A stretch of DNA of 64,000 bases, from positions 193,110-257,109 of the forward strand of contig CANQYI010000001.1 in assembly GCA_947628005.1 (NCBI GenBank). Direction: 5' to 3'. How positions within the stretch are numbered: position 1 is the stretch's first letter; each line of letters opens with the position of its first letter. Below are positions 1 through 64,000 of the stretch, one piece after another. Below the pieces are notes generated by a model. The model did not search any database, was not told the DNA's origin, and saw only the letters and a program-made list of their open reading frames with translations. The DNA comes from an uncultured Clostridia bacterium. Its GTDB lineage: Bacteria > Bacillota > Clostridia > TANB77 > CAG-465. Both the position numbers and the translations under genes were made by a program.

Positions 1-17
1 TTAATTATTTTACTCAT
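1..17 (-). CDS. 5' end of a minus-strand gene running out of the window
   Basis: The reverse complement of positions 1-17 reads ATG AGT AAA ATA ATT (MSKII). An AAGGAG RBS lies 7 nt upstream (positions 24-29 on the minus strand). Only about 5 codons are inside the window. Confidence 0.3.
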
Positions 18-90
18 ATAAAACTCCTTTCTATTTACTTTTTTAATTGTTTTATTATATAATTAGTTTGATAATTAAATTTGACCTTTT

Positions 91-1410
91 ATGTGGGGTG
101 ATAGTTTGAAAAAGAAATTATTTATTGTAGCTCTTTTAATTTTTATACTAACATCTAATAGTCACAAGCTATATGCTGAGAAGATAAAAGATGATGAAAT
201 TTATTCATCTAGTGCGGTAGCAATAGACAGTGAGACTGGTGCTATTTTATTTTCTAAAGATAAAGATAAGAAGGTATATCCTGCCAGCACTACTAAAATT
301 ATTACTGCAATTCTAGCAATTGAAAACCTTGATTTAGAGACTCCTGTAACAGCTTCTAGGGAAGCTTTGTATTCTGTTCCATTAGGAAGTTCTAGTATCT
401 ACTTAAAAGTTGGTGAAACAATGAGTGTTAAAAACTTACTATACGGACTTCTAATCCAATCTGGAAATGATGCAGGAAACGTTTTAGCAGAAGCAGTAGC
501 ACCTGATATAGATACATTTGTTGAAATGATGAATGAAAAAGCAAAACAAATTGGATGTACTAATACACATTTTACAAACACGCATGGCTTTCATGATGAT
601 AATCATTATACTACTGCTAGCGATATGGCTAAAATGATGCAATATTGTCTACAAAATGAAGAATTTAAAAAAATTATTTCCACTAAAACTTATACGATAA
701 ATGAGACGAATAAAACTTTACAAAAAAGAGTTATGACTAGCACTAATAAAATGTTTAATAAAAAATATGAAGATATGTATTATGAATATATTATAGGTGG
801 AAAAACTGGATTTACTGATGAAGCTCAAGGAACTTTTGTTGGCTATCTAAAAAAAGATGATAAATCAATTATCGTTTCTGTATTTGATGGACCTCAAGAT
901 ATAGATGGAAATGAAGCTAGATTTATTGATACGAAAAAACTTTCTGAGTATATATTTGATGATTTTACTGAAAATGAAGTTCTTACAAATGATGATTTAA
1001 ATATAAAAATTATTGATAAAAATACTAAGAAACAATACAGTCTTGGAATTAAAAATAGTATAAAAACTTTATCAGATAACGAAAATTACAGAATATTTTA
1101 TGACATCGATGTTTTAAATTCTATAAACTATGATGATATATCATCTAAAGTTGGGAACTTTTCTATTACTGCAAAAAACAATGATAGTTCTTTCTTGCTT
1201 ACAAATTCTTATGATCTTTACATCACAAATTCAGAAGAATACAAATATTTTAATATACATGATTACTTACCAAAAATTATAATATTTCTTTTGATTATTT
1301 TAATATTATTGATAATAATAGAAATGATGAACAAATCTAAAATGAATAAAAAAGAAAAGTTTAAAAGACGTAAATTTAAAGATAAAGATTTAAATAGAAT
1401 TAATAGATAA
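91..1410 (+). CDS. D-alanyl-D-alanine carboxypeptidase (S11 serine peptidase, PBP5/DacF-like) with C-terminal membrane anchor
   Basis: Signal peptide. Active-site motifs in canonical order: SxxK (ASTTK), SGN (QSGNDAGN), KTG (GGKTGFT). Hydrophobic C-terminal anchor. Possible alternative TTG start near 106, preceded by a GGGGTGA RBS. Confidence 0.85.
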   Translation: MWGDSLKKKLFIVALLIFILTSNSHKLYAEKIKDDEIYSSSAVAIDSETGAILFSKDKDKKVYPASTTKIITAILAIENLDLETPVTASREALYSVPLGSSSIYLKVGETMSVKNLLYGLLIQSGNDAGNVLAEAVAPDIDTFVEMMNEKAKQIGCTNTHFTNTHGFHDDNHYTTASDMAKMMQYCLQNEEFKKIISTKTYTINETNKTLQKRVMTSTNKMFNKKYEDMYYEYIIGGKTGFTDEAQGTFVGYLKKDDKSIIVSVFDGPQDIDGNEARFIDTKKLSEYIFDDFTENEVLTNDDLNIKIIDKNTKKQYSLGIKNSIKTLSDNENYRIFYDIDVLNSINYDDISSKVGNFSITAKNNDSSFLLTNSYDLYITNSEEYKYFNIHDYLPKIIIFLLIILILLIIIEMMNKSKMNKKEKFKRRKFKDKDLNRINR

Positions 1411-1444
1411 TATTATTGGAAGAGGATTGCTCCTCTTCCTTTAA

Positions 1445-2383
1445 TTATTCTGTTTCACTAGTAGTAAATTCCTCGTTGATAATTCTTTGTGTTTCTTCCT
1501 CATCTAAAATCCAGAAAGATACCCAATAAGGTGTAGTTGCATCATAAAATTTACCAGGGGCAGTATAAGTTATAATATTATCCATGTTGACTTTCTTAAT
1601 ATCAGAAACGTATCTTAATGCTTCCTTCAATGTTACGTTTGTTTGAGTATTTTCAAGTGCTATTTGTATTAAATCTTTTATTTTACCAACATTCTTTGTT
1701 GATAAAACTTGAGATATAAAACTTTTAATAAATTCTTGTTGTACTCTAGTTCTTTCAATATCTCCACCAGCATACCCTGTTCCATCGTTATTTTTTCTAA
1801 ATCTTACAAATTGTTCGGCCTGTGAGCCATTTAATTTTTGCGTTCCAGCAAAAAGATTTATATGTAGATTTTGTGTAGGATCGTCATATTTCATTCTCAT
1901 TGGGACATTTACTTCAACGCCTCCAATAGCATCTACCATTTCTATTAACATTTTACTGTCAAAGAATAAGTAATAATCTATTTTTACATTAATTAGATTT
2001 TCTACTTCTTTTACTAATTCATTAATATGATTTCCCCTATATATTGAATTAATTTTATTTCCTGAACTAGCAGTAGGTTTACTACCACTAATTGATGTAT
2101 CTCTTGGAATTGACAACATTCCAACTTTACCAGTCTTTACTTCATATCTTACATATATTATAGTATCTGTCATGTTATCATTTATACCACATACCAATGC
2201 ATTTATGACTTCTTTTTTGTTACTTCCTATAATTTTACCTGTTAGCTCATTAAATTTTTCTTCAATAGATATATTAAATACTGTTAATATACCAAATGTT
2301 ATGAGACCTAAAACAAATAGTACAATAAAAACTTTTGTAATTTTGCCTATTATATTTTTCTTCTTCCTGTTTCTTCTTCCCAT
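1445..2383 (-). CDS. LCP family protein (LytR-CpsA-Psr cell-envelope polymer transferase)
   Basis: Short cytoplasmic N-terminus plus TM, then an LCP-like core (…GMLSIPRDTSI…, …DYYLFFDSKMLIEMVDAIGGVEVNVP…). Family call is from memory of LCP proteins. Confidence 0.75.
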   Translation of the reverse strand: MGRRNRKKKNIIGKITKVFIVLFVLGLITFGILTVFNISIEEKFNELTGKIIGSNKKEVINALVCGINDNMTDTIIYVRYEVKTGKVGMLSIPRDTSISGSKPTASSGNKINSIYRGNHINELVKEVENLINVKIDYYLFFDSKMLIEMVDAIGGVEVNVPMRMKYDDPTQNLHINLFAGTQKLNGSQAEQFVRFRKNNDGTGYAGGDIERTRVQQEFIKSFISQVLSTKNVGKIKDLIQIALENTQTNVTLKEALRYVSDIKKVNMDNIITYTAPGKFYDATTPYWVSFWILDEEETQRIINEEFTTSETE

Positions 2384-2390
2384 TTTTTTA

Positions 2391-3035
2391 TTATTTTAGT
2401 CCTCCTACGATTATATTTACAAATATATTATTGTTATATAAAAATTTAGTTAACATACTTGAATCAATCATATCTGTAACCATTTTTGTAAATGGTACTG
2501 TAGAAACAAAATATATTATAGCAAGAACTATATAAATTTTTACTAACATTTTTAATATTCCAAAAATTACTCCACCTATATTATTAACACTGTTTAGTAT
2601 AGGTAAATTAAACACAACATTTAATATCATTTGTAAAATATATGATATTAGTGTTACTATAAAGAATATCAACACAAAACTTAATCCCTTTAATATTGTC
2701 ATTGTAACATCATCTGAGACTTTTTGTATTTCTTCTTCGTTTGCTACTTTATCAATTAAGATACCGTAAAAATCAATTTTTTCTTCTTCAGCTGAATCTG
2801 AATTGTTTAAATTTTCTTTCACTAAATTATTTATTTGGTCTTTTATAGTAGTATTAATCCCTTGTCCAATACTTGTACTGTACAAAGATTTTGCAACAGA
2901 AGTTTGTAAAATTAATGCTAATACTATTGCGGCAATCATTCCAATTACACTAAAGAGAATACCTATTAGACCTTTTTTATATCCAAAGAATGCTCCTATA
3001 ACTATTAGAGCTAATATTATTATATCTAGTATCAT
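2391..3035 (-). CDS. CvpA family membrane protein
   Basis: N-terminus MILDIIILALIVIGAFFGYKKGLIGILFSVIGMIAAIVLALIL is typical of CvpA. Multiple TM segments. Confidence 0.7.
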   Translation of the reverse strand: MILDIIILALIVIGAFFGYKKGLIGILFSVIGMIAAIVLALILQTSVAKSLYSTSIGQGINTTIKDQINNLVKENLNNSDSAEEEKIDFYGILIDKVANEEEIQKVSDDVTMTILKGLSFVLIFFIVTLISYILQMILNVVFNLPILNSVNNIGGVIFGILKMLVKIYIVLAIIYFVSTVPFTKMVTDMIDSSMLTKFLYNNNIFVNIIVGGLK

Positions 3036-3048
3036 AGCAATTTCCTCC

Positions 3049-4350
3049 TTATAAATTAACTATATATATTTTATTTGTATATATTAGAGCTATACTTTTT
3101 AATCCAAATAGAACAACATCTTCAGGAGCAGAATTTATAAGTATACTCTTTGTCTCTATTCCCCACTTATTTACTACTTGCACATCATTTTGATGTACTA
3201 TGCAACTTAATAGGCTATTATTTTTTACAATTTTAGGAGAAAGTCTAAGTTCTAAATTTCCTATATTACTATTATCAAATCTTAGAGTTGAGAATATATA
3301 ATTATCTGAATCATTTAACTCCTTTTCTATTGCAAAATAATAATTATTTGACAGTCCAACATATAACATTTGGTTTGAATCATAAGCTCTGATTTGTTCA
3401 ATATTACCAGTATTAATATTACATTTTATAATTTTACTGTCTAATAAAATAAGTAAGTCATCTTTTATCATTTTAAAATCGTAAGCAAAGCAATTATCAA
3501 TATTTGCAACTTCCTTCATAGTTCCTTCACTTGAAGTTGAATCTATTAAATATATGCTTAATCCGATTTTAAATGAATTAGAATTAGCCTCAACTAATAG
3601 AACTTTTTTTGCATTATCTATTAATTCTAGTTCAATTATAGATTTAGTATTAGGGTAAGTATTATATAATAAATTACCATTTTTATCATATACACCTATT
3701 ACCTTTTTGTACTCATTTGTAGAATAGTCAACAGCAAAATTTCCATTTTTATCAAAATATAGTTTTGAAATTTTACCTTCAACTTTCATGTTAATAGTTT
3801 CTTTCTTATCTTCAAATAAATAAATATTTCCAGTAGAATTATTTGTAACTGCTATAAATCTATCTTTAATGTATATACTTGGTGTAAATTGTTCAGCTAA
3901 GTTATATTCCCAAGTTTTCTTTAAATGCTTATTATAAGTATATATTTTATGATTAGAATATACTAGTAATTCTGACATATAAGTATCATAAATATCATCT
4001 GATGATGTTATAATATCAATTTTATTATCTTCAGATAATTGTACCTGTTTATGCAAATTTATACCAAAAATAGGAGCAAATTCAAGGAATAAAAATATTA
4101 TTAGGGCTGTTGCTAAAACAGCAATTATAATTATATTTTTATTGAATTTATATTGAACTTTTTCTTTAGCTACACTATTTAATCTTTCTTGTCTTTCTTT
4201 CTTTTCTTTAGCTTTTTGATTATTTAATATCTCAATTCCTTCATTTATATCTATACTTTTATCATCTATTTTTTCTAAATCTAGCTTTACCTCTTTTGCT
4301 GTGCTACTATTTTTCTTTAATTCTTCTCTATTTACTTTTCTTCTTCCCAT
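3049..4350 (-). CDS. hypothetical membrane-anchored protein (Lys/Glu-rich N-terminus, one TM, large beta-rich C-terminal domain; possibly DUF5711-like)
   Basis: Long ORF with a hydrophobic segment IIIIAVLATALIIFLFLEF. Overlaps the rarA 3' end by 23 nt, suggesting co-transcription. No recognisable catalytic motif. Confidence 0.5.
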   Translation of the reverse strand: MGRRKVNREELKKNSSTAKEVKLDLEKIDDKSIDINEGIEILNNQKAKEKKERQERLNSVAKEKVQYKFNKNIIIIAVLATALIIFLFLEFAPIFGINLHKQVQLSEDNKIDIITSSDDIYDTYMSELLVYSNHKIYTYNKHLKKTWEYNLAEQFTPSIYIKDRFIAVTNNSTGNIYLFEDKKETINMKVEGKISKLYFDKNGNFAVDYSTNEYKKVIGVYDKNGNLLYNTYPNTKSIIELELIDNAKKVLLVEANSNSFKIGLSIYLIDSTSSEGTMKEVANIDNCFAYDFKMIKDDLLILLDSKIIKCNINTGNIEQIRAYDSNQMLYVGLSNNYYFAIEKELNDSDNYIFSTLRFDNSNIGNLELRLSPKIVKNNSLLSCIVHQNDVQVVNKWGIETKSILINSAPEDVVLFGLKSIALIYTNKIYIVNL

Positions 4351-5587
4351 AATATTTCTCCCATTTCTTTGGAATATAATATTCTTTATCTTTTATATTA
4401 TCAGGCAAATATTGTTGTTTTACATATCCTTCATCATAGTCATGTGGATATTTATAATCTATTCCTATACCAAATTTTTTCATATCTGATGCTACTGCAT
4501 TTCTTAAATGTAGTGGTACAGGGCCTACATCCATATTTCTTACATCTTCTATAGCTTGATTTATACCTAGATAACAACTATTTGACTTTGGACTCATTGC
4601 AACAACCACTGCTGCATGTGCTAAAATTAATTTTGCTTCTGGCATTCCTATTTGATGAACCGCGTTCATTGCAGAAACAGCAGTAATTAAAGCTTCGTTA
4701 TTTGCTGTTCCGACATCTTCTGAGGCCTGTATAACTATTCTACGAGCAATAAACATTGGGTCTTCTCCACCCTCAATCATTCTAGCCAAATAATGTAATA
4801 CTGCATCTGGATCACTTCCACGCATAGATTTTATGAAAGCAGATATTACATCATAATGAGATTCTTCAGATTTATCATAGATAGTCTTCTTTTCTTGCAT
4901 ACAATTTTTTATTACGTCTTTATCTATTATAATTTGTCCGTTTTCACTTGCTTTAGTAGTAAGCACAGCTAATTCTAAAGCGTTAAGAGCAGTTCTAACA
5001 TCTCCATTTGTAGTCTTACTAAGAAGAACTAATACATCGTCTGGAATTTGTACATTATAATTACCAAGTCCATTTTCTTTATTTGTTACAGCATTCTTTA
5101 ATATATTATATATAGAATTTTCATCCAATTCTTTTAATCTAAATACAGTTGACCTAGAAATTAAAGCCTTATTAACTTCAAAATAAGGATTTTCAGTTGT
5201 TGCACCTATAAGGATTACAGTTCCTTTTTCCACATATGGTAAGAGTGCATCTTGTTGTAGCTTATTAAATCTATGTATTTCATCTATAAATAATATTATT
5301 TTTCCTGTAGGATTTGTGAATATATTACCTGCCTCTTCTGCTATTTTCTTTATATCAGATACTCCTGCTTGTGTCGCATTTAATTCCACAAATCTATTAT
5401 TTGTGGTATTTGCTATAACCCTTGCAAGAGAAGTTTTTCCACAGCCAGGAGGTCCCCATAATATTATAGAAGTTAATTTATCTGCTTTTATTAATCTATA
5501 TAATAATTTATCTTCACCTACTATATCTTCTTGTCCATAAAATTCTTCAAGAGTTTTAGGCTTCATTCTATATGCTAACGGTTCCAT
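4328..5587 (-). CDS. rarA: replication-associated recombination protein A (RarA/MgsA AAA+ ATPase)
   Basis: Walker A GPPGCGKTSLA, Walker B ILFIDEIHRFNK, and the conserved RarA C-terminal region (…MRGSDPDAVLHYLARMIEGGEDP…). Confidence 0.9.
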   Translation of the reverse strand: MEPLAYRMKPKTLEEFYGQEDIVGEDKLLYRLIKADKLTSIILWGPPGCGKTSLARVIANTTNNRFVELNATQAGVSDIKKIAEEAGNIFTNPTGKIILFIDEIHRFNKLQQDALLPYVEKGTVILIGATTENPYFEVNKALISRSTVFRLKELDENSIYNILKNAVTNKENGLGNYNVQIPDDVLVLLSKTTNGDVRTALNALELAVLTTKASENGQIIIDKDVIKNCMQEKKTIYDKSEESHYDVISAFIKSMRGSDPDAVLHYLARMIEGGEDPMFIARRIVIQASEDVGTANNEALITAVSAMNAVHQIGMPEAKLILAHAAVVVAMSPKSNSCYLGINQAIEDVRNMDVGPVPLHLRNAVASDMKKFGIGIDYKYPHDYDEGYVKQQYLPDNIKDKEYYIPKKWEKYYGKKKSK

Positions 5588-5678
5588 ATATCCCCCATAT
5601 TTAAAATAGATTTATTCAAGCCTATTATACAATAAAACTCAAGCATTATCAATAGTAACGCTTGAGTTTTAAATAATT

Positions 5679-6596
5679 CTAAAATACTTTTTTTATCTCT
5701 TCTTTAGTTATTCCATACTTTTCATATAAGGCTTTAACACTACCAGATTTTCCAAATTTATCTTGAACTCCAAGTTTAAATAACTTTTTAGGGCACTCTT
5801 CTGTTAGTATATTTGATATTATACTACCTATTCCCCCTATAACACTATGATCTTCAATAGATACTAATATCTCAGTTTCTTTTGCACATTTTATAATTGT
5901 AGTTCTATCTATCGGTTTTATACTATATAAGTCTACTACTCTTACATCTTTTCCCTGTTTTTTTAGTTCTTCCTTTGCTTCAAGTGCAATTGATACAGTA
6001 GATCCTACTGCAAATATTGTTCCATCTGTTCCATTTCCAAATTGTTTACTAGATCCTAATTTAAATTCATCGTTTAAGCTGTAAATATCTGGCATCTCAC
6101 TTCTTCCAAGTCTTACGTATTTTGGACCTGATTCGTTTAAGCATAAATCCAAAATTTTTTTCGTTGATATATCATCAGCAGGGCACAATACTGTCATGTT
6201 TGGTATAACGTTCATAAGTGCAATATCTTCTATACATTGGTGTGTTGCGCCATCTTCTCCAACTGATAGACCCGCATGTGTTGCACAAAAATTTACATCT
6301 ATTTTGGAATATGCAGCTGTATTTCTTATTTGCTCATAAGCCCTTCCAGCCAAAAACATTGCAAACGATGAAGCAAAAACTTTTTTTCCTTCTAAAGCCA
6401 TACCACATGCAGTTCCCACCATATCTTGTTCTGAAATTCCCATATCAAAATGTCTTTTGCTAAATTTATCTCTAAACATAATGGTACATGTTGCTCTTGC
6501 AAGATCTGCATCAAGTACTACTACATCATCTCTTTTTTCACCTATATGTACTAAATATTCCCCATAAGCTTTTCTTGTAGATTTCATATACACCAA
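5679..6596 (-). CDS. transketolase, C-terminal (pyrimidine-binding) subunit
   Basis: About 305 aa with a transketolase Pyr/C-terminal domain. Sits immediately downstream of the N-terminal subunit gene, the split transketolase arrangement common in anaerobes. Confidence 0.85.
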   Translation of the reverse strand: MVYMKSTRKAYGEYLVHIGEKRDDVVVLDADLARATCTIMFRDKFSKRHFDMGISEQDMVGTACGMALEGKKVFASSFAMFLAGRAYEQIRNTAAYSKIDVNFCATHAGLSVGEDGATHQCIEDIALMNVIPNMTVLCPADDISTKKILDLCLNESGPKYVRLGRSEMPDIYSLNDEFKLGSSKQFGNGTDGTIFAVGSTVSIALEAKEELKKQGKDVRVVDLYSIKPIDRTTIIKCAKETEILVSIEDHSVIGGIGSIISNILTEECPKKLFKLGVQDKFGKSGSVKALYEKYGITKEEIKKVF

Positions 6597-6602
6597 TACC
6601 TC

Positions 6603-7451
6603 CTACTTTAATTCTTCTAGAGCTATTTTTAGTTCTTCATCTGTAAGTGATTTACCATGCCATTCAACTTTATTTTCCATGAATGATACTCCCTTACCCT
6701 TAACAGTATTTGCTATTATACATGTTGCAACATCAGAATCTTTAGCAGTATTTAATGCATCTATAACTTCATTAAGATTATTACCATCTATACTTATCAC
6801 ATTTAATCCAAAAGATTTTATTTTTTCTTCTAAATTATCCACACTTTTCACATCTGAAGTTGTCCCATCTATTTGCAGATTATTTCTATCTATTATTAAA
6901 GTCAAATTATTTAATTTATACTTATTTGCACTCATTAATGCTTCCCATATCTGTCCTTCTTCTATTTCCCCATCTCCACATAGACAGTAGACTCTGCCCT
7001 CTTTATTACTTACTTTTTTTGCTAGAGCCATACCATTTGCAATTGATAGTCCTTGTCCCAAAGAGCCACTGGAAACATCTACTCCGTTTATTTTATTTGT
7101 TGGATGTCCTTCTAAATTACTATCTATTTTTCTTAAAGTAAAAAGTTCTTCGTGAGGTATAAATCCCATATATGAAAGAACTGCATAATAAGCTGGTGCA
7201 GCATGCCCTTTTGATAGAACAAATCTATCTATTCTTACATGATTTTCATCTTCTGATAAATTCATCATATTATAAACTGCAATAAGTATTTCAACACAAG
7301 AAAGACTTCCTCCAGGATGTCCTGATTTTGCATCATGTATCATTTGCACTATATCACGTCTAATACTTTTTGTACATTCTTCCATTTCTTCTAAATTATT
7401 TTTCATATTTTCCCCCTCATATACTTTTAAATCCATTACCAAATACTTCAT
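6603..7451 (-). CDS. transketolase, N-terminal (TPP-binding) subunit
   Basis: TPP-binding motif region (…GDGEIEEGQIWEA…, GHP…SSGSLGQGL). Confidence 0.85.
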   Translation of the reverse strand: MKYLVMDLKVYEGENMKNNLEEMEECTKSIRRDIVQMIHDAKSGHPGGSLSCVEILIAVYNMMNLSEDENHVRIDRFVLSKGHAAPAYYAVLSYMGFIPHEELFTLRKIDSNLEGHPTNKINGVDVSSGSLGQGLSIANGMALAKKVSNKEGRVYCLCGDGEIEEGQIWEALMSANKYKLNNLTLIIDRNNLQIDGTTSDVKSVDNLEEKIKSFGLNVISIDGNNLNEVIDALNTAKDSDVATCIIANTVKGKGVSFMENKVEWHGKSLTDEELKIALEELK

Positions 7452-8280
7452 TAGTTGTTGCTATATAAAGCAAAGCATCTTTGTCTAAATCTTTTATTCT
7501 CCTCTTTAATTTAGCAACTTGCGGTCTTGTTAAAATACAAGTAATTGTAGTATTTGGAGTATTTGTATGTGCACCTAAAGACTTTGTCAGAGTAGCACCT
7601 CTATCGAGTTCTTCTATAATAAACTTAGTAATTTTTTCTTGCTTTGTAGTATATATATTCACAACTTTTGTATAATAAATTCCTTCAAAAAGTATATCTA
7701 TAACTTTTGAAGATATAAACATGGCTATAATTGAGTAAAGTCCCAAATTTATATTTTTAAATACTATTACAACCGCTCCAATTATTACAACTTCTATGGC
7801 AAGTAATACCTGACTTAAACTCTGTACAGGAAATGCTTTATAGATAACTTGTGCTAGCAAATCAGACCCACCTGTACTAGCTCCTGCTTTAAATACAATA
7901 GAAAGTCCCGCGCCCATTACTATACCACCAAATACCGCAGAAGTAAATAAATCAGTAATTTCATTATTTTTATATTTAAACATATCTAAAAATACAGATA
8001 GCAATATTGTAGCACATATAGTTTTTATACTTGATTTAAGGCCTAATTTTTTTAAAGATAAAATAAAAAGTGGTATATTAAGTACAATTGTTGTCACTCC
8101 AAGCGGTATATTAAATAGATAATATAAAATTGTTCCTATACCACTAACTCCACCTGTTGTAAGTTTTAACGGTAGCAAAAAGAAATTTATTCCAAAACTT
8201 ACTAAATATGTTCCGATTATAATAAAAATTATATCTTGAAATAATTCATTTATATTTATATAATTTTTAACGTTTTTCAT
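7417..8280 (-). CDS. YitT family membrane protein (DUF161 + DUF2179)
   Basis: Polytopic N-terminal half and a soluble C-terminal domain typical of YitT-like proteins. Overlaps the downstream tkt start by 35 nt. Confidence 0.6.
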   Translation of the reverse strand: MKNVKNYININELFQDIIFIIIGTYLVSFGINFFLLPLKLTTGGVSGIGTILYYLFNIPLGVTTIVLNIPLFILSLKKLGLKSSIKTICATILLSVFLDMFKYKNNEITDLFTSAVFGGIVMGAGLSIVFKAGASTGGSDLLAQVIYKAFPVQSLSQVLLAIEVVIIGAVVIVFKNINLGLYSIIAMFISSKVIDILFEGIYYTKVVNIYTTKQEKITKFIIEELDRGATLTKSLGAHTNTPNTTITCILTRPQVAKLKRRIKDLDKDALLYIATTNEVFGNGFKSI

Positions 8281-8328
8281 AGCAACCTCACTAACAATAT
8301 TATTAGCAAAGATTACTAATTATATAAC

Positions 8329-8796
8329 TCAAATTTCTTTTCTTAAAATATCTAAATATCTTGTATCAGTAACATATTTTTTAAATTCTGTATTTTGAAG
8401 TTGTTTAATTTTTTCATCAAATATATCACTTTCATTTAAGTACAAAATATAGCCTTCTTTTTCTAATTCCTCACATATCTCAATTTGATGATCATCAACG
8501 TGTTCATCATACTTTGAAAGTCTTGGAACAGCCAAAATTTTTTTTGATTTTTTTAGTGCAGTAAATATAGAGCCTACTCCACCATGTGTAATAATAATAT
8601 CTGATTCTTCTATTTCTTCATCTACTTTATCTTGACTCATAAATTCAACTATTTTAATTTTATCACTTTGATATTTAGTATGTCCAACTTGTGCTAAAAT
8701 CTGAGCCTTTTCTAATTCTTTTGAATTTTCTACTAATCTTAATAATCTTGTAAATTGTTGCTTTTGAGTTCCTACAGTAACAAATACTTTCATCAC
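8329..8796 (-). CDS. Alg13-like glycosyltransferase catalytic subunit (GT28 C-terminal domain; PssE/Cps14G-like)
   Basis: About 155 aa with an MVFVTVGTQ… N-terminus and an …ITHGGVGSIFTAL… motif, as in MurG C-terminal-domain-only proteins. Its start is 4-nt overlapped by the Alg14-like gene. Confidence 0.7.
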   Translation of the reverse strand: MMKVFVTVGTQKQQFTRLLRLVENSKELEKAQILAQVGHTKYQSDKIKIVEFMSQDKVDEEIEESDIIITHGGVGSIFTALKKSKKILAVPRLSKYDEHVDDHQIEICEELEKEGYILYLNESDIFDEKIKQLQNTEFKKYVTDTRYLDILRKEI

Positions 8797-9260
8797 ATAA
8801 GCCTCCCAATATATTCAGCTTTATCATATATCTTAGTTAAATCTTCCCATTGTACATAGAATTTGTCTGCTATTTTATAAACATTATTTCCAGTGATAGA
8901 CAGTGATTTAACTTTTGCTAAAGACTCTATATATATAACTTTAGTTTTAAAAAACCATTTACCTATATAGCACATTATTCCACCCGTATGAGCGCCCGTT
9001 GATACTATTGTTTCCGGTTTAAATTTAAATAATATTTTAAAACATTTAATTATATTATAGATTACAACAAATACATACTTGAAGATATAAAATCTTGAGC
9101 CATATTTTAAATATTCCATATTGTACTTATCTTTCATATTTGCTGTTGTATCATTATATTCTGTAACTAATAAATAATCATATTCATTAAACAGTGCTTC
9201 AAGCCTTAAAAGTTCTGTAAGATGTCCACCTACGCTTGAAACAAACATAACTTTTTTCAT
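8793..9260 (-). CDS. Alg14-like membrane-anchoring glycosyltransferase subunit (PssD/Cps14F-like)
   Basis: About 155 aa with a GGHLTELL motif. Partner of the Alg13-like gene in a bipartite glycosyltransferase. Confidence 0.7.
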   Translation of the reverse strand: MKKVMFVSSVGGHLTELLRLEALFNEYDYLLVTEYNDTTANMKDKYNMEYLKYGSRFYIFKYVFVVIYNIIKCFKILFKFKPETIVSTGAHTGGIMCYIGKWFFKTKVIYIESLAKVKSLSITGNNVYKIADKFYVQWEDLTKIYDKAEYIGRLM

Positions 9261-10366
9261 TAACTCTCTCCTATTATTTCTATTTTTTTATTATATTTCT
9301 TATTAAGATATATTTTATTAATCTTTTTAGGACCAATTGTCATTGATAAATATTTATTATCTACTATTAATAAAATTTTATCTGCATCTATACTATCAAT
9401 AACTTTGTCAATCTCAGCTTCCAATTTATCTAATATTAATCTTGATATAGCATATTCAGCAAAATTATCACATACAGGCCCTACTATACCATCATTATGT
9501 ACTGTAATTTCATCAGTAGATTGTAACCCAATCCTTATAATTCTTACATTTGATTTTAAGCATTCTTTTAACACTAAATATGTTCTATTTGTAGCATCTT
9601 TAAGTGTTAATGGTTTATATTCTTTGTTTTTATACATTTCATATAATTCAGTTGGATTTATAACATATACAGGATATATTCTTAAATCTTCTATTCCTAA
9701 AGCAAGAGATTTTTTTATGGTTTCACATTCCGTTTTTATAGTACTTGACGGTAATCCTATCATTATTTGATGTCCTAAAGAAAATCCAAACATTTTAATT
9801 AATCTTGAAGCTCTTATAACATCTAAACTTGTATGACCTCTTTTTGACTTTTTAAGTACATTGTCATCCATAGATTGTACTCCAAGTTCTATAGATTTTA
9901 CATTATATTTCTTTAACATCTTAAGTATTTTTACACTAATATAATCTGGTCTTGTTGACAACCTTATTGATGAAACTAAGCCACTTTCTATAAATTTGTT
10001 CGCTACTTTTAAATACATTTCTTGTTCACATATCTTAAGTCCGGTAAAACTGCCACCAAAAAAAGCAACTTGTATTTTTCTATTTTTATCATTTTTTAAT
10101 AGATCCTTAAGTCTTTCATCTATAATACTATTTACATCACTATAAGATGGAACTTTTACCTCTCCACTAATTTTTCTTTGATTACAAAATACACATTCAT
10201 TTTTACAGCCCTTATGTGGTATAAATATTGGAATCGTATACTGTTTTTCCTTATTTATTATATTTTTTAATTCCTCTTTTAATGAAATTTTAATAGATTT
10301 TACTTTCAAGTGCTCTTTTTGCTGCTTGTTGTTCAGCTTGTTTTTTTGATTTTCCAACGCCTTCAC
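9260..10366 (-). CDS. radical SAM protein (CxxxCxxC: CKNECVFC), function unassigned
   Basis: Cys triad CKNECVFC near the N-terminus and TIM-barrel-like downstream motifs. The annotated GTG start overlaps the rnc 3' end by 77 nt, so the true start may be further downstream. Confidence 0.65.
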   Translation of the reverse strand: MKALENQKNKLNNKQQKEHLKVKSIKISLKEELKNIINKEKQYTIPIFIPHKGCKNECVFCNQRKISGEVKVPSYSDVNSIIDERLKDLLKNDKNRKIQVAFFGGSFTGLKICEQEMYLKVANKFIESGLVSSIRLSTRPDYISVKILKMLKKYNVKSIELGVQSMDDNVLKKSKRGHTSLDVIRASRLIKMFGFSLGHQIMIGLPSSTIKTECETIKKSLALGIEDLRIYPVYVINPTELYEMYKNKEYKPLTLKDATNRTYLVLKECLKSNVRIIRIGLQSTDEITVHNDGIVGPVCDNFAEYAISRLILDKLEAEIDKVIDSIDADKILLIVDNKYLSMTIGPKKINKIYLNKKYNKKIEIIGES

Positions 10367-10988
10367 CTATTTTCTTACTATTAAACAAAACTTCAACCTC
10401 AAATTTTTTATCATGTTCTGGTCCGCTCTCTTTTAAAACAACATATTCTATTTTAACATTTCCATCTCTTTGTAATATCTCTTGTAACTTTGTTTTATAA
10501 TCAACATTTAAAGATTTACCTGAAAGGACTAAATTTATTTCCTTTTCCAATTTAGAGCATACAAATTTTTTTGCCTCTTCATAGCCTCCATCTTTGTATA
10601 TTGCTCCTAAAACTGCCTCAAAAGCATCAGCTATTACGGCATCTTGTGGAACTTTGCTTACAGTAGTTTCACACTTACCAAGCAAAATGTATTTTTGTCC
10701 GTCAATTCTTTTCATGGCCTCTGCTAAAGAAGCCTCACATACTATATCTGCTCTTTTTTTAGTCATTTCTCCCTCACTTATTTGGGGAGTAAAATCGTAT
10801 AGCAATTCAGATATTATATGTTCTAATATTGCATCTCCTAAATATTCTATTCTTTCATTGTATTCTACTTTTACATCCTTTTCGTATGCATAAGATTTAT
10901 GAGTAAGTGCCATTTTTAGTAAATTCATATCTTTAAACTTATAATTTAAGTTATTTTCAAACTCATCTAGTCTATTTTTATATATCAT
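10290..10988 (-). CDS. rnc: ribonuclease III
   Basis: RNase III signature ERIEYLGDAILEHIISELL plus a C-terminal dsRBD. Confidence 0.92.
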   Translation of the reverse strand: MIYKNRLDEFENNLNYKFKDMNLLKMALTHKSYAYEKDVKVEYNERIEYLGDAILEHIISELLYDFTPQISEGEMTKKRADIVCEASLAEAMKRIDGQKYILLGKCETTVSKVPQDAVIADAFEAVLGAIYKDGGYEEAKKFVCSKLEKEINLVLSGKSLNVDYKTKLQEILQRDGNVKIEYVVLKESGPEHDKKFEVEVLFNSKKIGEGVGKSKKQAEQQAAKRALESKIY

Positions 10989-11080
10989 AATATCATTTCC
11001 TTTTAATCAACTATATTATATATAAATTCTATATAAAATTCAAGTGAAAACTAAAACAAAATAGAGGACAAATTAGCCCT

Positions 11081-11317
11081 CTATTGATGTTTTTCTATAT
11101 ATTCAACAACATCACCTACTGATGTTATTTTTTCTGCATCCGCCTCTGGTATTTCCATATCAAATTCCTCTTCTAGAGCCATTATAAGCTCAACTATGTC
11201 TAAAGAATCTGCACCTAAATCATCTATAAATGTTGTTTCCATTGTAATTGTATCTGTTTCTTCTATCCCTAACTGTTCTCCTATAACCTCTTTTATTCTC
11301 TCGAATATAGCTTCCAT
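11081..11317 (-). CDS. acpP: acyl carrier protein
   Basis: 78 aa starting at MEAIF…. Contains the phosphopantetheine attachment motif DLGADSLD. The ORF-track N-terminal extension to 11377 is rejected. Confidence 0.88.
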
Positions 11318-11462
11318 ATTCTTATTACACCTCCCAAAATATACTTCTATTATCTTATATTTACTCATTAAAGTCAATAGTATTACTATTTTTTTTATTT
11401 TTTTTATAATTATTATTATTATTTTTCTCTTTAAATTACAAATACTAAATGTGGTGTTAAAA

Positions 11463-12476
11463 ATGAATGATTATAAAATAAACATTTCAAAAATATATTA
11501 TGAAAAAAATGCATTAGAATTTGATTTAACTAAAAATATATTTGACGAATATAAAAATATTGAAAAGATTCCTATTGAATCCCACAATAATATTGAAGAA
11601 TTAAGAAAGTCAGAAAACAAAGACTTTGGTAAATTAAAAAATATTCTTGTACTTGGCACAAGGAAAACTTTTAAATATGTTGAAAACCATAAAATTTCTG
11701 ATTTTCTAGTGCCTTTTACTTCCTCTGGATGTTATGCTATGTGTATGTATTGCTACCTTGTTTGTAACTTTAATAAATGTTCTTATTTACGTCTATTTGT
11801 AAATCAAAAACAAATATTAGATAAACTCGTTAAACATGCAAATAACTCTTTGACAGAATATACTTATGAAATTGGTAGCAATAGTGATCTTTTACTAGAA
11901 AATTTGATTTCAAAAAACCTATATAACAATATTGAATATTTTTTGCAAAATACTAAACATGGAAAACTTACTTTTCCAAGCAAATTTAAATATATCGAAC
12001 CTTTAAAAGATATTTCTGATAAATCAAGATTACTTCCTCGAATAAGTTTAAACCCCGAAAATATTATAAACAAAGTAGAATTTAGAACCAGTAATTTAAT
12101 AGATAGATTACACGCTATAAATTCCTTATATTACTTTGGTTATAAACCATATATTTTAATTGCTCCTGTTATAATTACTGATAATTTTGAAGAAGATTAT
12201 AATGAATTATTTTCAACTATGCACGCTTTGCTTGATAAAAAATTGCACGATAAAATAACATTTGAAGTAATTTTTATGACTTACAGTTATGTTCATAGAA
12301 AAATAAACGAAGAAGCCTTTCCAAAAGCTATAAACTTATACTCTGAAAAGTTAATGACTTCTCGTGGTGTAGGAAAATATCATTATAAAATGCAAGTAAA
12401 AGATTATGGAAAAAACTATATTGAACATTTAATAAAAGTTTTCTTTCCAAAAGCTACTATAAAATATATTGTATAG
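11463..12476 (+). CDS. splB: spore photoproduct lyase (radical SAM, SplB-like)
   Basis: Start taken at MNDYKINIS. The ORF-track extension from 11196 is antisense to acpP and is rejected. The CxxxCxxC motif sits in [13 protein letters not shown], which closely resembles the B. subtilis SplB cluster. Length is about 337 aa. Confidence 0.7.
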
Positions 12477-12510
12477 AAAAAACGGACTAGAATATTCTAG
12501 TCCATTTTTA
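12477..12510. terminator. bidirectional rho-independent terminator (perfect 20-bp palindrome GGACTAGAATATTCTAGTCC flanked by A-run and T-run)
   Basis: Seen directly at 12484-12503. Lies between the convergent splB and paralog-1 genes. The paralog-1 stop codon sits inside the hairpin. Confidence 0.75.
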
Positions 12511-12982
12511 TTGTAAAGTAGTAATCCTTTTCATCGACGCCTTTAAATTTGTATGTGACGCCCTCGCTTCCGTTATCAGGGTAATCGAGCTTATATTCAT
12601 CACTACCCAATTTTGAAAAATCACAAGTAACCCAGTTATTAGCTTTATTGTCCCACCGCAGCAAAGATGTTATTTGCTCTGTATTCACGATATAATACGT
12701 TTCATCTGCGTTTGGACCGCTAAAACTTTGCATATTCTCGATACTCGACGAAAAATCTGTATACGTCGATATCTTATTTGATATTTTGTTTCCTGCGCTC
12801 ACTCGGCTAATGGAGATGACATCATGCTCACAAAATAAGCTTGCGGCTATGGCAATTATGCCCATCAGTCCTACCGAAATTACAAGTATAAGTGGAACAA
12901 TGAAATCTAGTACTTCTAGGAAGCTACAGATCCTTTCCCGCTTTTCTTCTTTCTGCCATGTTGTAAGGCACCTTTTTCTCAT
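12497..12982 (-). CDS. small membrane-anchored protein, paralog 1 of a tandem triplet (short cytoplasmic N-terminus, one TM, ~110-aa extracytoplasmic domain)
   Basis: Shares the TWDDTSNNW/RWDNKANNW…(C)D(F/C)…(E/D)YK…(F/Y)P(N/D) signature with paralogs 2 and 3. Own promoter TTGACA-17-TAAAAT on the minus strand at 13027-13055, and an AGGAGG RBS. Confidence 0.7.
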   Translation of the reverse strand: MRKRCLTTWQKEEKRERICSFLEVLDFIVPLILVISVGLMGIIAIAASLFCEHDVISISRVSAGNKISNKISTYTDFSSSIENMQSFSGPNADETYYIVNTEQITSLLRWDNKANNWVTCDFSKLGSDEYKLDYPDNGSEGVTYKFKGVDEKDYYFTIKMD

Positions 12983-13103
12983 TTTTATTCCTCCTCGTAA
13001 ATTATTAAAAGATTATAGAAAAAAACTATACGCATATTTTATCATCTTTTATGTAAAATGTCAATATTTTTTCAAATTTATGTAAAATTAGTAGCTATAT
13101 AAA

Positions 13104-13135
13104 AAACGGGCTAGAATATTCTAGTCCGTTTTATT
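13104..13135. terminator. rho-independent terminator, second copy of the CGGGCTAGAATATTCTAGTCCG palindrome
   Basis: Near-identical to the 12484-12503 palindrome, with one G·U wobble. The paralog-2 stop codon is inside it. Confidence 0.65.
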
Positions 13136-13600
13136 TAAATTAACTATCGTAAAATAAAATTCGTATTTATCAACTGTTAATTTGTAATTTGCAACCTCAT
13201 CTTCATTTAAATCATTAGGAAAATTAAATTTATATTCTTTATTATTGATTTCAATTAACTCACAGTCACTCCAATTGTTACTGGTATCATCCCATGTAAC
13301 TAAAGACACTTTTCCTTTCATGTCATAATAAAAATTTATTATATAATACGCTCTCTCAGAATTTTCATTAAAATTTTGTGGATTTTCAACACTTGTATAA
13401 AAATTATCATACAATACAATTTCTTCTGAAACACCATCCTTTACATTAATTCGCTGTACATGAAATGAAGTAAATATTGAATACCTCACTGACCAAATAC
13501 CAATTAGAAGAAAACAACTTAATAACAAAATAGCTACGATGACAGCAGGTAATTTGTTCGAAACACGATTTCTAACATGTTTAGTCTGTTCTTCTTTCAT
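13121..13600 (-). CDS. small membrane-anchored protein, paralog 2 of the tandem triplet
   Basis: High identity to paralog 3 over the full length (MKEEQTKHVRNRVSNKLPAVIVAILLL… against MNEEQTKHVRKRLSDKLPAVILAILLI…). Confidence 0.7.
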   Translation of the reverse strand: MKEEQTKHVRNRVSNKLPAVIVAILLLSCFLLIGIWSVRYSIFTSFHVQRINVKDGVSEEIVLYDNFYTSVENPQNFNENSERAYYIINFYYDMKGKVSLVTWDDTSNNWSDCELIEINNKEYKFNFPNDLNEDEVANYKLTVDKYEFYFTIVNLNKTD

Positions 13601-13709
13601 AATGAAATCCTCCTCATAAATTATTAGAAAAATTAAAGGAAAAATACGAATACATTATATTATTTTTTTGGCATTTACATAAACTATAAATATAAACGGT
13701 CAAAATATT

Positions 13710-14186
13710 CTAGTCCGTTTTATTTGAATTAACTATCGTAAAATAAAATTCTTTATTATCAGCTATCAATCTGTAATTTACAGCTTTATCTTCCTTTAAT
13801 TCATTAGGAAAATTAAATTTATATTCTTTATAATTGATTTCAAATAACTCACAGTCACTCCAATTGTTACTGGTATCATCCCATGTAGCTAAAGAGACTT
13901 TTCCTTTTATGTCATAAGAAAAATTTATCATATAGTACACTTGTTCAGAATTTTCGCTAAAATTTTGTGGATTTTCAACACTTACATGAAAAGTATCGTA
14001 CAATACAATTTTTTCTGAAACACCATCCTCTACATTAATCCGACATACGTAAAATGAATGACAAACACCATACACTCCCCAAATAAAAAGTGCAAAAAAG
14101 CAAATTATTAATAAAATAGCTAAGATGACAGCAGGTAATTTGTCCGAAAGACGCTTTCTAACATGTTTAGTCTGTTCTTCGTTCAT
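13710..14186 (-). CDS. small membrane-anchored protein, paralog 3 of the tandem triplet
   Basis: As paralog 2. Consensus promoter TTGACT-17-TATAAT on the minus strand (about 14230-14260) and an AAGGAGG RBS. Confidence 0.7.
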   Translation of the reverse strand: MNEEQTKHVRKRLSDKLPAVILAILLIICFFALFIWGVYGVCHSFYVCRINVEDGVSEKIVLYDTFHVSVENPQNFSENSEQVYYMINFSYDIKGKVSLATWDDTSNNWSDCELFEINYKEYKFNFPNELKEDKAVNYRLIADNKEFYFTIVNSNKTD

Positions 14187-14295
14187 AAAAAATCCTCCTT
14201 GTATATTAATAAAGAAATGGAAAATAAACTATGCGCGTATTATATCATTTTTTTGTTAAAAAGTCAATTTTTTAAATTTTTATAGATAAAAATAA

Positions 14296-14335
14296 AAAGC
14301 CCTAGAAGCTAAAGTTCTAGAGCCTTTTATTCAAT
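14296..14335 (-). terminator. tuf terminator (imperfect CTAGAA/TTCTAG hairpin followed by a T-run on the minus strand)
   Basis: GCTCTAGAA…TTCTAGGGC stem followed by TTTTTATTTTT in the transcript sense, immediately 3' of the tuf stop. Confidence 0.55.
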
Positions 14336-14342
14336 TATTAAA

Positions 14343-15545
14343 TTATTCAATTATAGCAGATACTGAACCAGCACCAACTGTTCTACCACCTTCACGAATA
14401 GCGAATTTTAATCCTTTTTCTATAGCGATAGGTGTTATTAATTTAATTTTCATTGTTACATTATCACCTGGCATTACCATTTCTTTATCAGCTGGTAAAT
14501 CGATTACACCTGTAACATCAGTTGTTCTGAAGTAGAATTGTGGTCTATAACCTTTGAAGAATGGAGTATGTCTTCCACCTTCTTCTTTAGTTAATACATA
14601 AACTTCAGCTTCGAATTCAGTATGTGGATGAATTGTTCCTGGTTTAGCAAGAACTTGACCTCTTTCGATTTCGTTTCTTTGAACACCTCTTAGAAGTACA
14701 CCAGCATTATCTCCTGCTTCAGCAGATGCTAATTCTTTTCTAAACATTTCGATTCCTGTTACAACTGTTTTTCTAGTTTCAGTAGTTAAACCAACGATTT
14801 CAACTTCTTCACCAATTTTTAAAGATCCTCTTTCGATTCTTCCTGTTGCAACTGTTCCTCTACCAGTTATTGTGAATACATCTTCAACTGGCATTAAGAA
14901 AGGTTTATCTGTTTCTCTTTGAGGAGTTGGGATGTATGTATCAACAGCATCTAATAATTCTTTGATACATGCATATTCAGGAGCATTAGGATCTGTTGAT
15001 GTAGATTCAAGAACTTTTAAAGCAGAACCTTGAATTATTGGAGTAGTATCTCCAGGGAATTCATATTTGTTTAATAGATCTCTTATATCCATATCAACTA
15101 ATTCTAATAATTCTGGATCGTCAACCATATCACATTTGTTCATGAAAACAACTATGTAAGGAACACCAACTTGTCTAGCAAGTAGAATATGTTCTCTAGT
15201 TTGTGGCATTGGACCATCAGCAGCAGAAACAACTAGGATTGCACCATCCATTTGTGCAGCACCAGTGATCATGTTTTTAACATAGTCAGCGTGTCCTGGA
15301 CAGTCAACGTGTGCATAGTGTCTGTTTGCTGTTTCATATTCAACGTGAGCAGTAGAGATTGTAATACCTCTTGCTCTTTCTTCTGGAGCTCCATCGATTT
15401 GATCGTATGCTTTAAATTCAGCTCCACCAGTTAAGCTACAGTATTTAGTTATTGCAGCTGTAAGTGTAGTTTTACCATGGTCAACGTGACCAATAGTACC
15501 AATATTAGCGTGTGGTTTGTTTCTTTCAAACTTAGCTTTTGCCAT
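14343..15545 (-). CDS. tuf: elongation factor Tu
   Basis: [17 protein letters not shown] and NKCD GTPase motifs. Full-length, highly conserved. Confidence 0.98.
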
Positions 15546-15577
15546 TTTAAATTCCTCCTTATTTAATGCTTATGCAT

Positions 15578-15607
15578 TGATTAATGAATATTTTACTACA
15601 AATTAAA
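15578..15607. other. 12-bp perfect AT-rich hairpin (AAATTAAAGTAT-N6-ATACTTTAATTT) in the fusA-tuf intergenic spacer
   Basis: Seen directly. Possible processing or attenuation element between fusA and tuf. Confidence 0.35.
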
Positions 15608-15651
15608 GTATTTTGCAATACTTTAATTTGTAATTTAACTATTTTTGATTT

Positions 15652-17736
15652 TTAATCTTCCTTCTTAGTTCTTTGAGCTACTATTGTATCAAGAACTGAT
15701 TTTGGAACATCTTCATAATGAGAAGGTTCCATAGAGTATACGCCTCTACCTTGAGTTTTAGAACGCAAGTCAGTTGCATATCCAAACATTTCAGAAAGTG
15801 GAATAAATGCATGAATTGTTGTAGTACCTTGTACTGTATCCATACCTTCCATTCTACCTCTTCTAGAGTTTACGTCTCCTATAACATCTCCCATATATTC
15901 TTCAGGAACTGTTATATCAACTTTCATTATTGGCTCTAATAATGTTGCTCCACCTTGACGGCAAGCTTCTCTTAAAGCCATAGAACCTGCTATATGGAAT
16001 GCAGCTTCTGATGAGTCAACATCGTGATAAGAACCATCAACAAGTGCAACTTTTAAATCAACTACTGGATAACCTGCAAGTACACCTGATTTCATTGCCT
16101 CTTGAATACCTTCATCAGTTGGTTTAACATATTCTTTTGGAACAACACCACCAACGATTCTTGATTCAAATTCATAACCTTTACCTGGTTCATTAGGCTC
16201 AACTTCTAGCCATACATGACCATATTGTCCTCTACCACCAGATTGACGAATGAATTTACCTTCAACTCTAACAGGTTTCTTAATAGTTTCTTTATAAGCA
16301 ACTTGTGGTTTACCAACATTTGCTTCAACTTTAAACTCTCTTTTTAATCTATCAACTATGATATCTAGATGAAGTTCACCCATACCAGCTATGATAGTTT
16401 GACCTGTTTCTTGATTTGTATAAGTTTTGAATGAAGGATCTTCTTCAGCTAATTTTTGTAAAGCTATAGCCATTTTTTCTTGGTCTGCTTTAGTTTTTGG
16501 CTCAATTGATATATCTATAACTGGATCTGGGAATTCTATTGATTCTAGAATTATTTCATGTCCTTCAGAACAAATTGTATCTCCAGTTACAACATCTTTT
16601 AGACCAACTGCACAAGCAATATCTCCAGCATAAACTTTATCTATGTCTTGTCTAGAGTTTGCGTGCATTTGAATTAATCTTCCAATTCTTTCTTTTTTAC
16701 CCTTATTAGCGTTTACTACATAAGAACCACTTTCAAGTGTTCCTGAATAAACTCTAAAGAATGTTAATTTTCCAACATAAGGATCTGTCATTATTTTAAA
16801 TGCAAGTGCTGCAAAAGGTTCATCATCAGATGTAATTCTTTCAGCTTCAGTTCCGTCTTCAAGTACACCTTTTATATGAGGTATATCTGTTGGAGCTGGC
16901 ATATAATCAACAATATTGTCAAGTAATTCTTGAACACATTTATTTTTATATGAGCTTCCACATGTTACTGGAACCATATCTCCTGCTATAGTAGCTTTTC
17001 TAATTGCACCTTTTAATTCTTCAACTGAAATATCTTCTCCATCTAAATATTTCATCATAACTTCTTCATCTTGATCTGCTACTGCTTCAAGTAAAGCTGC
17101 TCTGTATTCTTCAGCTTGAGCTTTTAACTCGTCTGGAATTGGTTCACGTCTTACATCTTTTCCAAGATCATCATAGTGTACACAAGCTTCCATAGTAACT
17201 AAATCAATAAGACCTTTAAAAGTATCTTCTTTTCCTATAGGTAATGCTATTGGAACTGCATTTGCATTTAATCTTGTTCTTAATTGTTGAACACAATTAA
17301 AGAAGTCAGCTCCTGTTATATCCATTTTATTTACATATACCATTCTTGGTACATTGTATTTATTTGCTTGTCTCCAAACAGTTTCAGATTGAGGTTGAAC
17401 TCCACCTTTGGCACAAAGTACAGTTACAGAACCATCTAGAACTCTTAGAGATCTTTCAACTTCAATTGTAAAATCAACGTGTCCTGGTGTATCTATAATA
17501 TTTATTCTATTATTTTTCCAGAAACATGTTGTTGCAGCTGAAGTTATTGTTATACCTCTTTCTTGTTCTTGTTCCATCCAGTCCATTGTTGCATCGCCAT
17601 CATGAACTTCACCTATTTTATGTGTTTTACCTGTGTAAAACAATATTCTTTCAGTAGTAGTAGTTTTACCAGCATCAATGTGTGCCATGATACCGATATT
17701 TCTTGTCCTCTCAAGAGGATATTCTCTACCTGCCAT
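15652..17736 (-). CDS. fusA: elongation factor G
   Basis: [17 protein letters not shown] and NKMD motifs. Full length, 694 aa. Confidence 0.98.
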
Positions 17737-17763
17737 TTTTTATTTTCCTCCTTCCTTTGTATA

Positions 17764-18297
<534 letters not shown>

Positions 18298-18352
18298 TTA
18301 AAAATTTTTGTAAGTGCTATATATAAAAATTTAAGCACCTAACCTTAAGTTA

Positions 18353-18769
18353 TTATTTTTTCTTTGCTTTCTTAGCTCCGTATTTAGATTTTGCTTTTAC
18401 CCTATCGGCTACGCCAGCAGTATCTAATACACCTCTTACAATGTGGTAACGAACACCTGGAAGGTCTTTTACTCTTCCACCCCTAATTAAAACAACACTG
18501 TGTTCTTGTAGGTTATGTCCAATTCCTGGAATATATGCTGTTACTTCCATTGTATTTGTTAGTCTAACTCTGGCAACTTTACGTAGAGCAGAATTAGGCT
18601 TTTTAGGAGTTTGAGTTTTTACAACTGTACAAACACCTCTCTTTTGTGGTGAAGACTGATTAGTAGCAGCTTTTTTTCTAGAGTTATAACCTCTTTGTAA
18701 AGCTGGTGACTTAGACTTTGTAACTTTATCATGTCTTCCCTTTCTAACTAATTGGCTAAATGTAGGCAC
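18353..18769 (-). CDS. rpsL: 30S ribosomal protein S12
   Basis: Conserved S12 sequence (…[18 protein letters not shown]…). Confidence 0.96.
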
Positions 18770-18823
18770 TTAAATTCACCCCTTTCTACATTTTATGCGT
18801 CAAAATAAAAATAACGCATATTA

Positions 18824-18852
18824 ATTATACTAAAAAAAACTTAAAAAGTCAA
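18824..18852 (-). promoter_or_regulatory. sigma-A type promoter for the rpsL-rpsG-fusA-tuf operon (TTGACT-17-TATAAT on the minus strand)
   Basis: The reverse complement reads TTGACTttttaagttttttttagTATAAT. A 7-bp inverted repeat (TATGCGT-N13-ACGCATA) lies in the downstream leader. Confidence 0.6.
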
Positions 18853-19023
18853 TATTTTAGGGAATAATTAAGTAATTAAAATTTATTTTTTAAATTAGAA
18901 AAAGTTATTTATTAATTTTATTTTATTTTCAAAAATTAAACTACTAATTACGTATTTTATGTAATTTTTTAATACCTTTTAAGATGTTATTTTTATCTTA
19001 TTAAAATGATATAATTTTTTCTG

Positions 19024-19350
19024 GTGATGTACATGAATAGTTTAAATTCCTATGTTGGAAAAAGAATTAAAGAATATAGAGAAGTAAAAGGTTACACACA
19101 AGAATATATGGCAAAAGAACTTGATATTGCTACTAACCACTATGGAAGAATTGAACGTGGAGAAAACTCTTGTACTATGAACAATCTAGTATCTATATGT
19201 AACATATTAGAAGTTAATCCTAACGATATACTAGGTGAGTTAATAATTAATAAAGATAATGAACTTTTAAAAGATTTAGATAAATTGTCTGTAGACAACA
19301 GAATTGTGGCCTCTAAATTTGTTAAATTTTTACTAAATAATCAAAAATAA
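19024..19350 (+). CDS. XRE-family helix-turn-helix transcriptional regulator (Cro/C1-type)
   Basis: HTH_3-like core (…GYTQEYMAKELDIATNHYGRIERGENSCTMNNLVSICNILEVNPNDIL…). Likely start at an ATG at 19027 or 19033. Confidence 0.75.
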   Translation: MMYMNSLNSYVGKRIKEYREVKGYTQEYMAKELDIATNHYGRIERGENSCTMNNLVSICNILEVNPNDILGELIINKDNELLKDLDKLSVDNRIVASKFVKFLLNNQK

Positions 19351-19353
19351 TAA

Positions 19354-19391
19354 AAAGCTGATATTTGAATTTTTCTTCAAATATCAGCTTT
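19354..19391. terminator. bidirectional rho-independent terminator (perfect 16-bp stem AAAGCTGATATTTGAA / TTCAAATATCAGCTTT, 6-nt loop)
   Basis: Seen directly, between the convergent XRE gene and the transglutaminase-like gene. Confidence 0.8.
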
Positions 19392-19405
19392 AATGTTTCT
19401 AAAAA

Positions 19406-20608
19406 TTAATTTTTTAATATTACATATGTATCTAAAATATTATAATATTGCATAGTATTTTTTTGTAAATCTAGATATTCTTTATAATCTCTTCTACTTA
19501 ATCTTTTTACTATTTTTTCTGGTATTTCACTTATAGTTTTTTCCACTCTAAATTCAACTAACACTTCATTTTCATTACTATCTAAAATGTCTTCTAATTG
19601 AGTAGAAAAATTTTTACTAGCAGAAATAGTCTTTTGGCTAACCTCATAATAGTTATACTTTTCAGATTTAGCTTCTGGAACTATATTAATATCAGTAAAT
19701 TTATGTGACTGTTGTATATATTCATTAGTAACATTGAAATATGAGTGAACTACCGCATCTTCGCTATCTTTGATAGTTTTATCAGATGTTAAATCAACAT
19801 TATACCATTCATCTTCAATAAGTACCATATTCCAAGCATGAGGATCAGATTCAAGTGTTCCAGTTACAAGAATACTTGGTATTGAAACTTTTTCTAAAGC
19901 TAATTGATATAGTTTTGTAAATCCATCACAAACAGCAGTTTTATCTACTATGCCAGAATATACTGTATGATAAATTTCCGGTATCTCTGATATACTATTA
20001 TATTCGTAGTACTTTACATTTTTTGCAATAGCATCATGTAATTGTAGTTCCTTCTGATAAGCACTATCATCAGCTTTAACCTGTAAAGTATACTTTTCAA
20101 TTCCTGTATTTACTTTTTCTATTTCTTCATTTAATTTATCAACAGAATCCACATTATAGCCAAGATATATTTTTACAGAATTTCCTAGTATAGAAGAATT
20201 TGTAAGTATTTGATACTCTGTATTTAAATAGAATACTTCTGGATGATCAGCAAAAAAGCTTTCCATTGCAGAATTTATATCATTTGATACGTTATTAAAA
20301 TTGTACTCTTTATTAAATTTTATTAATACCTTTTCATCTAAATTTTTTACAGCATTTGCAATATGGGTATATATATTTTTTTGATTATCATCTAGTTTAT
20401 CATAATAGTATGTATTATAAGCTATTTTCCCCAAATCATTTATTAGAAAATCTTTGTTATAATCTTCTAAATTTTTAGTTTTTATGCCTATCAACATAAA
20501 ATCTAAATTTTCTTTCATATTTTCTAAAGCATCATTGTTAGTAAATAAAAATATTCCACCTACTACAATTACAGCTATAATAAATAAACAACAAAAAAAT
20601 TTTTTCAT
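19406..20608 (-). CDS. membrane-anchored transglutaminase-like (Cys-His-Asp) domain protein
   Basis: N-terminal TM. Transglutaminase-like core catalytic triad context (…TAVCDGFTKLYQLA…DPHAWNMVLIEDEWYNVDLT…). Confidence 0.6.
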   Translation of the reverse strand: MKKFFCCLFIIAVIVVGGIFLFTNNDALENMKENLDFMLIGIKTKNLEDYNKDFLINDLGKIAYNTYYYDKLDDNQKNIYTHIANAVKNLDEKVLIKFNKEYNFNNVSNDINSAMESFFADHPEVFYLNTEYQILTNSSILGNSVKIYLGYNVDSVDKLNEEIEKVNTGIEKYTLQVKADDSAYQKELQLHDAIAKNVKYYEYNSISEIPEIYHTVYSGIVDKTAVCDGFTKLYQLALEKVSIPSILVTGTLESDPHAWNMVLIEDEWYNVDLTSDKTIKDSEDAVVHSYFNVTNEYIQQSHKFTDINIVPEAKSEKYNYYEVSQKTISASKNFSTQLEDILDSNENEVLVEFRVEKTISEIPEKIVKRLSRRDYKEYLDLQKNTMQYYNILDTYVILKN

Positions 20609-20701
20609 ACGTCACCTTTTCTATGCTTTTTACATAATACACAATGTTATTTTAACATATACGTAATTATTTTTCAACAGTCTTTCCAAACTTTATCTAT
20701 A

Positions 20702-20737
20702 TAAAAAAGACTTAGAATTGTTTTTAATTCTAAGTCT
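20702..20737 (-). terminator. rpoC terminator (12-bp perfect stem AGACTTAGAATT / AATTCTAAGTCT followed by a T-run on the minus strand)
   Basis: Seen directly 3' of the rpoC stop. Confidence 0.7.
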
Positions 20738-20744
20738 AATATTT

Positions 20745-23700
20745 TTAATTGTTAGATATTTTTACCACGTCATCTTTTAGAATTTGATCGTCTTTTATCA
20801 AATATTTATCTTGTTCTTCTTGAATTCTTTTCTTAATTGATTCTTTCGTATCAACTTCTAATTTATTATAATCTACAACGCCTGTTCCAGCAGGAATTAA
20901 TCTACCAATAATAACATTTTCTTTTAATCCTTGTAACTTATCTACTTTTCCTCTAACAGCTGCGTCTGTTAAAACTCTAGCTGTCTCTTGGAATGATGCA
21001 GCAGATAAGAAAGAATCTGTAAGAAGAGCTATTTTTGTGATACCAAGTAATACTTTCTTTCCTTTTGCTGGCTTTTTATCATTTGCTATTGCCTCTTTAT
21101 TAGCAATATTAAATTCAGTCATATCTATTGTAGATCCAGCAATAAGATTTGTTTGTCCTGCATCTTCTACTTGTATTTTTCTTAACATTTGACGTGCAAC
21201 AACTTCAATATGTTTATCGTCTATATGTACACCTTGTGTTCTATAAACTTTTTGAACTTCTTCTATTAAGTAATTTTGAACAGCAACATCGCCTTTTATT
21301 CTAATTATATCATGAGGATCCATAGAACCTTCTGTTATTCTATCTCCTGCTTTTACTTTATCGCCGTCATTTACTACAAGTCTTAATCCAAAATCAATTA
21401 CATATTTTTCAGTGTATTTATCATCTCTTGTAACAATTACTTCTTTATTATTTCCACGAGTACCTATACTTACTGTACCATCTATTTCAGTAACCATAGC
21501 TACACCCTTTGGTTTTCTTGCTTCAAACAATTCTTCAACTCTTGGAAGACCTTGAGTTATATCAGAACCTGCAACACCACCAGAGTGAATTGTTCTCATT
21601 GTAAGCTGTGTTCCTGGTTCACCTATAGATTGTGCTGCTATAATTCCTATTGCTTCTCCAGGAGTTATAGGCTCTCCAGTTGCCATATTCTTACCATAAC
21701 ATTTTGCACATATACCTCTAGTAGATTCGCAAGTAAGTGCTGAACGAATTTTAACTTTAGTATAGCCCATATTTACTATATCTTTAGCTATATCATCATT
21801 TACATATGTGTTTCTTTCATATATAACTTTTCCATCTTTATCAGTTATATCTTGTGCTAAGAATCTACCTTCAATTCTTTCTTGAAGTTTTTCAATTGGC
21901 TCTCCACTCTCAGTTATTTCTGAAACTTCAAAGCCATGATCTGTTCCACAATCATCTTCCATTACTATTACATCTTGGTTAACATCAACAAGTCTTCTTG
22001 TTAAGTATCCAGAGTCTGCTGTTCTTAATGCTGTATCTGCAAGTCCTTTTCTTGCACCGTGAGATGCAATAAAGAATTCAATAACATCAAGCCCCTCTTT
22101 AAAACAAGATTTTATAGGAAGTTCTATTGTTTGACCCATAGTATTTGCCATTAATCCACGCATACCTGTTAACTGTCTTATCTGTGTAGGGTTACCTCTG
22201 GCACCTGTATGAGCCATCATTTGAATTGGATTCATTTTATCAGGATTGCTCATTATTGCTGCTTGAACTTTATCTGTTGCATCAGACCAAATTTTGATTA
22301 TTTCATTATATCTTTCATCGTTAGATATTAAACCTCTTTTAAAGTTTTTAATTACTTTATCAGCCTGTTCTTCAGCTTGTGCTAGTATTTCTTTCTTCTC
22401 TTCTGGTATTATCATATCAGATACTGAAACTGTAACTGCTGATTTTGTTGAATATTTGTAACCATAAGATTTAATATCATCAAGTACTACAGCTGTTTCT
22501 GAAATTCCATGTTTAGCAATACATTTATCAATTATTTGTCCTAGTTCTTTCTTTCTTACTGGGAAATTAACTTCTAGTTCAAATAGATTGTCAGGGTTAG
22601 TTCTATCCACAAATCCAATATCTTGTGGTATATAACTATTGAATATAAGTCTTCCTGGAGTAGCATCAATTATTTTTGATTTTTTCTCTCCATTTATTTC
22701 TTTTGTTACTCTTACCTTAATTGCAGAATGTAATCCTACTACACCCTCATCATAAGCCATCATAACTTCATCAACATCTGAAAATACTTTTCCTTCTCCT
22801 GGCTCACCTGCAACATCAACTGTTAAATAATAGTTACCTATTATCATATCTTGAGATGGAATTGCAACTGGTTTACCATCTTGTAATTTTAACAAGTTAT
22901 TTGAAGCTAACATTAATATTTTTGCTTCTGCTTGTGCTTCTGGAGATAATGGAACGTGAACCGCCATTTGGTCTCCATCAAAGTCTGCATTAAATGCAGC
23001 ACAAACAAGAGGATGTAATTTTATTGCTCTTCCTTCTACTAGTACAGGTTCAAAAGCTTGAATTCCTAATCTATGAAGTGTTGGAGCACGGTTAAGCATT
23101 ACAGGTCTATCTTTTATAACTTCTTCTAAGACATCCCAAACTTCTACTGAAGTTCTTTCAACCATTCTTTTAGCATTCTTTATATTAAATGCCATTCCTC
23201 TTTTTACAAGTTCTTTCATTACGAATGGTTTAAATAGCTCTAATGCCATTTCTCTAGGAAGTCCACATTGATGTATCTTAAGTGAAGGACCAACAACTAT
23301 AACTGAACGACCAGAGTAGTCAACTCTCTTACCAAGTAAGTTTTGTCTAAATCTACCTTGTTTTCCTTTTAACATGTCAGATAGTGATTTTAGAGGTCTT
23401 CCACCAGCACCTGTTATTGGTTTACCACGTCTACCGTTATCAATCAAAGCATCTACTGCTTCTTGTAGCATACGTTTTTCATTTCTTACTATAATATCAG
23501 GTGCTTCTAATTCTAATAATCTCTTTAATCTGTTATTTCTATTTATAACTCTTCTATATAAATCATTTAAATCAGAAGTAGCAAATCTACCTCCATCAAG
23601 TTGTACCATCGGTCTAAGTTCTGGTGGAATTACTGGTAATACTTCTAATATCATCCATTCAGGTCTATTACCTGAATTTATAAATGCATCTATTGTTTCT

Positions 23701-24332
23701 AGTCTCTTTATTATTTTTGCTCTCTTTGCTCCCTGAGTTTTTTCTAACTCTTTCTTCAAAGATTTTTGCAATTTTACTAAATCAATTTCTTTTAAAAGTT
23801 CTCTAATTGCTTCTGCACCCATGCCAACTTTTAATCCATCTGATCCGTACTTTTCTATAGCTTCTCTATATTCTTTTTCATTTAATACATCGCATTTAGC
23901 AAATCCTGAATCTTTTGGATCGATAACTATATAAGAAGCAAAATATAAAACTTTTTCTAGAGCCTTTGGAGAAATATCAAGCATTAAGCTCATTCTTCCA
24001 GGTATTCCTTTAAAGAACCAAATATGAGAAACTGGACAAGCTAGTTCTATATGACCTAGTCTTTCACGTCTAACTTTCTTCTTTGTTACTTCAACTCCAC
24101 ATCTATCACATATGATACCTTTATATCTTACTTTTTTGTATTTACCACAATAACATTCCCAATCTTTAGTAGGTCCAAATATTTTTTCACAAAATAGTCC
24201 ATCTCTTTCTGGCTTAAGTGTTCTGTAATTTATAGTTTCAGGTTTTTTTACTTCCCCTTTAGACCATTCTCTGATCTTTTCTGGAGATGCAAGTCCTATA
24301 CTTAATCTGTCAAAATTTTCTAAATCTTGCAT
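20745..24332 (-). CDS. rpoC: DNA-directed RNA polymerase subunit beta'
   Basis: Conserved NADFDGD catalytic motif, zinc-binding cysteines and trigger-loop region. Confidence 0.98.
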
Positions 24333-24344
24333 TTTATATCCTCC

Positions 24345-27300
24345 TTATATTTCGTCGTCGTCAACATCGTCAACATCTTCAATGTCATCATCATCAATAT
24401 CGTCATCATTATCAAGCACTTGACCTTCATCGTCTTCTAAAGTCATACCAGCAAAATCATCATCTGTAACTTCCATAGAAGGTTCTTCTTCATCAAAGTT
24501 TGGTTCAACGCCATCATTATCTAATTCAGTAGATTCCTTTAATTCAAGTTCTTGATCTTCTCTATACATTTTTAAATCTAAGCCTAAACTTTGTAACTCT
24601 TTTGTAAGTACTCTAAATGATTCTGGAATTCCTGGTGTAGGAATATTTTCTCCTTTAACTATGGCTTCATATGTTTTCAATCTTCCTACAACATCATCTG
24701 ATTTAACTGTAAGAATTTCTTGTAATGTATATGAAGCACCATAAGCTTCTAGAGCCCAAACTTCCATCTCACCAAATCTTTGACCACCAAATTGTGCTTT
24801 ACCACCTAAAGGTTGTTGTGTTACAAGCGAATATGGACCGATAGAACGAGCATGTATCTTATCTTCAACCATGTGATATAGTTTTAACATATACATGTAA
24901 CCTACAGCAACTTCTCTATCAAATGGTTCTCCTGTTCTACCATCAAATACTTTAAACTTTCCATTAGGATTTAATCCTTGTTTTTCAAACAATTCTCTTA
25001 TATCGCTCTCATGAGCTCCATCAAATACTGGTGTAGCAATTTTCCAACCTAAAGTTTTTGCTACATATCCTAAATGTAGTTCTAGTACCTGACCAACATT
25101 CATACGTGATGGTATACCTTGAGGATTAAGTACTATTTGTAAAGGTGTTCCATCTTCTAAGTATGGCATATCTTCTCTTGGTAATATACGAGAAATAACA
25201 CCCTTATTTCCGTGACGTCCTGCAAGTTTATCACCAACAGCAATTTTTCTTTTTTGTGCTATATATATTCTTACTACTTTATGAACTCCTGCTGCAAGTT
25301 CATCACAATTGTCTCTAGTAAATATTTTTACATCAACAACAGTTCCTGCTTCTCCGTGTGGAACTCTTAAAGAAGTATCTCTAACTTCTCTTGCTTTTTC
25401 TCCAAATATTGCACGAAGTAATTTTTCTTCAGCTGTAAGTTCGGTTTCTCCCTTTGGAGTTACTTTACCTACTAAAATATCTCCTGGTACAACTTCAGAG
25501 CCAATTCTTATAATTCCATTTTCATCCAAATCTTTTAGAGCATCGTCACCAACATTTGGTACTTCTCTAGTTATTTCTTCTGGTCCAAGTTTTGTATCTC
25601 TTGCTTCACAATCGTAATCCTCTATGTGTATAGTTGTTAATACATCATCTTTTACTAAATCCTCAGATATTAATATAGCATCTTCGTAGTTATAACCTTC
25701 CCAAGTCATAAATCCAACAAGTATATTTTTACCTAAAGCAAGTTCTCCTTTATCAGTTGAAGGTCCATCAGCAATAACATCGCCTTTTTTAACTTTCTCA
25801 CCTTTTAGAACTATAGGCTTTTGATTTATACAAGTTCCTTGGTTTGAACGTTGATATTTTATAAGATGATATTCATCTTTACCTTTTTTAGTATCGATTA
25901 TTATTTTATCTGCACTTACATAGTCTACAACACCATCATTTTTGGCAGTTATAACTATTCCTGAATCAACAGCTGCTTTATATTCTATTCCTGTTCCAAC
26001 TATTGGGCTATCAGATCTAATAAGTGGAACTGCTTGACGTTGCATGTTTGATCCCATAAGAGCACGTTTTGCATCATCGTTTTCCAAGAAAGGTATCATG
26101 GCTGTAGCAACAGATACAAGTTGTTTTGGTGATACATCCATAAGTTGAACTTTCTCTTTTTCTATCTCTAATATTTCATCTTTGTGTCTTACTTTTACTC
26201 TTTTATTCAAGAATGTTCCATCTTTATCTATTGGTTCATTTGCTTGCGCAACAATATACTTATCTTCTTCGTCTGCAGTTAAATATACTACTTCATTTGT
26301 AACTTTTCCTGTATCTTTATCTACCACTCTATAAGGTGTTTCTATAAATCCATATCTATTTATTTTAGCAAATGTTGAAAGTGAAGATATAAGACCTATA
26401 TTTGGTCCTTCTGGAGATTCAATAGGACAAAGTCTACCATAGTGAGTATGATGAACGTCACGTACTTCGAATCCAGCTCTATCACGAGTAAGACCACCTG
26501 GTCCTAATGCTGATATTCTTCTTTTATGAGTAAGCTCTGCTAATGGATTTATTTGATCCATAAATTGTGATAATTGAGAGCTTCCGAAGAATTCTCTAAG
26601 TGAACCAACTATTGGTTTTATATTAATCAATGTTTGAGGTGTTGCTATATCTAAATCTTGAGTTGCCATTCTTTCACGTACAACTCTTTCAAGTCTTGCA
26701 AGACCTACTCTAAATTGATTTTGTAATAATTCTCCAACACATCTTACACGTCTATTTCCTAAATGATCAATATCATCTATACTACCCATATCGTATTTAA
26801 AGTTCAAGAAATAGTTAATAGAAGCTATTATATCATCTACAGTTGCATGTTTTATAACTAATTTTTCTCTATTTTGTTTTATTTTCTTTCTTAGTTCTTC
26901 TTCTTTAACATCGCCAAGAGAATCTAATAATTCTTTTAGTGCTGGGAAATATACTTCCTCTTTTATAACTTCTTTATCAATGTCTATACCTAAATATTTT
27001 GAAATATCTACAGTATTATTTCCTATTACTTTTACCTTTTTATCATCTTTTTTTACGTATACAACATTTATTCCAGAATTTTTTATTTCTAGAGCTTTTT
27101 CTGGAGATATAACTTCATCTTTATTTACAATGATTTCTCCTGTTTCAGGATTTACAACATCTTCTGCAGCTACCATATTTTCTACTCTAGCTGCAATACT
27201 TAATTTTTTGTTATATTTATATCTTCCTACTCTAGATAAATCATATCTTCTTGCTTCAAATAATAATCCATATAGTAAACTTTTAGCAGCATCTACATGT

Positions 27301-28031
27301 AAAGGCTCGCCTGGTCTTAATTTTTTGTATATTTCAAGTAATGCATCATCAGTTGTCTTTACTGTATCTTTGTAAAGGATCTCATTTATTTGATCATCTT
27401 CAAAAAGTTCTGAAATTTGTGCATCTGTTTCAATACCTAATGCTCTTACTAAAGTTGTAACTGGAACTTTTCTTGTTCTATCAACTCTTGCATAAATCAT
27501 GTCAGATGAATCATTTTCATATTCAATCCATGTCCCACGATTAGGCATAACAGTTGCTGTATATATAAATTTTCCTGTTTTATCTCTTTCAGCAGTATAG
27601 TAAACACCTGGTGAACGTACAAGTTGTGAAATAACAACTCTTTCTGCTCCATTTATTAAGAATGTTCCACTATCTGTCATTATAGGAAGGTCGCCTAAAA
27701 AGATTTCTTGTTCTTTAATTTCACCTGTCTCACGGTTTATTAAACGAACTTGAACTTGTAACCTTGAAGAATAACTAGTATTTCTTTCTTTAGCTTCTTC
27801 TATTGTATATTTAGTTTCATCCTCCAACCTATAATCTACAAATTCCAACATTAAATTTCCAGAAAAATCTGTTATAGGTGAAGCATCAGACAAAACGTCT
27901 TTTAATCCTGATTTTAAAAACCATTCATAAGATTGTTTTTGAATATCAATCAAATCTGGTATATCAATTACCTCTTTAATCTTAGAAAAACTCTTTCTAA
28001 CTGCTTTTCCGTTTTTAACTTCATGAACCAT
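24345..28031 (-). CDS. rpoB: DNA-directed RNA polymerase subunit beta, with an unusually long acidic C-terminal tail
   Basis: Fully conserved RpoB. GGGGG RBS. C-terminus …[23 protein letters not shown]. Confidence 0.98.
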
Positions 28032-28307
28032 TTATATACCCCCATAATACCGACAACATTAAAAAGACGACAAAAAACCAAATTAGTTTACATAATAACT
28101 AATTTGAGCTTTTATTCATCTTTTTTAACATTTTTGAAAATTAAATTTTCTCAACTATTTCAACCATCCTTTGCATCATAGTTTACATAGTAATTATATA
28201 TAAGAAACAATTTTAAAATATTATACCACATTAAGAAAAGTATGTCAAATAAAAAAAGACAATTTTTATTTATTTTTTAGACATTTTTTAAATAATATTT
28301 TTTGCAC

Positions 28308-28325
28308 TTGACAAATATGATATAA
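28308..28325 (+). promoter_or_regulatory. putative promoter with an extended -10 element (TTGACA … TGaTATAAT) upstream of the 28363 ORF
   Basis: TTGACA at 28308-28313 and TGATATAAT at 28317-28325. The spacing to TTGACA is too short for a canonical -35, so the extended -10 is the main evidence. Confidence 0.4.
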
Positions 28326-28362
28326 TTATGTAAAGTAAAGTTTACTAAACCCAAAAATAATT

Positions 28363-28710
28363 TTGAAAGGACTGTCAATCATGGTAGAGGCAAATGCAAA
28401 TTTGAAGAGAATAGGTAAGATTAATTTTTCAGAGCTCAAAGACATGCGTCAGACTACAAAAATAATCGTAAACTCCGATGACTTTTTTAGTTTCTTCCCA
28501 AAAATAATCAATTCCGCGACTTCTGATAAGTCAAAAATTAGGGAAATCTATAAAAAGTATCTTGCTGTATGTTCTTTTTGTGCTCCCAAACCCACTGATA
28601 CAATATTTATGTATGTGGGCGATGCAATAGCTTATTTTGAACCAGTAAAAAACAGCATAAACAGCTACACTTTATCCATAAACCTCAAAGTAAATCCAAT
28701 TAAAAAATAA
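28363..28710 (+). CDS. hypothetical small protein (115 aa), no recognisable domain
   Basis: ORF preceded by an AAGGA RBS-like sequence (GAAAGGACTG). Convergent with prfA. Confidence 0.4.
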   Translation: MKGLSIMVEANANLKRIGKINFSELKDMRQTTKIIVNSDDFFSFFPKIINSATSDKSKIREIYKKYLAVCSFCAPKPTDTIFMYVGDAIAYFEPVKNSINSYTLSINLKVNPIKK

Positions 28711-28746
28711 AAATTAGGCAGTACATATATTGTACTGCCTAATTTT

Positions 28747-29805
28747 TTATATACCTTGTTTTAATTTTTCTGCTCTATCAGCTGTTATTAAAGCCTCAAC
28801 CATTTCGTCTATATTTCCATTCATAAAGCTTTCTAATTGATACATAGTATAATTTATTCTGTGATCTGTAACTCTACTTTGTGGGTAATTATAAGTTCTT
28901 ATTTTCTCACTTCTATCTCCACTTCCTACTTGTAATCTTCTTGTATCAGTAAGTTCTTTTTCCTGTTCTTCTAATTTCTTTTCATATAATTTAGAACGTA
29001 GCATTTTCATTGCAGTTTCTTTGTTTTGTAATTGTGACCTTTCATTTTGGCAAGCAACTACAATACCTGTAGGAATATGAGTTATTCTTATCGCTGATGA
29101 AGTTTTATTTACGTGTTGTCCACCTGCACCACTTGATCTATAAGTATCTATTCTTAGATCATTTTGATTAATTTCAACCTCTACATCTTCTACTTCTGGT
29201 AAAACAGCTACTGTAACAGTTGAAGTATGTATTCTTCCACTTGCCTCTGTTTCAGGAACTCTTTGCACTCTATGAACACCACTCTCAAATTTAAGTCTAC
29301 TGTAAGCCCCTTTTCCTTTTATCATAAATGAAACTTCTTTTATTCCACCAATACCTGTTTCATTTATATCAATAAGTTCCACCTGCCATCTTTTTAAATC
29401 TGCATACATAGTGTACATTCTATATAAATTATATGCAAATAAAGCTGCTTCTTCTCCACCAGCTCCGCCACGTATTTCAATAATAACATTATTATCATCA
29501 TTTACATCTTTTGGCAGTAATAGAATTTTTAATTCTTCTTCCATTTTTTCTAATTTTTCTTTACAAGAATAAAATTCCTCTTCAGCAATTTCTTTCATAT
29601 CTGCATCTTGCATCAATTCTTTTGCTTCTTCCATATTAGCCTTTATATTTTTATATTCTGTATACTTATCAGCAACATCTTTTATCATAGATTGTTCCTT
29701 CATAAGTTTACGCCATGTATCTTGATCAGATATTATTTCAGGATCTGAAATCTTTTCAGTTAAATCATTATATTTACTCAACAATTCTTCTAATTTATCA
29801 AACAT
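28747..29805 (-). CDS. prfA: peptide chain release factor 1
   Basis: GGQ motif ([11 protein letters not shown]) and the RF1-type tripeptide region RVQRVPETE (PxT), not the RF2 SPF motif. Start taken at MFDKLEEL. Confidence 0.88.
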
Positions 29806-30119
29806 ATAATTTCTCCATTCTATAAATATTATACACCGTGAATCTAATTTTACCACATATTATTGATTTTTTCAATACGCAATATGCGTATATAATTACA
29901 AACTATTTTTAAAATTTAATTTTTAACACTTTTTTACTTCTTTAATATGAATAACTCTTTTTCATTTATATTTATTTTTTATGTGCTAATTTCTTGATAC
30001 TCTAAAAAATTCTAATTGATTTTTAACTTTTTTGGTGCATATACTTTATCTTCTTCAATCATTTTATCAACTCCTTTAGGTAAAAAAGAAAGATACATAC
30101 AACTGTATCTTTCACTATA

Positions 30120-31220
30120 TTATTTCATATAAAGAGCTACGCGAAAGCCTCTACCATATTCAACATTAGGAAATTCATAACCTCTCAAAGAAGCAGAATA
30201 GTTAACACTTCCCATTTCATGCATGCCACCTCTACATATTCTATATTTATTTTTATACGATTCCATTGTCCATTCATAAACATTACCAGCCAAGTCATAT
30301 ATATTTTTTACCGAATTAATAATATTATCACTATCTGTACCTGTTAATTGTGCTGATGCACTCACATAATATCCCATATTAGTACTATCTTCTATATATT
30401 TTTTATTATTATATGGATTTTCTATATCACTAACAAAGTCCATAATTAAATCCCACTCAATACCATAACATAGAGTAGATATAACGCCTGTATCATTTGT
30501 TAAATTATCAGGTAGACCGTATTTTGATAATTGATTAACGTTTGGATACATAGAACGTGCAACTTTTACTGCTCCATCTTCTGTATCACTTCCTTGAATT
30601 CCATCTAAAGCATAACCATATGGAGAGCCCCATCTTATATTTTCCCAAACGCATTTTCCTTTTTTGGATACTGGTTGCACAGAACCATCTGTAAATAACA
30701 TTATTTTCTCTTTTTCAATTCCCGCTTCATATCTTGCAATATAAAATCCTTGATATTTATACATACTTTCATATAATTCTTTAGATTCAACTGTTGAATT
30801 AATATAATCCGCCGCATAACAATTAGTAAGGAATTCTTGTTCAGAGCCTCTATAATACCCTTCTTTCCCTTTAAAAGAAGCAATATCCTTTACCGGTATC
30901 CATACAAATTGATTTCCTTTTTCATCTTCTATAACAAGTCCATCATTCCATCCTTTAGGATGATTATTTTCATCAAGTTCCCAACTTGCAGTTTCAGTTT
31001 CTACTTTTTTAAAGCCTTTTGGAATAATGGGAGTATTATAATAACTTATTATTTCAATGCCTTCATAAGGTTTATAATTATCGACATATATATCAACATT
31101 TTGTGAATTAGTATCATCTTCTATACTATTATTTTTTTTAATAATTACTATTGTTGAAATTGTTACTATAATACTAACAATTACAATTAATATTAAATAT
31201 ATAATTTTTTTATTACTCAT
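30120..31220 (-). CDS. membrane-anchored formylglycine-generating enzyme (FGE-sulfatase/SUMF1) domain protein
   Basis: N-terminal TM. C-terminal …RICRGGMHEMGSVNYSASLRGYEFPNVEYGRGFRVALY resembles the FGE-sulfatase domain C-terminal signature. Confidence 0.55.
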   Translation of the reverse strand: MSNKKIIYLILIVIVSIIVTISTIVIIKKNNSIEDDTNSQNVDIYVDNYKPYEGIEIISYYNTPIIPKGFKKVETETASWELDENNHPKGWNDGLVIEDEKGNQFVWIPVKDIASFKGKEGYYRGSEQEFLTNCYAADYINSTVESKELYESMYKYQGFYIARYEAGIEKEKIMLFTDGSVQPVSKKGKCVWENIRWGSPYGYALDGIQGSDTEDGAVKVARSMYPNVNQLSKYGLPDNLTNDTGVISTLCYGIEWDLIMDFVSDIENPYNNKKYIEDSTNMGYYVSASAQLTGTDSDNIINSVKNIYDLAGNVYEWTMESYKNKYRICRGGMHEMGSVNYSASLRGYEFPNVEYGRGFRVALYMK

Positions 31221-31340
31221 AATTATATTTCACCTATAACAAATTATATTATATAATTGTTTTTATCAAATGTCAAAAATATGTAACTTTTTATTATAAA
31301 TATAAAAAATAAATCTACGGTATCTCCGTAGATTTACGTA

Positions 31341-31787
31341 TTAATCATCTAATTCATTTAATATTTTAAGTTGTGATTCCAAAGTTGCTGTTACTTTTAT
31401 TTTATAAATTTGCATTAGCTTTTTCTTCTCTTCTAATTCTTTTTCAGCACTTGCAATTTCTAGTTTTAAGCTTTCTAAATTTTTCTTTGCATCAATTTCT
31501 GCTTTATCTTTTATTGCCTCTGCTTCTTTTAAAGCAGTTTCTTTTATGCTTTCTGCTTGAGTTTGAGCGCTCTCTATAGTTTTATTTATTCCATCTTCTA
31601 TAGATTTGTAATAAGATACTGAGTCTTTCATTGTATTAGATTTACTTTTTAAATCTGCATTTTCCTTATATAATTTTTCATAATCTTCTATTACTGTTTC
31701 AAGGAAATCTTCTACTTCATCAATATCATATCCACCTATTTTTACTTTTTTAAACATTTTATTTTCTATATCAACCGGTGTTAACAT
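31341..31787 (-). CDS. DivIVA-domain protein
   Basis: N-terminus MLTPVDIENKMFKKVKIGGYDIDEVEDFLETV matches the DivIVA N-terminal domain, followed by coiled coil. Confidence 0.8.
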   Translation of the reverse strand: MLTPVDIENKMFKKVKIGGYDIDEVEDFLETVIEDYEKLYKENADLKSKSNTMKDSVSYYKSIEDGINKTIESAQTQAESIKETALKEAEAIKDKAEIDAKKNLESLKLEIASAEKELEEKKKLMQIYKIKVTATLESQLKILNELDD

Positions 31788-31845
31788 ATATTATCTCCCC
31801 CTTATATTATAATAAAACACAGGCAAAAACTGCCTGTGCTATTAA

Positions 31846-32367
31846 TTATTTAAGCCAAGAAAATGACAATTTTTGTTTATATTGACCTCTTTCTGCATCA
31901 TTTTGAATTTCAACATTTCTTGGTGTTATTAAATAAATTAAATTAGAAACTCTTTGTATAGTTCCATCTACCATAAAAGCAGCGCCACTTAAAAAATCTA
32001 ATATTCTTCTTGCTTCTTCTTTTCCAACACTTTCTAAATTTATTATAACTGATTTTTTATTCTTTAAGTATTCGCCTATTTCTTGCACATCTTCATAACA
32101 AGATGGTTGAGTTATCACCATTTTAGATGAAGAAACAGCTGTATTCATTGGTATTACTTTAGATTGATAATTTTTAGCTGAATAAGGACTTTCTTGTATT
32201 TCACTAAAAGATCTTCTTGCTCTTGGTGCTGGTTTTTCATATTCCTCTTCTTCTTCTACATTATCATCCTTATCATATTCCATTTCTACTTCTTCGTCAT
32301 CGTATTCTTCCTGTTGATTTCCCATGCCAATCATATCCATAAATTTGCTTATTATTGCTGCGCTCAT
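31846..32367 (-). CDS. sepF: cell division protein SepF
   Basis: C-terminal SepF domain (…ITQPSCYEDVQEIGEYLKNKKSVIINLESV…DFLSGAAFMVDGTIQRVSNLIYLITP…). Start at MSAAII with a strong GGGGG RBS. The ORF-track extension is rejected. Confidence 0.85.
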   Translation of the reverse strand: MSAAIISKFMDMIGMGNQQEEYDDEEVEMEYDKDDNVEEEEEYEKPAPRARRSFSEIQESPYSAKNYQSKVIPMNTAVSSSKMVITQPSCYEDVQEIGEYLKNKKSVIINLESVGKEEARRILDFLSGAAFMVDGTIQRVSNLIYLITPRNVEIQNDAERGQYKQKLSFSWLK

Positions 32368-32478
32368 ATTGAATAAACCCCCTATAATTTTTTTATATTC
32401 TACCTTAATTATGCTATAAAAGATAATATATGTCAAGCATTTTTATCAAATTTTACTATTTTTTTATGATAGATGATA

Positions 32479-33666
32479 TTAATAATTATGAATTAATTTC
32501 ATATCTGGATAATATTTCAATGCATCATCTCTAACACCGTTTTTATAAATTTCTAGATGTAAGTGTGGTCCAGTAGAATAACCTGTACTACCTACGTAAG
32601 CAATTACATCTCCTCTGTTAACCTTTTGGCCTTGACTAACATTTAGAGTTACGGCATGTCCATATAAACTTTTATAGTTATTTCCATCTACAGTACTTGT
32701 ACCGTGATCTATTATTATGTGATTTCCATAACCTGTATTTCCATATTGTGCCTTTACTACAGTTCCTGATTCTATTGCAAGTATTGGTGTTCCAAATATT
32801 CCAGCGCCTGCAATATCAGTACCTGTATGAGTACTTACATTACCAAATGGGCTATAACTTACTCCATATCTTGCTGTAATTATATTAAATCCTGGTACTG
32901 GCCAAGTAAATTGTCCTTCAAAGCTTGCATCTACATTAGCCATTTTCTTTACTTCTTCTGCAATAGCATTAGATGCTTCTTTTTCTTGTGAAGCAAGCTC
33001 TTGTGTTAATGCTTCTAGTTTGCTTTTTGAAGATTGAAGCTCTTCTAATTTTTTCTCTTGTGCAACTCTTGCATCTTCTAATGCTTTTGTTGATTTTTCC
33101 ACATCATATTTTAATTGTTCTAACTGAAGTTTTTGAACTTCCATATCTTTTTTTACAAAGTCTATATATTCTTTTTGACCTTGTATATTTCCAACTAAAG
33201 ATTTATCATATTCTAATATACTAGTATATACATTCATCTTAGCAAAGAAATCAGATATTCCTTTAGAAGAAAGTAAGATTTCTATTATTGAAGGTATTCC
33301 GTTTTCATATATTGCTCTAAGTCTTGTTTTATATAATTCTTCTGCACTATTATACTTTTGAGAAGAATTTTGTAGAGCATCTTCATACTCTTCTATTTTT
33401 TCATTTACTGCATCTACCTTTGATTTTACTATTTGTAACTTTATTGAATATTCTTCAACATCAGTCTTTAAATCTGTAAGTTCATACATATCTTGTTGTA
33501 TTTGCTCATCTACATCAGCTAAATCTGATTTAGCTTTTTGCTTTTGTGTTTGTATATTTTTTAATTGCTTATTTAAATCATCTATTGTTGAGCCTAATAT
33601 ATTATTATATAAAGGAAAAACCAATGTAAATATTGCTATTACAACTAATATTTTTTTAATTTTCAT
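32479..33666 (-). CDS. M23 family peptidase with N-terminal coiled-coil (EnvC/PcsB-like, FtsEX-associated)
   Basis: Signal/TM, long coiled-coil, then a C-terminal LytM/M23 domain (…HTGTDIAGAGIFGTPILAIESGTV…GPHLHLEIYKNG). Confidence 0.8.
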   Translation of the reverse strand: MKIKKILVVIAIFTLVFPLYNNILGSTIDDLNKQLKNIQTQKQKAKSDLADVDEQIQQDMYELTDLKTDVEEYSIKLQIVKSKVDAVNEKIEEYEDALQNSSQKYNSAEELYKTRLRAIYENGIPSIIEILLSSKGISDFFAKMNVYTSILEYDKSLVGNIQGQKEYIDFVKKDMEVQKLQLEQLKYDVEKSTKALEDARVAQEKKLEELQSSKSKLEALTQELASQEKEASNAIAEEVKKMANVDASFEGQFTWPVPGFNIITARYGVSYSPFGNVSTHTGTDIAGAGIFGTPILAIESGTVVKAQYGNTGYGNHIIIDHGTSTVDGNNYKSLYGHAVTLNVSQGQKVNRGDVIAYVGSTGYSTGPHLHLEIYKNGVRDDALKYYPDMKLIHNY

Positions 33667-33676
33667 AAAATTCCTC

Positions 33677-34567
33677 CTATACTTTTAAATATTTTCTTAT
33701 TGAAACGCTACTTCCAAATACTCCTATAAATAATCCTAGTACAATATAAGCTATCAAAATTATATACCACAAACTTGTATATGGTACGAATCCAAACACT
33801 CCTAGTGAAGATCCAACTTGTGGTAATTTAGAATAAGCCACAACATAACCTATTGATATTAACATGAATGATATAGCAGCAGATAAGACTCCCATTATAG
33901 CTCCCTCTAATATAAATGGAGTTTTTATAAATCTATTTGTTGCTCCTATGTATCTCATTATTAATATTTCTCTCTTATTAGAGTATACTGCTAATTTAAT
34001 TGTATTAGATATTATGAATACACTTATAACTAACATTACAGCACCTACTACAAGTAAGAATATATTAACAACCTTAGAAATTGATGAAACTGCATCAATA
34101 GTCGTAGAATTATATTTTACCTTATAGATACCATCTATTTTTTCAACTGCCTCTCTTACAGATTCGCTCTTTTCAATATCAGAAAATTTTACTACAAATG
34201 AAGCAGGGAATATCTGTAATTTATCAAGGCCCTCTAAGAAATATTCTTGATCTTTAAATTGTTCTTTAGCATCTTCAAATGCACTTTCTTTGTCAAGATA
34301 TGTTATTTCTTTTACACCAGGAATATTATTTATCTCATCCCTCATATAATCTATTTCATCGTCTGTTGCAGAATCTTCTATAAATGCCTGAAGTCCTTGT
34401 TCTTGTCTCATCGTTGCAACATTTACATTTACATTTTGGAAAAGAATAATAAATACACCTAAAATTGTCATAGTTGCGCATATTATCAGCATAGTAGAAA
34501 AAGTCTTTGAAGAGTGTTTTCTTAAATTATCATACCCTTCTTTTACTAAATACATCTTTGTTCCCAT
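33677..34567 (-). CDS. ftsX: cell division permease FtsX
   Basis: FtsX topology and conserved N-terminal region. Downstream of ftsE. Confidence 0.85.
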   Translation of the reverse strand: MGTKMYLVKEGYDNLRKHSSKTFSTMLIICATMTILGVFIILFQNVNVNVATMRQEQGLQAFIEDSATDDEIDYMRDEINNIPGVKEITYLDKESAFEDAKEQFKDQEYFLEGLDKLQIFPASFVVKFSDIEKSESVREAVEKIDGIYKVKYNSTTIDAVSSISKVVNIFLLVVGAVMLVISVFIISNTIKLAVYSNKREILIMRYIGATNRFIKTPFILEGAIMGVLSAAISFMLISIGYVVAYSKLPQVGSSLGVFGFVPYTSLWYIILIAYIVLGLFIGVFGSSVSIRKYLKV

Positions 34568-34569
34568 CT

Positions 34570-35244
34570 TTAGTATCCTCCTTGCATGTCGTCTTTAATT
34601 ATTTTTCCTTCTTTTAATGCTATTACTCTCTTATTCATTTTATCAACGACATCCTTTGCGTGAGTAACTACTATTACAGTAGTTCCTCTAGAATTTATCT
34701 CTTCTAAAGTTTTAAATATACCTTCAGCTGTTACAGGATCTAAGTTACCTGTTGGTTCATCAGCAATTATTATTGGTGGTTTTGTTGCAATCGCTCTTGC
34801 CAATGCAACTCTTTGTTGTTCACCACCTGATAATTGATTTGGATAAAAATTTTCTTTTCCTTTTAATCCAACCATTTCTAAAGATGTTTGTAGTTGATTT
34901 TTTATTTCTCTTTCTGAAGCTTCTACAACTCTTAAAGCAAAAATTATATTTTCTGCTACTGTTCTGTCATATAGAAGTCTAAAATCCTGGAATACAAAAC
35001 CAAATTTTCTTCTTAAAAATGGAATTTCTTTCTTCTTAATTTTTGTTATATCTTTAGAATCAATTAATATCTTTCCACTAGTTGCCTCTTCTTCTTTTAT
35101 CATTAATTTTAAAAATGTTGTTTTTCCTGAGCCAGATGGTCCAACTAGAAAAACAAATTCACCCTTTTCAATCTTTAAATTAATATTTTCTAGAGCAGTT
35201 ACTTCATGATTATACTTTTTACTTACATTTACAAATTCTATCAT
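34570..35244 (-). CDS. ftsE: cell division ATP-binding protein FtsE
   Basis: ABC ATPase motifs (GPSGSGKTT, LSGGEQQRVALARA, Walker B IIADEPTGNLD). FtsE-length. Confidence 0.88.
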   Translation of the reverse strand: MIEFVNVSKKYNHEVTALENINLKIEKGEFVFLVGPSGSGKTTFLKLMIKEEEATSGKILIDSKDITKIKKKEIPFLRRKFGFVFQDFRLLYDRTVAENIIFALRVVEASEREIKNQLQTSLEMVGLKGKENFYPNQLSGGEQQRVALARAIATKPPIIIADEPTGNLDPVTAEGIFKTLEEINSRGTTVIVVTHAKDVVDKMNKRVIALKEGKIIKDDMQGGY

Positions 35245-35344
35245 ATGTTTTTTCCTTTCAGATGAATGATCATCTCTTCTTATATTTCAAAATATATCAC
35301 AAACGACAAAAATTGTCTATATTTTTTGTGCTTTTGTTATTTTT

Positions 35345-35929
35345 TTACATTTCTTTTAATACTTTCTTTATTATATCTTCTACTTTATCTTCTGTAATTT
35401 CAATTGTATTTATAACATCTTTTATATGTTTTTCAGAATAACCTAAAACTTGCAATGCTGTTATAGCATCATTTATATTATCATTATTTGCAATTTTTAC
35501 ATTCTGTTTTACCTTATCTTCTATTTGTTCATTTAGAACTTTATCTTTTAATTCGAAAATTATTTTTTGAGCCATTTTAGGACCTATTCCAGGTATACTC
35601 TTTAAGCATAAAAGATTTTCTGTTGCTATAGCTATGCACATATCACTAACTGATATATTTGATATTATTCCTAAAGCTACTTTTGGTCCTACACCACTTA
35701 CACTTATAAGTTTCCTGAAGAAATTTCTTGACTCCCTTGATAAAAATCCAAAAAGCCTCATATCATCTTCTCTTACTTGTAGATGTGTAAATATTTTATA
35801 TTTTTCTCCTACATTCAATTTATCAATATCGCTTGTTGGCATATATATTTCATAACTTACATCATTAACATTTATTTCTATTTTTTCTTTTTCTATTACT
35901 TCAACATTTCCATAAAAACTTGAGTACAT
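35345..35929 (-). CDS. ruvA: Holliday junction branch migration protein RuvA
   Basis: OB-fold N-terminus, HhH motifs (SVSGVGPKVALGIISN, SIPGIGPKMAQKII) and a C-terminal domain. Start taken at MYSSFYGNV. Confidence 0.85.
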   Translation of the reverse strand: MYSSFYGNVEVIEKEKIEINVNDVSYEIYMPTSDIDKLNVGEKYKIFTHLQVREDDMRLFGFLSRESRNFFRKLISVSGVGPKVALGIISNISVSDMCIAIATENLLCLKSIPGIGPKMAQKIIFELKDKVLNEQIEDKVKQNVKIANNDNINDAITALQVLGYSEKHIKDVINTIEITEDKVEDIIKKVLKEM

Positions 35930-36012
35930 CATATCACCTCTCATTTATTTTATATGAAAAGGCGATATATGTCAAATATTAAATAACAATAAAAGGGCAA
36001 TTTTACTTGCCC

Positions 36013-36261
36013 TTAACTTGATTTCTTTAAATAGTATGTAGAAACTGTTTTCTTTATTGCTTCTTCTAATTTTTCATCATAATCATCTGCACTAACTATT
36101 ATATCAATAGATTTTCCCTGTTTATCTTTAATATTAATAATTTTATAATACAATTTTCTTTCCGTTCTATAAGAAAATATTTGAAACACAGTAATTAATA
36201 TTCCCGTAACTGCAATTAATAATATTAATATCTCACCAAATAGTTGTTGCATAATCATCAC
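36013..36261 (-). CDS. small membrane protein (one N-terminal TM), unknown function
   Basis: ORF with a TM helix ILILLIAVTGILITVF. Confidence 0.4.
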   Translation of the reverse strand: MMIMQQLFGEILILLIAVTGILITVFQIFSYRTERKLYYKIINIKDKQGKSIDIIVSADDYDEKLEEAIKKTVSTYYLKKSS

Positions 36262-36286
36262 CTATTAATATTATATTAACTTCACT

Positions 36287-37537
36287 TTACTTTGTTAATT
36301 CTGAAACTGTTTTTCCACATAGATCTGACTTATTATATTCATCCGGTTCAAGTCCAAGTCTTGTTTTCATGAATACTAAAACTACTGACATTAAGACACA
36401 CATTATTGCACCTGATAAAATACATGTAAACGTAGTTCCTATATTATCAACTATCATACCACTTATAAATAATAATATTGATTTACCAAGGCCTTCAAAA
36501 ATATAAAATATCGCTAAAATTTTTCCCCTTACACTTGATGTAGTAAAATTGTTTAAGTATTTTTTAATAGAAATTCTATATATTCCCTGTGATAAATTAA
36601 GTATGCATAATATTATAATTGATAGTAGTAATTTAGTGCCTATACTTTCTATACCATAATTTAAGATACCTACAATTAAAATTCCTAAAGTAAGACTAAG
36701 AGCAATTACTGTAAGCGTCTTTTTTTTAGTTGTTTTTTCTATTTTATCTTGAGTTCTTGAGCCTATACCAACACAAAGTGTAAAAGCAGACAAAATTATA
36801 GCATATATCGTTGGAGATACATCAAGTTCAACTATTACACTTTTTTGTAAAGTTTTTACAACCTCTATAAAGCCTGTTATAAAAAAGGCATATATAAAAA
36901 TTGAAATTAATCTTTGACTTTTTAAAACTTTTTTAAATTCTCTAAGATAAGATTTTAATCCAGAGTAGTCATCTTCTAAATTTACTTCTACATTTTCAAA
37001 TTGAGTTGACATTAAGAATGAAATTGTCAAACACGCTAATGTTAAAATGATTGGTATATAGTTATTAACTGTGAAGAAATATCCTATAAATAAAGAAGTA
37101 ATTCCTTCAAAGAAATAATATCTTGAAACTCCTTTTCCTTCTACCTTAGCATATTTAGATGTTGTTCCATTTTTCTTCAAAATTGCATATAGCCACTGAG
37201 TCTCTGTAAGTCCTTTTAAAGCAAATCCTAAAGCACAAAACATTTCTGCTATTGCTAAAAAAATAAATTTCTTTAAAAAGATGTAAATTACACAGTGTAC
37301 CATACAAAGTAAGTTTCCTATTACCATCGATTTCTTTATTCCAATGCTTTCAACTAAATAATTTGATGGTATCTGAAATATTGCAAAAAACACGGCATAT
37401 ATGGAACATAAATACATATATTCGCCTACAGACATGCCTTTCGTAATAGTAACAAATAGAAACATTATTGTGCTATAAAATAAATAATCATAACCAAACA
37501 TTCTATATGTTTTATAAAATTTTTCTCTGTTTAGCAT
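36287..37537 (-). CDS. MFS transporter
   Basis: About 12 predicted TM helices in two halves. No substrate assignable. Confidence 0.65.
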   Translation of the reverse strand: MLNREKFYKTYRMFGYDYLFYSTIMFLFVTITKGMSVGEYMYLCSIYAVFFAIFQIPSNYLVESIGIKKSMVIGNLLCMVHCVIYIFLKKFIFLAIAEMFCALGFALKGLTETQWLYAILKKNGTTSKYAKVEGKGVSRYYFFEGITSLFIGYFFTVNNYIPIILTLACLTISFLMSTQFENVEVNLEDDYSGLKSYLREFKKVLKSQRLISIFIYAFFITGFIEVVKTLQKSVIVELDVSPTIYAIILSAFTLCVGIGSRTQDKIEKTTKKKTLTVIALSLTLGILIVGILNYGIESIGTKLLLSIIILCILNLSQGIYRISIKKYLNNFTTSSVRGKILAIFYIFEGLGKSILLFISGMIVDNIGTTFTCILSGAIMCVLMSVVLVFMKTRLGLEPDEYNKSDLCGKTVSELTK

Positions 37538-37624
37538 ACGTTCACCTTAAGCTAATTATATATTATATTTATTTTTAAATCAACTATTTATCAGTTTAAA
37601 ATAAATAAAGCAGCTAAAGCTGCT

Positions 37625-38089
37625 TTATTTCTCTATAATTTTAATTATAACCTTTCCTAAGGCCATACTAACTATGCTTTCAATTTCTAACACTTTATTA
37701 GTATTATTTTTAAATATAAAATCTAATTCATTCCAAGAAATTGCTGCTTCGTCATCCCTTTTAGCGTAATACACTGGAATAGAATGTGGATGTACTTCAA
37801 CTATTTCTAGACCAATCTTTTTTATGGCCATATATAAAGTTGTAGAAACTTGACAAATTCCTCCTCCCACAGTTTCCACAATTTTTTTATTATCAATTGA
37901 TTCTGCCTCTTTATAACCTTTTTCTTTCGTCCTTTCACCAACTATTTCATTAAATGAAAAAGTTTCTCCTGGATGTAGCACTACTCCATTTATTGCATTT
38001 GAAGCAAGTTTTATATTATTATTTCTTGCAAAATCAAATCTATTAAAATTAGTAGTAGCTCTTGAGATAATATTACTAAATTTACTCAC
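37625..38089 (-). CDS. VanW-domain protein (short, core domain only)
   Basis: …GVVLHPGETFSFNEIVGERTKEKGYKEA…GGGICQVSTTLYMAIKKIGLEIVEVHPHS… matches the VanW core. Lacks the usual N-terminal extension. Confidence 0.6.
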   Translation of the reverse strand: MSKFSNIISRATTNFNRFDFARNNNIKLASNAINGVVLHPGETFSFNEIVGERTKEKGYKEAESIDNKKIVETVGGGICQVSTTLYMAIKKIGLEIVEVHPHSIPVYYAKRDDEAAISWNELDFIFKNNTNKVLEIESIVSMALGKVIIKIIEK

Positions 38090-38186
38090 CTCCTAATTTT
38101 TATTCTATACTATATTATATTAATCTACTAAATAAATAATACTAAGAAAAAATAGTGATCATTTTACTAACCACTATTTTTAATAT

Positions 38187-38471
38187 TCATTGTTCATTTG
38201 GTAAATAAATTAGTTCACCTTCTGTACCTTTTTTAGCAGACTCCCAAGAAATACGAGTAAAAGGACAAGTTTCTTCATTTTCATCTATTGAAATGTATAC
38301 TGTATAACCTTTTTTTATAAGTTTTTTAGCAATTTTTTCATCAATTTTATACTGTTCTAATCTTAAAGTTTCGCATTCATAAATAGAAGAAATTAAGATT
38401 AACTGCATTATGGTGCTATATATGTCTTTTGCCTGCCGACTAGATAATTCCTTTACTTTGTAAGCTTTCAT
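38187..38471 (-). CDS. hypothetical small protein (94 aa)
   Basis: ORF only. No recognisable domain. Confidence 0.35.
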   Translation of the reverse strand: MKAYKVKELSSRQAKDIYSTIMQLILISSIYECETLRLEQYKIDEKIAKKLIKKGYTVYISIDENEETCPFTRISWESAKKGTEGELIYLPNEQ

Positions 38472-38576
38472 GATACAATTCCTCCTTGATATTTATTTTA
38501 GAGCTTACCTAAATTACTTAAATTATCTAGATTATAACATACATTTAACTAATTATCAATACTAAACTAAGCAAAT

Positions 38577-40451
38577 TTATTCAAGTTCAAAAGCTCCAGT
38601 ATACAATCTATAATATTGACCTTTATTTTTTATCAAATCTTCATGTGTACCACGTTCTATAATTTTACCATGATCTAGAACCATAATAGCTTTTGCATTT
38701 CTTACGGTAGATAATCTATGTGCTATAACAAATACAGTTCTTCCTTCCATAAGTTTATCCATTCCGTCTTGTACTATTTTTTCTGTTCGAGTATCAATGC
38801 TAGAAGTAGCCTCATCAAGTATCATTACTGGTGGATTAGAAAGTGCACATCTTGCTATAGCTAGAAGTTGCCTTTGTCCCTGAGAAAGACTTGCTCCATC
38901 TCCAGATATTTGTGTATCATACCCATTTGGAAGTCTCTTTATGAAATTATGTGCATTAGCAAGTTTCGCAGCTTCTATTACTTCCTCATCTGTTGCATCA
39001 TCTTTTCCATACTTTATATTTTCTTTAATTGTACCTGTAAATAGATTTGTGTCCTGCAAAACCATTCCAAGAGACAGCCTTAAATCATCTTTTCTAATTT
39101 TATTTATATTTATTCCGTCATATCTTATTTTACCATCTTCTATATCATAAAAACGATTTATTAAATTTGTAATGGTTGTCTTTCCTGCACCAGTTGCACC
39201 AACAAATGCAATCTTTTGTCCAGGCTTTGCATACAAAGAAATATTGTGAAGTACATTTTTACCTTCTTCATATGCAAAATCTACATCATCAAACTCAATA
39301 TTTCCCTCTAATTTTATATATTCTACTCTGCCATCAGAATGCTTATGTTTCCATGCCCATTTATTTGTTTCTTCCTGTACTTCTACAAGTTTTCCATCTT
39401 CTTCTTTTACATTTACTAAAATTACATATCCATTATCTTTTTCAGGCTCTTCATCCATGAATTCAAATATTCTCTTTGCTCCTGCTACTGCCATAACAAC
39501 TGCATTTAACTGTCTAGATATTTGATTTATTGGCCTTATAAACGTTTTACTAAGCTGTAAAAATGCTACAATCATTCCTACACTAACATTTCCAATACCA
39601 TTTATTGCAAGGAGTCCACCAACCATTGCTACTATTGCATAAAGTGTATTTCCAAGATTTCCATTAACAGGGCCTATTGAATTTACAAATTTATTTGCAT
39701 GATACATATTTTTAGATAGTTCTTCGTTTAATTTATCAAATTTTTCTTTTGCTCTTTCCTCATAGCAAAAAACTTTTACTACTTTTTGGCCATTTATCAT
39801 TTCTTCAATGTATCCATTAAGTTTACCAACAGATTCTTGTTGTTTTACAAAATATTTTCCACTGTTTGAGGTCATAAATTTGGTAACTACAAGTATTATT
39901 ACAAGAAATGCCAATACAACAAGGGTTAAATATATATTTGTAAGTAGCATAGCAATAAATATAACTACAATTGTTGTTACAACTGAAAACAATTGAGGTA
40001 TTGTCTGAGAAATCATTTGACTTAAAGCATCTGTATCATTTGTATACCTACTCATAATATCTCCATGAGAATGAGTATCAAAATATTTTATTGGCAATCT
40101 TTGCATTTTACAAAACATTTCATCACGTATTTTCTTTAATGTGCCTTCTGTAACTTTTACCATAAGTCTACTAGATAAAAATTCTGCTATAGTTGCGACT
40201 AAATATATTGAGCCCATTGTAAGTATTGCTTTTATAAGTCCAGTATAAACTGGGTTTTTATTTCCTACAAGTGGAATAATGTAATCATCTATTAAAGTTT
40301 GTAAATAAAGATTTGCTCCAACAGATGCAATTGTACTCATTAAGAGACAAAAAATAACAAAAAATATTCTTAACTTATAATTTTTAGTAAGATATTTCAT
40401 TACACGTGCTAGTACTTTAAAATCTATTTTTGCCTTCTTGTGCTTTTCCAT
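38577..40451 (-). CDS. ABC transporter permease/ATP-binding protein (type I exporter half-transporter, subunit B)
   Basis: Six-TM N-terminal domain plus a C-terminal NBD (GATGAGKTT, LSQGQRQLLAIARC, ILDEATSSID). Confidence 0.85.
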   Translation of the reverse strand: MEKHKKAKIDFKVLARVMKYLTKNYKLRIFFVIFCLLMSTIASVGANLYLQTLIDDYIIPLVGNKNPVYTGLIKAILTMGSIYLVATIAEFLSSRLMVKVTEGTLKKIRDEMFCKMQRLPIKYFDTHSHGDIMSRYTNDTDALSQMISQTIPQLFSVVTTIVVIFIAMLLTNIYLTLVVLAFLVIILVVTKFMTSNSGKYFVKQQESVGKLNGYIEEMINGQKVVKVFCYEERAKEKFDKLNEELSKNMYHANKFVNSIGPVNGNLGNTLYAIVAMVGGLLAINGIGNVSVGMIVAFLQLSKTFIRPINQISRQLNAVVMAVAGAKRIFEFMDEEPEKDNGYVILVNVKEEDGKLVEVQEETNKWAWKHKHSDGRVEYIKLEGNIEFDDVDFAYEEGKNVLHNISLYAKPGQKIAFVGATGAGKTTITNLINRFYDIEDGKIRYDGININKIRKDDLRLSLGMVLQDTNLFTGTIKENIKYGKDDATDEEVIEAAKLANAHNFIKRLPNGYDTQISGDGASLSQGQRQLLAIARCALSNPPVMILDEATSSIDTRTEKIVQDGMDKLMEGRTVFVIAHRLSTVRNAKAIMVLDHGKIIERGTHEDLIKNKGQYYRLYTGAFELE

Positions 40452-42178
40452 TATTCTTTGCCTCCTTTCACTTGTGACTCATACACATCTCTATATATTT
40501 CATTATTTTTCAATAATTCTTCATGCGTTCCTATACCATCAATTTTACCATTATCCATAACAACTATTTTATCTGCATCCTGTACAGAAGAAATTCTTTG
40601 TGCAATTATAATTTTTGTAGTATCTGGTATACTTTCAGCGAAGGCTTTTCTAATAAGGCTATCTGTTTTTGTATCTACTGCACTTGTAGAATCGTCCAAA
40701 ATTAAAATTTTAGGTTTTTTAAGTAAAGCTCTCGCTATACAAAGTCTTTGCTTTTGACCTCCAGATACATTAGTTCCTCCCTGTTCAATGAAGGTATCAT
40801 ATCCGTCTTGAAAATCTCTTATAAATTCATCTGCTTGTGCTAATTTACATGCCTGTATCATTTCTTCATCTGTTGCATTTTCATTTCCCCAACGCAAATT
40901 TTCTTTTATAGTTCCAGAGAATAATTCATTTTTTTGAAGTACCATAGATACTTGATCTCTTAAAGATTTAATATCATAATCTCTAACATCAATACCACCA
41001 ACTTTTACGCTTCCGCTTGTTACATCATAAAGTCTTGGTATAAGTTGAACTATTGTTGACTTTGAAGATCCTGTTCCACCAATAATTCCTATCGTTTGAC
41101 CTGATTTTATACTTAAATTTATATCTTTTAGACATAATTTATTTTCGTCATTTACATAGCTAAAATTAACATTATCAAATTCAATTGAGCCATCTTTTAC
41201 ATCTTTTATAGCATTTTTCTTACTTACTAAATCACTCTTTTCATCCATTAATTCTACTATTCTTTCGCCTGATGCCCTAGAAATCATAATTGTAACTAAT
41301 ACCATTGATAACATCATTAAGGACATTAAAATTTGTATAGTATAAGAAATTAAACTTGTAAATTCTCCTGTTGTTAAATTTCCTAAAACTATTTCCTTTC
41401 CACCAAACCAAGAAATTAACACTATTATAGTTGCAACAGTAAATTGCATAAGTGGGTTATTTAGTGCAACTATTCTTTCTGCCTTAGAAAATTCTTTGTA
41501 AATTTTTTCTGAGGTTTCATTAAACTTTTCTATTTCTTTTTCTTCAGTTACAAAAGACTTTACAACTCTTATTCCTCTGACATTTTCCTCTACTGTATTA
41601 TTTAATTTATCATATATTTTTATTGCTCTTTCAAATATTGGATGTGCTTTCGTAGCTATAAGATATAATCCAAGTCCTAAAAGTGGCACTGCAACTAAGA
41701 ATATTAATGCAAGTTTTATATTAATTACAAATGCCATAATAAGAGAAAATATTATCATAAGTGGAGCTCTTACAGCCATTCTTATTATCATCTGAAAAGC
41801 AAGCTGAACATTATTTATATCTGTTGTATGCCTTGTTACTATACTTGATGTTGAAAATTTATCTATATTTGAAAAAGAAAAATCTTGTACATTATAATAA
41901 ATTCTCTTTCTTAAATTTTTAGCAAATCCACTTGTAGCTTTTGCAGCATAATCTCCTGATTTTACTCCAGTAAATATAGCTAAAAATGAACATATTACAA
42001 GTAAAATTCCAAATATGATAATTATTTTGCTATTAGATGCATTTATTCCATAATCAATTAAATATGCCATAAGAAATGGAATAATTACATCAAATGAGCA
42101 TTCTATTCCAACAAAAATTGGAGTCAGTATAGTCTCTTTTTTATACTTTCCAATACAACTAGCTAACTTTTTTATCAT
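40451..42178 (-). CDS. ABC transporter permease/ATP-binding protein (type I exporter half-transporter, subunit A)
   Basis: TMD plus NBD (GGTGSSKST, VSGGQKQRLCIARA, ILDDSTSAVD). Start overlaps the partner gene's stop by 1 nt, consistent with a heterodimeric exporter. Confidence 0.85.
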   Translation of the reverse strand: MIKKLASCIGKYKKETILTPIFVGIECSFDVIIPFLMAYLIDYGINASNSKIIIIFGILLVICSFLAIFTGVKSGDYAAKATSGFAKNLRKRIYYNVQDFSFSNIDKFSTSSIVTRHTTDINNVQLAFQMIIRMAVRAPLMIIFSLIMAFVINIKLALIFLVAVPLLGLGLYLIATKAHPIFERAIKIYDKLNNTVEENVRGIRVVKSFVTEEKEIEKFNETSEKIYKEFSKAERIVALNNPLMQFTVATIIVLISWFGGKEIVLGNLTTGEFTSLISYTIQILMSLMMLSMVLVTIMISRASGERIVELMDEKSDLVSKKNAIKDVKDGSIEFDNVNFSYVNDENKLCLKDINLSIKSGQTIGIIGGTGSSKSTIVQLIPRLYDVTSGSVKVGGIDVRDYDIKSLRDQVSMVLQKNELFSGTIKENLRWGNENATDEEMIQACKLAQADEFIRDFQDGYDTFIEQGGTNVSGGQKQRLCIARALLKKPKILILDDSTSAVDTKTDSLIRKAFAESIPDTTKIIIAQRISSVQDADKIVVMDNGKIDGIGTHEELLKNNEIYRDVYESQVKGGKE

Positions 42179-42328
42179 TGTTACCTCCCAAATGTTATTA
42201 GTGTTTTAAGCATTGTAAATTATACCATAAATTTATATTGTTATCAATAAATCAATTTTACTATTACCTTTTAGTAAAGTAAAATATAGAGATTAGCTTT
42301 AATTTCTAATCTCTATATCTTATAAATT

Positions 42329-45300
42329 TTATATATTTTTCTTTTTATATATAATCATTGATGCGGCCATAGCTATAATACATACAATCATAATTATAAT
42401 ATAATTTAATATATTATCTCCCGTATTTGGATTTTGAATATTTTGGTCTTCATCAACTTTATTATCTTCAGCATTAGATATTTCCTTATATACAGGTTTT
42501 ACCGTTAAATTTTCAAATATCTGAGTTTCTAGTGTAAGTTTTTCATCAGTATCCACAATTTCAAAATCTGAAAATTCTTTTTCACCTTTAAATTTATTTT
42601 TTATTTCTTCTAATTTTTCTTTTTCCTCTGAAGACAAATCATTTAAAGTTTTTCCTTCTTCCACAGTTAATGTCTGCTCTCCGTCCTCTGTTACTACTGT
42701 AATTACGACATTATATTTTGGAGTAAGTATAATATTTTCATTAAGTATTGTATAAAAATCTACTTCATTTCCAAGTTCATCAACAAATTTTTCCGCAAAC
42801 ACTTTATTTTCAGCACTTACAAAAGAATTTAAAGTATCCATTTGGTCTTCTGTAAGTCTATGTAATACAAAATCTTCTGGAACATCAAAAGATACTGTAG
42901 TCTCATCTAATTTTTTTATAGTTACATTAATATTATATTTTGGTATAATTACTATATTTTCAGTTAAAACTTTTTCCTCTGAAATATCTTGATTTTCTTC
43001 ATCTACGTATCTATCAAATTGTTTATTTTTTACTCCACTTTCGAATTGCTCTAACTTATTAGCCATACCTTTTAAAGTTGAGCCTTCTTCTACCTTTATA
43101 TCTTCGTAAGTTCCGTCATCTTTTTGAACTTTTACATGTATATCATATTTTGGTATTATTGTTACATGTTCACTAAAAGTACTTGCTACATCTATTAAAT
43201 TACCGTCTAAATCATAATAGCCTTTAAAATCTTTATTTGTTTTTTCTTCAAATTGTTGTCTTAATGTTTCTTCTAAAGCAGATAAACTTGAGCCTTCTAG
43301 CATCTCTAATTCAACTTGACTATCATATTGTGGTTTAACTGTTACAGTTATTTTATATACAGGTGTTAAAGTTGTTCTCTTTGCTATAGAAGTTGTAAAA
43401 TCTACTTTATTTCCTTCACTATCAATAAAATAAGCTAAATCCTTATTATCTTTTTTTACTAAATCTTTAATTTCATTTTGTGTTGATTCATCTAAAGAAT
43501 TTAGGTTTTCTCCTTCATTTAAAATGTAATTTTCAGTCTTATTTGTACCATTTATTGTTACAGTAATAGTTTGATTATATATTGGTATAAATTGAGTACT
43601 CTCATTTATTGGTTCATCATAATCTACTATTTTACCATTATCATTTATAAAATGTTCAAAATTTACACTTTCAGTAATAAACTCTTCTATTTGATTTATT
43701 ACATCTGCGCCTAAACTTCTTAAAGTTTGACCTTCTTTTAAAGTAAATTTCTTCTCTGTTTTATCAAGTTTTACAACTGTTACTACGACATTATATTTTG
43801 GAGTAAGTTCAGTATTTTCAAATATTTTTGTAGAATAATCTACAATTTCATTTTCTGAATTTTCAAATTCATTTCTGAAAACTTTTTTGTCAACACTAAC
43901 TTCTGACTCTAATTTTTCTTTTTGACTAGAAGATAAGTCATTTAAAGTTTTGCCCTCTTCTAATTCAAATGTCTCTTTTCCAACTTTTACACTTACATTA
44001 TAAATAGGAGTTATTTCAATATCTTCATTTACAACTGTATTTTTAGTTATGTTTTCGTCTTCATTATTAACATTTACAAATTTTGCAAATGTTTTATTAG
44101 TAACTTTTTCATATTTTGCTAAAGATTCAGATAAATCTGCTAAAAAGCTACCATTTTCTAATTCAAATTCTTCACTACTTTCATTGTAAGTAACCTTTAC
44201 TTTTACAGTATATTTAGGTATTATTGTAGTTTCTTCAATTATTATTGTATCATCTTTTACATCAGATCCATTTTGATCTACAAATCTTATGAATCTATCA
44301 TTCTTTCTAATATTATCAATTACTTCTTTAAGTGATGGATCTTTACTTAATGCATCAGAAAAAGAAATTCCTTTAATTACCTCATAACATGTATCATTAA
44401 CATATAGATTTACTTTCTCTTTTGATACTGGGTATAAGTCCATATTTTGAGTTACTGTTTCTTTAGTGTCAAATTCTAATGTATCACCAGCAATCTTTTC
44501 AAACCATGAATAGTCATCATCTTGTGTTTCTGGAAGTTCTTCAATTCCATCAACTAATCCGCCTTTATCATATACTTTTATTGTACAATTTCCATCTTTA
44601 TCAAAAATTCCAATTACTGCATAATTGCTGTTTACATTATATTTTGATTCAATAGTATTTGGATTTACTTTAACGCTACTTTCTAAATATATCAAATTAT
44701 TATTATCTTCTCTGTTATTTGCTCCAAAATTGAATATACTACTTCCAGTTCCGCCAAAGTAATCATCTATAGTTGTGTTCCCTGTAATTCTTATATTAGT
44801 ATTATTACTTACACTTTCTCCATCAAATGAAATTAAATATGTAGGCTCTTCACCTTTTGAATCGTTACCTTCAATTGTACAATTATCTATAGTTAATTTT
44901 AAATTGTTTTGTCTAATTATTGATATTGCTTCATCTTCAAAGAAATATGATGAACGTCCTTCTATAGTTGTACCATTACATAGATTAAGTTCATTGTTGC
45001 TACCGTTTGCTAGTCTAATTGCCATTGTACATAAAATTTTGGAATTATCAAAAGTTAATTTATTATTTGATGACTCTACATTTATACCATCATAAAGTGA
45101 GCAAAAAGTTGTATTTTTAGCATTTACAACTGTTCCATCTGCACCCTTTTGTATATTTAATGATGTTGTTTCATGAGTTTGACTTAATGTTCTACCAATA
45201 TGAAAAATTTCTACATTATTGAAAGTTAAATTTACTGGTTTTTGTATATCGTAAAAAATATGTCCATCTTTTGGCTGTTGATTATCACTTGAAAATCCTT

Positions 45301-45841
45301 CTAAATATACATCATTTTTAGTTTCATCTTCATCTGTTATTATTATTTTAGGAGTAATGAAAGTTATATTTCTACCTTTTCCAATAATAGATATGCTCTT
45401 ATTAATAATTATATCGCTACCACCGTAGTTTCCTTTTTCTAGTATAAGTTTACTTCCTGGCTGAGCATTTAATATTGCTTGATTCAAAGTATTTACTCCT
45501 GGTTTAACTGTTATTTCCTGAGGTAGGCTTTGAATTTCTGCTATAGGTAAAACTTCTTGTTCTAAATTATTGATATTTAAAACTTTATCTTGCTCAATAA
45601 TAATGTTATTATTATTTTCTGATAAAGTTTCACTTTCTACATTATTTTCACTAATTTCATCAGTTTCATCAATTTCAACAGTTTCATCAGTTTCTTTTAT
45701 AACATCTTCATTTTGTTCTACTTTCTCTAAATTGTCTTCCTTCACTTCAATTATTTGTTCTGTTGCAAGGCATATATCAGGTGTTAAAAACGAAATAATC
45801 ATCAAGACAGCAAAGAATACTTTAGTTAATTTTTGTAACTT
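42329..45841 (-). CDS. large cell-wall-anchored surface protein: signal peptide, beta-helix-like N-terminal domain, about 9 tandem ~70-aa repeats, NPNTG sorting signal
   Basis: Start taken at MKLQKLTKVFFAVLMIISFL. Repeats carry the motif (T/I)P(K/I)Y(N/T)V.V.V…E.G.(T/S)L. C-terminus NPNTGD followed by a hydrophobic TM and KKKNI, a cell-wall sorting signal layout. Confidence 0.7.
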   Translation of the reverse strand, partial: KLQKLTKVFFAVLMIISFLTPDICLATEQIIEVKEDNLEKVEQNEDVIKETDETVEIDETDEISENNVESETLSENNNNIIIEQDKVLNINNLEQEVLPIAEIQSLPQEITVKPGVNTLNQAILNAQPGSKLILEKGNYGGSDIIINKSISIIGKGRNITFITPKIIITDEDETKNDVYLEGFSSDNQQPKDGHIFYDIQKPVNLTFNNVEIFHIGRTLSQTHETTSLNIQKGADGTVVNAKNTTFCSLYDGINVESSNNKLTFDNSKILCTMAIRLANGSNNELNLCNGTTIEGRSSYFFEDEAISIIRQNNLKLTIDNCTIEGNDSKGEEPTYLISFDGESVSNNTNIRITGNTTIDDYFGGTGSSIFNFGANNREDNNNLIYLESSVKVNPNTIESKYNVNSNYAVIGIFDKDGNCTIKVYDKGGLVDGIEELPETQDDDYSWFEKIAGDTLEFDTKETVTQNMDLYPVSKEKVNLYVNDTCYEVIKGISFSDALSKDPSLKEVIDNIRKNDRFIRFVDQNGSDVKDDTIIIEETTIIPKYTVKVKVTYNESSEEFELENGSFLADLSESLAKYEKVTNKTFAKFVNVNNEDENITKNTVVNEDIEITPIYNVSVKVGKETFELEEGKTLNDLSSSQKEKLESEVSVDKKVFRNEFENSENEIVDYSTKIFENTELTPKYNVVVTVVKLDKTEKKFTLKEGQTLRSLGADVINQIEEFITESVNFEHFINDNGKIVDYDEPINESTQFIPIYNQTITVTINGTNKTENYILNEGENLNSLDESTQNEIKDLVKKDNKDLAYFIDSEGNKVDFTTSIAKRTTLTPVYKITVTVKPQYDSQVELEMLEGSSLSALEETLRQQFEEKTNKDFKGYYDLDGNLIDVASTFSEHVTIIPKYDIHVKVQKDDGTYEDIKVEEGSTLKGMANKLEQFESGVKNKQFDRYVDEENQDISEEKVLTENIVIIPKYNINVTIKKLDETTVSFDVPEDFVLHRLTEDQMDTLNSFVSAENKVFAEKFVDELGNEVDFYTILNENIILTPKYNVVITVVTEDGEQTLTVEEGKTLNDLSSEEKEKLEEIKNKFKGEKEFSDFEIVDTDEKLTLETQIFENLTVKPVYKEISNAEDNKVDEDQNIQNPNTGDNILNYIIIMIVCIIAMAASMIIYKKKNI

Positions 45842-46023
45842 CATAAAAATCCTCCTTAAACTTGTAATAATTATACCATCCATTTAGAAATATTTCAATC
45901 AAATTTCGACATTTTTATCATTACATAGCAGGTAATTTTTGCCTAAATATTCAAATATTGCCTTTTTTTAATTTTTATGCTATATTTTAACAAAACGTAC
46001 TAAAAATTTTTGGAGGATTTTTT

Positions 46024-47640
46024 ATGTTAGAAAAAATTAAAAAAAATAAGATTATAATTATATCTTTTTTAATAATATATTTGGGTGTGTTTATCATATG
46101 TAAATATAATATGTTTGCACAAGATGAATATAATTATAGCCATATTGCTTGGACTAACCAAAAATTAAGTTCATTTAGTGATATTATAAAATCCCAAGCT
46201 GAAATATATAAAAATTGGAGTGGTAGAATACCTGTACTTGGCATGGTTCAAGTATTTTTATATATTGGAAAAACTTTTTATGATTTTATAAATCCATTAG
46301 TATTTATACTATTCATTGTACTAGTTATTAAAGCAGCAAATGTAAAAATAGATATTAAAAATGTATTTTTTGTATTATTATTTTCAGTCTTTGGGGCATA
46401 CAAATTTTGGGAAAAATATATTTGGATATCAGGAAGTTTAAATTATCTTTGGCCTGTTACTCTTATGTTATTTGTAATATATTATTTTTACAATATTATA
46501 ATTAATGACAAAAAGTTAAATGCTTTCTCTACAATTACTTTATTTGTAATATCTTTTTTTGCTGGATGGTCACATGAAAACGTAGCCTTTGTACTTGGTT
46601 CATTTATTATATTCATTTGTCTATTTAATATTAAAAAAATATTATCTTTAAACACTGGTACAAAAATAAAATTAACAACTTCAATTTTGTTATTTGGTAT
46701 TGGTGCTATATTACTGATATTTTGTCCTGGAAATTTTGGAAGAATGGGCAATACAGAAAGAAATATTACACTACTTCCTATTTTAAAAAATATCTTGGCA
46801 CTATATAAAATAATAATACTATATATAGCTACTATCATAATATTAACTAAATCTAAAAAAATAAAGCAAAATTATGACGTAAGTTCTATATTAAAAGAAC
46901 AAGTTAGATACTTTATTTTCCCTATATTAGTTGCTTTGTTACCTATGATAATTATTGCAGAATTTCCTGTAAGAGCTGCATTAGCATACGAAGTTATATT
47001 ATTTATATTAATACTTAAAAATTTAGATATAATATTTAAATCTATGCAAAATAAAAAAATAGAAAAATATATTTCTATAGTTGTAGTTTTTTTATCTATC
47101 TTCATGTTATACTCTAAATCATTATTTGCAATAACATGTTTAAAACCATATAAAGAAAAAATTGATGAGCAAATTATGCAAGAAAAATCGTCTGGAAAAA
47201 CTGATATACTAATATCTCAATTTGAGAATTTAAATTTAGCAAAATTATTAGGCGTGTACATGGACATTTTTCCAAAATCAACAGATTCATCAATTATTAA
47301 TTCATATATGTCTACTTATTATGGCGTAAATTCTATAACAGCTATAACAGACGGATATGCACAAATAGAAATAAGCCTAAAAAATGAAGCTGAAATTATA
47401 GATTATAATTTAGTAGATAAAACAACAGGTAATATTATCACTAGCAGAATAACTAAAGTAGAATTGCCTATGCCACAGACTAGTCTTAATAAAAGAATTA
47501 TTTTTAATGTACCTGTAGAAGATTTAAATAATGCATATGTAGATTTACCAGATAATGTAAAACAAGATATAATAGAAATAAAAATTAAAACATTAAATGA
47601 TATATCAGATTATAACGAATATGATTTAATTAAAAAGTAG
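46024..47640 (+). CDS. polytopic membrane protein (about 12 TM), possibly a GT-C-like glycosyltransferase (DUF6056-like)
   Basis: Early loop motif AQDEYNYSHIAW…NWSGRIP after the first TM, then many TM helices. Family assignment is from memory and unverified. Confidence 0.45.
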   Translation: MLEKIKKNKIIIISFLIIYLGVFIICKYNMFAQDEYNYSHIAWTNQKLSSFSDIIKSQAEIYKNWSGRIPVLGMVQVFLYIGKTFYDFINPLVFILFIVLVIKAANVKIDIKNVFFVLLFSVFGAYKFWEKYIWISGSLNYLWPVTLMLFVIYYFYNIIINDKKLNAFSTITLFVISFFAGWSHENVAFVLGSFIIFICLFNIKKILSLNTGTKIKLTTSILLFGIGAILLIFCPGNFGRMGNTERNITLLPILKNILALYKIIILYIATIIILTKSKKIKQNYDVSSILKEQVRYFIFPILVALLPMIIIAEFPVRAALAYEVILFILILKNLDIIFKSMQNKKIEKYISIVVVFLSIFMLYSKSLFAITCLKPYKEKIDEQIMQEKSSGKTDILISQFENLNLAKLLGVYMDIFPKSTDSSIINSYMSTYYGVNSITAITDGYAQIEISLKNEAEIIDYNLVDKTTGNIITSRITKVELPMPQTSLNKRIIFNVPVEDLNNAYVDLPDNVKQDIIEIKIKTLNDISDYNEYDLIKK

Positions 47641-47667
47641 CAAAAAAGCTAGGGCAACCTAGCTTTT

Positions 47668-48453
47668 TTATCTTGTATTTTTTATTATTTGTTCCTTTTC
47701 ATTAATTAAGGTATTACAATTTTCATAATCTTCGCCGATTAAAAATTTATTATAATCAATTATTTTTAAATATTTGTACTTTGGCTCAATTATTTCTTTT
47801 TTTAAGTTTAAGTCGTATACTCCATATAAGCCATTATTTTGTACTTTAGCTTGATAAATATAATCTGGATATATATCACAATATTTCGTTTTAATCATTA
47901 ATTGTAAATCGGGAGATGCCTGTATATATTCGTATTTAAAGGGAACAATAACGTTATTATCTTTATCTAAAACTCCATTTTTTTCTTTTTTGCTATCAAA
48001 TACTCTAAAATATGTTCCCGTGTTATCCATTTCTTCCATAAACAAATATTTAATAGGTATTATTACCTTTCCCTTTTTATTTATTAGTCCATGCTTTAAA
48101 GTTATTATTATTTCTTTATCTCCTATTTTTCTAGATTCATATGGCAACATCACTTGATAATTATCACCACACTCCATAAATGGGTAAATATATTGTGGTT
48201 CTACTATAATATTACCGTCTTTATCTACCAGTCCCCAGTTCCCTTCTAGTCCATATACTCCATCTATTGCTGTATGTGCGCCCCAATAATCAACTTCACT
48301 TACTTCATCTTGATTCTTAGTACTTACGGCATAATTACCATCACTTAATTCATAAACTTGTTTATATTTCTTTTTTAATTCTTCTACAACCATAATTATT
48401 CCTCCTACATAAATATAACATATAAATATAAAAAGGAAAAATCCTGTGGTCAC
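47668..48453 (-). CDS. WG-repeat (KWG) containing protein
   Basis: Repeated …G(L/N)WG(L/V)(V/I)DKDGN…EP.Y… units typical of WG-containing repeats. Confidence 0.5.
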   Translation of the reverse strand: MTTGFFLFIFICYIYVGGIIMVVEELKKKYKQVYELSDGNYAVSTKNQDEVSEVDYWGAHTAIDGVYGLEGNWGLVDKDGNIIVEPQYIYPFMECGDNYQVMLPYESRKIGDKEIIITLKHGLINKKGKVIIPIKYLFMEEMDNTGTYFRVFDSKKEKNGVLDKDNNVIVPFKYEYIQASPDLQLMIKTKYCDIYPDYIYQAKVQNNGLYGVYDLNLKKEIIEPKYKYLKIIDYNKFLIGEDYENCNTLINEKEQIIKNTR

Positions 48454-48515
48454 AAGATGTATATAAACTGTTAAAACTTATCAAAAATTGGTAATATAAC
48501 CTCCTTAATTTTTAT

Positions 48516-48923
48516 TTAAGCATGTATCATTTCGCTGTAAATTTTATGAATATTAATTTCATCTTTATATTTATTTTCCATAGGGCACATACCAGTTTTA
48601 GTTTGATTTATAATATATTCAACTCTATCTTTATATTCATATTTTATATGGTTTTTCTCTAAAACAGGAATTGCATACTCACTTATAACATCTGCATAAA
48701 TTTCTTTGACTCCTGCAACTGTTAAAATACTTCCTGCTACTTTTCCAATTACTTTATCAGCTATAACTGCCCCTTTTAGTGTGCTTTCATTTTCTTTTAA
48801 AATATCTTTTATATCTTTTATTCTATCTTGATAATATTCTTTTATTTCTCCATTTTCATAAGCTACAACTAATGAAGCATTTTTTTGATGTAAAATTTCT
48901 TTTACTTCTTCTAATTTAGTCAT
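48516..48923 (-). CDS. small conserved protein, DUF1893 (TM1506)-like
   Basis: 135 aa with a KTGMCPME motif near the C-terminal third. Family recalled from memory, unverified. 8-nt overlap with the upstream gene. Confidence 0.4.
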   Translation of the reverse strand: MTKLEEVKEILHQKNASLVVAYENGEIKEYYQDRIKDIKDILKENESTLKGAVIADKVIGKVAGSILTVAGVKEIYADVISEYAIPVLEKNHIKYEYKDRVEYIINQTKTGMCPMENKYKDEINIHKIYSEMIHA

Positions 48924-49497
48924 CTAAATTAATTCCTTTCTTTACTATTTTAGCTATAAATGGTACACAAATTAATTGAATTGCAATACCTGGTAATCCA
49001 GTAACAATACTATCTATTACTGATATTCCATAAGTAGGTAATCCCAATCCATTAATTGCAACAAATAATACTCCTGCATATAGCACTCTACCTAAAATAA
49101 TTGTTGCTATTAGTGATATATAAGAATTAAATTTTTTATTGAAAACACTTAATAAAATTGCATAAATTACAAGTTCTATTAACATATATGGAAGTCTTTC
49201 AAATGTTGGCATTCCAGTTAATAAATAACTAAATATGATTGAACTTCCTGCTACTATACTTGCACTTACTCCTCCAAAGATTAATGCTGCAATTAAAACT
49301 GCAATGTGCATTGGTAAAAATGTAGCCCCTGCACTTGCTCCTGCTAAAACATGAACTATTCTAGGTAAAGTTATACCTATTGCACTTAAAATACAAGTTC
49401 CTGCAATATATTTTACTTTTGTACTTGTTAAAGCCTCTAATAAATGATTTTGTTTTTTTATACTTCCTACATTTTCTATCATTTTAATACCCTCCAC
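48916..49497 (-). CDS. small polytopic membrane protein, ECF-transporter S-component-like (ThiW-like?)
   Basis: About 190 aa with 5-6 TM. Motif …FLPMHIAVLIAALIFGG… loosely resembles the ThiW P(I/M)QH(F/I) region. Substrate unknown. Confidence 0.45.
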   Translation of the reverse strand: MEGIKMIENVGSIKKQNHLLEALTSTKVKYIAGTCILSAIGITLPRIVHVLAGASAGATFLPMHIAVLIAALIFGGVSASIVAGSSIIFSYLLTGMPTFERLPYMLIELVIYAILLSVFNKKFNSYISLIATIILGRVLYAGVLFVAINGLGLPTYGISVIDSIVTGLPGIAIQLICVPFIAKIVKKGINLDD

Positions 49498-49512
49498 TAT
49501 AAATTTAAGTTT

Positions 49513-50403
49513 TTAATCAATATTTATTAATTCATATTTTGTTGTTCCAAGTCCAATTTCTTCTGCATAAGGTAATATGTGTCTTCCAAGTTGTCTATCT
49601 ATTCTTTCTTTCAAGAGATGAGCACCTTTATCTTTTGAAGCCCATATCATATCAATAAATGCTTGGTCATTTGCTACTGGATCTAAAGATGCTACTATCC
49701 CTAAATCTTCCATAACAGGATCTTTTTGGTGTGCATCACAATCGCAATCAACTGATAAGAAATTCATTACTGTTATATAAACTATTTTTTTATTATTTGC
49801 ATCAAAATAATCTGCAACTGATTTTGCTGATTCTGCCATTGCCTCAATAAAAGATTCTTGTTTTGGAAGTTTTGCCCATAATTCATCTGGATTTTCTGTT
49901 GCTCCGGCTGTATGAATATATGCTTTTCCATTTCTTGATGCAACACCTATTGATTGATTTTTTAAATTTGCACCAAATCCACCCATAGCATGACCTTTAC
50001 CGTGTGCCAAATTTATCATTGCATCATATCTGTCTAAATGTGTTCCAACTAAATTATACTTTAAATGTTTGCCATTGTTTACTGGTATTTTCATCTCTCC
50101 ATCGGCATCCATAATATCTACATCAGCATAAGATGTAAAGCCATGTTTTTCTGCTACTTTAATGTGACCTTCTGCAGTATTTCTTGCTCCATCATAAGCT
50201 GTATTACATTCAATAATTGTTCCATTTAATTTTTTTACCAATGGTCCAATTAAATCTGCTTTTAAATATCCTCTTGCCCCATCTTCTCCAGTTGACACCT
50301 TTACTCCTATTTTTCCTTCTAAGCTAACTCCAAGAGCTTCATATATTTTAATTAAATTTTCAGGTGTTATTTCTTTTACATAATAAACTTTTGCTTTTTC
50401 CAT
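49513..50403 (-). CDS. DUF362-like protein
   Basis: 296 aa. The N-terminal region (MEKAKVYYVKEITPENLIKIYEALGV…) is consistent with DUF362-family proteins, recalled from memory. First gene of a tight three-gene operon. Confidence 0.45.
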   Translation of the reverse strand: MEKAKVYYVKEITPENLIKIYEALGVSLEGKIGVKVSTGEDGARGYLKADLIGPLVKKLNGTIIECNTAYDGARNTAEGHIKVAEKHGFTSYADVDIMDADGEMKIPVNNGKHLKYNLVGTHLDRYDAMINLAHGKGHAMGGFGANLKNQSIGVASRNGKAYIHTAGATENPDELWAKLPKQESFIEAMAESAKSVADYFDANNKKIVYITVMNFLSVDCDCDAHQKDPVMEDLGIVASLDPVANDQAFIDMIWASKDKGAHLLKERIDRQLGRHILPYAEEIGLGTTKYELINID

Positions 50404-50618
50404 AATATTTTTTCTCCTTTCATTATTATTTTAATATATTTATTATATTTTTATTATAGATTTTTTCTTTTACATATTAAGTGATCCATCTGTACCATAA
50501 AAATCTTATCTTCTCAGAAATAAGCGAGTATAAATTAATATTTGCCTTTACCATAAATAAAAAATTGTGATATTTTTACTATTAGAATTTTTATTAATTT
50601 CTAAATCATTTTTTACTT

Positions 50619-51095
50619 TCATTTTAGTCCTCCAATCCAATTTTTTATAAATTCTTTTGATTCATTACCTGTAAATCTCTTTCCTCCTTTCCAATTATAA
50701 TTTGGATATTCATTTATTAAATCTCTTTCACATCCACTTATTCCAGTTCCACCTGATGTGCAGAAAGGAATTAGTGTTTTTCCAAATAAATCTAAACTTT
50801 CAATAAATGTATTTATAATTGTAGGAGCTGTGTACCACCATACAGGAAAACCAATTAAAATTGTATCATAATTATCTAAGTTATTCACAGTTTCCTCAAT
50901 CTCTGGTCTTGATGATTTATCTTTCATTTCTATACTTGATCTACTATTTTTATCATTCCAATTTAAGTCCTGTGATGTATAAGGCTCTTTTGCCTTAATT
51001 TCAAACAAATCTCCTTCAATACTATCTGCTATATTTTGTGCAACATTTTTTGTTACACCACTTGCAGAAAAATAAGTTACTAAAACTCTACTCAT
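50619..51095 (-). CDS. flavodoxin
   Basis: MSRVLVTYFSASGVTKNVAQ… FMN-binding T/S-x-T-G-x-T-type loop and a …FPVWWYTAP… region. Confidence 0.8.
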   Translation of the reverse strand: MSRVLVTYFSASGVTKNVAQNIADSIEGDLFEIKAKEPYTSQDLNWNDKNSRSSIEMKDKSSRPEIEETVNNLDNYDTILIGFPVWWYTAPTIINTFIESLDLFGKTLIPFCTSGGTGISGCERDLINEYPNYNWKGGKRFTGNESKEFIKNWIGGLK

Positions 51096-51161
51096 AAAAA
51101 CTCCTTCTTTCTTAAATACTTTTAATCAATTTTCAAAATTTAACTTCAACTTATGATTTAA

Positions 51162-51794
51162 CTATTTCTCAAATTTTATAGTCATATTTGTATCTGTAAG
51201 ATCTGGTAAATTTTCAATATGACCTATTTTTGTATAACTATACGAAGTATCAAATGATTTATAAAATACTACCAAGCAATTATTTCCATAAAGCATTATA
51301 TCTCCTTTTTCAATATGTTTTGGATTATAGGAATTTGTAGGTAATGTTTCATCTAAATAGACATACTTTTCATTACCATTTAATTCATTCATATTATATT
51401 CTTGAGGCAACATATTTATAAAGCTTTCAGCTGTTTTATTCTCTTCTAATACTGCATTATATGTTTTTTCATCTATAACTACATTTATATTAAAACTCAT
51501 ATTATTCTCACTTTCTATTTTATTTTCTTCTTTTTGTAAATCAATTGTTATTTGTTCTTCAACTGGTGGTGCATATTTTTCCCATCTAAATACTGTTTCT
51601 CTTTTCCCATCAGAAAAATTATAGGTGTAAACAAAAATTCCTTTATCTCTTTTATATACATTTTCACCATTATAATCTTCGGTAATTTTTATAAGTGGTC
51701 TATTATCAAAAAACTTAGATTGAGCTGTATCAAGTAATATAATAAATATCAAAACTATAAAAATTAATAAAAAAATTTTTACACTTTTTTTCAT
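51162..51794 (-). CDS. cyclophilin-like fold protein with N-terminal signal/TM and extra N-terminal domain
   Basis: The C-terminal ~115 aa (…LPQEYNMNELNGNEKYVYLDETLPT…GDIMLYGNNCLVVFYKSFDTSYSYTKIGHIENL) matches the cyclophilin-like family that commonly neighbours flavodoxins. Confidence 0.6.
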   Translation of the reverse strand: MKKSVKIFLLIFIVLIFIILLDTAQSKFFDNRPLIKITEDYNGENVYKRDKGIFVYTYNFSDGKRETVFRWEKYAPPVEEQITIDLQKEENKIESENNMSFNINVVIDEKTYNAVLEENKTAESFINMLPQEYNMNELNGNEKYVYLDETLPTNSYNPKHIEKGDIMLYGNNCLVVFYKSFDTSYSYTKIGHIENLPDLTDTNMTIKFEK

Positions 51795-51824
51795 AAATTG
51801 CCCCCTTAAACTTTAATATTTATT

Positions 51825-52481
51825 TTAACTAATTCTATAATGTCCAATGATATCTTCTTTATTATATAATTCTAGTACATCTTCTTCATAATTTAATTGC
51901 ATTAAATTTGCATGATGTATTAAAAACGGAATTCCATTCTTATTTCTTTTGTCAGATATTATTCCTATATGATTTTTAAAAACAATTATATCTCCACCTT
52001 GCCATTCTTCAATTTTAGATAAATCAGTAGTTAGCGAAATACTATTATTTTTAAAGTATATATCTAAATTTCTCACTCTTCTAAAATCTATATTTTTATC
52101 TATTTTTTCAATATTATATATTTCTTTATTACTTATAATATCTTCATTTACTAGTTCCATCAAATCATATCCTGCACCTTTTAATCCATTTGCAACAACA
52201 TCCGTGCATACACCATATTCGTCATCCGGATAACCAGATTCATAATACTTACTTTTATATTTTGGTCTTGTTTTTATATATTTTCTAACATTATTTAATA
52301 TATCAGTTTGATCATCTACTCCATCACCATCTTTATCAACATGGCTAACATATACTTCAATATTAAAATCACTATTACTATATTTTTTATGTGGAATTAT
52401 ATTAAATATATATGTCATAATTACTATAATAAAAATTAACAATAATATTATTATAATTTTTATTGATTTTTTCAATTTCAA
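51825..52481 (-). CDS. DUF1287 domain protein (TTG start)
   Basis: …GYPDDEYGVCTDVVANGLKGAGYDL…WQGGDIIVFKNHIGIISDKRN…LIHHA is typical of DUF1287. TTG start with an AAAGGGGA RBS. Lies downstream of repeat-module copy 1. Confidence 0.6.
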   Translation of the reverse strand: MKLKKSIKIIIILLLIFIIVIMTYIFNIIPHKKYSNSDFNIEVYVSHVDKDGDGVDDQTDILNNVRKYIKTRPKYKSKYYESGYPDDEYGVCTDVVANGLKGAGYDLMELVNEDIISNKEIYNIEKIDKNIDFRRVRNLDIYFKNNSISLTTDLSKIEEWQGGDIIVFKNHIGIISDKRNKNGIPFLIHHANLMQLNYEEDVLELYNKEDIIGHYRIS

Positions 52482-52511
52482 ATCCCCTTTGTAACAAGTT
52501 GTTTTTTCAAT

Positions 52512-52574
52512 TAAAGTATATCAAAAAAGCAAGTGATTGTAAATACATTCACTTACTTGTGTAAATTGTAATTT
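52512..52574 (-). promoter_or_regulatory. conserved promoter/operator module, copy 1 (minus-strand TTTACA-17-TATACT with an AAGTGA-N12-TCACTT palindrome over the -35)
   Basis: Near-identical ~60-bp sequence present six times in 52.5-63.2 kb. Reads as a sigma-A-like promoter toward the DUF1287 gene. Confidence 0.6.
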
Positions 52575-53076
52575 ATCTTTTAACTTTTTTAATAAATAGG
52601 AAGTAAACGATTATAGGTATTATTATTAAATCTGGTATAGTAAATGTTCTAACTAGTATATAATTTCCAATAATTGTTACTAAAATAAGTCCTATTGATA
52701 TAAATTTGGCAAATAATCCTTCTTCTTTTGTTTTCCAAGTAAAATAAGCAAATAAAGGCGATAAACAAGAAAATATTGTCCAACCTTTGATAAAATTCCA
52801 GCTATATACTGCATTTGTTAATTCTGCTGTTACATAGTATGAAATTAGCATTCCTATACAAAATGGAAATATATTTATCATTGCTTTTTTCCTTGTATCA
52901 CTATATATCGAAATCAATATTCCTAATAGTACCCATATTGGTAAATCTGAAAACATATATCCAAGTGTCATCATAAATAAATTGCCAACAAAAAGTATAT
53001 CCAATAATTTGCTTATTATTCCTAAAATAGCACCTATAAAAAATAATGAAATAGGATTTAATATATATTTCTTCAT
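52573..53076 (-). CDS. hypothetical polytopic membrane protein (167 aa)
   Basis: 4-5 TM helices. Downstream of repeat-module copy 2. Confidence 0.45.
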   Translation of the reverse strand: MKKYILNPISLFFIGAILGIISKLLDILFVGNLFMMTLGYMFSDLPIWVLLGILISIYSDTRKKAMINIFPFCIGMLISYYVTAELTNAVYSWNFIKGWTIFSCLSPLFAYFTWKTKEEGLFAKFISIGLILVTIIGNYILVRTFTIPDLIIIPIIVYFLFIKKVKR

Positions 53077-53110
53077 AAATTATCTCACTTTCAAATTACT
53101 ATTTTCTAAC

Positions 53111-53146
53111 TAAAGTATATCAAAAAAAACAAGTGATTGTAAATAG
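53111..53146 (-). promoter_or_regulatory. conserved promoter/operator module, copy 2 (truncated; -10 and -35 retained, distal half-site lost at the ISL3-remnant junction)
   Basis: Matches copies 1, 3, 4, 5 and 6 up to GTGATTGTAAATA, then diverges. Confidence 0.5.
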
Positions 53147-53158
53147 GTTATATAATAA

Positions 53159-53584
53159 ATGTTGGAGTGTAAAATAAATTTTTACACTTCAACATTATTT
53201 TTTAGCAAAAAAATTCAACATACTTCTATCGGTCATATTTCTTCCTTTTTGATTCTTAAAAAACGTAGATATGTTTGCACACATTGTGGCAAAAGATTTT
53301 TTGAAAAATATGATTTCTTACAAAAATATTTTAGAAAATCTAATGCTGTCTTTAACAATGTTTGTGATGATCTAAAATCTTTGAAAAATTTTAAAACTAT
53401 TGCTAAAGATAATAATGTTTCTACTCCTACCGTTGTGAGATATATGCATTACAATTATTATTTTTCTAACAAACATAATTTTGCCTTACCTGAAAAATTG
53501 GTATTGATGAATTTAAAGGTAACTTATGCTGTTTTATTGAATAGAAAAGAGAAAAAGAAATATAATATAGTAAATGGTTATTGA
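53159..53584 (+). pseudogene. ISL3-family transposase N-terminal remnant (zinc-ribbon + HTH only)
   Basis: …KKRRYVCTHCGKRFFEKYDFLQ… (zf-ISL3-like) followed by an HTH-like …NNVSTPTVVRYMHY…. The DDE catalytic domain is absent. Confidence 0.5.
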
Positions 53585-53625
53585 AAATTTTTGTCATAAA
53601 CGGCAAAAATTTTCAGTTTCCAGTT

Positions 53626-53655
53626 GACTATTTATATTAAAAACGCTATAATTTA
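53626..53655 (+). promoter_or_regulatory. sigma-A promoter (TTGACT-17-TATAAT) flanked by direct repeats TAAACGGCAA(A/T)n
   Basis: Seen directly. Repeats at about 53596-53613 and 53674-53692. A GGAGG RBS precedes the ATG at 53704. Confidence 0.55.
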
Positions 53656-53703
53656 ATTGAAAAAAATTGACGTAAACGGCAATTTTTTTCAATGGAGGTA
53701 ATT

Positions 53704-54945
53704 ATGAAGGAAATTCCAAGACCAAAATATTTGCAAAATTTAATAAATAAAAAAGAAAATGGTTTTATAAAAATTGTTACTGGAATTAGAAGAAGTGGAA
53801 AATCTTATCTTCTAGATCCTATTTACAAAAATTATTTATTAGAGCAAGGTATAAAAGAAAATCATATTATAAAAATTGATTTAGATGATAGGGAAAATAA
53901 ATTATATTTAGACCCAGATAAATTAAATAAGTACGTAAAAGACTGCATTAAAGATGATGATATGTATTATGTAATAATTGATGAAATTCAAAAAGTAGAA
54001 GATTTTGAATCCGTATTAAATGGATTTTTACATGTAAAAAATTTAGATGTATATGTTACAGGAAGTAATTCTAAATTTCTTTCAACAGATATTATTACAG
54101 AATTTAGAGGGAGAGGCGATGAAATAAGAGTATTACCTTTAAGTTTTGCAGAATATATTTCTGCTTATTCTGGAACTGTTGAAGAAGCTTGGAATGAATA
54201 TATTGTTTATGGTGGATTACCTAGAATTCTAAGTTATAAGACAGAAGAAGAAAAGTCAAAATATTTAATTGATTTATTCAAAGAAACATATTTAAAAGAT
54301 ATTATTGACAGATATACTGTTCAAAGAATAGATATATTAGATGCTCTAGTTAATATGATTTCATCATCAATAGGCTCATTAACAAATCCAAAAAAAATAG
54401 TTGATACTTTTTCTAGTAACAATATTAAAGATACTTCAATAAATACAATAGCGTCATACTTAAATTATTTAGAAGATGCATTTTTAATTAATAAAGCTGA
54501 AAGATATGATGTCAAAGGCAAAAAATATATTTCAACACCATTTAAATATTATTTTTCGGATATTGGGTTGAGGAATGCTAGAATCAATTTTAGGCAACTT
54601 GAAGAAACTCATATAATAGAAAATATTATTTATAATGAATTAAGATATAGAGGATACAATGTAGATGTTGGAATAGTTGAAATAAGAGAAAAGAATACTA
54701 GAAAACAAGTAGAAGTAGATTTTGTTTGTAACCAATCTTATAAAAGATATTATATTCAATCAGCATTAAGATTACCAACTAGAGAAAAAACATTACAAGA
54801 AGAAAGACCTTTGTTAAATATTGGAGATAACTTTAAAAAGATAATTGTTACAAAAGATACCTCAAAGCACTGGATTACGGAAGAAGGAATTTTGGTTATT
54901 GGAATTCAAGAGTTTCTATTAAATGAAAATAGTTTGGACATATAA
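53704..54945 (+). CDS. AAA+ ATPase, COG1373 type (AAA_14 + DUF4143)
   Basis: Walker A GIRRSGKS, Walker B VIIDEIQKV, and a C-terminal DUF4143-like region. Start at MKEIPRPKY after a GGAGG RBS. Confidence 0.7.
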   Translation: MKEIPRPKYLQNLINKKENGFIKIVTGIRRSGKSYLLDPIYKNYLLEQGIKENHIIKIDLDDRENKLYLDPDKLNKYVKDCIKDDDMYYVIIDEIQKVEDFESVLNGFLHVKNLDVYVTGSNSKFLSTDIITEFRGRGDEIRVLPLSFAEYISAYSGTVEEAWNEYIVYGGLPRILSYKTEEEKSKYLIDLFKETYLKDIIDRYTVQRIDILDALVNMISSSIGSLTNPKKIVDTFSSNNIKDTSINTIASYLNYLEDAFLINKAERYDVKGKKYISTPFKYYFSDIGLRNARINFRQLEETHIIENIIYNELRYRGYNVDVGIVEIREKNTRKQVEVDFVCNQSYKRYYIQSALRLPTREKTLQEERPLLNIGDNFKKIIVTKDTSKHWITEEGILVIGIQEFLLNENSLDI

Positions 54946-55064
54946 AAATAAATGTATACTAAAATAGGAATTACAACATAAGCATAATTAAATAATAATA
55001 AAAATGAACAAAAACAATATTATAACTTTATAATTTTTCAAATTTAATTAATTACTTATCTGAC

Positions 55065-55125
55065 TAAAGTATATCCAAAAAGCAAGTGATTGTAAATACA
55101 TTCACTTGCTTTGCGATTATAACTT
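55065..55125 (-). promoter_or_regulatory. conserved promoter/operator module, copy 3 (orphan: no ORF downstream on the minus strand)
   Basis: TTTACA-17-TATACT and palindrome conserved. Points into the 3' end of the convergent AAA ATPase gene. Confidence 0.5.
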
Positions 55126-55753
55126 ATCTAATAAAATTTGTAAATGTAATTTTTTCTGTTGCAGGTGGTTTTACTCCTCTTTCTTTTCCAGCCTCAATAC
55201 ATTTTAAATAATAAGCCATATTTTTACCAAGTATTCTCATTATTTGCATGCCTTCTTCATCTTTTTTTACTTCTTCTGGATTGGAACCATGTACCATATT
55301 CCAATATCTAGAAGAAATTACTGGCATTTGAGTCATTGTATAATATTTATTTAATTGTTCAAATGTAGCGGTAGTTCCTGCTCTTCTTGCTGAAACCACC
55401 GTTGCTGCTGGTTTTAATCTAAATATATCTAAATTTGAAAAAGTTGAGTAAAAAAGTCTATCCATAAAAGATGTAATTGCACCTGAAGCTGCTGCATAAT
55501 GGACTGGTGTTCCAAAAACAAATCCATCAGCTTTCTCAGCTTTTTTGGCAAATTCATTTACAACATCATCAAATACACATTTTCCTTTTTCTGCGCATTT
55601 ATGACATGCAATACATCCTGATATAGGTTTTATACCTATCCAAAATATTTCAGTTTCAATTCCTTCTTTATTTAATTCTTTTGCAACTTCACTAAGTGCA
55701 GTATAAGTACACCCTTCTTTATGTGGACTACCATTTACCAATAATACTTTCAT
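55124..55753 (-). CDS. flavodoxin-like fold iron-sulfur flavoprotein / NAD(P)H-dependent FMN reductase family protein
   Basis: MKVLLVNGSPHKEG…CIACHKCAEKGKCVFDD… Start at the ATG at 55753 after a GAAAGGAG RBS. The ORF-track TTG extension is rejected. Confidence 0.7.
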   Translation of the reverse strand: MKVLLVNGSPHKEGCTYTALSEVAKELNKEGIETEIFWIGIKPISGCIACHKCAEKGKCVFDDVVNEFAKKAEKADGFVFGTPVHYAAASGAITSFMDRLFYSTFSNLDIFRLKPAATVVSARRAGTTATFEQLNKYYTMTQMPVISSRYWNMVHGSNPEEVKKDEEGMQIMRILGKNMAYYLKCIEAGKERGVKPPATEKITFTNFIR

Positions 55754-55795
55754 AATTAGCAACTCCTTTCTTTAATAAATTACTATTCATACAAT

Positions 55796-55862
55796 TAAAG
55801 TATATCAAAAAAGCAAGTGATTGTAAATACATCACTTACTTGTACAAATTATAATTTGTAAT
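55796..55862 (-). promoter_or_regulatory. conserved promoter/operator module, copy 4 (upstream of the flavoprotein gene)
   Basis: As copy 1, with a 1-nt deletion in the proximal half-site. Confidence 0.6.
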
Positions 55863-55866
55863 TATT

Positions 55867-56745
55867 TTATAAATTTTTTCTATAACTATTATTTATTGTT
55901 GCATCAAATCCATCTGGTAAATATTCATGTGGTATATGCTCATTATATTTAATATCCATAAAGTAATTGCAGAATATCATTTCAACATATATTATTCTAT
56001 TATTTCCATCAGTAATTGCATATACAAACCCTTGATATGAATCAGATTCCATTGCTAGTAATTTGTAATTAGTAAATCCTGTTACTCCATAATAACCAGT
56101 ATAATCTTCTATTCCATATTTATTTAATCTTTCAACTTCTTTTTCATATTCATTTTCAGTATAATCTACTACTAAATAAGATAAATATTGTTTATCCCAA
56201 GCATCTAAATAAACCATTTTAAAATCTTTAACATTTAATTCATTAATTGATTTTGGAAATATTTCTTCTGACATTCCCCATTTGTCTTTATATTTATTAT
56301 TTGCATTAACCCCTATAACTTCCTGATATTTATTTGTATCAGTTATTACTTCATCTTTATTTAATCCACCCATAAATATAAATATACAATTAAAAACAAC
56401 TATTAAACTAATTGCAATTATTCCAATTATAATTGCAATAGATTTAAACATATTTTTTTGTTTTTTCATCTTATAATATTCTTTTAGAATTAAATCTAGA
56501 TTTTCAATGCTATGTGTTTGAATATCATTCTCTTCAATTTTTTCACCACTTAAAAACTCATTAACATCAATGTCTAATATATTGCATAGTTCTTTTAATA
56601 TAGAATAATCTGGCATATTTCTTCCATTTTCCCAATTTCCAATAGTTCGATCTGATACTTCTAATCTTTCTGCTAATTCTTTTTGAGTAATCTTTTTTTC
56701 TTTTCTACAAGTTGCAATAAATTTTCCGATTTTTTCTTGATTCAT
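55867..56745 (-). CDS. membrane-anchored XRE-family HTH regulator with extracytoplasmic C-terminal domain
   Basis: N-terminal HTH (MNQEKIGKFIATCRKEKKITQKELAERLEVSDRTIGNWENGRNMPD…), single TM, and a ~170-aa C-terminal domain. Paralogous N-terminus to the 59694-60302 gene. Confidence 0.7.
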   Translation of the reverse strand: MNQEKIGKFIATCRKEKKITQKELAERLEVSDRTIGNWENGRNMPDYSILKELCNILDIDVNEFLSGEKIEENDIQTHSIENLDLILKEYYKMKKQKNMFKSIAIIIGIIAISLIVVFNCIFIFMGGLNKDEVITDTNKYQEVIGVNANNKYKDKWGMSEEIFPKSINELNVKDFKMVYLDAWDKQYLSYLVVDYTENEYEKEVERLNKYGIEDYTGYYGVTGFTNYKLLAMESDSYQGFVYAITDGNNRIIYVEMIFCNYFMDIKYNEHIPHEYLPDGFDATINNSYRKNL

Positions 56746-56851
56746 AATTCTACTCCTTTCATACCAACATTTTATAATGTAAAAGTTGATTTTAACAGGA
56801 AACATATCAAGGGTAGATAAAATATTTTTACAAATTACTATTTTGTATTAA

Positions 56852-57496
56852 TTATATAACGATTACAGCAATTATATTAGCAACAAAATGTGATATCCAG
56901 CTGCACCATGCATTGTCTGTCTTCTTAAATACAAGACCATAAAATATAGAATCTATAAATACAAATATTAAATCATAAATAACAATTAACGGATTATTAA
57001 AATTAAAATGTCCTAAGGAAAATAAAACTGATGTAATTACTAATGATGGTATAAATTTTATGATCTTTGTAGTTTGTTTTTGAAAAAATGCTCTCCACGC
57101 TATTTCTTCTCCTAACGCTGCTACTGCAAGAATTAATATTGTTTTTATTATTTCTGATGAATTTATAAAATTTGTTCTATTGCTTAAATGCTCAATATAT
57201 TCTGGTAAAAATATTTTTGCAACCATAACACATACTATCTGTAATAACGCAGGAGTAATTGATAATAATATAACTTTTACATCTTTAAAAGAAGACCAAC
57301 ACTTTTTTATATCTAATCCTGATGTTATAACTTCATTTGTTTTTCTGGTAGTAAAATATGCTATAATACCTACAATTACTGATATACCTGCTAATTTTAA
57401 GACTTCTCCATTTACTTTAATATATAAAAAATTTGTAAGAGATAAAATTAGCATTACTATTAATAATATAATTACACTTTTATTTAATTTCTCCAT
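56852..57496 (-). CDS. CPBP family intramembrane metalloprotease (CAAX protease/Abi-like)
   Basis: Motifs EExxxR (GEEIAWRAFF), FxxxH (FSLGHF) and HxxxN (HFVANIIAV) in TM segments. Confidence 0.75.
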   Translation of the reverse strand: MEKLNKSVIILLIVMLILSLTNFLYIKVNGEVLKLAGISVIVGIIAYFTTRKTNEVITSGLDIKKCWSSFKDVKVILLSITPALLQIVCVMVAKIFLPEYIEHLSNRTNFINSSEIIKTILILAVAALGEEIAWRAFFQKQTTKIIKFIPSLVITSVLFSLGHFNFNNPLIVIYDLIFVFIDSIFYGLVFKKTDNAWCSWISHFVANIIAVIVI

Positions 57497-57519
57497 ATTT
57501 TCCCCCTAATTAATTTTAG

Positions 57520-58880
57520 AACAAAAGTGAATCAAAGATTCACTCCACTACAAAAATGTAGTGTTCTTTATAAAGAGTATGGTAGTCTTTAAGTTTTATA
57601 CTTTTAGGCTACTCTTTTCTTTATTGGTCGTTGTTCTCGACCATTATCCATCGCAATTTCTTGGTTTGGAATATAATTATTTATATATTTTCTTAATATA
57701 TTTAAACTTCCGTTTATATCCGCATTTATTTCTTTTCCGGCGTTTGTTATAAATAATCCTCTATATTTTCTTCTTTTTTTATTATAATTTTCTTTATTTA
57801 CTTCTTCTCTATCTATTGCACTTACTCCTGATGTATATCTTTCACTTATCTTTACTACTTCTATTCCTTCTATTTTTGCTTTGTATTCTATCTTTTTAAC
57901 TAACTGTTCTAATGGTATCTGCACGAAATCCTTGTTATAGTTCATATTTTGTTTTATATTTTTTAAATCTCCTATCACTATTTTTGAACATTTATTTTTT
58001 ATTGCATATTCTATTACCATCCTTGATACCTTATGCATAAATGTATTCATATAATCATTACGCTTTTTCCTTAATCTTTTTATTTGCTTTGTATCTTTAT
58101 ACTTTTTATTTCCTACCATTTTCATTTTTATTTGTTGTAAGTTCTTTACTTTTTCATTTATATATTTATTCTTACTTTTGGCTTCCTTTCCTGATACAAG
58201 CAACATATCCATATTTTCCTTATTTGTACATGCTACAATATTATTTATCCCTAAGTCTATTGCCATTATATTTCCTGCTTTACTTGTTTCCTTTTCTTCT
58301 TTTTCATATACTATATTCATTTCTATTTCTTTTCCTTTATTTTTTATCTTTATCATTTTTATGTCTGAAACTAATATTTGCTTTTTTAATTTTCTTGGTA
58401 TTAAAAAATTTAAACTTTCTACTCTATTATTTTCTTGCATTTTCTTTGATATTGATAATTTTATTTTATTTCCTTCTATTCTTACTGCATATTTAGTAAA
58501 TACTATCTCTTGTTCTTGCTTTTCTTTTTTGTATCTTGTATATTTTGGTTCTCCTTTTAATGTGCTTTTATCTTTTTCATATTTTTTCTTTAATGCTATG
58601 TATGATTTATAACTTCCTAATACACTAAGTATAGCCTCTTGTAACATATGTGAATGCAAATACTTGCTATGCCAGTTTTCTTGTCTATACTTTCTATATA
58701 TTGGGGTTGCTATTATATTTATACTTTTTGTAACATCAATTTTTTCTTTTCCCTCTTTTATATCATACAATAACATATTCATTACTTTCTTTGTATGCCA
58801 CTCTAATTCATTAATTATTCTTAATTGTTCTTCACTTGGTTTTTTTATAGAATATTTTAAACTTAGTTTCATTTTTTCCC
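57520..58880 (-). mobile_element. IS200/IS605-family element remnant (tnpB only, no tnpA), with two perfect 7-bp hairpins at the 3' (right) end
   Basis: Hairpins GTGAATC-aaa-GATTCAC (57527-57543) and CACTACA-aaaa-TGTAGTG (57546-57563) lie 40-80 nt downstream of the tnpB stop. Element boundaries are approximate. Confidence 0.45.
57604..58872 (-). CDS. TnpB-like protein (IS200/IS605 OrfB family) with apparent loss of the RuvC-II Glu and of the zinc-finger cysteines
   Basis: RuvC-I MAIDLGINN and RuvC-III NADINGSLNI are present. The expected hhhEDL motif reads KIVIGDL. The CxxC…CxxC positions read TSGVSAIDRE and GLFITNAGKEI, with no Cys in the C-terminal 120 aa. Confidence 0.65.
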   Translation of the reverse strand: MKLSLKYSIKKPSEEQLRIINELEWHTKKVMNMLLYDIKEGKEKIDVTKSINIIATPIYRKYRQENWHSKYLHSHMLQEAILSVLGSYKSYIALKKKYEKDKSTLKGEPKYTRYKKEKQEQEIVFTKYAVRIEGNKIKLSISKKMQENNRVESLNFLIPRKLKKQILVSDIKMIKIKNKGKEIEMNIVYEKEEKETSKAGNIMAIDLGINNIVACTNKENMDMLLVSGKEAKSKNKYINEKVKNLQQIKMKMVGNKKYKDTKQIKRLRKKRNDYMNTFMHKVSRMVIEYAIKNKCSKIVIGDLKNIKQNMNYNKDFVQIPLEQLVKKIEYKAKIEGIEVVKISERYTSGVSAIDREEVNKENYNKKRRKYRGLFITNAGKEINADINGSLNILRKYINNYIPNQEIAMDNGREQRPIKKRVA

Positions 58881-58996
58881 TCCTTTCTTTCTAAATATTA
58901 TATCAAACATTTGTTCAAAAATAAAGAAAAAATTATTATATTTTTTAATAAATTTTCAACACTTTTCGACATTTGCTTATCTAGTGTATTTTAAAC

Positions 58997-59557
58997 TTAG
59001 TATGACTTTCCTATTGTATAAAAAACTTTTTTTAAAATATCAATACAATATTTTTCATTATAATTTATAGAATTATTTGCTAGCAAACTAGCAAGTCCGT
59101 GTGCAGTAATAAATAATAACTTAAATTCCTCTTTTATACTATTTTTATCAATTTTAGTTTCTTTTTCAATTATTTTAAATATTTCTTTAAGTCCATCTTC
59201 ATTATTGTCTATTAAATCATCAAAATTAAAATTTGAAAATTTATCACTTTGAAATAAAAACTTAAATAAATTTTTCTCCTGTTCGGCAAATTTTATATAT
59301 TGAATTCCAATATTTAATAATGGATTATAATTAATATTTTCTTTCATTAAAAATTGTGAATGATAATTATCAACTATATTATATAATTCCTCTTTTAAGA
59401 GATTCATATTCTTATAATGATACATTATCGGCTGTGTAGAACAATTTAGCTTATTAGCTATATTTCTTACATTTAATTTATCAATACCTTCTTCTTTTAT
59501 AATTTTTAGTCCACTTTCTAATATCATATCTTTTGATATTTTAGAAATTACTGGCAT
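58997..59557 (-). CDS. TetR/AcrR family transcriptional regulator
   Basis: N-terminal TetR HTH (…LNVRNIANKLNCSTQPIMYHYKNM…). Confidence 0.8.
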   Translation of the reverse strand: MPVISKISKDMILESGLKIIKEEGIDKLNVRNIANKLNCSTQPIMYHYKNMNLLKEELYNIVDNYHSQFLMKENINYNPLLNIGIQYIKFAEQEKNLFKFLFQSDKFSNFNFDDLIDNNEDGLKEIFKIIEKETKIDKNSIKEEFKLLFITAHGLASLLANNSINYNEKYCIDILKKVFYTIGKSY

Positions 59558-59568
59558 AATATCACCTC

Positions 59569-59615
59569 ATTTATAACATTTGTTATATAACAATTGTTAT
59601 TATAACATTAATTAT
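59569..59615. promoter_or_regulatory. overlapping palindromic operators (TTATAACAtTTGTTATA and ATAACAATTGTTAT) upstream of the TetR gene
   Basis: Seen directly. The 14-bp ATAACAATTGTTAT is a perfect palindrome. Typical of TetR autoregulatory sites. Confidence 0.5.
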
Positions 59616-59693
59616 ATTAATTTACAATATTATCTTTAAAATCTACAAAAAAATAGATTAGTTATGTTTAAACTAATCTTTTAATTGTAATTG

Positions 59694-60302
59694 TTATTTT
59701 GTCAGTACTTTCTTATGCCAGCTTCTTTTATTACACTTTGGACATTTTAAATATCTAATAGTTCCGTAGTGCATTGCAAAATATACTTGTGAATATTTAG
59801 GAATATATTTATTATGACATATTTTACATTCGTAATATCCTGTTTCTGTTTCTATTTTTAAAGCAAATGAAATACCTATTATTAAAATTAAAAAAGCTAA
59901 TATAAATAATATAACTCTAGAAATTATATTTTCAACCGCAAAAAATAATGTAAACATCAAAATTAAAAATGTTATGCTTGATAAGCTTCCTATTACCAAT
60001 TCATACATCATCATTTTTTTATTTTGCATTTCCTCTTTTTTTGCCATTTCTAATAAATTTTCTTCTGCTTTTTGATTATAATTTTCAATTTTGATTATCT
60101 CCCCACTTAATAATTCATTTACACTAATACCAAGTTCATTACATAATTCAAGCATTATGGAAGAATCTGGCATACCTTTACCAGTTTCCCATTTTGATAT
60201 TGCTCTATCTGTGATATTTAATTTCTCAGCTAATTGAAATTGTGTTAAATTTTTATTTTTTCTACACTTAGCAATAAATTTACCAATTTTTACTTGATCC
60301 AT
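59694..60302 (-). CDS. membrane-anchored XRE-family HTH regulator with C-terminal Cys4 zinc ribbon
   Basis: HTH (MDQVKIGKFIAKCRKNKNLTQFQLAEKLNITDRAISKWETGKGMPD…), two TM segments, then CKICHN…CPKCN. AAGGAGG RBS. Downstream of module copy 5. Confidence 0.7.
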   Translation of the reverse strand: MDQVKIGKFIAKCRKNKNLTQFQLAEKLNITDRAISKWETGKGMPDSSIMLELCNELGISVNELLSGEIIKIENYNQKAEENLLEMAKKEEMQNKKMMMYELVIGSLSSITFLILMFTLFFAVENIISRVILFILAFLILIIGISFALKIETETGYYECKICHNKYIPKYSQVYFAMHYGTIRYLKCPKCNKRSWHKKVLTK

Positions 60303-60416
60303 AATTTACCTCCTTTAATATTATTGTAAAGTTATCATATATAAAAGTAAACACACTAATCGTTGAGTGAGGATATCAACGATTAGTTGAACTATAAAAT
60401 TTGTAATTTATTTGAT

Positions 60417-60470
60417 TAAGTATATCAAAAAAGCAAGTGATTATAAATACATTCACTTACTTATACAATT
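60417..60470 (-). promoter_or_regulatory. conserved promoter/operator module, copy 5 (-35 variant TTTATA)
   Basis: As copy 1, with a G-to-A change in the -35 (TTTACA becomes TTTATA). Confidence 0.55.
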
Positions 60471-60519
60471 TATTATTTCAGAAATATTTTTATAAATTTA
60501 AAAGTAGAATAATAACCAC

Positions 60520-61152
60520 TTAAATTTCTTTTTTAAAGTAAATCCTTTCTGATATTTTATATGATATATATAACATTAAAATCATAGCTATTAAAAACAC
60601 AACTATCCAATATGCTTCTATAAGATTTAATATGTTAATTATTGCTGAAAAATCAACATACTGTATTATAAATCCTCCTATAACAGCAACACCAAAAATT
60701 ATAGCCATTAACCAAATTCTTGCTTTTTCTGGTCCAAATTTATACATTGTTGGATAAATAAATGATTGTAATAAAATTGTAGCAAAAAGAGAGCCAAATA
60801 TTGTTCCTGTAATGTTTTCAAAATCTATTATTTTTGTTTTAACATAAGAAATTGTAAAAGATAATATAGTAATAATTATAGTTGTTACAATTATAAGTAT
60901 TATAGTTGCTAAGTATTTGGCTTTTACACTATTTTTTCTACCACCTGGTAAAGATATTGCATACGCATCCCATTTATTGTAAGAATCGTAACTAAATGTT
61001 GACATCATAACCATTACACTCATAAATGGTAATAAAAATGATAAATCCATTTGACCTTGAAAAGCCATGACTACATATATAATTAATAAAATTGCAAAAA
61101 TTTTAATATTACTTTTTATCATTAATAAATCTTTTTTTATAAAACCTAACAT
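60520..61152 (-). CDS. ABC-2 type transporter permease
   Basis: 6-TM small permease. Start overlaps the ATPase gene's stop. Confidence 0.6.
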   Translation of the reverse strand: MLGFIKKDLLMIKSNIKIFAILLIIYVVMAFQGQMDLSFLLPFMSVMVMMSTFSYDSYNKWDAYAISLPGGRKNSVKAKYLATIILIIVTTIIITILSFTISYVKTKIIDFENITGTIFGSLFATILLQSFIYPTMYKFGPEKARIWLMAIIFGVAVIGGFIIQYVDFSAIINILNLIEAYWIVVFLIAMILMLYISYKISERIYFKKEI

Positions 61153-62009
61153 TACTTTTCCCCCTTAATCATTAATACCATAAGCTCTTCAAGTGTTATT
61201 TTATCTATTGTATCTATGTTGTATTTTTTACTGAAAACTTTTCTGTTTTCAATTAAAATTTCATATTCGTATTTACTTTTCTTATATTGAACAAAATCTT
61301 TCTTATCTATCTTTTCAAACTCTTCTTTTGAACATTTAACAATACCATAATCTTCTAGTAATTCTTCTCTAGTTTTTGATAGTATAATTTTTCCATTGTT
61401 TATGAAAGTAATATAATCTGCAATATGTTCTAAATCTGTTGTAATATGACTTGATAGAAAAATAGAACATTCTTCATTTTGAATAAAGCTTTGAAAAAGG
61501 TCTATTACTTCGTTTCTTGCTACTGGATCAAGTCCAGCTGTTGGCTCATCAAGAATTAATAATTGCGGATGATGTGAGATTGCTGTTGCTATTTCCAATT
61601 TTTTTCTCATTCCTTTAGACAATGTTTTTATTGCTTTATTTCTTGGTAATGAAAAATCAGTTAAATATTTTAAATATAACTTTGAATCCCAATTTTTATA
61701 AATGTCTTTCATAATGCTATTTATATCATTTGGAGTTAAAATTTCTGGGAAAAACATATCATCTAGGACAACTCCGACATTTTCTTTAATTTTTTTATCA
61801 TCCTTTTTATTGTCAAGGCCAAATATTTTTATTTCACCTGTATAATTTTTAATAATATCTAAAATTGCCTTAATTGTAGTCGTTTTTCCTGCCCCATTTT
61901 CTCCAATAAAGCCCATAATCATCCCTTTAGGCAATGTGATATTAACATTTTGCAATTCAAATCCTTTATATTTTTTGCATAGATTTTTAACTTCTAATAT
62001 ATTTTCCAT
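61152..62009 (-). CDS. ABC transporter ATP-binding protein
   Basis: GENGAGKTT, LSKGMRKKLEIA, ILDEPTAGLD. Confidence 0.85.
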   Translation of the reverse strand: MENILEVKNLCKKYKGFELQNVNITLPKGMIMGFIGENGAGKTTTIKAILDIIKNYTGEIKIFGLDNKKDDKKIKENVGVVLDDMFFPEILTPNDINSIMKDIYKNWDSKLYLKYLTDFSLPRNKAIKTLSKGMRKKLEIATAISHHPQLLILDEPTAGLDPVARNEVIDLFQSFIQNEECSIFLSSHITTDLEHIADYITFINNGKIILSKTREELLEDYGIVKCSKEEFEKIDKKDFVQYKKSKYEYEILIENRKVFSKKYNIDTIDKITLEELMVLMIKGEK

Positions 62010-62390
62010 TTATTCATCCTCCCCAAATAAATATTCAAATGTTTCTAAAATTTCTTTTTTACTTATATTAGATGTTTTCGATATTAAAACAATTTTATCA
62101 ATATATTTTTCAATCTCCTTCATCTGCTCTTCTTTTAAAAGCTCAATATTTTTTGCTGCAACTAAACTTCCTTTACCGTGAATTGTCTTAATAAAACCTT
62201 CCTGTTCTAATTCATCATAAGCTCTTTTTACTGTCATAACACTAATTCTTAAATCTTGTGCTAAATTTCTAATTGATGGCAAAATTTCATTTTCTTTCAA
62301 TTCATTTGTTGCTATTGCTTTTTTTATAGCTTGTTTAATTTGTTCAAAAATAGGCTGATTACTACTATTGCTAATAATAATATCCATAAT
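62010..62390 (-). CDS. GntR-family transcriptional regulator (short YtrA-like)
   Basis: …ILPSIRNLAQDLRISVMTVKRAYDELEQEGFI… GntR HTH. Start taken at MIMDII. Confidence 0.75.
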   Translation of the reverse strand: MMDIIISNSSNQPIFEQIKQAIKKAIATNELKENEILPSIRNLAQDLRISVMTVKRAYDELEQEGFIKTIHGKGSLVAAKNIELLKEEQMKEIEKYIDKIVLISKTSNISKKEILETFEYLFGEDE

Positions 62391-62780
62391 CATTTCTCCT
62401 TTTTTTACAACTGTTATATCTATATTATAACAGTTGTAACAGTTTGTCAATACTTTTATAAAAAAATAAAAGATTATCTTTTTTTGATAACCTTTTAACT
62501 GAAAGTCATATAAATTGTAATTTAGCTAATAGTATGTGCTGTTATAATTGTATAGCTATATGAGTTAATAGTTATTATTATATTTTAAATCTCACAATAC
62601 CAATTCTTTTCTTGTTTAAATATATTACAATTTTTTCTAAAACTTTATTTTTACAATATTCTACTACATCATTTGTATCTAATTTTAGATTTTTTTAATT
62701 CTATCAATACCCATTTCAGTAGTATGAATTTTATCAATATTTGATAATAATATTTCTTTATTCATATAATTTAAACCTCT

Positions 62781-63080
62781 TTACTTTTTTATTGGTAAGC
62801 CTTTACAAGTTTCAATAACAATTTCTTTTAATAATTCTTTATTATCTACATCATCAACTAAATACATAGGTTTAGCACTCTCATAAGGTATTTGTTCTTG
62901 CATATCATATTTTTTATTACTATTTACTATCTTCACAAGTAATCTGTTATCGTATATTCCACCAAATAACACACCATTATAATATAATAAATACTCTCCC
63001 ATCATTGCTTTACAAGTTATACTATCTAATAAATTTAGTTGTTCTAAAATAAATTTTTTATATTCGGTTGATGTTGCCAT
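62781..63080 (-). CDS. TfoX N-terminal domain protein
   Basis: MATSTEYKKFILEQLN…CKAMMGEYLLYYNGVLFGGIYDNRLLVK… is typical of TfoX_N. Start at the ATG at 63080 after a GGGAGG RBS. The ORF-track extension runs through the promoter module and is rejected. Confidence 0.65.
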   Translation of the reverse strand: MATSTEYKKFILEQLNLLDSITCKAMMGEYLLYYNGVLFGGIYDNRLLVKIVNSNKKYDMQEQIPYESAKPMYLVDDVDNKELLKEIVIETCKGLPIKK

Positions 63081-63116
63081 AATAAACCTCCCATAGAAAT
63101 TACCATTTGTTTGATA

Positions 63117-63180
63117 AAAGTATATCAAAAAAGCAAGTGATTGTAAATACATTCACTTACTTTAGTAAATTGCAATTTTA
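63117..63180 (-). promoter_or_regulatory. conserved promoter/operator module, copy 6 (upstream of the TfoX_N gene)
   Basis: As copy 1. Confidence 0.6.
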
Positions 63181-63476
63181 TAGTTATTTTTGATATTTTT
63201 GTGGTGCTATTCTAAGCTTATTTTAAATTTATTATATCATATATTAGAAAAAAAATAAAAGATATACCAAATTACTTATTTAAGTGCAACAAAAAAAGAT
63301 AGCATCTCTTATTTTAAGTCACTATCTTCTAATAGCAAGATTACTTAGATTTTTTTCAAGCCTTTTTTACAAGAATTCTTGAGTAACTTTTCAATATATA
63401 ATTATATATACTAAAGTTATATATTTTTGAAAAAACTTTATACATTTAAAAAGTTTTTTCATATTTTTGAAAAAAC

Positions 63477-63505
63477 TTGACTATAATATAAAAAAGGAGT
63501 ATAAT
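63477..63505 (+). promoter_or_regulatory. sigma-A promoter TTGACT-17-TATAAT, preceded by direct repeats CATATTTTTGAAAAAACTT (x2) and an 11-bp inverted repeat
   Basis: Seen directly. A GGAGG RBS lies at 63516-63520. Confidence 0.55.
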
Positions 63506-63526
63506 AAAAATAGTTGGAGGAGATTT

Positions 63527-64000
63527 TATGAAAAAAATAAAAAGGGAAAAGTATTTATCTATTTTAAGAAATTTCAAAAATCAACAAATTATAAAAGTAA
63601 TAACAGGAATTAGAAGATGTGGCAAATCCACTTTATTAGAGTTATTTCAAGACTATTTAAAAGAAGATGGAGTTGAAGAAAATCAAATTATATCAATAAA
63701 TTTTGAGGAAGCAGATTATGAAGAATTACAAGATAGAAAAAAATTATATGAATACTTAAAATCAAAGTTAGTAAAAGGTAAAAAAACATATATTTTTTTA
63801 GATGAAGTTCAAAAAGTTAGTGAATTTGAAAAAACAGTAGATAGTCTTTTTATTAATAAAGATGTTGATTTGTATATAACAGGTTCAAATGCTTACCTTT
63901 TATCATCAGAACTTGCAACATTACTTACTGGTAGATACATAGAAATTAAAATGTTGCCATTATCATTTAAAGAATATTTATCAGCATTTGAAGATAAAAC
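63527..64000 (+). CDS. AAA+ ATPase, COG1373 type (AAA_14 + DUF4143), second paralog, 3'-truncated by the window end
   Basis: MKKIKREKYLSILRNF…GIRRCGKST (Walker A) …IFLDEVQKV (Walker B). Same architecture as the 53704-54945 gene. Confidence 0.7.

Follow-up and report, generated by a model that had tools for sequence, protein, structure and literature searches.

Directly downstream of tuf in an uncultured gut Clostridia bacterium, and ahead of the convergent gene splB, lie three paralogous ORFs on the minus strand. What kind of protein do they encode, how does a core chromosomal site come to carry them in tandem, and what might they do for the cell?

Layout of the array

Within the window (the whole 64-kb stretch of DNA that was analysed), the array is bounded upstream by tuf (14343-15545, minus strand), whose EF-Tu product carries GTP_EFTU domains, and on its other side by splB (11463-12476, plus strand), a convergent SPL-family (spore photoproduct lyase) gene with PF20903. 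ORF and domain calls agree on this position directly 3' of tuf, which an earlier note made from the sequence alone had given for the array. From the tuf end, ORF calling yielded copy 3 (13710-14186, 158 aa), copy 2 (13121-13600, 159 aa) and copy 1 (12497-12982, 161 aa), all on the minus strand. These are the three homologous genes of 158-161 aa that the note had described, and they have conserved residues in common: W-D-[DN]-x-x-N-N-W-x-x-C, E-Y-K and Y-F-T-I are among those invariant in all three. Copy 1 is indeed divergent (31-33% identity with the other two). The description of copies 2 and 3 as nearly identical, however, does not hold: they share 73% of their residues, and their DNA, in which the unit repeats with a period of 586-589 nt, shows 84-88% identity (dS about 0.17).

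In every contig the array lies between fusA-tuf on one side and splB-acpP-rnc on the other, and the exact copy 3 protein occurs in NCBI and ENA assemblies. The three-gene arrangement also recurs, identical, on a contig of 243 kb from a different sample, which is at least one further occurrence. Because the same arrangement is found in independent assemblies, the array is genuine and not an assembly artefact.

Transcription signals

According to the earlier note, each copy has a near-consensus promoter, a strong ribosome-binding site and a terminator whose stem contains the stop codon. For copies 3 and 1 the promoter claim stands. The promoter of copy 3 (14239-14267, minus strand), located by promoter scan and alignment, reads TTGACT-17-TATAAT with an extended -10 TG, and the promoter region of this tuf-proximal copy is 92% identical in a sister lineage (L024). 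The promoter of copy 1 (13036-13064, minus strand), TTGACA-17-TAAAAT with TG, is homologous to it, and the two promoters with their 5'UTRs are 79-81% identical. For copy 2 the claim fails. Alignment, folding and promoter scan show that the spacer between copies 3 and 2 (13601-13709, minus strand) contains the remains of a terminator (about 13693-13722) and of a promoter, whose TATAAT is left at 13659-13654; the -35 box is gone through a 9-bp deletion, the extended -10 TG is lost, and a promoter scan of the spacer found no candidate reaching 9 or more of 12 matches. A GGAGG ribosome-binding site does precede all three copies, as had been claimed.

In each copy, the hairpin that follows has the stop codon in its 5' arm (AAA AYG GAC TAG), and this part of the terminator claim stands, together with intact terminators after copies 2 and 1. 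The hairpin after copy 2 (13103-13132, minus strand), which holds the stop codon in its 5' arm, folds at -12.9 kcal/mol (z -3.9). Copy 1 is followed by the perfect palindrome GGACTAGAATATTCTAGTCC (12484-12503, both strands), a putative bidirectional terminator common to copy 1 and the convergent splB, with folding energies of -17.1 kcal/mol (z -6.2) on the minus strand and -15.2 kcal/mol (z -5.1) on the plus strand. The hairpin after copy 3 (about 13693-13722, minus strand), on the other hand, is decayed, at -6.1 kcal/mol (z -0.9). Upstream of the array, the tuf terminator (14290-14332, minus strand; -20 kcal/mol, z -5.6) sets the str operon apart from it.

With the -35 box of copy 2 gone and the terminator of copy 3 decayed, copies 3 and 2 are probably co-transcribed as a single transcript, P3-copy3-copy2-T2. 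Independent expression of each copy, as the note proposed, thus does not extend to copy 2. These signals support at least two transcription units with strong sigma-A-type signals.

We also considered the array hairpin and promoter block as genome-wide or mobile repeats and rejected this, as within the window both are confined to the array. The hairpin had no match in viral contigs, and its seven matches in metagenome contigs were all unrelated terminators with no family gene nearby. Rfam and tRNA scans of the 64 kb for an integration target or 5'UTR element found none.

Protein architecture and predicted fold

Each copy encodes a net-basic tail, one 19-residue hydrophobic segment (Kyte-Doolittle mean 2.9-3.2) and an acidic C-terminal part, with an ectodomain of about 110 aa. 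Hydropathy and charge thus bear out the basic N-terminus, single membrane segment and ~110-aa domain noted earlier, and the architecture is predicted to be a signal-anchor plus ectodomain. The protein would be single-pass and N-in/C-out, with the domain at the outer membrane face; the products may be abundant and surface-exposed, as the note supposed. After its hydrophobic stretch copy 1 has A-I-A|A, read by eye as a possible signal cleavage site; its product could therefore be released and not anchored.

Two better-known types of membrane-associated protein were tried and rejected. For a type IV pilin or pseudopilin, we sought a class III signal (G at -1, F/M at +1 and E at +5 before the hydrophobic helix), and found no G-F-x-x-x-E motif in the sequences ...SDKLPAVIL..., ...SNKLPAVIV... 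and ...CSFLEVLDF.... A bacterial lipoprotein, with an anchor such as those of Lpl/DUF576, LanI, Ltp and TipC, would have the lipobox [LVI][ASTVI][GAS]C, which is in none of the three copies; the Cys after the copy 3 helix is preceded by Y-G-V, and the same Cys is missing in copy 2.

The AF2 model of copy 3 (mean pLDDT 80.3) consists of a helix at 3-39 followed by eight to nine beta strands, and the ectodomain is predicted to be a generic Ig-like beta-sandwich. Foldseek searches of the PDB with two models returned only Ig-like sandwiches (RhoGDI, filamin, CopC, titin and S-layer domains), all of them weak neighbours with E of 5e-3 or worse, TM of 0.3-0.54 and identity of 6-16%, and no significant match to a solved structure. 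Ig-like/E-set domains such as those of filamin, RhoGDI, CopC and S-layer Sap are the nearest structural neighbours of the predicted sandwich, but it does not conserve the residues by which these families bind metal or lipid ligands.

Extent of the family

In keeping with the earlier statement that no recognisable domain is present, the best Pfam-A match of the three proteins had an E of 0.059 (14 bits against a cut-off of 27), with no DUF600, and NCBIfam gave no match even at E 10. PADLOC models gave none at E up to 1; the best PHROG, a family of unknown function, had an E of 0.0033; and a sequence profile search of the PDB returned only chance bL19 matches, with E of 0.08 or worse. Homology search and structure check together placed the proteins in no characterised family, their modelled fold being the generic sandwich described above.

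Profile searches collected 6 and then 16 clusters out of 5.8e9, for a family of about 17 clusters in 5.8 billion, and exhaustive HMMER over 1.84e9 representatives gave 3 matches. A second clade is joined to the array family by hhalign (probability 96%, E 4.6e-9). The two clades are only 15-25% identical, yet invariant sequence blocks are kept across alleles and clades. These data support the genes as real paralogues of an unrecognised family, and give about 17 clusters of 'hypothetical protein' an architecture, a two-clade family definition and a testable hypothesis. Further members were found neither in GTDB species representatives, on IMG/VR viral contigs or in JGI metagenomes, nor in the rest of the window or at ten loci of splB relatives. 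A supposed paralogue adjoining the second-clade gene P0016 (L032) proved to be an unrelated 144-aa protein.

Second-clade genes are single-copy and occur in unrelated contexts. In L028/L029 and L017 the gene comes after an ABC-2 transporter; in L032 there is a Wzt-type exporter nearby. Such neighbours would suit a structural or housekeeping envelope factor, for example a membrane-anchored beta-sandwich with affinity for a glycopolymer of the cell wall or for a lipid carrier, which might act together with ABC-2 exporters. The conserved Trp/Asn/Asp-rich loop (WDDTSNNW) on an Ig/CBM-like sandwich points the same way, as do fold neighbours that include glycoside hydrolase accessory domains and the lipid-binding RhoGDI. 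These fold matches are weak, however, with TM mostly below 0.5, and the context differs between the clades; moreover, one to three copies, absence from relatives and foreign codon usage are unexpected for a housekeeping gene. We consider this explanation quite unlikely.

Copy number and mosaic alleles

The earlier note had proposed comparing copy number across related genomes. This comparison gave one, two or three copies among close relatives. Three are present in the window and in L035, and two in L001/L002, whose tuf and SplB are 100% and 98.8% identical to those of the window. The sister lineage L024 has a single copy at the splB-tuf junction, so the array is not absent from all relatives. 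The junction itself was found only in this species and one sister lineage. Around splB of ten more distant relatives (SplB 62-74% identical), where flanks of up to 6 kb were examined as the contig allowed, there was no tuf and no family member. The neighbourhood, called highly conserved in the note, is therefore conserved among close relatives only.

This distribution also bears on a sporulation or germination role, which a spore photoproduct lyase neighbour might suggest. Proximity to splB and the common terminator are its sole support. The array is convergent with splB and not co-transcribed with it, and it has vegetative promoters of sigma-A type. Second-clade genes lie away from splB, and splB of the ten relatives lacks such a neighbour. 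We regard such a role as very improbable.

Some alleles are mosaics of array copies. One allele of the two-copy arrangement (L001_a) is of type 3/2/3/2, and P0001 is the product of a copy 3-to-copy 2 crossover. The breakpoints, at -17..-2, +269..+279, +355..+400 and +461..+484, lie in or at the edge of blocks of 93-100% identity. Three homology blocks can be distinguished: one spans the 5'UTR and the initial ~23 codons, another is the WDDTSNNWSDCEL...EYKFNFPN core, and the third covers the final codons and the terminator. Judged from these alignments, the array grows, shrinks and is reshuffled by homologous recombination at the three blocks. Compensated frameshifts were ruled out as the source of the divergent membrane-segment region of P0006, where the DNA itself has been replaced.

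Similar dynamics are known from immunity genes of type VII secretion systems (T7SS). The tipC genes, which confer immunity to the lipid II phosphatase TelC, are recombining tandem paralogues with blocks of homology at 5' and 3', and their product is membrane-bound and outward-facing; esaG forms another such array (Garrett et al. 2022, PMC9484751). Like these arrays, the present one is a string of non-identical tandem paralogues, each more variable in the middle than in homology blocks towards its two ends; recombination between paralogues adds or removes copies and leaves mosaic breakpoints at high-identity blocks. Its proteins are likewise predicted to be membrane-bound and outward-facing. 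Unlike them, it comprises just one to three genes, in units that each have a promoter and a terminator. The scanned window ORFs and the related loci contained no T7SS or LXG/Tel toxin locus. The proteins have no sequence or fold match to TipC (6DHX was not in the top 50 Foldseek matches), and the anchor is a signal-anchor helix where TipC has a lipoprotein signal.

Evolutionary rate and base composition

By NG86, which gives rough estimates in this very AT-rich genome, dN/dS of the array family is 0.5-1.1 overall; for the ectodomain it is 0.5-0.8, and for the region of tail and membrane segment 0.8-1.5. With the same method, splB gave 0.1, and tuf and fusA were without nonsynonymous change. 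Copy 2 and P0002 differ by 12 nonsynonymous and 0 synonymous changes, which alone is non-significant (binomial p about 0.085, hand computation). By these estimates, the array-family proteins evolve fast. An ectodomain dN/dS below 1 is equally compatible with relaxed constraint.

Might the genes then be dispensable young orphans, with duplication and mosaics as neutral by-products of tandem repeats? The overall dN/dS would agree with this, as would the tiny distribution, the free change of copy number between strains, and the decay of the copy 2 promoter and copy 3 terminator. Nevertheless, every allele recovered has an intact ORF with in-frame indels only, despite up to 34% protein divergence among those of copy-2/3 type; random sequence at 27% GC is estimated to contain a stop about every 12 codons, and no allele has a stop or frameshift. 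The invariant blocks persist across alleles and across the two clades, ribosome-binding sites and near-consensus promoters are kept (including the tuf-proximal promoter region in L024), and ectodomain omega is consistently below 1. This explanation therefore seems rather improbable to us.

The three array genes are also the top three in GC3 of the 57 ORFs in the window, at 0.41, 0.23 and 0.20 (z +10.6, +3.5 and +2.4) against 0.139 +/- 0.025 for the 54 others. Copy 1 is the extreme (GC 0.39, GC3 0.41), with a sharp GC step at both borders of its CDS, and at four loci the second-clade genes also have a GC3 above that of their host loci. From their composition, the genes were probably imported by horizontal acquisition.

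Independent promoter-gene-terminator units with deviant GC define the phage morons, many of which specify small, phage-excluding membrane proteins (Cumby et al. 2012, PMC3594210). The array shares with them autonomous transcription units (copy 1 has both signals, copies 3 and 2 one promoter and one terminator), a base composition sharply off that of its neighbours, and products predicted to be small membrane proteins. These parallels, along with fast protein evolution and variable copy number, favour phage superinfection-exclusion or receptor-masking proteins, whose membrane-anchored ectodomain would keep phages of this lineage from adsorbing or injecting DNA, encoded by former prophage morons left in the chromosome. 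In contrast to morons, however, the units are duplicated in tandem at a core chromosomal site, tuf and splB flank them in every contig, and there is no prophage and no phage gene nearby. Neither PHROGs (none at E below 0.003) nor IMG/VR contigs contain a relative, and fold matches in BFVD were non-significant. We judge phage exclusion to be unlikely, if worth keeping in view.

A possible defensive role

Copy-number polymorphism, mosaics, raised dN/dS and foreign composition, all read from sequence, fit ideas of immunity or receptor masking better than housekeeping. The reading that we prefer, tentatively and with somewhat less than even confidence, is that the array consists of lineage-restricted, probably imported, moron-like cassettes for fast-evolving envelope proteins that serve as a defensive shield or decoy against an external antagonist. 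In such cassettes, sitting behind the tuf terminator, a bicistronic unit A (P3-copy3-copy2-T2) would be followed by a unit B (P1-copy1-T1) whose T1 doubles as the splB terminator. Each protein would have its short basic tail in the cytoplasm, one anchor helix, and its acidic Ig-like sandwich at the outer membrane face, where, as our committed guess, it would bind a co-evolving secreted toxin or bacteriocin in the manner of outward-facing immunity proteins. Recombination at the three homology blocks would then produce one, two or three genes and mosaics in otherwise near-identical chromosomes. Gene structure, homology, recombination, rapid protein change and foreign base composition are direct observations, whereas topology, transcription pattern and the immunity- or exclusion-like role are inferred. 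Among the window ORFs scanned (30 besides the array, about half of those of at least 120 aa), Pfam found housekeeping genes only and no toxin, T7SS or other secretion system, bacteriocin or prophage; precomputed domains at the related loci likewise indicated housekeeping genes, with no toxin, T7SS, bacteriocin or prophage gene.

LanI-type lantibiotic immunity lipoproteins and Ltp/Sie-type exclusion proteins of Gram-positives are small and membrane-tethered, with a compact extracytoplasmic domain and a constitutive promoter. The array proteins are predicted to be similar in each of these respects, and in one clade a family gene adjoins an ABC-2 transporter (L028), much as lanI adjoins lanFEG. 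They differ in having no lipobox, no sequence or structure match to these types, and no lantibiotic or prophage genes nearby.

A defensive role, if correct, would make this an undescribed outward-facing immunity or exclusion family in uncultured, very AT-rich gut Clostridia, and a compact case of moron-like cassettes in a core site that diversify by paralogue recombination. Otherwise, the locus would still illustrate cleanly, in nature, how tandem arrays behave; since only a few lineages carry the family, its general importance would be limited.

A more speculative proposal, which we think has only a small chance of being right, is that the site behind tuf is a fixed, highly expressed 'expression site' for swappable cassettes, whose outward-facing products would form a new class in defence or immunity. 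The promoter/5'UTR and the stop-codon terminator would act as recombination handles, through which divergent ectodomain genes, among them foreign ones like the GC-rich copy 1, could be taken up, traded between lineages and shuffled. This would amount to population-level variation of defence proteins in uncultured gut Clostridia. Consistent with such a site, the flanks of copy 1 match those of the other units at 79-92% identity, whereas its CDS, aligned by codons, reaches only about 51% and differs in GC3. Also consistent with it, between sister lineages the family dS of 0.19 is four times below the splB dS of 0.76, and between L016 and L024, where splB is nearly identical (dS 0.02), the family genes differ at a dN of 0.17.

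Array layout

Three small genes lie on the minus strand between tuf (14343-15545, minus strand), which bounds the array, and splB, an SPL-family (spore photoproduct lyase) gene (11463-12476, plus strand) convergent with it: copy 3 (13710-14186, 158 aa), copy 2 (13121-13600, 159 aa) and copy 1 (12497-12982, 161 aa). They are clearly homologous on alignment. Because the arrangement is identical in at least one independent contig (243 kb, different sample) and the exact array proteins are also on record for a 258-kb NCBI contig, the array is not an assembly artefact; open reading frames, alignment and independent contigs thus agree with the earlier note that three homologous genes occupy this junction. 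That note was largely correct, with two details overstated. It called copies 2 and 3 nearly identical; they share 73% protein identity, and in DNA the unit recurs every 586-589 nt at 84-88% identity. Identity between copy 1 and either of them is only 31-33%.

Expression signals

Each copy had been credited with its own promoter and terminator. Sigma-A-type promoters close to consensus, each with an extended-10 TG, stand before copy 3 (TTGACT-17-TATAAT) and copy 1 (TTGACA-17-TAAAAT), and the promoter/5'UTR regions of these two are homologous (79-81% identity). Upstream of copy 2 only TATAAT is kept: the -35 box fell to a 9-bp deletion, and the TG is lost. Likewise, hairpins are intact after copy 1 (-17.1 kcal/mol, z -6.2) and copy 2 (-12.9 kcal/mol, z -3.9) but decayed after copy 3 (-6.1 kcal/mol, z -0.9). 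The stop codon does lie inside the stem as described, the 5' arm being formed in all units by the last codons and stop (AAA AYG GAC TAG), and the strong ribosome-binding site (GGAGG) is present in all three genes. The hairpin after copy 1 folds on the plus strand too, 3' of splB. A strong tuf terminator (-20 kcal/mol) is predicted to insulate the array from the str operon. The array has a cassette organisation, most economically read as two putative transcription units, P3-copy3-copy2-T2 and P1-copy1-T1 (P, promoter; T, hairpin), in which copies 3 and 2 would share a transcript.

Protein architecture and family

In each copy, a net-basic N-terminal tail leads into one segment of very high hydrophobicity, and the C-terminal part beyond it is acidic, its net charge being about -7 to -10. 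This is in keeping with the basic N-terminus, single TM segment and C-terminal domain first proposed. Charge and the hydrophobic segment predict an N-in/C-out signal anchor, and hence a probable outward topology. On reading the sequences, all copies lack a lipobox and a prepilin motif; copy 1 carries A-I-A|A past the hydrophobic stretch, a motif at which it could be cleaved.

The family has no match in Pfam, NCBIfam, PHROGs, PADLOC or PDB sequence profiles, in line with the earlier remark that no domain is recognisable. HMM scans, one of the suggested checks, returned nothing; structure prediction, suggested as well, gave a model whose nearest folds are Ig-like sandwiches, all of them weak matches (E at least 5e-3). 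The AF2 model (15-sequence alignment, mean pLDDT 80.3) opens with a long helix, residues 3-39, after which come eight to nine strands. All Foldseek matches in the PDB were Ig-like sandwiches (RhoGDI, filamin, CopC, titin, S-layer domains), with a best E of only 5e-3 and TM 0.3-0.54; a BFVD structure search gave no significant match. A structural role in the envelope is a less favoured alternative. The neighbouring gene is of the spore photoproduct lyase family, and a role in sporulation is unlikely.

Searching 5.8 billion clusters with a profile yielded six of them, none named. Exhaustive HMMER on 1.84 billion representatives recovered the same two 50% clusters and a weak match, P0007 (E 2e-4), which opens onto a second small clade, linked to the first (window-type) clade by profile-profile comparison (96% probability, E 4.6e-9, 122 columns). 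Second-clade genes are single-copy and their contexts unrelated: in L028/L029 and L017 the gene follows an ABC-2 transporter, in L032 it lies close to a Wzt-type exporter, and in L034 it adjoins a ferritin gene. Searches of GTDB species representatives, IMG/VR and JGI metagenomes found no members. The closest GTDB SplB relatives are uncultured Clostridia MAGs (62-74% identity), some from rabbit (Lapin) and Hadza human gut by their record names; tuf and a family gene were undetected in the splB flanks fetched (up to 6 kb, contig permitting). The family is real and comprises two clades; it is an orphan, new, and of very narrow distribution.

Database gene calls for P0007 (L017-L022) and P0008 run through an in-frame TGA, giving ...YYFTVK-W-NGIKSS, and their close homologue P0009 has YYFTVK as its last residues. 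Gene calling under genetic code 4 probably produced this read-through as an artefact; real recoding is less likely.

Copy number and mosaic alleles

The earlier note suggested comparing copy number across relatives, and the number varies. Same-species contigs (tuf 100%, SplB 98.8% identical) carry two genes only. In the sister lineage (SplB 87.5% identical to the window's, splB dS 0.76), L024 has one family gene between tuf and splB, and L016 a copy-3-like gene directly beside splB and no copy-1 type. With a single gene there in L024, the junction is not empty in all relatives, a possibility that had been raised.

Typing at sites distinguishing copy 2 from copy 3 revealed mosaics. The first gene of L001, a two-copy contig, combines a type 3 promoter, type 2 5' CDS, type 3 3' CDS and type 2 terminator; P0001 has the 5' end of copy 3 and the 3' end of copy 2, as a deletion crossover would yield; and P0003 is a copy-2-type gene under the tuf-proximal promoter. 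Breakpoints (-17..-2, +269..+279, +355..+400, +461..+484) fall within or beside stretches 93-100% identical between copies. Recombination drives both copy-number and allele variation, the behaviour that PMC9484751 reports in esaG and tipC immunity arrays, which the window array resembles in this respect. These population dynamics are the main new result. The array belongs to a known kind of system, tandem recombining arrays of small accessory envelope/immunity-like genes and moron-like cassettes.

Evolutionary rates

Nei-Gojobori counts, with neighbour genes treated identically as an internal control, demonstrate fast protein evolution. Copy-2/3-type genes have a dN/dS of 0.5-0.8 for the ectodomain and of 0.8-1.5 for the tail and TM region, against 0.09-0.11 for splB and zero nonsynonymous change in tuf and fusA. 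Between L016 and L024, splB dS is 0.02, yet the family genes have dN 0.17. The 12 substitutions that separate copy 2 from P0002 are all nonsynonymous (0 synonymous), a suggestive excess that is not significant (p about 0.085). Neutral drift is an alternative account of such divergence; reading frames are intact in all alleles and indels are all in frame. The interpretation as immunity or receptor masking remains tentative, but is plausible and better grounded through this evolutionary evidence. With modest confidence, we propose that the proteins serve in defence, as a shield or decoy at the membrane surface facing an antagonist that acts from outside and co-evolves with them.

Between the window and the sister lineage, low family dS (0.19 against 0.76 for splB) and 92% identity in the tuf-proximal promoter/intergenic region suggest either that exchange reached the tuf-array segment later than it reached splB, or that the segment is under nucleotide-level constraint. 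Comparison with L016/L024 also suggests a recombination tract with an end at the terminator hairpin. Family gene and tuf-proximal intergenic region are more similar between lineages than splB synonymous sites. Relative to L016, the DNA of the TM-coding segment in the 5' third of the L024 gene (P0006, 170 aa) has itself been replaced; the hydrophobic sequence now there is longer and unrelated, and might make two helices and change topology.

Base composition and origin

Among 57 window ORFs of at least 120 aa, the family genes rank as the top three in GC3: copy 1 at 0.41 (z +10.6), copy 3 at 0.23 (z +3.5) and copy 2 at 0.20 (z +2.4), the remaining 54 having mean 0.139 and sd 0.025. The copy 1 CDS shows a sharp GC step at both ends, with native-like flanks. 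This foreign composition points to a horizontal origin, as judged from base composition. The copy-3-like genes of L016/L024 (GC3 0.18) are not clearly elevated. Second-clade genes (L028, L032, L034, L017) have GC3 0.31-0.35, above their host loci (26-27% GC); raised GC3 is thus not limited to copy 1.

By the published description, a phage moron has its own promoter, its own terminator and deviant GC content (PMC3594210), and the two putative units of the array match on all three. The array differs in its surroundings: no phage gene was found by domain content among the window ORFs scanned (about half of those of 120 aa or more) or in the related loci. Phage exclusion is the nearest rival to the shield or decoy reading.

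Other features of the window

No Pfam match (E 1e-4 to 1e-5) was obtained for a 1184-aa ORF at 42329-45883 (minus) or for ORFs of 366, 167 and 141 aa at 30120-31220 (minus), 52573-53076 (minus) and 53159-53584 (plus). The 64 kb contain no detected tRNA gene, and an Rfam scan found no family at gathering score and no ribosomal-protein leader or riboswitch, despite rpoB/C, the str operon and many other housekeeping genes. Between rpoC and rpsL, a transglutaminase-core protein (19406-20608, minus) and a small HTH regulator (about 19034-19351, plus) break the usual rpoBC-str operon junction; L001 is arranged likewise. At 57604-58872 (minus), a 422-aa ORF with OrfB_IS605 and Cas12f1-like TNB domains encodes a TnpB-type IS200/IS605 transposon protein.

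Follow-up and report, generated by a model that had tools for sequence, protein, structure and literature searches.

A stalked, putatively sortase-anchored surface protein and a GtrC-type glycosyltransferase are probably chance neighbours in an uncultured Clostridia bacterium

Two cell-envelope genes of an uncultured Clostridia bacterium lie back to back with 179 bp between them, one encoding a long repeat-containing surface protein and the other a membrane protein of the DUF6056 family. A sequence-only reading of the 64-kb stretch of DNA analysed here (the window) proposed that they form a dedicated glycosylation and anchoring pair for an adhesin. Do these genes work together, or did they meet by chance? 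Having compared domain architecture, folds, family memberships, gene neighbourhoods and transcription-unit signals, we consider it likely that they are unrelated, a stalked sortase-anchored protein and a GtrC-type glycosyltransferase that have become divergent neighbours in a single species. Both open reading frames were found where the sequence-only reading had placed them, and their features are collected in table 1.

Table 1. Features of the divergent gene pair, in window coordinates.
Feature	Position	Strand	Basis or detail
Terminator-like hairpin, directly 3' of the surface-protein stop	42280..42322	-	17-bp stem, -18.3 kcal/mol, z-score -6.5
Surface-protein gene, 1171 aa	42329..45844	-	stop codon included; ATG at 45844
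C-terminal hydrophobic helix (residues 1144-1166) and basic tail KKKNI	42332..42415	-	hydrophobicity, sequence
NPNTG sorting motif, residues 1138-1142, then Asp1143	42419..42433	-	C-terminal sequence
Stalk, nine contiguous 69-75-aa ubiquitin-like (β-grasp) repeats, residues 472-1116	42497..44431	-	repeat HMM, model, Foldseek
Junction domain, Flg_new (Listeria-Bacteroides repeat) type, about residues 405-471	44432..44632	-	family junction domains match PF09479
Right-handed parallel β-helix head, about residues 110-404	44633..45517	-	family profile, AlphaFold model, Foldseek
Acidic disordered linker, residues 28-109	45518..45763	-	23% Glu, 13% Asn; pLDDT <50 at residues 1-106
Predicted Sec signal peptide, residues 1-27, MKLQKLTKVFFAVLMIISFLTPDICLA	45764..45844	-	hydrophobic peak at residues 6-29; predicted cleavage site
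Surface-protein promoter-like site, TTGAAA-17-TATAAT, TG-extended	45870..45898	-	11/12 matches; consensus match only
GtrC-type membrane glycosyltransferase, 538 aa, PF19528	46024..47640	+	Pfam, fold, family
Asp34 codon, first extracytoplasmic loop (AQDEYNYS), candidate catalytic residue	46123..46125	+	invariant in 36 homologues
Bidirectional terminator, common to the glycosyltransferase gene and a convergent WG-repeat gene	47642..47669	.	sequence signal

The mechanical open reading frame of the surface protein spans 1184 aa (42329..45883, minus strand) and reaches 13 codons upstream of the ATG at 45844. This ATG is almost certainly the true start, since an AAGGAGG ribosome-binding site lies 7 nt before it and the promoter-like site falls within the 13-codon extension. 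The resulting length of 1171 aa agrees with the earlier estimate of about 1,170, and database copies of the protein are annotated with the same length. The hairpin behind the gene is U-rich on its 3' side, and the next promoter-like site (42247..42219) belongs to ABC exporter genes. The DUF6056 gene likewise comes with a promoter-like site and a terminator hairpin of its own and, going by these signals, each of the two genes forms a transcription unit by itself.

From its N-terminus, the surface protein consists of a signal peptide, an acidic disordered linker, a β-helix head, a Flg_new-like domain, nine repeats and a C-terminal NPNTG-D motif, transmembrane helix and KKKNI tail. The signal peptide expected from the sequence-only reading appears as a single hydrophobic peak. 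The head opens with the cap motif VKPGvnTLnqAIlnAqPGskLiLekGnY. A search of 1.84 billion representative proteins yielded 42 full-length relatives, and a profile built from the family matched the PL6 alginate lyase AlyGC at E 1e-7. Foldseek comparison of the AlphaFold model of the head returned PL6 alginate lyases, chondroitinase B and the mannuronan epimerase AlgE4 as its best matches (E 2e-4 to 2e-3, probability 1.0). The β-helix character proposed for this region is thus borne out by both profile and model, while Pfam gave no lyase or Beta_helix match to the surface protein at E<=0.1. A fold shared with PL6 lyases and alginate epimerases makes polysaccharide binding the most likely function of the head, with polysaccharide cleavage as a possible alternative.

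Could the head be an active, surface-displayed lyase or epimerase, making the protein a wall-tethered enzyme that lets the cell feed on glycans of dietary or host origin? The structural matches, the AlyGC profile match and the source of the sequences, a herbivore gut community (rabbit metagenome-assembled genomes, MAGs), all point this way, and the head shares with AlyGC, chondroitinase B and AlgE4 both the right-handed parallel β-helix and the N-terminal cap motif. We nevertheless regard catalysis as unlikely. The sequence similarity to PL6 lyases spans just approximately 75 residues and is restricted to the N-terminal cap and first coils of the head. On the side of AlyGC, a chain of 726 residues, it covers residues 439-515, which lie in the non-catalytic C-terminal domain. 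PL6 lyases use a catalytic Lys and Arg and a Ca2+ site formed by Asn, Glu and Glu, all on the helix face, whereas the family-invariant columns of the head, judged by inspection, include one Glu in an EDEAISI segment and no Lys/Arg pair in the helix that would fit the PL6 base and acid. The lack of a Pfam lyase match also argues against an enzyme, and the head differs from PL6 lyases in being fused to a long stalk and wall anchor.

The stalk had been described as about nine tandem repeats of roughly 70 aa; a repeat HMM found exactly nine contiguous units, with domain E-values from 1e-21 to 6e-28. Their pairwise identity averages 28% (range 17-45%), and Tandem Repeats Finder did not detect them in the DNA. 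In the AlphaFold model each unit has a β-β-α-β-β arrangement (pLDDT about 80-90), and Foldseek matched the repeats to linear tetra-ubiquitin at E 3e-10. The sequence-only reading had suggested checking this region against the Flg_new family (PF09479). The surface protein itself has no Flg_new match at E<=0.1 in a Pfam HMM search, but 11 of the 14 aligned junction domains of its family match PF09479 (best E 3e-15), as do 13 of 33 wider family members. The characteristic GYxFxGW motif has been lost from the junction domain of the surface protein, which reads DDDYSWFEKI at that point. When 44 stalk repeats from the family were scanned at E<=10, PF09479 was absent among the 25 listed of 57 matching families. 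Comparison of the stalk-repeat and junction-domain profiles with hhalign gave a probability of 76.8% (E 2e-5, 62 aligned columns).

This plan of an N-terminal functional head, a tandem stalk of β-grasp units of approximately 70 aa and a C-terminal wall anchor is that of fibrillar adhesins with Flg_new or InlB B-repeat stalks, and the junction domain belongs to a set whose members match PF09479. Unlike those adhesins, the surface protein has nine repeats that lack both a Pfam Flg_new match and the GYxFxGW motif and are tied to the Flg_new-type junction domain at an hhalign probability of 77% only, and its head has no Pfam family.

We then turn to how the protein is held at the cell surface. The predicted C-terminal ending of NPNTGD, a hydrophobic helix and KKKNI can be read directly from the sequence as QNPNTGD, 23 hydrophobic residues (NILNYIIIMIVCIIAMAASMIIY) and KKKNI. 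Sortase B of Bacillus anthracis requires NPKTG together with an Asp at P2' (PMC11987632), and NPNTG plus Asp fits the class B motif N-P-x-T-G/N with an acidic P2' residue. Relatives carry NPNTS-D, NPKTS-D, SPKTA-D, IPKTS-D or APNTG. The wider family divides into an xPxTxD class and an (A/V/S)P(N/D)TG class, with the Asp conserved in the NPxTxD branch. Two curated sorting-signal models, NF033846 (Rumino_NPXTG, 17.7 bits against a cut-off of 23.5) and TIGR01167 (LPXTG_anchor, 14.6 against 15.9), were the top two relevant matches of the surface protein, both below threshold.

Gene neighbourhoods provide a second line of evidence. In five of eight homologue lineages (L012, L004/L005, L006, L084 and L090), a sortase gene is the immediate neighbour. 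The L012 sortase passes the class B model TIGR03064 (189 bits, cut-off 153.75), and the L006 sortase scores 108.5 bits, under the same cut-off; those of L084 and L090 are 60% identical to the L012 enzyme, while that of L004/L005 is split into two fragments. One further homologue (P0003, from MAG GCA_947623285.1) has no adjacent sortase, and a sortase that is 59% identical to that of L012 (P0057) is encoded on another contig of its genome. No sortase had been noticed in the window, in agreement with our tblastn searches using three relatives' sortases, which gave nothing better than E 1.4; the sortase candidates looked up outside the window were all from other species.

The association of sortase genes with homologues in five of eight lineages, together with the agreement of motif and Asp with sortase B signals, makes the reading of the surface protein as a class B sortase substrate well supported, and upholds the class B rather than LPxTG layout proposed for it from sequence alone. 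A class B sortase probably attaches the protein to the cell wall, and the protein would presumably depend on such an enzyme in the source genome. The surface protein shares with known class B substrates (B. anthracis IsdC with NPKTG-D, S. aureus IsdC with NPQTN, C. difficile proteins with (S/P)PxTG and the 'NPXTG-anchored protein' family of NCBIfam, NF033846) a three-part C-terminal signal, here Asn-Pro-x-Thr-Gly with Asp directly behind it, then a membrane helix and, last, a basic tail, and like them members of its family are encoded beside class B type sortase genes. In contrast to those substrates, the cargo is neither a pilin nor a NEAT protein that binds haem but a β-helix head on a β-grasp stalk, the final residue of the motif differs widely between family members (G, S, A, V, N, L, Y, F), the scores fall under curated HMM cut-offs and the cognate sortase was not found within the 64-kb window.

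An alternative is that no sortase cuts the surface protein in this organism, for example following loss of the cognate sortase gene, and that the C-terminal membrane helix keeps it tethered. The 64 kb around the gene lack a sortase, and the fragmented sortase of the close lineage L004/L005, where the substrate C-terminus is also damaged, shows that such systems decay. In L004 a conserved GntR-ABC operon is followed by a surface-protein gene and a sortase gene; behind the window's copy of this operon both are missing. Even so, this seems quite improbable: the sorting signal is intact in the conserved form of the family (NPxT-x-D, helix, basic tail), and P0003 also lacks an adjacent sortase, yet a sortase is encoded elsewhere in its MAG. 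With sortase anchoring as the preferred reading, the fibrillar protein would be exported by the Sec pathway and retained at the membrane by the NPNTG-D signal, the membrane helix and the KKKNI tail; cleavage after the Thr and linkage to peptidoglycan would fall to a class B sortase with its gene outside the window. Together, the single Flg_new-like domain and the nine ubiquitin-like repeats would make up a stalk, keeping the β-helix head off the wall.

The membrane neighbour had been considered similar to GT-C glycosyltransferases, with profile searches suggested to distinguish it from a transporter. It matches PF19528 (DUF6056, currently named GT_STM0557_N in Pfam) with 221.5 bits against a gathering threshold of 27 (E 2.4e-65) over model positions 3-441 of 442. 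STM0557 is GtrC of the Salmonella gtr cluster, which is tied to O12-2 glucosylation. Approximately 11-12 membrane helices, in line with the 12 expected, occupy residues 1-375 of the 538 and are followed by a β-rich C-terminal domain of about 150 aa that the sequence-only reading had missed. In Foldseek searches with a confident structure model (pLDDT 91.6, pTM 0.90), the top real matches were all GT-C enzymes (AftA, Pmt4, ArnT, AftB, EmbC and Pmt1/2), though these matches are weak (probability 0.5-0.96, E 0.07-1.1, TM-scores 0.25-0.44). The DE motif noticed in an early loop corresponds to AQDEYNYS, in which D34 and Y38 are invariant across 36 homologues; by analogy with the GT-C family, D34 is a candidate catalytic residue, presumably on the outer side of the membrane. 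Since Salmonella GtrC, an O-antigen glucosyltransferase, belongs to PF19528, the protein is, by family assignment, a GT-C type glycosyltransferase rather than a transporter.

The 57 DUF6056 loci analysed in other genomes lie in polysaccharide clusters (with Wzm/Wzt, GT2, GtrB and GtrA), in gtrABC, or between pyrK and pyrD, and at least 25 of them have a GtrB-like gene within 10 kb. Relatives from Clostridia cluster with Wzm, Wzt, several GT2 enzymes, a GtrB/PgfS-like GT2 and GtrA; GtrA and GtrB are encoded with DUF6056 in L021 and L065 among others, the latter a Kluyvera locus with the order gtrA, gtrB, DUF6056 homologue. The protein resembles Salmonella GtrC (STM0557) in its Pfam family, its many-helix membrane domain and the invariant Asp of its first outer loop, and, as in GtrABC and the three-component systems that glycosylate Gram-positive wall polymers, the genes of its relatives accompany those of GtrA and GtrB or lie within Wzm/Wzt clusters. 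In contrast to GtrABC, neither GtrA nor GtrB nor any other GT2 gene accompanies the DUF6056 gene anywhere in the 64-kb window, and unlike GtrC its product carries the extra C-terminal domain. It looks like a chance neighbour whose product decorates a wall polysaccharide, presumably its acceptor, rather than a dedicated partner of the surface protein. The donor would be made by a GtrB-like protein and flipped by a GtrA-like protein, both encoded elsewhere.

The proposed pairing is conserved in neither direction. None of the seven other lineages with a surface-protein homologue has a DUF6056 neighbour, the adjacency is restricted to one species, and no sortase, sortase substrate or surface-protein homologue was found within 10 kb of the 57 DUF6056 loci. 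The nearest relative in which DUF6056 has stayed at this chromosomal position, beside ruvA and ftsEX, is L015 (76% identity); it is missing all of the 10-kb segment that includes the surface-protein gene. Divergently arranged genes can share regulation, and a precedent for a wall-anchored adhesin as the target of a GT-C enzyme is the Pgf system of Streptococcus mutans (PgfS, PgfM1, PgfE and PgfM2, with adhesins Cnm and WapA), which also places a GT-C enzyme beside a sortase-anchored surface protein and is the sole known model that fits the pairing idea. Known GT-C systems for protein O-glycosylation in Firmicutes, Pgf included, use YfhO-family enzymes and poly-Ser/Thr disordered acceptor tracts, whereas the enzyme here belongs to PF19528, whose namesake acts on O-antigen. 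The surface protein has no Ser/Thr tract: its longest Ser/Thr run is three residues, its richest 20-aa stretch (8 Ser/Thr) lies inside the repeat array and its disordered linker is 11% Ser plus Thr. Nor, unlike Pgf, is the co-location of the two genes conserved. Despite the divergent arrangement over 179 bp and the conserved outer-loop Asp, we therefore find it very improbable, given also the separate promoter-like sites and terminators, that the DUF6056 enzyme O-glycosylates the adjacent protein outside the membrane as part of a dedicated adhesin and glycosylation module.

Since adjacency in one species can reflect recent functional capture, we retain a very small probability that a GtrC-family enzyme, a type so far tied only to the decoration of polysaccharides, glycosylates the folded β-helix/β-grasp surface protein encoded beside it. 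If true, protein glycosylation outside the cytoplasm would have a second route in Firmicutes, one that is independent of YfhO.

The large reverse-strand open reading frame is laid out as the sequence-only reading had described it (table). Its start was set at the ATG because of an AAGGAGG ribosome-binding site, a strong promoter-like site and the calls of database copies. The AlphaFold model of this surface protein has a mean pLDDT of 76.8, with folded parts at about 80−95. A Pfam search yielded no significant domain, and Pfam lacks models for both the head and the stalk repeat.

Features of the surface-protein region in the window, and homologues of the surface protein with adjacent sortases
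Feature	Position	Strand	Remarks
Surface-protein ORF	42329..45883	−	1171 aa from ATG at 45844
Promoter-like site, surface-protein gene	45898..45870	−	strong
Signal peptide and acidic segment	residues 1−106		disordered in AlphaFold model (pLDDT < 50)
Head	about residues 110−404		β-helix
Junction domain	residues 405−471		
Stalk	residues 472−1116		nine contiguous units by repeat HMM
C-terminal end			QNPNTGD, 23-residue hydrophobic helix, KKKNI
DUF6056 gene	46024..47640	+	538 aa
Bidirectional terminator hairpin	47642..47669		perfect; common to WG-repeat and DUF6056 genes
WG-repeat (PF14903) gene	47668..48453	−	converges on DUF6056 gene
ruvA−DUF6056 segment	about 35945..46023		10 kb
GntR-ABC operon	60520..62450	−	GntR regulator, ABC ATPase, ABC-2 permease
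IS605 OrfB/TnpB-like gene	57604..58872		
Homologue P0002	locus L012		57% identity; adjacent sortase
Homologue P0005	loci L004/L005		adjacent sortase in two fragments
Homologue P0006	locus L006		adjacent sortase
Newly found homologue	locus L084		1171 aa, ends GNPKTSD; adjacent sortase
Homologue	locus L090		1492 aa, ends LSPKTAD; adjacent sortase

The β-helix character suspected at the N-terminus was borne out. A profile built from the surface protein and five homologues matches AlyGC, an alginate lyase of family PL6, at the head's N-terminal cap (E 1e-7), the AlphaFold model shows many short strands, and Foldseek finds a resemblance to PL6 lyases and the AlgE4 epimerase; the head is therefore a right-handed parallel β-helix. 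The PL6 catalytic pair was not seen in the head on inspection of the family's invariant columns. The junction domain aligns with a domain bearing a GYxFxGW motif in wider family members, and 11 of 14 aligned junction domains match Pfam Flg_new (the Listeria-Bacteroides repeat); in the window's protein the motif is degraded to DDDYSWFEKI. The stalk repeats share a mean identity of 28% among themselves, too diverged to leave a repeat signal at the DNA level, so that Tandem Repeats Finder detected no array. Each repeat has the order β-β-α-β-β, the stalk matches linear tetra-ubiquitin (Foldseek, E 3e-10), and the repeats are, as modelled, β-grasp domains. Flg_new was absent among the 25 Pfam families listed for 44 family stalk repeats scanned, and comparison of the stalk-repeat and junction-domain profiles gave an hhalign probability of only 77%; we therefore call the repeats distant relatives of the Flg_new class rather than members of it. 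With a distal head carried on a stalk of small repeats, and a wall anchor, the surface protein follows the usual plan of fibrillar adhesins.

The proposal that this protein is a substrate of a class B type sortase is supported by its NPNTG-D signal and by the sortase genes that directly adjoin its homologues in five lineages. NPxTG-like motifs are the recognition signals of class B sortases, and in B. anthracis cleavage additionally requires an Asp two residues past the cut (PMC11987632); this Asp is conserved in the surface protein. The sortase of L012 passes the NCBI class B model, while that of L006 lies below the model's cut-off. A further homologue, P0003, has no adjacent sortase, but its MAG encodes one on a separate contig. 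Curated sorting-signal HMMs scored the surface protein just below their cut-offs, so for the window's copy we strongly infer, rather than demonstrate, anchoring by sortase B. Across the family, a loose xPxTxD signal provides the link to class B type sortases. The window itself lacks a sortase gene, as had been noted: tblastn with the relatives' sortases found none. When the enzyme of the window's genome was sought through homologues of the closest relative's adjacent sortase, the five candidates whose contigs were looked up (P0057, P0064, P0053, P0188 and P0153) all came from other MAGs or samples.

Among these, P0057 (L075 1..5791, MAG GCA_947623285.1) adjoins two very large genes, encoding a 973-aa protein without a Pfam match and a 1899-aa protein with DUF7601 and DUF5979, which may be further substrates of this sortase. 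Relatives show signs of decay: the sortase beside P0005 is split into pieces of 116 and 94 aa (L004 7312..8083), P0005, whose C-terminus is NPKTVDNILRLCKTCNTRNCMYYSF, lacks a regular helix and tail, and P0002 breaks off early within its final repeat and has no sorting signal. Pseudogenes or errors of assembly could account for this.

A word-indexed search of 5.8 billion proteins returned only six homologues of the surface protein. An exhaustive search with the head profile yielded 42 cluster representatives at E ≤ 1e-30, nearly all 900−2047 aa long with the head at the N-terminus. Stalk repeats number 3−19 in each member of at least 725 aa among the best 41 new matches examined. The C-termini fall into three groups: xPxTxD (for example NPKTGD, NPQTGD, NPKTSD, SPKTND and VPKTYD), (A/V/S)P(N/D)TG and, in a few members, wall-binding ChW repeats. 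In P0196, P0199 and P0200 the same β-helix head is found with ChW (clostridial hydrophobic W) repeats replacing the sortase signal; the family thus swaps covalent for non-covalent wall attachment. The homologues make up a small family of wall-anchored surface proteins from uncultured gut Clostridia, with about 40 clusters at 50% identity.

The divergently transcribed neighbour has about 11−12 membrane helices, close to the number first estimated, and a β-rich C-terminal domain of about 150 residues. It matches PF19528 (DUF6056, renamed GT_STM0557_N in newer Pfam releases) end to end, with an E-value of 2.4e-65. STM0557 is the GtrC protein encoded in a gtr cluster of Salmonella Typhimurium (STM0557-0559), and O12-2 O-antigen modification is attributed to this cluster (PMC2909390). 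A sequence search of the PDB with the DUF6056 profile found nothing; the best real fold matches of the structure model (pLDDT 91.6) are all GT-C enzymes, with weak E-values, and homologues keep D34, a residue of the first loop, without exception. The GT-C reading therefore stands, and that of a transporter fails. No GtrA, GtrB or GT2 gene is present in the window, so the transferase stands alone and its donor pathway must lie elsewhere. In a viral library, the best structural match was an uncharacterized protein of Oenococcus phage phiS13 (E 1e-7, TM-score 0.49−0.58), possibly a GtrC-like enzyme by which the phage converts the surface of its Gram-positive host.

The genomic context of the transferase was analysed in 57 loci from other genomes, taking up to 10 kb on each side of the DUF6056 gene. 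The gene usually lies in a co-directional operon. In about 10−11 of the 57 loci it is flanked by GT2 glycosyltransferases, in clusters with Wzm, Wzt, further GT2 genes, a GtrB/PgfS-like GT2 and GtrA; in a Kluyvera locus the order is gtrA, gtrB, DUF6056 homologue. The GtrC-type transferase probably belongs with wall-polysaccharide decoration. Fifteen loci (L031, L032, L035−L041, L043, L045, L047, L054, L055 and others, with the match near position 10001 in most) place the gene between pyrK (DHODB_Fe-S_bind) and pyrD (DHO_dh), co-directional and tightly spaced, mostly in Candidatus Scatovivens and related Clostridia MAGs. A position inside a pyrimidine biosynthesis operon is an odd but conserved one for a wall-glycosylation gene.

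The two genes had been suggested to form a dedicated pair for glycosylating and anchoring an adhesin. This is not supported, as their pairing is not conserved in either direction: the DUF6056 gene is absent near the surface-protein homologue in all seven other lineages, and none of the 57 DUF6056 loci contains a surface-protein homologue, a sortase or a protein with a sorting signal. Two candidate pairings were rejected: a 1634-aa gene in L016, divergent from a DUF6056 gene with 63% identity, has no signal peptide, anchor or similarity to the surface protein, and the 520-aa gene downstream of homologue P0004 does not encode a DUF6056 protein. The most informative locus is L015, the syntenic locus of the nearest relative, where the DUF6056 protein shares 76% identity with the one in the window. 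The genes upstream of it correspond, in the same order, to ruvA, ftsE, ftsX and the PcsB-like gene of the window, with just two small genes between ruvA and the DUF6056 gene. The interval in the window instead encodes an MFS transporter, a VanW-like protein, a 94-aa ORF, two ABC exporters and the surface protein, so it is lineage-specific gene content that has brought the two genes side by side; the G+C of the segment is not distinctive. Both genes come with a promoter-like site and a terminator hairpin of their own, and a shared operator is not convincingly present in the intergenic region, where the best inverted pair consists of the mirrored ribosome-binding sites of the two genes. Known GT-C glycosylation of wall-anchored adhesins in Firmicutes involves YfhO-family enzymes and disordered poly-Ser/Thr tracts (bioRxiv 10.1101/2024.05.05.592596), whereas the longest Ser/Thr run in the surface protein is three residues. 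We conclude that the surface-protein and DUF6056 genes are most likely not a pair.

The window is chromosomal, with a G+C of ~27% and carrying rpoB, rpoC, fusA and tuf as well as ruvA, ftsE, ftsX and the PcsB-like peptidase gene. Identical copies of both genes occur on contigs of ENA metagenome assemblies and Logan read-run assemblies. In the species-representative collection, which excludes the window's own species, the nearest genomes are uncultured Clostridia MAGs named ‘Lapin’ (rabbit), with Candidatus Scatovivens farther away. The GntR-ABC operon of the window is 92%, 92% and 80% identical, gene by gene, to an operon at L004 1281..3148. In L004 the next genes are those of the paralogous surface protein P0005 and the broken class B type sortase; in the window their place is taken by an HTH protein, a 186-aa ORF and the IS605 OrfB/TnpB-like gene, which suggests loss or rearrangement at this site. 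Two guesses proved wrong, namely that a second 400-aa ORF, at 19406..20608, is a duplicate EF-Tu and that the window's end is syntenic with the rplL region of L090.

The surface protein would be exported by Sec and its signal peptide cleaved, the C-terminal helix and basic tail keeping it in the membrane until a class B sortase would cleave between Thr1141 and Gly1142 and move it onto peptidoglycan. A ten-domain β-grasp stalk would then display the acidic linker and the β-helix head at its end. Glycan binding is the most likely role of the head, with lyase activity a possibility. The evidence supports two parts of the original interpretation, the GT-C enzyme and the substrate for a sortase of B type, but not the functional pairing: the surface protein is in all likelihood a sortase-anchored fibrillar protein of a known sort and its neighbour an ordinary GtrC-family transferase. 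The importance of these findings is modest. They caution that a single divergent gene pair is a poor guide to function. The surface-protein family extends the few known class B sortase substrates to cargo that is neither haem-related nor a pilin, and it could aid adhesin annotation in gut metagenomes.

Follow-up and report, generated by a model that had tools for sequence, protein, structure and literature searches.

The window analyzed in this study, a 64-kb stretch of DNA, contains six copies (M1-M6) of a module of ~75 bp, all of which have the same orientation (minus strand) and lie at 52.5-63.2 kb. Matches to a 24-nt core with up to 3 mismatches were confined to this region (0 expected by chance, based on 100 shuffles), and a profile derived from all six recovered exactly 6 minus-strand matches in the whole window (E 4e-19 to 3e-11) and no seventh copy. 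Both searches showed that the six repeats described in an earlier sequence-only reading were real, and Pfam matched its gene assignments (DUF1287, XRE, FMN_red and TfoX_N). The modules are accompanied by 12-13-bp motifs that form cassette boundaries: S5 (AAATAGTAATTTG), immediately ahead of the Shine-Dalgarno sequence, and S3 (TAAATTACAATTT), fused to stop codons. All modules, S motifs and cassettes given below with coordinates are on the minus strand.

M1 (52502-52575) contains an S3 motif (AAATTACAATTT, 52563-52574) that overlaps the stop codon of a gene for a 167-aa membrane protein, followed by hairpin arms at 52544-52558 and 52529-52541 with a U6 tract, a -35 element TTTACA at 52538-52543, and TG plus a -10 element TATACT at 52515-52520; the downstream gene is DUF1287 (TTG start, 52481). 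M2 (53093-53144) is the promoter half only (-35 at 53138-53143, 18-nt spacer, -10 at 53114-53119; no hairpin, z +0.6) and is followed by an S5 motif (AAATAGTAATTT, 53093-53104) and by the gene that it is predicted to drive, that of the 167-aa membrane protein (ATG, 53076), whose upstream neighbor is on the opposite strand. This copy had been called truncated; it is indeed incomplete, and more precisely the upstream arm of the palindrome is missing from the center outwards, with the -35 and -10 kept. In place of the 5' hairpin arm lies unrelated DNA adjoining an ISL3 transposase fragment.

M3 (55055-55129), which starts ~12 nt past the FMN_red stop codon (55124-55126), has a complete hairpin (55077-55111; -22.2 kcal/mol, z -4.4) with a U5 tract, a -35 at 55091-55096 and a -10 at 55068-55073 without TG. 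It had been regarded as an orphan, and no same-strand gene lies downstream that it could drive, as a convergent AAA_14/DUF4143 gene faces it with its 3' end; M3 does, however, directly follow a stop codon. M4 (55777-55864) carries an S motif (AAATTATAATTT, 55846-55857) past the stop codon of an XRE gene (292 aa), a hairpin at 55807-55841, a -35 at 55822-55827, a -10 at 55799-55804 and an S5 motif (GAATAGTAATTT, 55777-55788), after which the FMN_red gene starts (ATG, 55753). M5 (60398-60481) has a hairpin at 60427-60462, a -35 TTTATA at 60442-60447, a -10 at 60419-60424 and an S-like motif (AAATTACAAATT, 60398-60409), and M6 (63097-63179) an S motif (AAATTGCAATTT, 63167-63178), a hairpin at 63127-63162 (-18.9 kcal/mol, z -4.7), a -35 at 63142-63147, a -10 at 63119-63124 and an S5 motif (AAATGGTAATTT, 63097-63108) ahead of the TfoX_N gene (ATG, 63080). 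In addition, a lone S5 motif without a module (AAATAGTAATTT, 56832-56843) is present between the Rce1-like and XRE (292 aa) genes, and is a junction consisting of one S site.

Promoter and hairpin elements of the module

The arrangement TTTACA-17-TATACT, previously ascribed to every copy, was found in M1, M3, M4 and M6, but not in M2, whose spacer is 18 nt, or in M5, whose -35 is TTTATA. A TG dinucleotide precedes the -10 in five of the six window copies (GG in M3). We compared 14 distinct module variants from the window and several other species and found that, apart from GG in M3 and TTTATA in M5 of the window, the -35, TG and TATA were invariant, whereas the base between TG and TATA was A, C or T. 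The -10 read TATACT in one subfamily and TATAAT in another, its place in the module being identical, and the spacer was 17 nt in all complete copies. This conservation pattern fits a putative sigma-A extended -10 promoter. Promoter-like matches as such were not enriched in this AT-rich DNA (138 found vs 144 expected from shuffled sequence). The start codon was 33-45 nt away from the -10 in M1, M2, M4 and M6 but 116 nt away in M5, where a separate palindrome lies within the leader of the XRE (202 aa) gene (start, 60302).

The inverted repeat AAGTGA-N12-TCACTT noted earlier is present but is part of a longer, near-perfect 13+13 dyad (up to 17+17 if the A and T runs on either side are included). 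On the sense (minus) strand, the RNA would form a hairpin of ~15 bp with a U5-U6 tract directly after the stem, and copies with the hairpin had folding energies of -13.6 to -22.2 kcal/mol (z -2.7 to -4.7). Across the 14 variants, 95.6% of cells were paired, with 2 double changes, and all nine one-sided changes, at 4 pairs, left a G·U pair in the sense-strand RNA, where the opposite strand would have A·C. The wobble-only pattern corresponds to ~4-5 independent events (roughly p 0.03-0.06), and the shuffle control for overall covariation gave only 21/500. The core hairpins (-8.4 to -12.3 kcal/mol) ranked within the top 30 of 200 scored hairpin plus T-run structures, level with several minus-strand structures of this kind in the core-gene part of the window. 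A terminator scan of the window did not call the module hairpins, because an A·A mismatch interrupts their stems and G-C pairs are few. In two loci of other species (L002a and L009), the hairpin was kept while the -10 was damaged (TATATG and TATAGG, respectively), and a separate promoter was found downstream.

Gene cassettes and their boundary motifs

Genes lying between AAATAGTAATTTG and TAAATTACAATTT recurred with near-identical DNA in ~13 unrelated contexts, including conjugative elements from human-gut metagenomes. The membrane-protein cassette of 542 bp (52563-53104), which comprises S5, a 15-nt leader with a Shine-Dalgarno sequence and the 167-aa ORF with its stop fused to S3, showed 0-1 nt differences when the window was compared with 10 loci from five other contexts, and identity stopped exactly at the motif edges. 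A variant of this cassette with one residue changed in the protein occurred in ~8 further contexts (1-4 differences). One locus (L083) had 171 nt in common with L073 up to the S5 end and 1099 nt in common with L076 from the S5 start; therefore, the crossover falls within the 13-mer. The cassette of TfoX_N and a frameshifted DUF3781 (62512-63108; S5 at 63097-63108, S3 at 62512-62523) was observed in four different upstream contexts among related metagenome contigs, and strain L011 had two small ORFs between M6 and M5 in place of this cassette and the GntR-ABC operon.

Most genes in the cargo array of L074 were separated by S3-16 nt-S5, and the ordinary junction in most cassette-carrying genomes was a 40-nt unit, AAATTACAATTT-AGTAATTAGTTAGAAA-AATAGTAATTTG. 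Cassettes with such plain junctions appear to be co-transcribed. On its right flank (TTAGTTAGAA-AATAGTAATTTG in M2), the module carries the right half of the canonical junction, and in one rabbit-gut Clostridia lineage the module takes the place of the spacer. The second AT-rich palindrome of the earlier reading (AAATTRTAATTT) is not an operator component but a boundary motif of mobile cassettes, which are widespread beyond this genome. No recombinase was identified beside or at the head of the arrays examined. Judged by these comparisons, the window modules occupy the junctions within an array of gene cassettes, and the short boundary motifs of this array mark genes moving between many uncultured gut bacteria.

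Possible function of the module and alternative explanations

The hairpin, the G·U-only changes, the position of M3 after a stop codon, the L002a and L009 copies and the promoter-only M2 together argue for an intrinsic terminator that overlaps a sigma-A extended -10 promoter, each copy being a punctuation between cassettes (probability of about 0.55). The hairpin and U5-U6 tract would end transcription of the upstream cassette; the -35 TTTACA lies in the hairpin loop and 3' arm, the U-tract falls inside the 17-nt spacer and TGnTATACT comes next, from which transcription would restart ~30-45 nt ahead of the next start codon. We infer termination and initiation at the module from sequence. Replacement of the spacer by such a terminator-promoter unit would give each cassette its own expression, and the module may spread as a segment between two S sites. 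On the other hand, binding of a symmetric protein to the DNA would equally permit or maintain much of the dyad, it is unusual for a terminator to lie within the promoter that it precedes, and M6 in the window strain has no same-strand gene immediately upstream to terminate.

Such a protein, a common repressor or activator bound to a palindromic operator around the sigma-A -35 with the copies forming a regulon, was an explanation proposed by the sequence-only reading. The near-perfect symmetry centered on the -35 agrees with it, as do four HTH regulator genes (two XRE, one TetR-like and one GntR) within the same 11 kb, and the double substitutions (C-G to T-A) also preserve DNA symmetry. However, arms of 13-17 bp around a 2-4-nt center, with a T-run after them, resemble a terminator and not a typical operator, the one-sided changes break DNA symmetry, and no regulator gene co-occurred with the module in seven related loci of other species (L001-L009). 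Moreover, M2 appears to work without the left half-site, M3 has nothing to regulate, and the leaders of the GntR and XRE (202 aa) genes carry distinct palindromes of their own. We therefore consider an operator unlikely, and the palindrome is better read as a sense-strand RNA hairpin with a U-tract. Recognition by a TcdR/UviA-type group 5 sigma factor instead of sigma-A appeared highly improbable. TcdR-related factors recognize a -35 TTTACA, identical to that of the module, and a -10 GTTATA (PMC4031146), and GATATA, GCTATA or GTTATA (the last in L027) occurs 15 nt past the -35, but TGnTATAAT/TATACT at 17 nt already constitutes a complete sigma-A extended -10, which necessarily contains GnTATA. 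Furthermore, no Sigma70_r2/r4 match was found among the genes annotated at ~41.2-64 kb of the window, and the genes behind the putative promoters are accessory genes of a housekeeping-like kind, unrelated to one another, and do not form a toxin or bacteriocin locus.

The 28-bp dyad (11-6-11: GCAAGTGAATG TATTTA CAATCACTTGC) resembles dif/lox-type sites in its architecture, the M2 break falls exactly at an arm-spacer boundary and the modules are located where strains differ in gene content, all of which could suggest the core site of a tyrosine recombinase that exchanges cassettes, with only a secondary likeness to a promoter or terminator. We regard this as very unlikely, since breakpoints between strains or contexts were at S motifs or just past the -10 rather than at the dyad center, cassette exchange was equally frequent in genomes without any module, no recombinase gene is adjacent, and the ISL3 fragment adjoining the M2 break can account for it. 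A decaying MITE-like repeat without regulatory role, although compatible with a short, repeated, intergenic sequence with inverted motifs on its flanks, seemed the least probable of all: identity between species was 86-100% across ~50 nt next to proteins unrelated to those of the window array, specific positions were invariant, all 18 distinct copies were intergenic and co-oriented with their genes, and losses were complementary, either the hairpin or the -10 being lost in a copy but never both.

Comparison with known systems

No description of this module-cassette arrangement was found in the literature searched. The arrays resemble integron cassettes with attC sites in that unrelated, mostly promoterless genes are co-oriented, each junction has an inverted pair of short core motifs (one directly past the stop codon, the other directly ahead of the following gene), individual cassettes recur in many contexts and break off at the core motif, and promoter-proximal 'first cassette' positions are common to different cassettes. 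In contrast with integrons, the arrays examined had no IntI gene next to them, their motifs read AAATTAC/GTAATTT rather than RYYYAAC/GTTRRRY, the junction is 40 nt without L boxes rather than 57-141 nt, the two motifs show no hairpin co-variation, the spacer is not carried with the upstream cassette, and the arrays reside in low-GC Clostridia and the conjugative elements of these bacteria. In pdif modules of Acinetobacter plasmids, genes between short inverted recombination sites are found in many plasmid contexts with no dedicated recombinase known to be adjacent; pdif sites are 28-bp XerC/XerD sites, whereas the S motifs, at 12-13 bp, show no resemblance to dif. Correia and other MITE-type repeats are short, bounded by inverted repeats and can supply promoters and stem-loops to neighboring genes, but no target-site duplication was seen at module copies, which occur only at cassette junctions and are co-oriented, and whose inverted motifs are common to the gene cassettes.

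The rAID-1 clusters of gut Bacteroidales are long arrays of small accessory genes (T6SS immunity genes) with evidence of horizontal transfer, repetitive intergenic sequences that the authors liken to integrons and a conserved XerD-family recombinase at the array head (bioRxiv 10.1101/471110). The present arrays likewise belong to gut bacteria and combine small accessory genes with repetitive intergenic sequences and evidence of horizontal transfer. However, in none of those examined did we find a recombinase at the head, and they carry a mixture of genes for membrane proteins, lipoproteins, regulators, a flavoprotein and a beta-lactamase. Finally, putative mobile promoters are non-coding sequences of 50-100 nt with at least 80% identity that precede non-homologous genes within and between genomes (Matus-Garcia et al., 2012; PMC3488235), and the module copies, previously proposed to be a propagated regulatory unit ahead of unrelated genes, fall within this definition on the basis of their sequences. 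That class is purely descriptive, whereas the module adds a terminator-like hairpin and has a fixed place between the boundary motifs of cassettes, a location that hints at its mode of spread.

Distribution and architecture of the repeated module

The repeat described in the sequence-only reading proved to be real: its 24-nt core (up to three mismatches allowed) was confined to 52.5-63.2 kb of the window, and shuffling predicted no occurrence by chance. A repeat finder grouped five full copies and a partial one of a ~75-bp module, here called M1 to M6, and a profile HMM built on the six copies recovered just those six, all on the minus strand (E-values from 4e-19 to 3e-11), with no degenerate copies in the remaining 52 kb. 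Pfam upheld the names that had been given to the adjoining genes, and the proposed dyad is also present, but it measures 13+13 bp, or up to 17+17 bp when the flanking A and T runs are counted, and is thus larger than first described; M2 lacks its upstream arm. A spacing of 25-60 nt between module and start codon had been claimed, which fails for M5 (116 nt from its start codon), and M3, described as an orphan, indeed has no gene to drive but begins ~12 nt past the stop codon of the flavoprotein gene.

When a public collection was scanned with an exact 20-mer (one genome per species), true copies were found in only seven loci, belonging to six rabbit-gut 'uncultured Clostridia' MAGs, and two further matches were due to chance. 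In these MAGs the module again lay between co-oriented, unrelated genes, with a small membrane protein, an ABC-F ATPase, a cyclophilin-like protein and a Sir2 gene among its neighbours. With a 19-mer, JGI metagenomes (39 loci) and IMG/VR (1 locus) gave chance matches only, whose flanks were dissimilar. The module was not found in any human-gut locus examined, and it was missing from 28 further loci (L073-L100), 21 of which carried the 167-aa membrane-protein cassette that lies between M2 and M1 in the window. Rfam covariance models, applied to 50-64 kb, gave a sub-threshold miRNA as the sole match, away from the module. The copies qualify as putative mobile promoters as these have been defined in the literature (PMC3488235).

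The minus-strand promoter-like sequence TTTACA-17-TATACT claimed for every copy is present, except that the -35 of M5 is TTTATA and the spacer of M2 is 18 nt. Five copies matched the sigma-A consensus at 10 of 12 positions, M5 falling under the display cut-off of the scan, and five of the six carried a TG one base before the -10. Among 14 distinct variants, the -35, the TATA and the G of the TG were invariant and its T nearly so, the base after the TG varied, and one related subfamily had TATAAT in place of TATACT with unchanged spacing, as would be expected for an extended -10 promoter. Across the AT-rich DNA of the window, promoter-like hexamer pairs were not enriched (138 found against 144 expected), so that the case for a promoter stands on conservation and position rather than on consensus match; it is plausible, and the conservation pattern supports it. 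Promoters of TcdR-class (group 5) sigma factors have TTTACA as -35 and GTTATA as -10 (PMC4031146). The module has the identical -35 and, at the corresponding -10 position, GATATA, GCTATA or GTTATA; no Sigma70 domain was matched among the genes annotated in ~41-64 kb. From sequence alone, the module is indistinguishable from a TcdR-class promoter.

On the sense strand, the palindrome forms a hairpin with ~15 stem pairs and a 4-nt loop, and U5-U6 comes immediately after it (-13.6 to -22.2 kcal/mol; z from -2.7 to -4.7), and truncated M2 gives no fold. The stem is G+C-poor and was missed by a simple terminator scan; the core hairpins (-8.4 to -12.3 kcal/mol) nevertheless ranked within the 30 strongest of 200 hairpin and T-run structures scored in the window, and they matched several minus-strand structures of this kind in its core-gene part. 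Pairing was found in 95.6% of cells across the 14 variants. In all nine cells with one-sided changes (four pairs, few independent events), the sense strand had a G·U wobble pair; read on the opposite strand, or as a symmetric DNA site, the same changes would give an A·C mismatch. Double changes were seen at two stem pairs (covariation shuffle control, 21/500). Because the independent events are few, this pattern is suggestive, not conclusive, of pairing being kept at the RNA level. Several variants also fit two separable functions: M3, which has no gene to drive, keeps the hairpin after a stop codon, M2 retains the promoter without the hairpin at a place where the upstream gene is divergent, and two copies from other species (L002a and L009) keep the hairpin with TATATG or TATAGG as -10 and are followed, after ~200 nt, by a separate TTGACA-17-TATAAA promoter. 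On the basis of the fold, the wobble pattern and these variants, we read the module as a putative intrinsic terminator overlapping a promoter, in which the -35 would lie in the hairpin loop and 3' arm and the U-tract in the promoter spacer.

The palindrome had previously been taken as an operator. No regulator of the window array had a relative among the proteins adjoining the module in loci L001-L009 of other species, and no regulator type recurred beside the module there. The lack of an accompanying regulator gene in other species weakens the operator model, and with a sense-strand hairpin whose one-sided changes are G·U only, we replace it by the terminator with moderate confidence; it is possible that the palindrome serves as operator for a distant trans-acting factor. 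An IS200/IS605 end or a PATE was considered as well, and the right-end hairpin of the resident TnpB element has a 7-nt arm in common with the module hairpin, but local alignment of the module to both end hairpins of that element was at chance level, no better than with shuffled sequence. As for a MITE, 12-bp inverted motifs matching at 11 of 12 positions are present; no target-site duplication was seen in ~12 contexts, with one possible exception (the flanks in locus L075, see below). If the terminator-promoter works as proposed, it would represent a natural compact insulator of ~50 nt that ends one transcription unit and starts the next, portable between unrelated genes, and would be a case of regulatory DNA acting as a movable part and a candidate tool for low-GC Firmicutes.

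Junction motifs and the cassettes they bound

In the cassette arrays, most genes were set apart from each other by a 40-nt junction of the form AAATTACAATTT-16 nt-AATAGTAATTTG, in which the commonest spacer was AGTAATTAGTTAGAAA. We refer to the boundary motif fused to the stop codon as S3 and to the motif just before the Shine-Dalgarno sequence as S5. The right half of the canonical junction forms the right flank of M2 (TTAGTTAGAA-AATAGTAATTTG), and the second palindrome of the sequence-only reading turned out to be the left junction motif. Thus, the module is the same junction with its spacer replaced by the putative terminator-promoter. Junctions with a single motif occur in L079, in L011 and at 56832-56843 of the window. 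A canonical junction, for example TAAATTACAATTTAGTAATTAGTTAGAAAAATAGTAATTTG at 2584-2624 of L074, has stops in all three frames just before the next Shine-Dalgarno sequence, and would stop translation of any inserted ORF in whatever frame.

Exact-protein look-ups revealed strain variants of the window array whose gene content differs at modules; in one of them (L011), two small ORFs replace the M6-M5 segment, which encodes TfoX_N, GntR and ABC transporter proteins. In L011 a tRNA gene, ending with its 3' side towards the array, and its terminator lie immediately before the array start (1-100), and the window strain has an AAA_14 ATPase gene on that side, its source contig ending ~1 kb beyond. 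The TfoX_N unit was found in four upstream contexts, with homology running from AAATRGTAATTT (window 63108) to the end of TAAATTACAATTT (window 62512). L022 and L024 carry an intact DUF3781 gene (81 aa), which follows TfoX_N in the same cassette. The corresponding window segment (62520-62765, minus strand) has 11 stop codons, no intact frame and no gene called; since its DNA is 98.5% identical, a small frameshifting indel is suggested as the cause of the loss.

A widespread cassette was that of the 167-aa membrane protein (542 bp; window 52563-53104, minus strand). The protein occurred in 9576 indexed blocks of a public collection, and exactly the same protein was present on at least 1000 public contigs, both chromosomes and conjugative elements, with 'Clostridiaceae bacterium' and 'Bacilli bacterium' among its NCBI nr labels; the cassette had no BLAST match among PLSDB plasmids or INPHARED phages. 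In ~13 distinct contexts the same 542 bp, beginning with AAATAGTAATTTG and ending with TAAATTACAATTT (both motifs included in full), recurred with few differences, and similarity ended at the outermost motif bases. The window copy differed from those of L073-L082 at 0-1 positions, and copies encoding a one-residue protein variant (L091-L100) differed from that of L074 at 1-4 positions, the cassette being near-identical in rabbit-gut and human-gut bacteria. Its contexts included cargo regions with relaxases and type IV secretion genes, the vicinity of rpsI/rplM and a Shedu neighbourhood. In L097, a tet-type ribosomal protection GTPase (509-3010) lies directly upstream of the cassette, and in L077, a mobilisable element, a class A beta-lactamase and VanZ pair (3847-5600) lies between S5 and S3; therefore, resistance genes are found in or beside S-motif arrays.

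Breaks at the motif were also visible when arrays were compared with each other. The array of L083 matches L073 over 171 nt, up to the end of a 13-mer, and L076 over 1099 nt (three cassettes) that begin with that 13-mer, which places the joint inside the motif. Two copies of the membrane-protein gene had unusual edges. In L097 the 3' motif of the cassette (~3004-3017) is an S5-type sequence (AAATAGTAATTT), as though inverted, and in L095 the ORF carries the leader of another cassette (~2470-2500), so that exchange also appears possible between motif and start codon.

A proposed cassette exchange system and its relation to integrons

We propose, with a probability slightly below one half, that the S motifs belong to an integron-like system by which low-GC gut Clostridia, and conjugative or mobilisable elements of theirs, exchange cassettes through crossovers within the motif. 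Each cassette, a single gene or a small block, would be bounded by 12-13-bp AT-rich inverted motifs, and co-oriented cassettes would be stacked into arrays that share one promoter. A non-coding segment with an S site at either end, of which the terminator-promoter module is an example, would be exchangeable as a regulatory mini-cassette. The arrays resemble integrons in that co-oriented, mostly promoterless cassettes recur in different arrays and break at a core site. On the other hand, no IntI tyrosine recombinase was found beside the window array or those of L073-L100, and whereas integron attC sites have RYYYAAC/GTTRRRY, L boxes and a length of 57-141 bp, the junction here is 40 nt long and of the form AAATTAC...GTAATTT. 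The uncultured gut bacteria that form the host group are not known to carry integrons. A full-text literature search with the motif strings and the DUF combinations of the arrays yielded no relevant paper, and we could not find a description of such a system in the literature searched.

Gene lists of the window array and of L073-L100 held no recombinase common to the arrays, and the integrases that do occur belong to differing families at differing positions. An attC-type structured hairpin at the junction was rejected, as S3 and S5 variants do not compensate each other, and so was a serine-integrase-type crossover in the middle of the 16-nt spacer, the breaks lying at the motifs instead. Some indels could be the product of slippage between copies of the motif, or of recombination involving longer repeated leaders, but joints within 13-17 nt beside unrelated promoters argue for either a site-directed process or short-homology capture. 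Assembly chimeras are an unlikely source of the many contexts, because assembler k-mers exceed the motifs in length and several arrangements were seen again in independent samples. A solitary membrane-protein cassette was observed in L075 (edges at 5960-6000 and 6515-6530), placed behind a promoter and ahead of a flavodoxin gene's Shine-Dalgarno sequence. The cassette is flanked on either side by ATAATAAA, 1-2 nt off the motif edges, a pair that may be an 8-bp target duplication. A search through homologues of this flavodoxin recovered no empty site, because the flavodoxin gene itself sits in unrelated contexts.

The widespread motif-bounded cassettes are a more interesting result than the module itself, and they point to an efficient route for moving single genes within a group of uncultured gut bacteria. 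Identification of the enzyme behind cassette exchange, or of the sufficiency of short-homology recombination, would extend the short list of cassette systems, and would also help to explain how conjugative elements come to carry accessory and resistance genes.

Other elements of the array

A TnpB-only IS605-type element, encoding a 422-aa OrfB_IS605/Cas12f-like protein, lies at the 3' end of the TetR-like gene (57527-59012, minus strand), with the terminal hairpin AGTGAATC-TTT-GATTCACT; it is missing in strain variants L011 and L014, and its insertion is thus polymorphic. An N-terminal fragment of an ISL3-family transposase (53158-53584, plus strand; weak Zn_ribbon_ISL3 and HTH_Tnp_ISL3 matches) begins within a perfect 17-bp hairpin (53158-53196) and adjoins the truncated edge of M2, and a longer version of 180 aa is found in L072. 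Two paralogous AAA_14/DUF4143 ATPase genes are located on the plus strand inside the array (53704-54945) and at its edge (63527-64000). The former is preceded by tandem 36-nt palindromic boxes, TGAAAATTTTTG...CAAAAATTTTCA (53580-53691), and the latter by a repeated box of its own (63440-63526). Finally, palindromes are present on the minus strand in the leaders of the GntR-ABC operon (62388-62460; ACAACTGTTATAATATAGATATAACAGTTGT) and of the 202-aa XRE gene (60330-60390; CTAATCGTTGA-N9-TCAACGATTAG), which are likely to be autoregulatory operators distinct from the module dyad.
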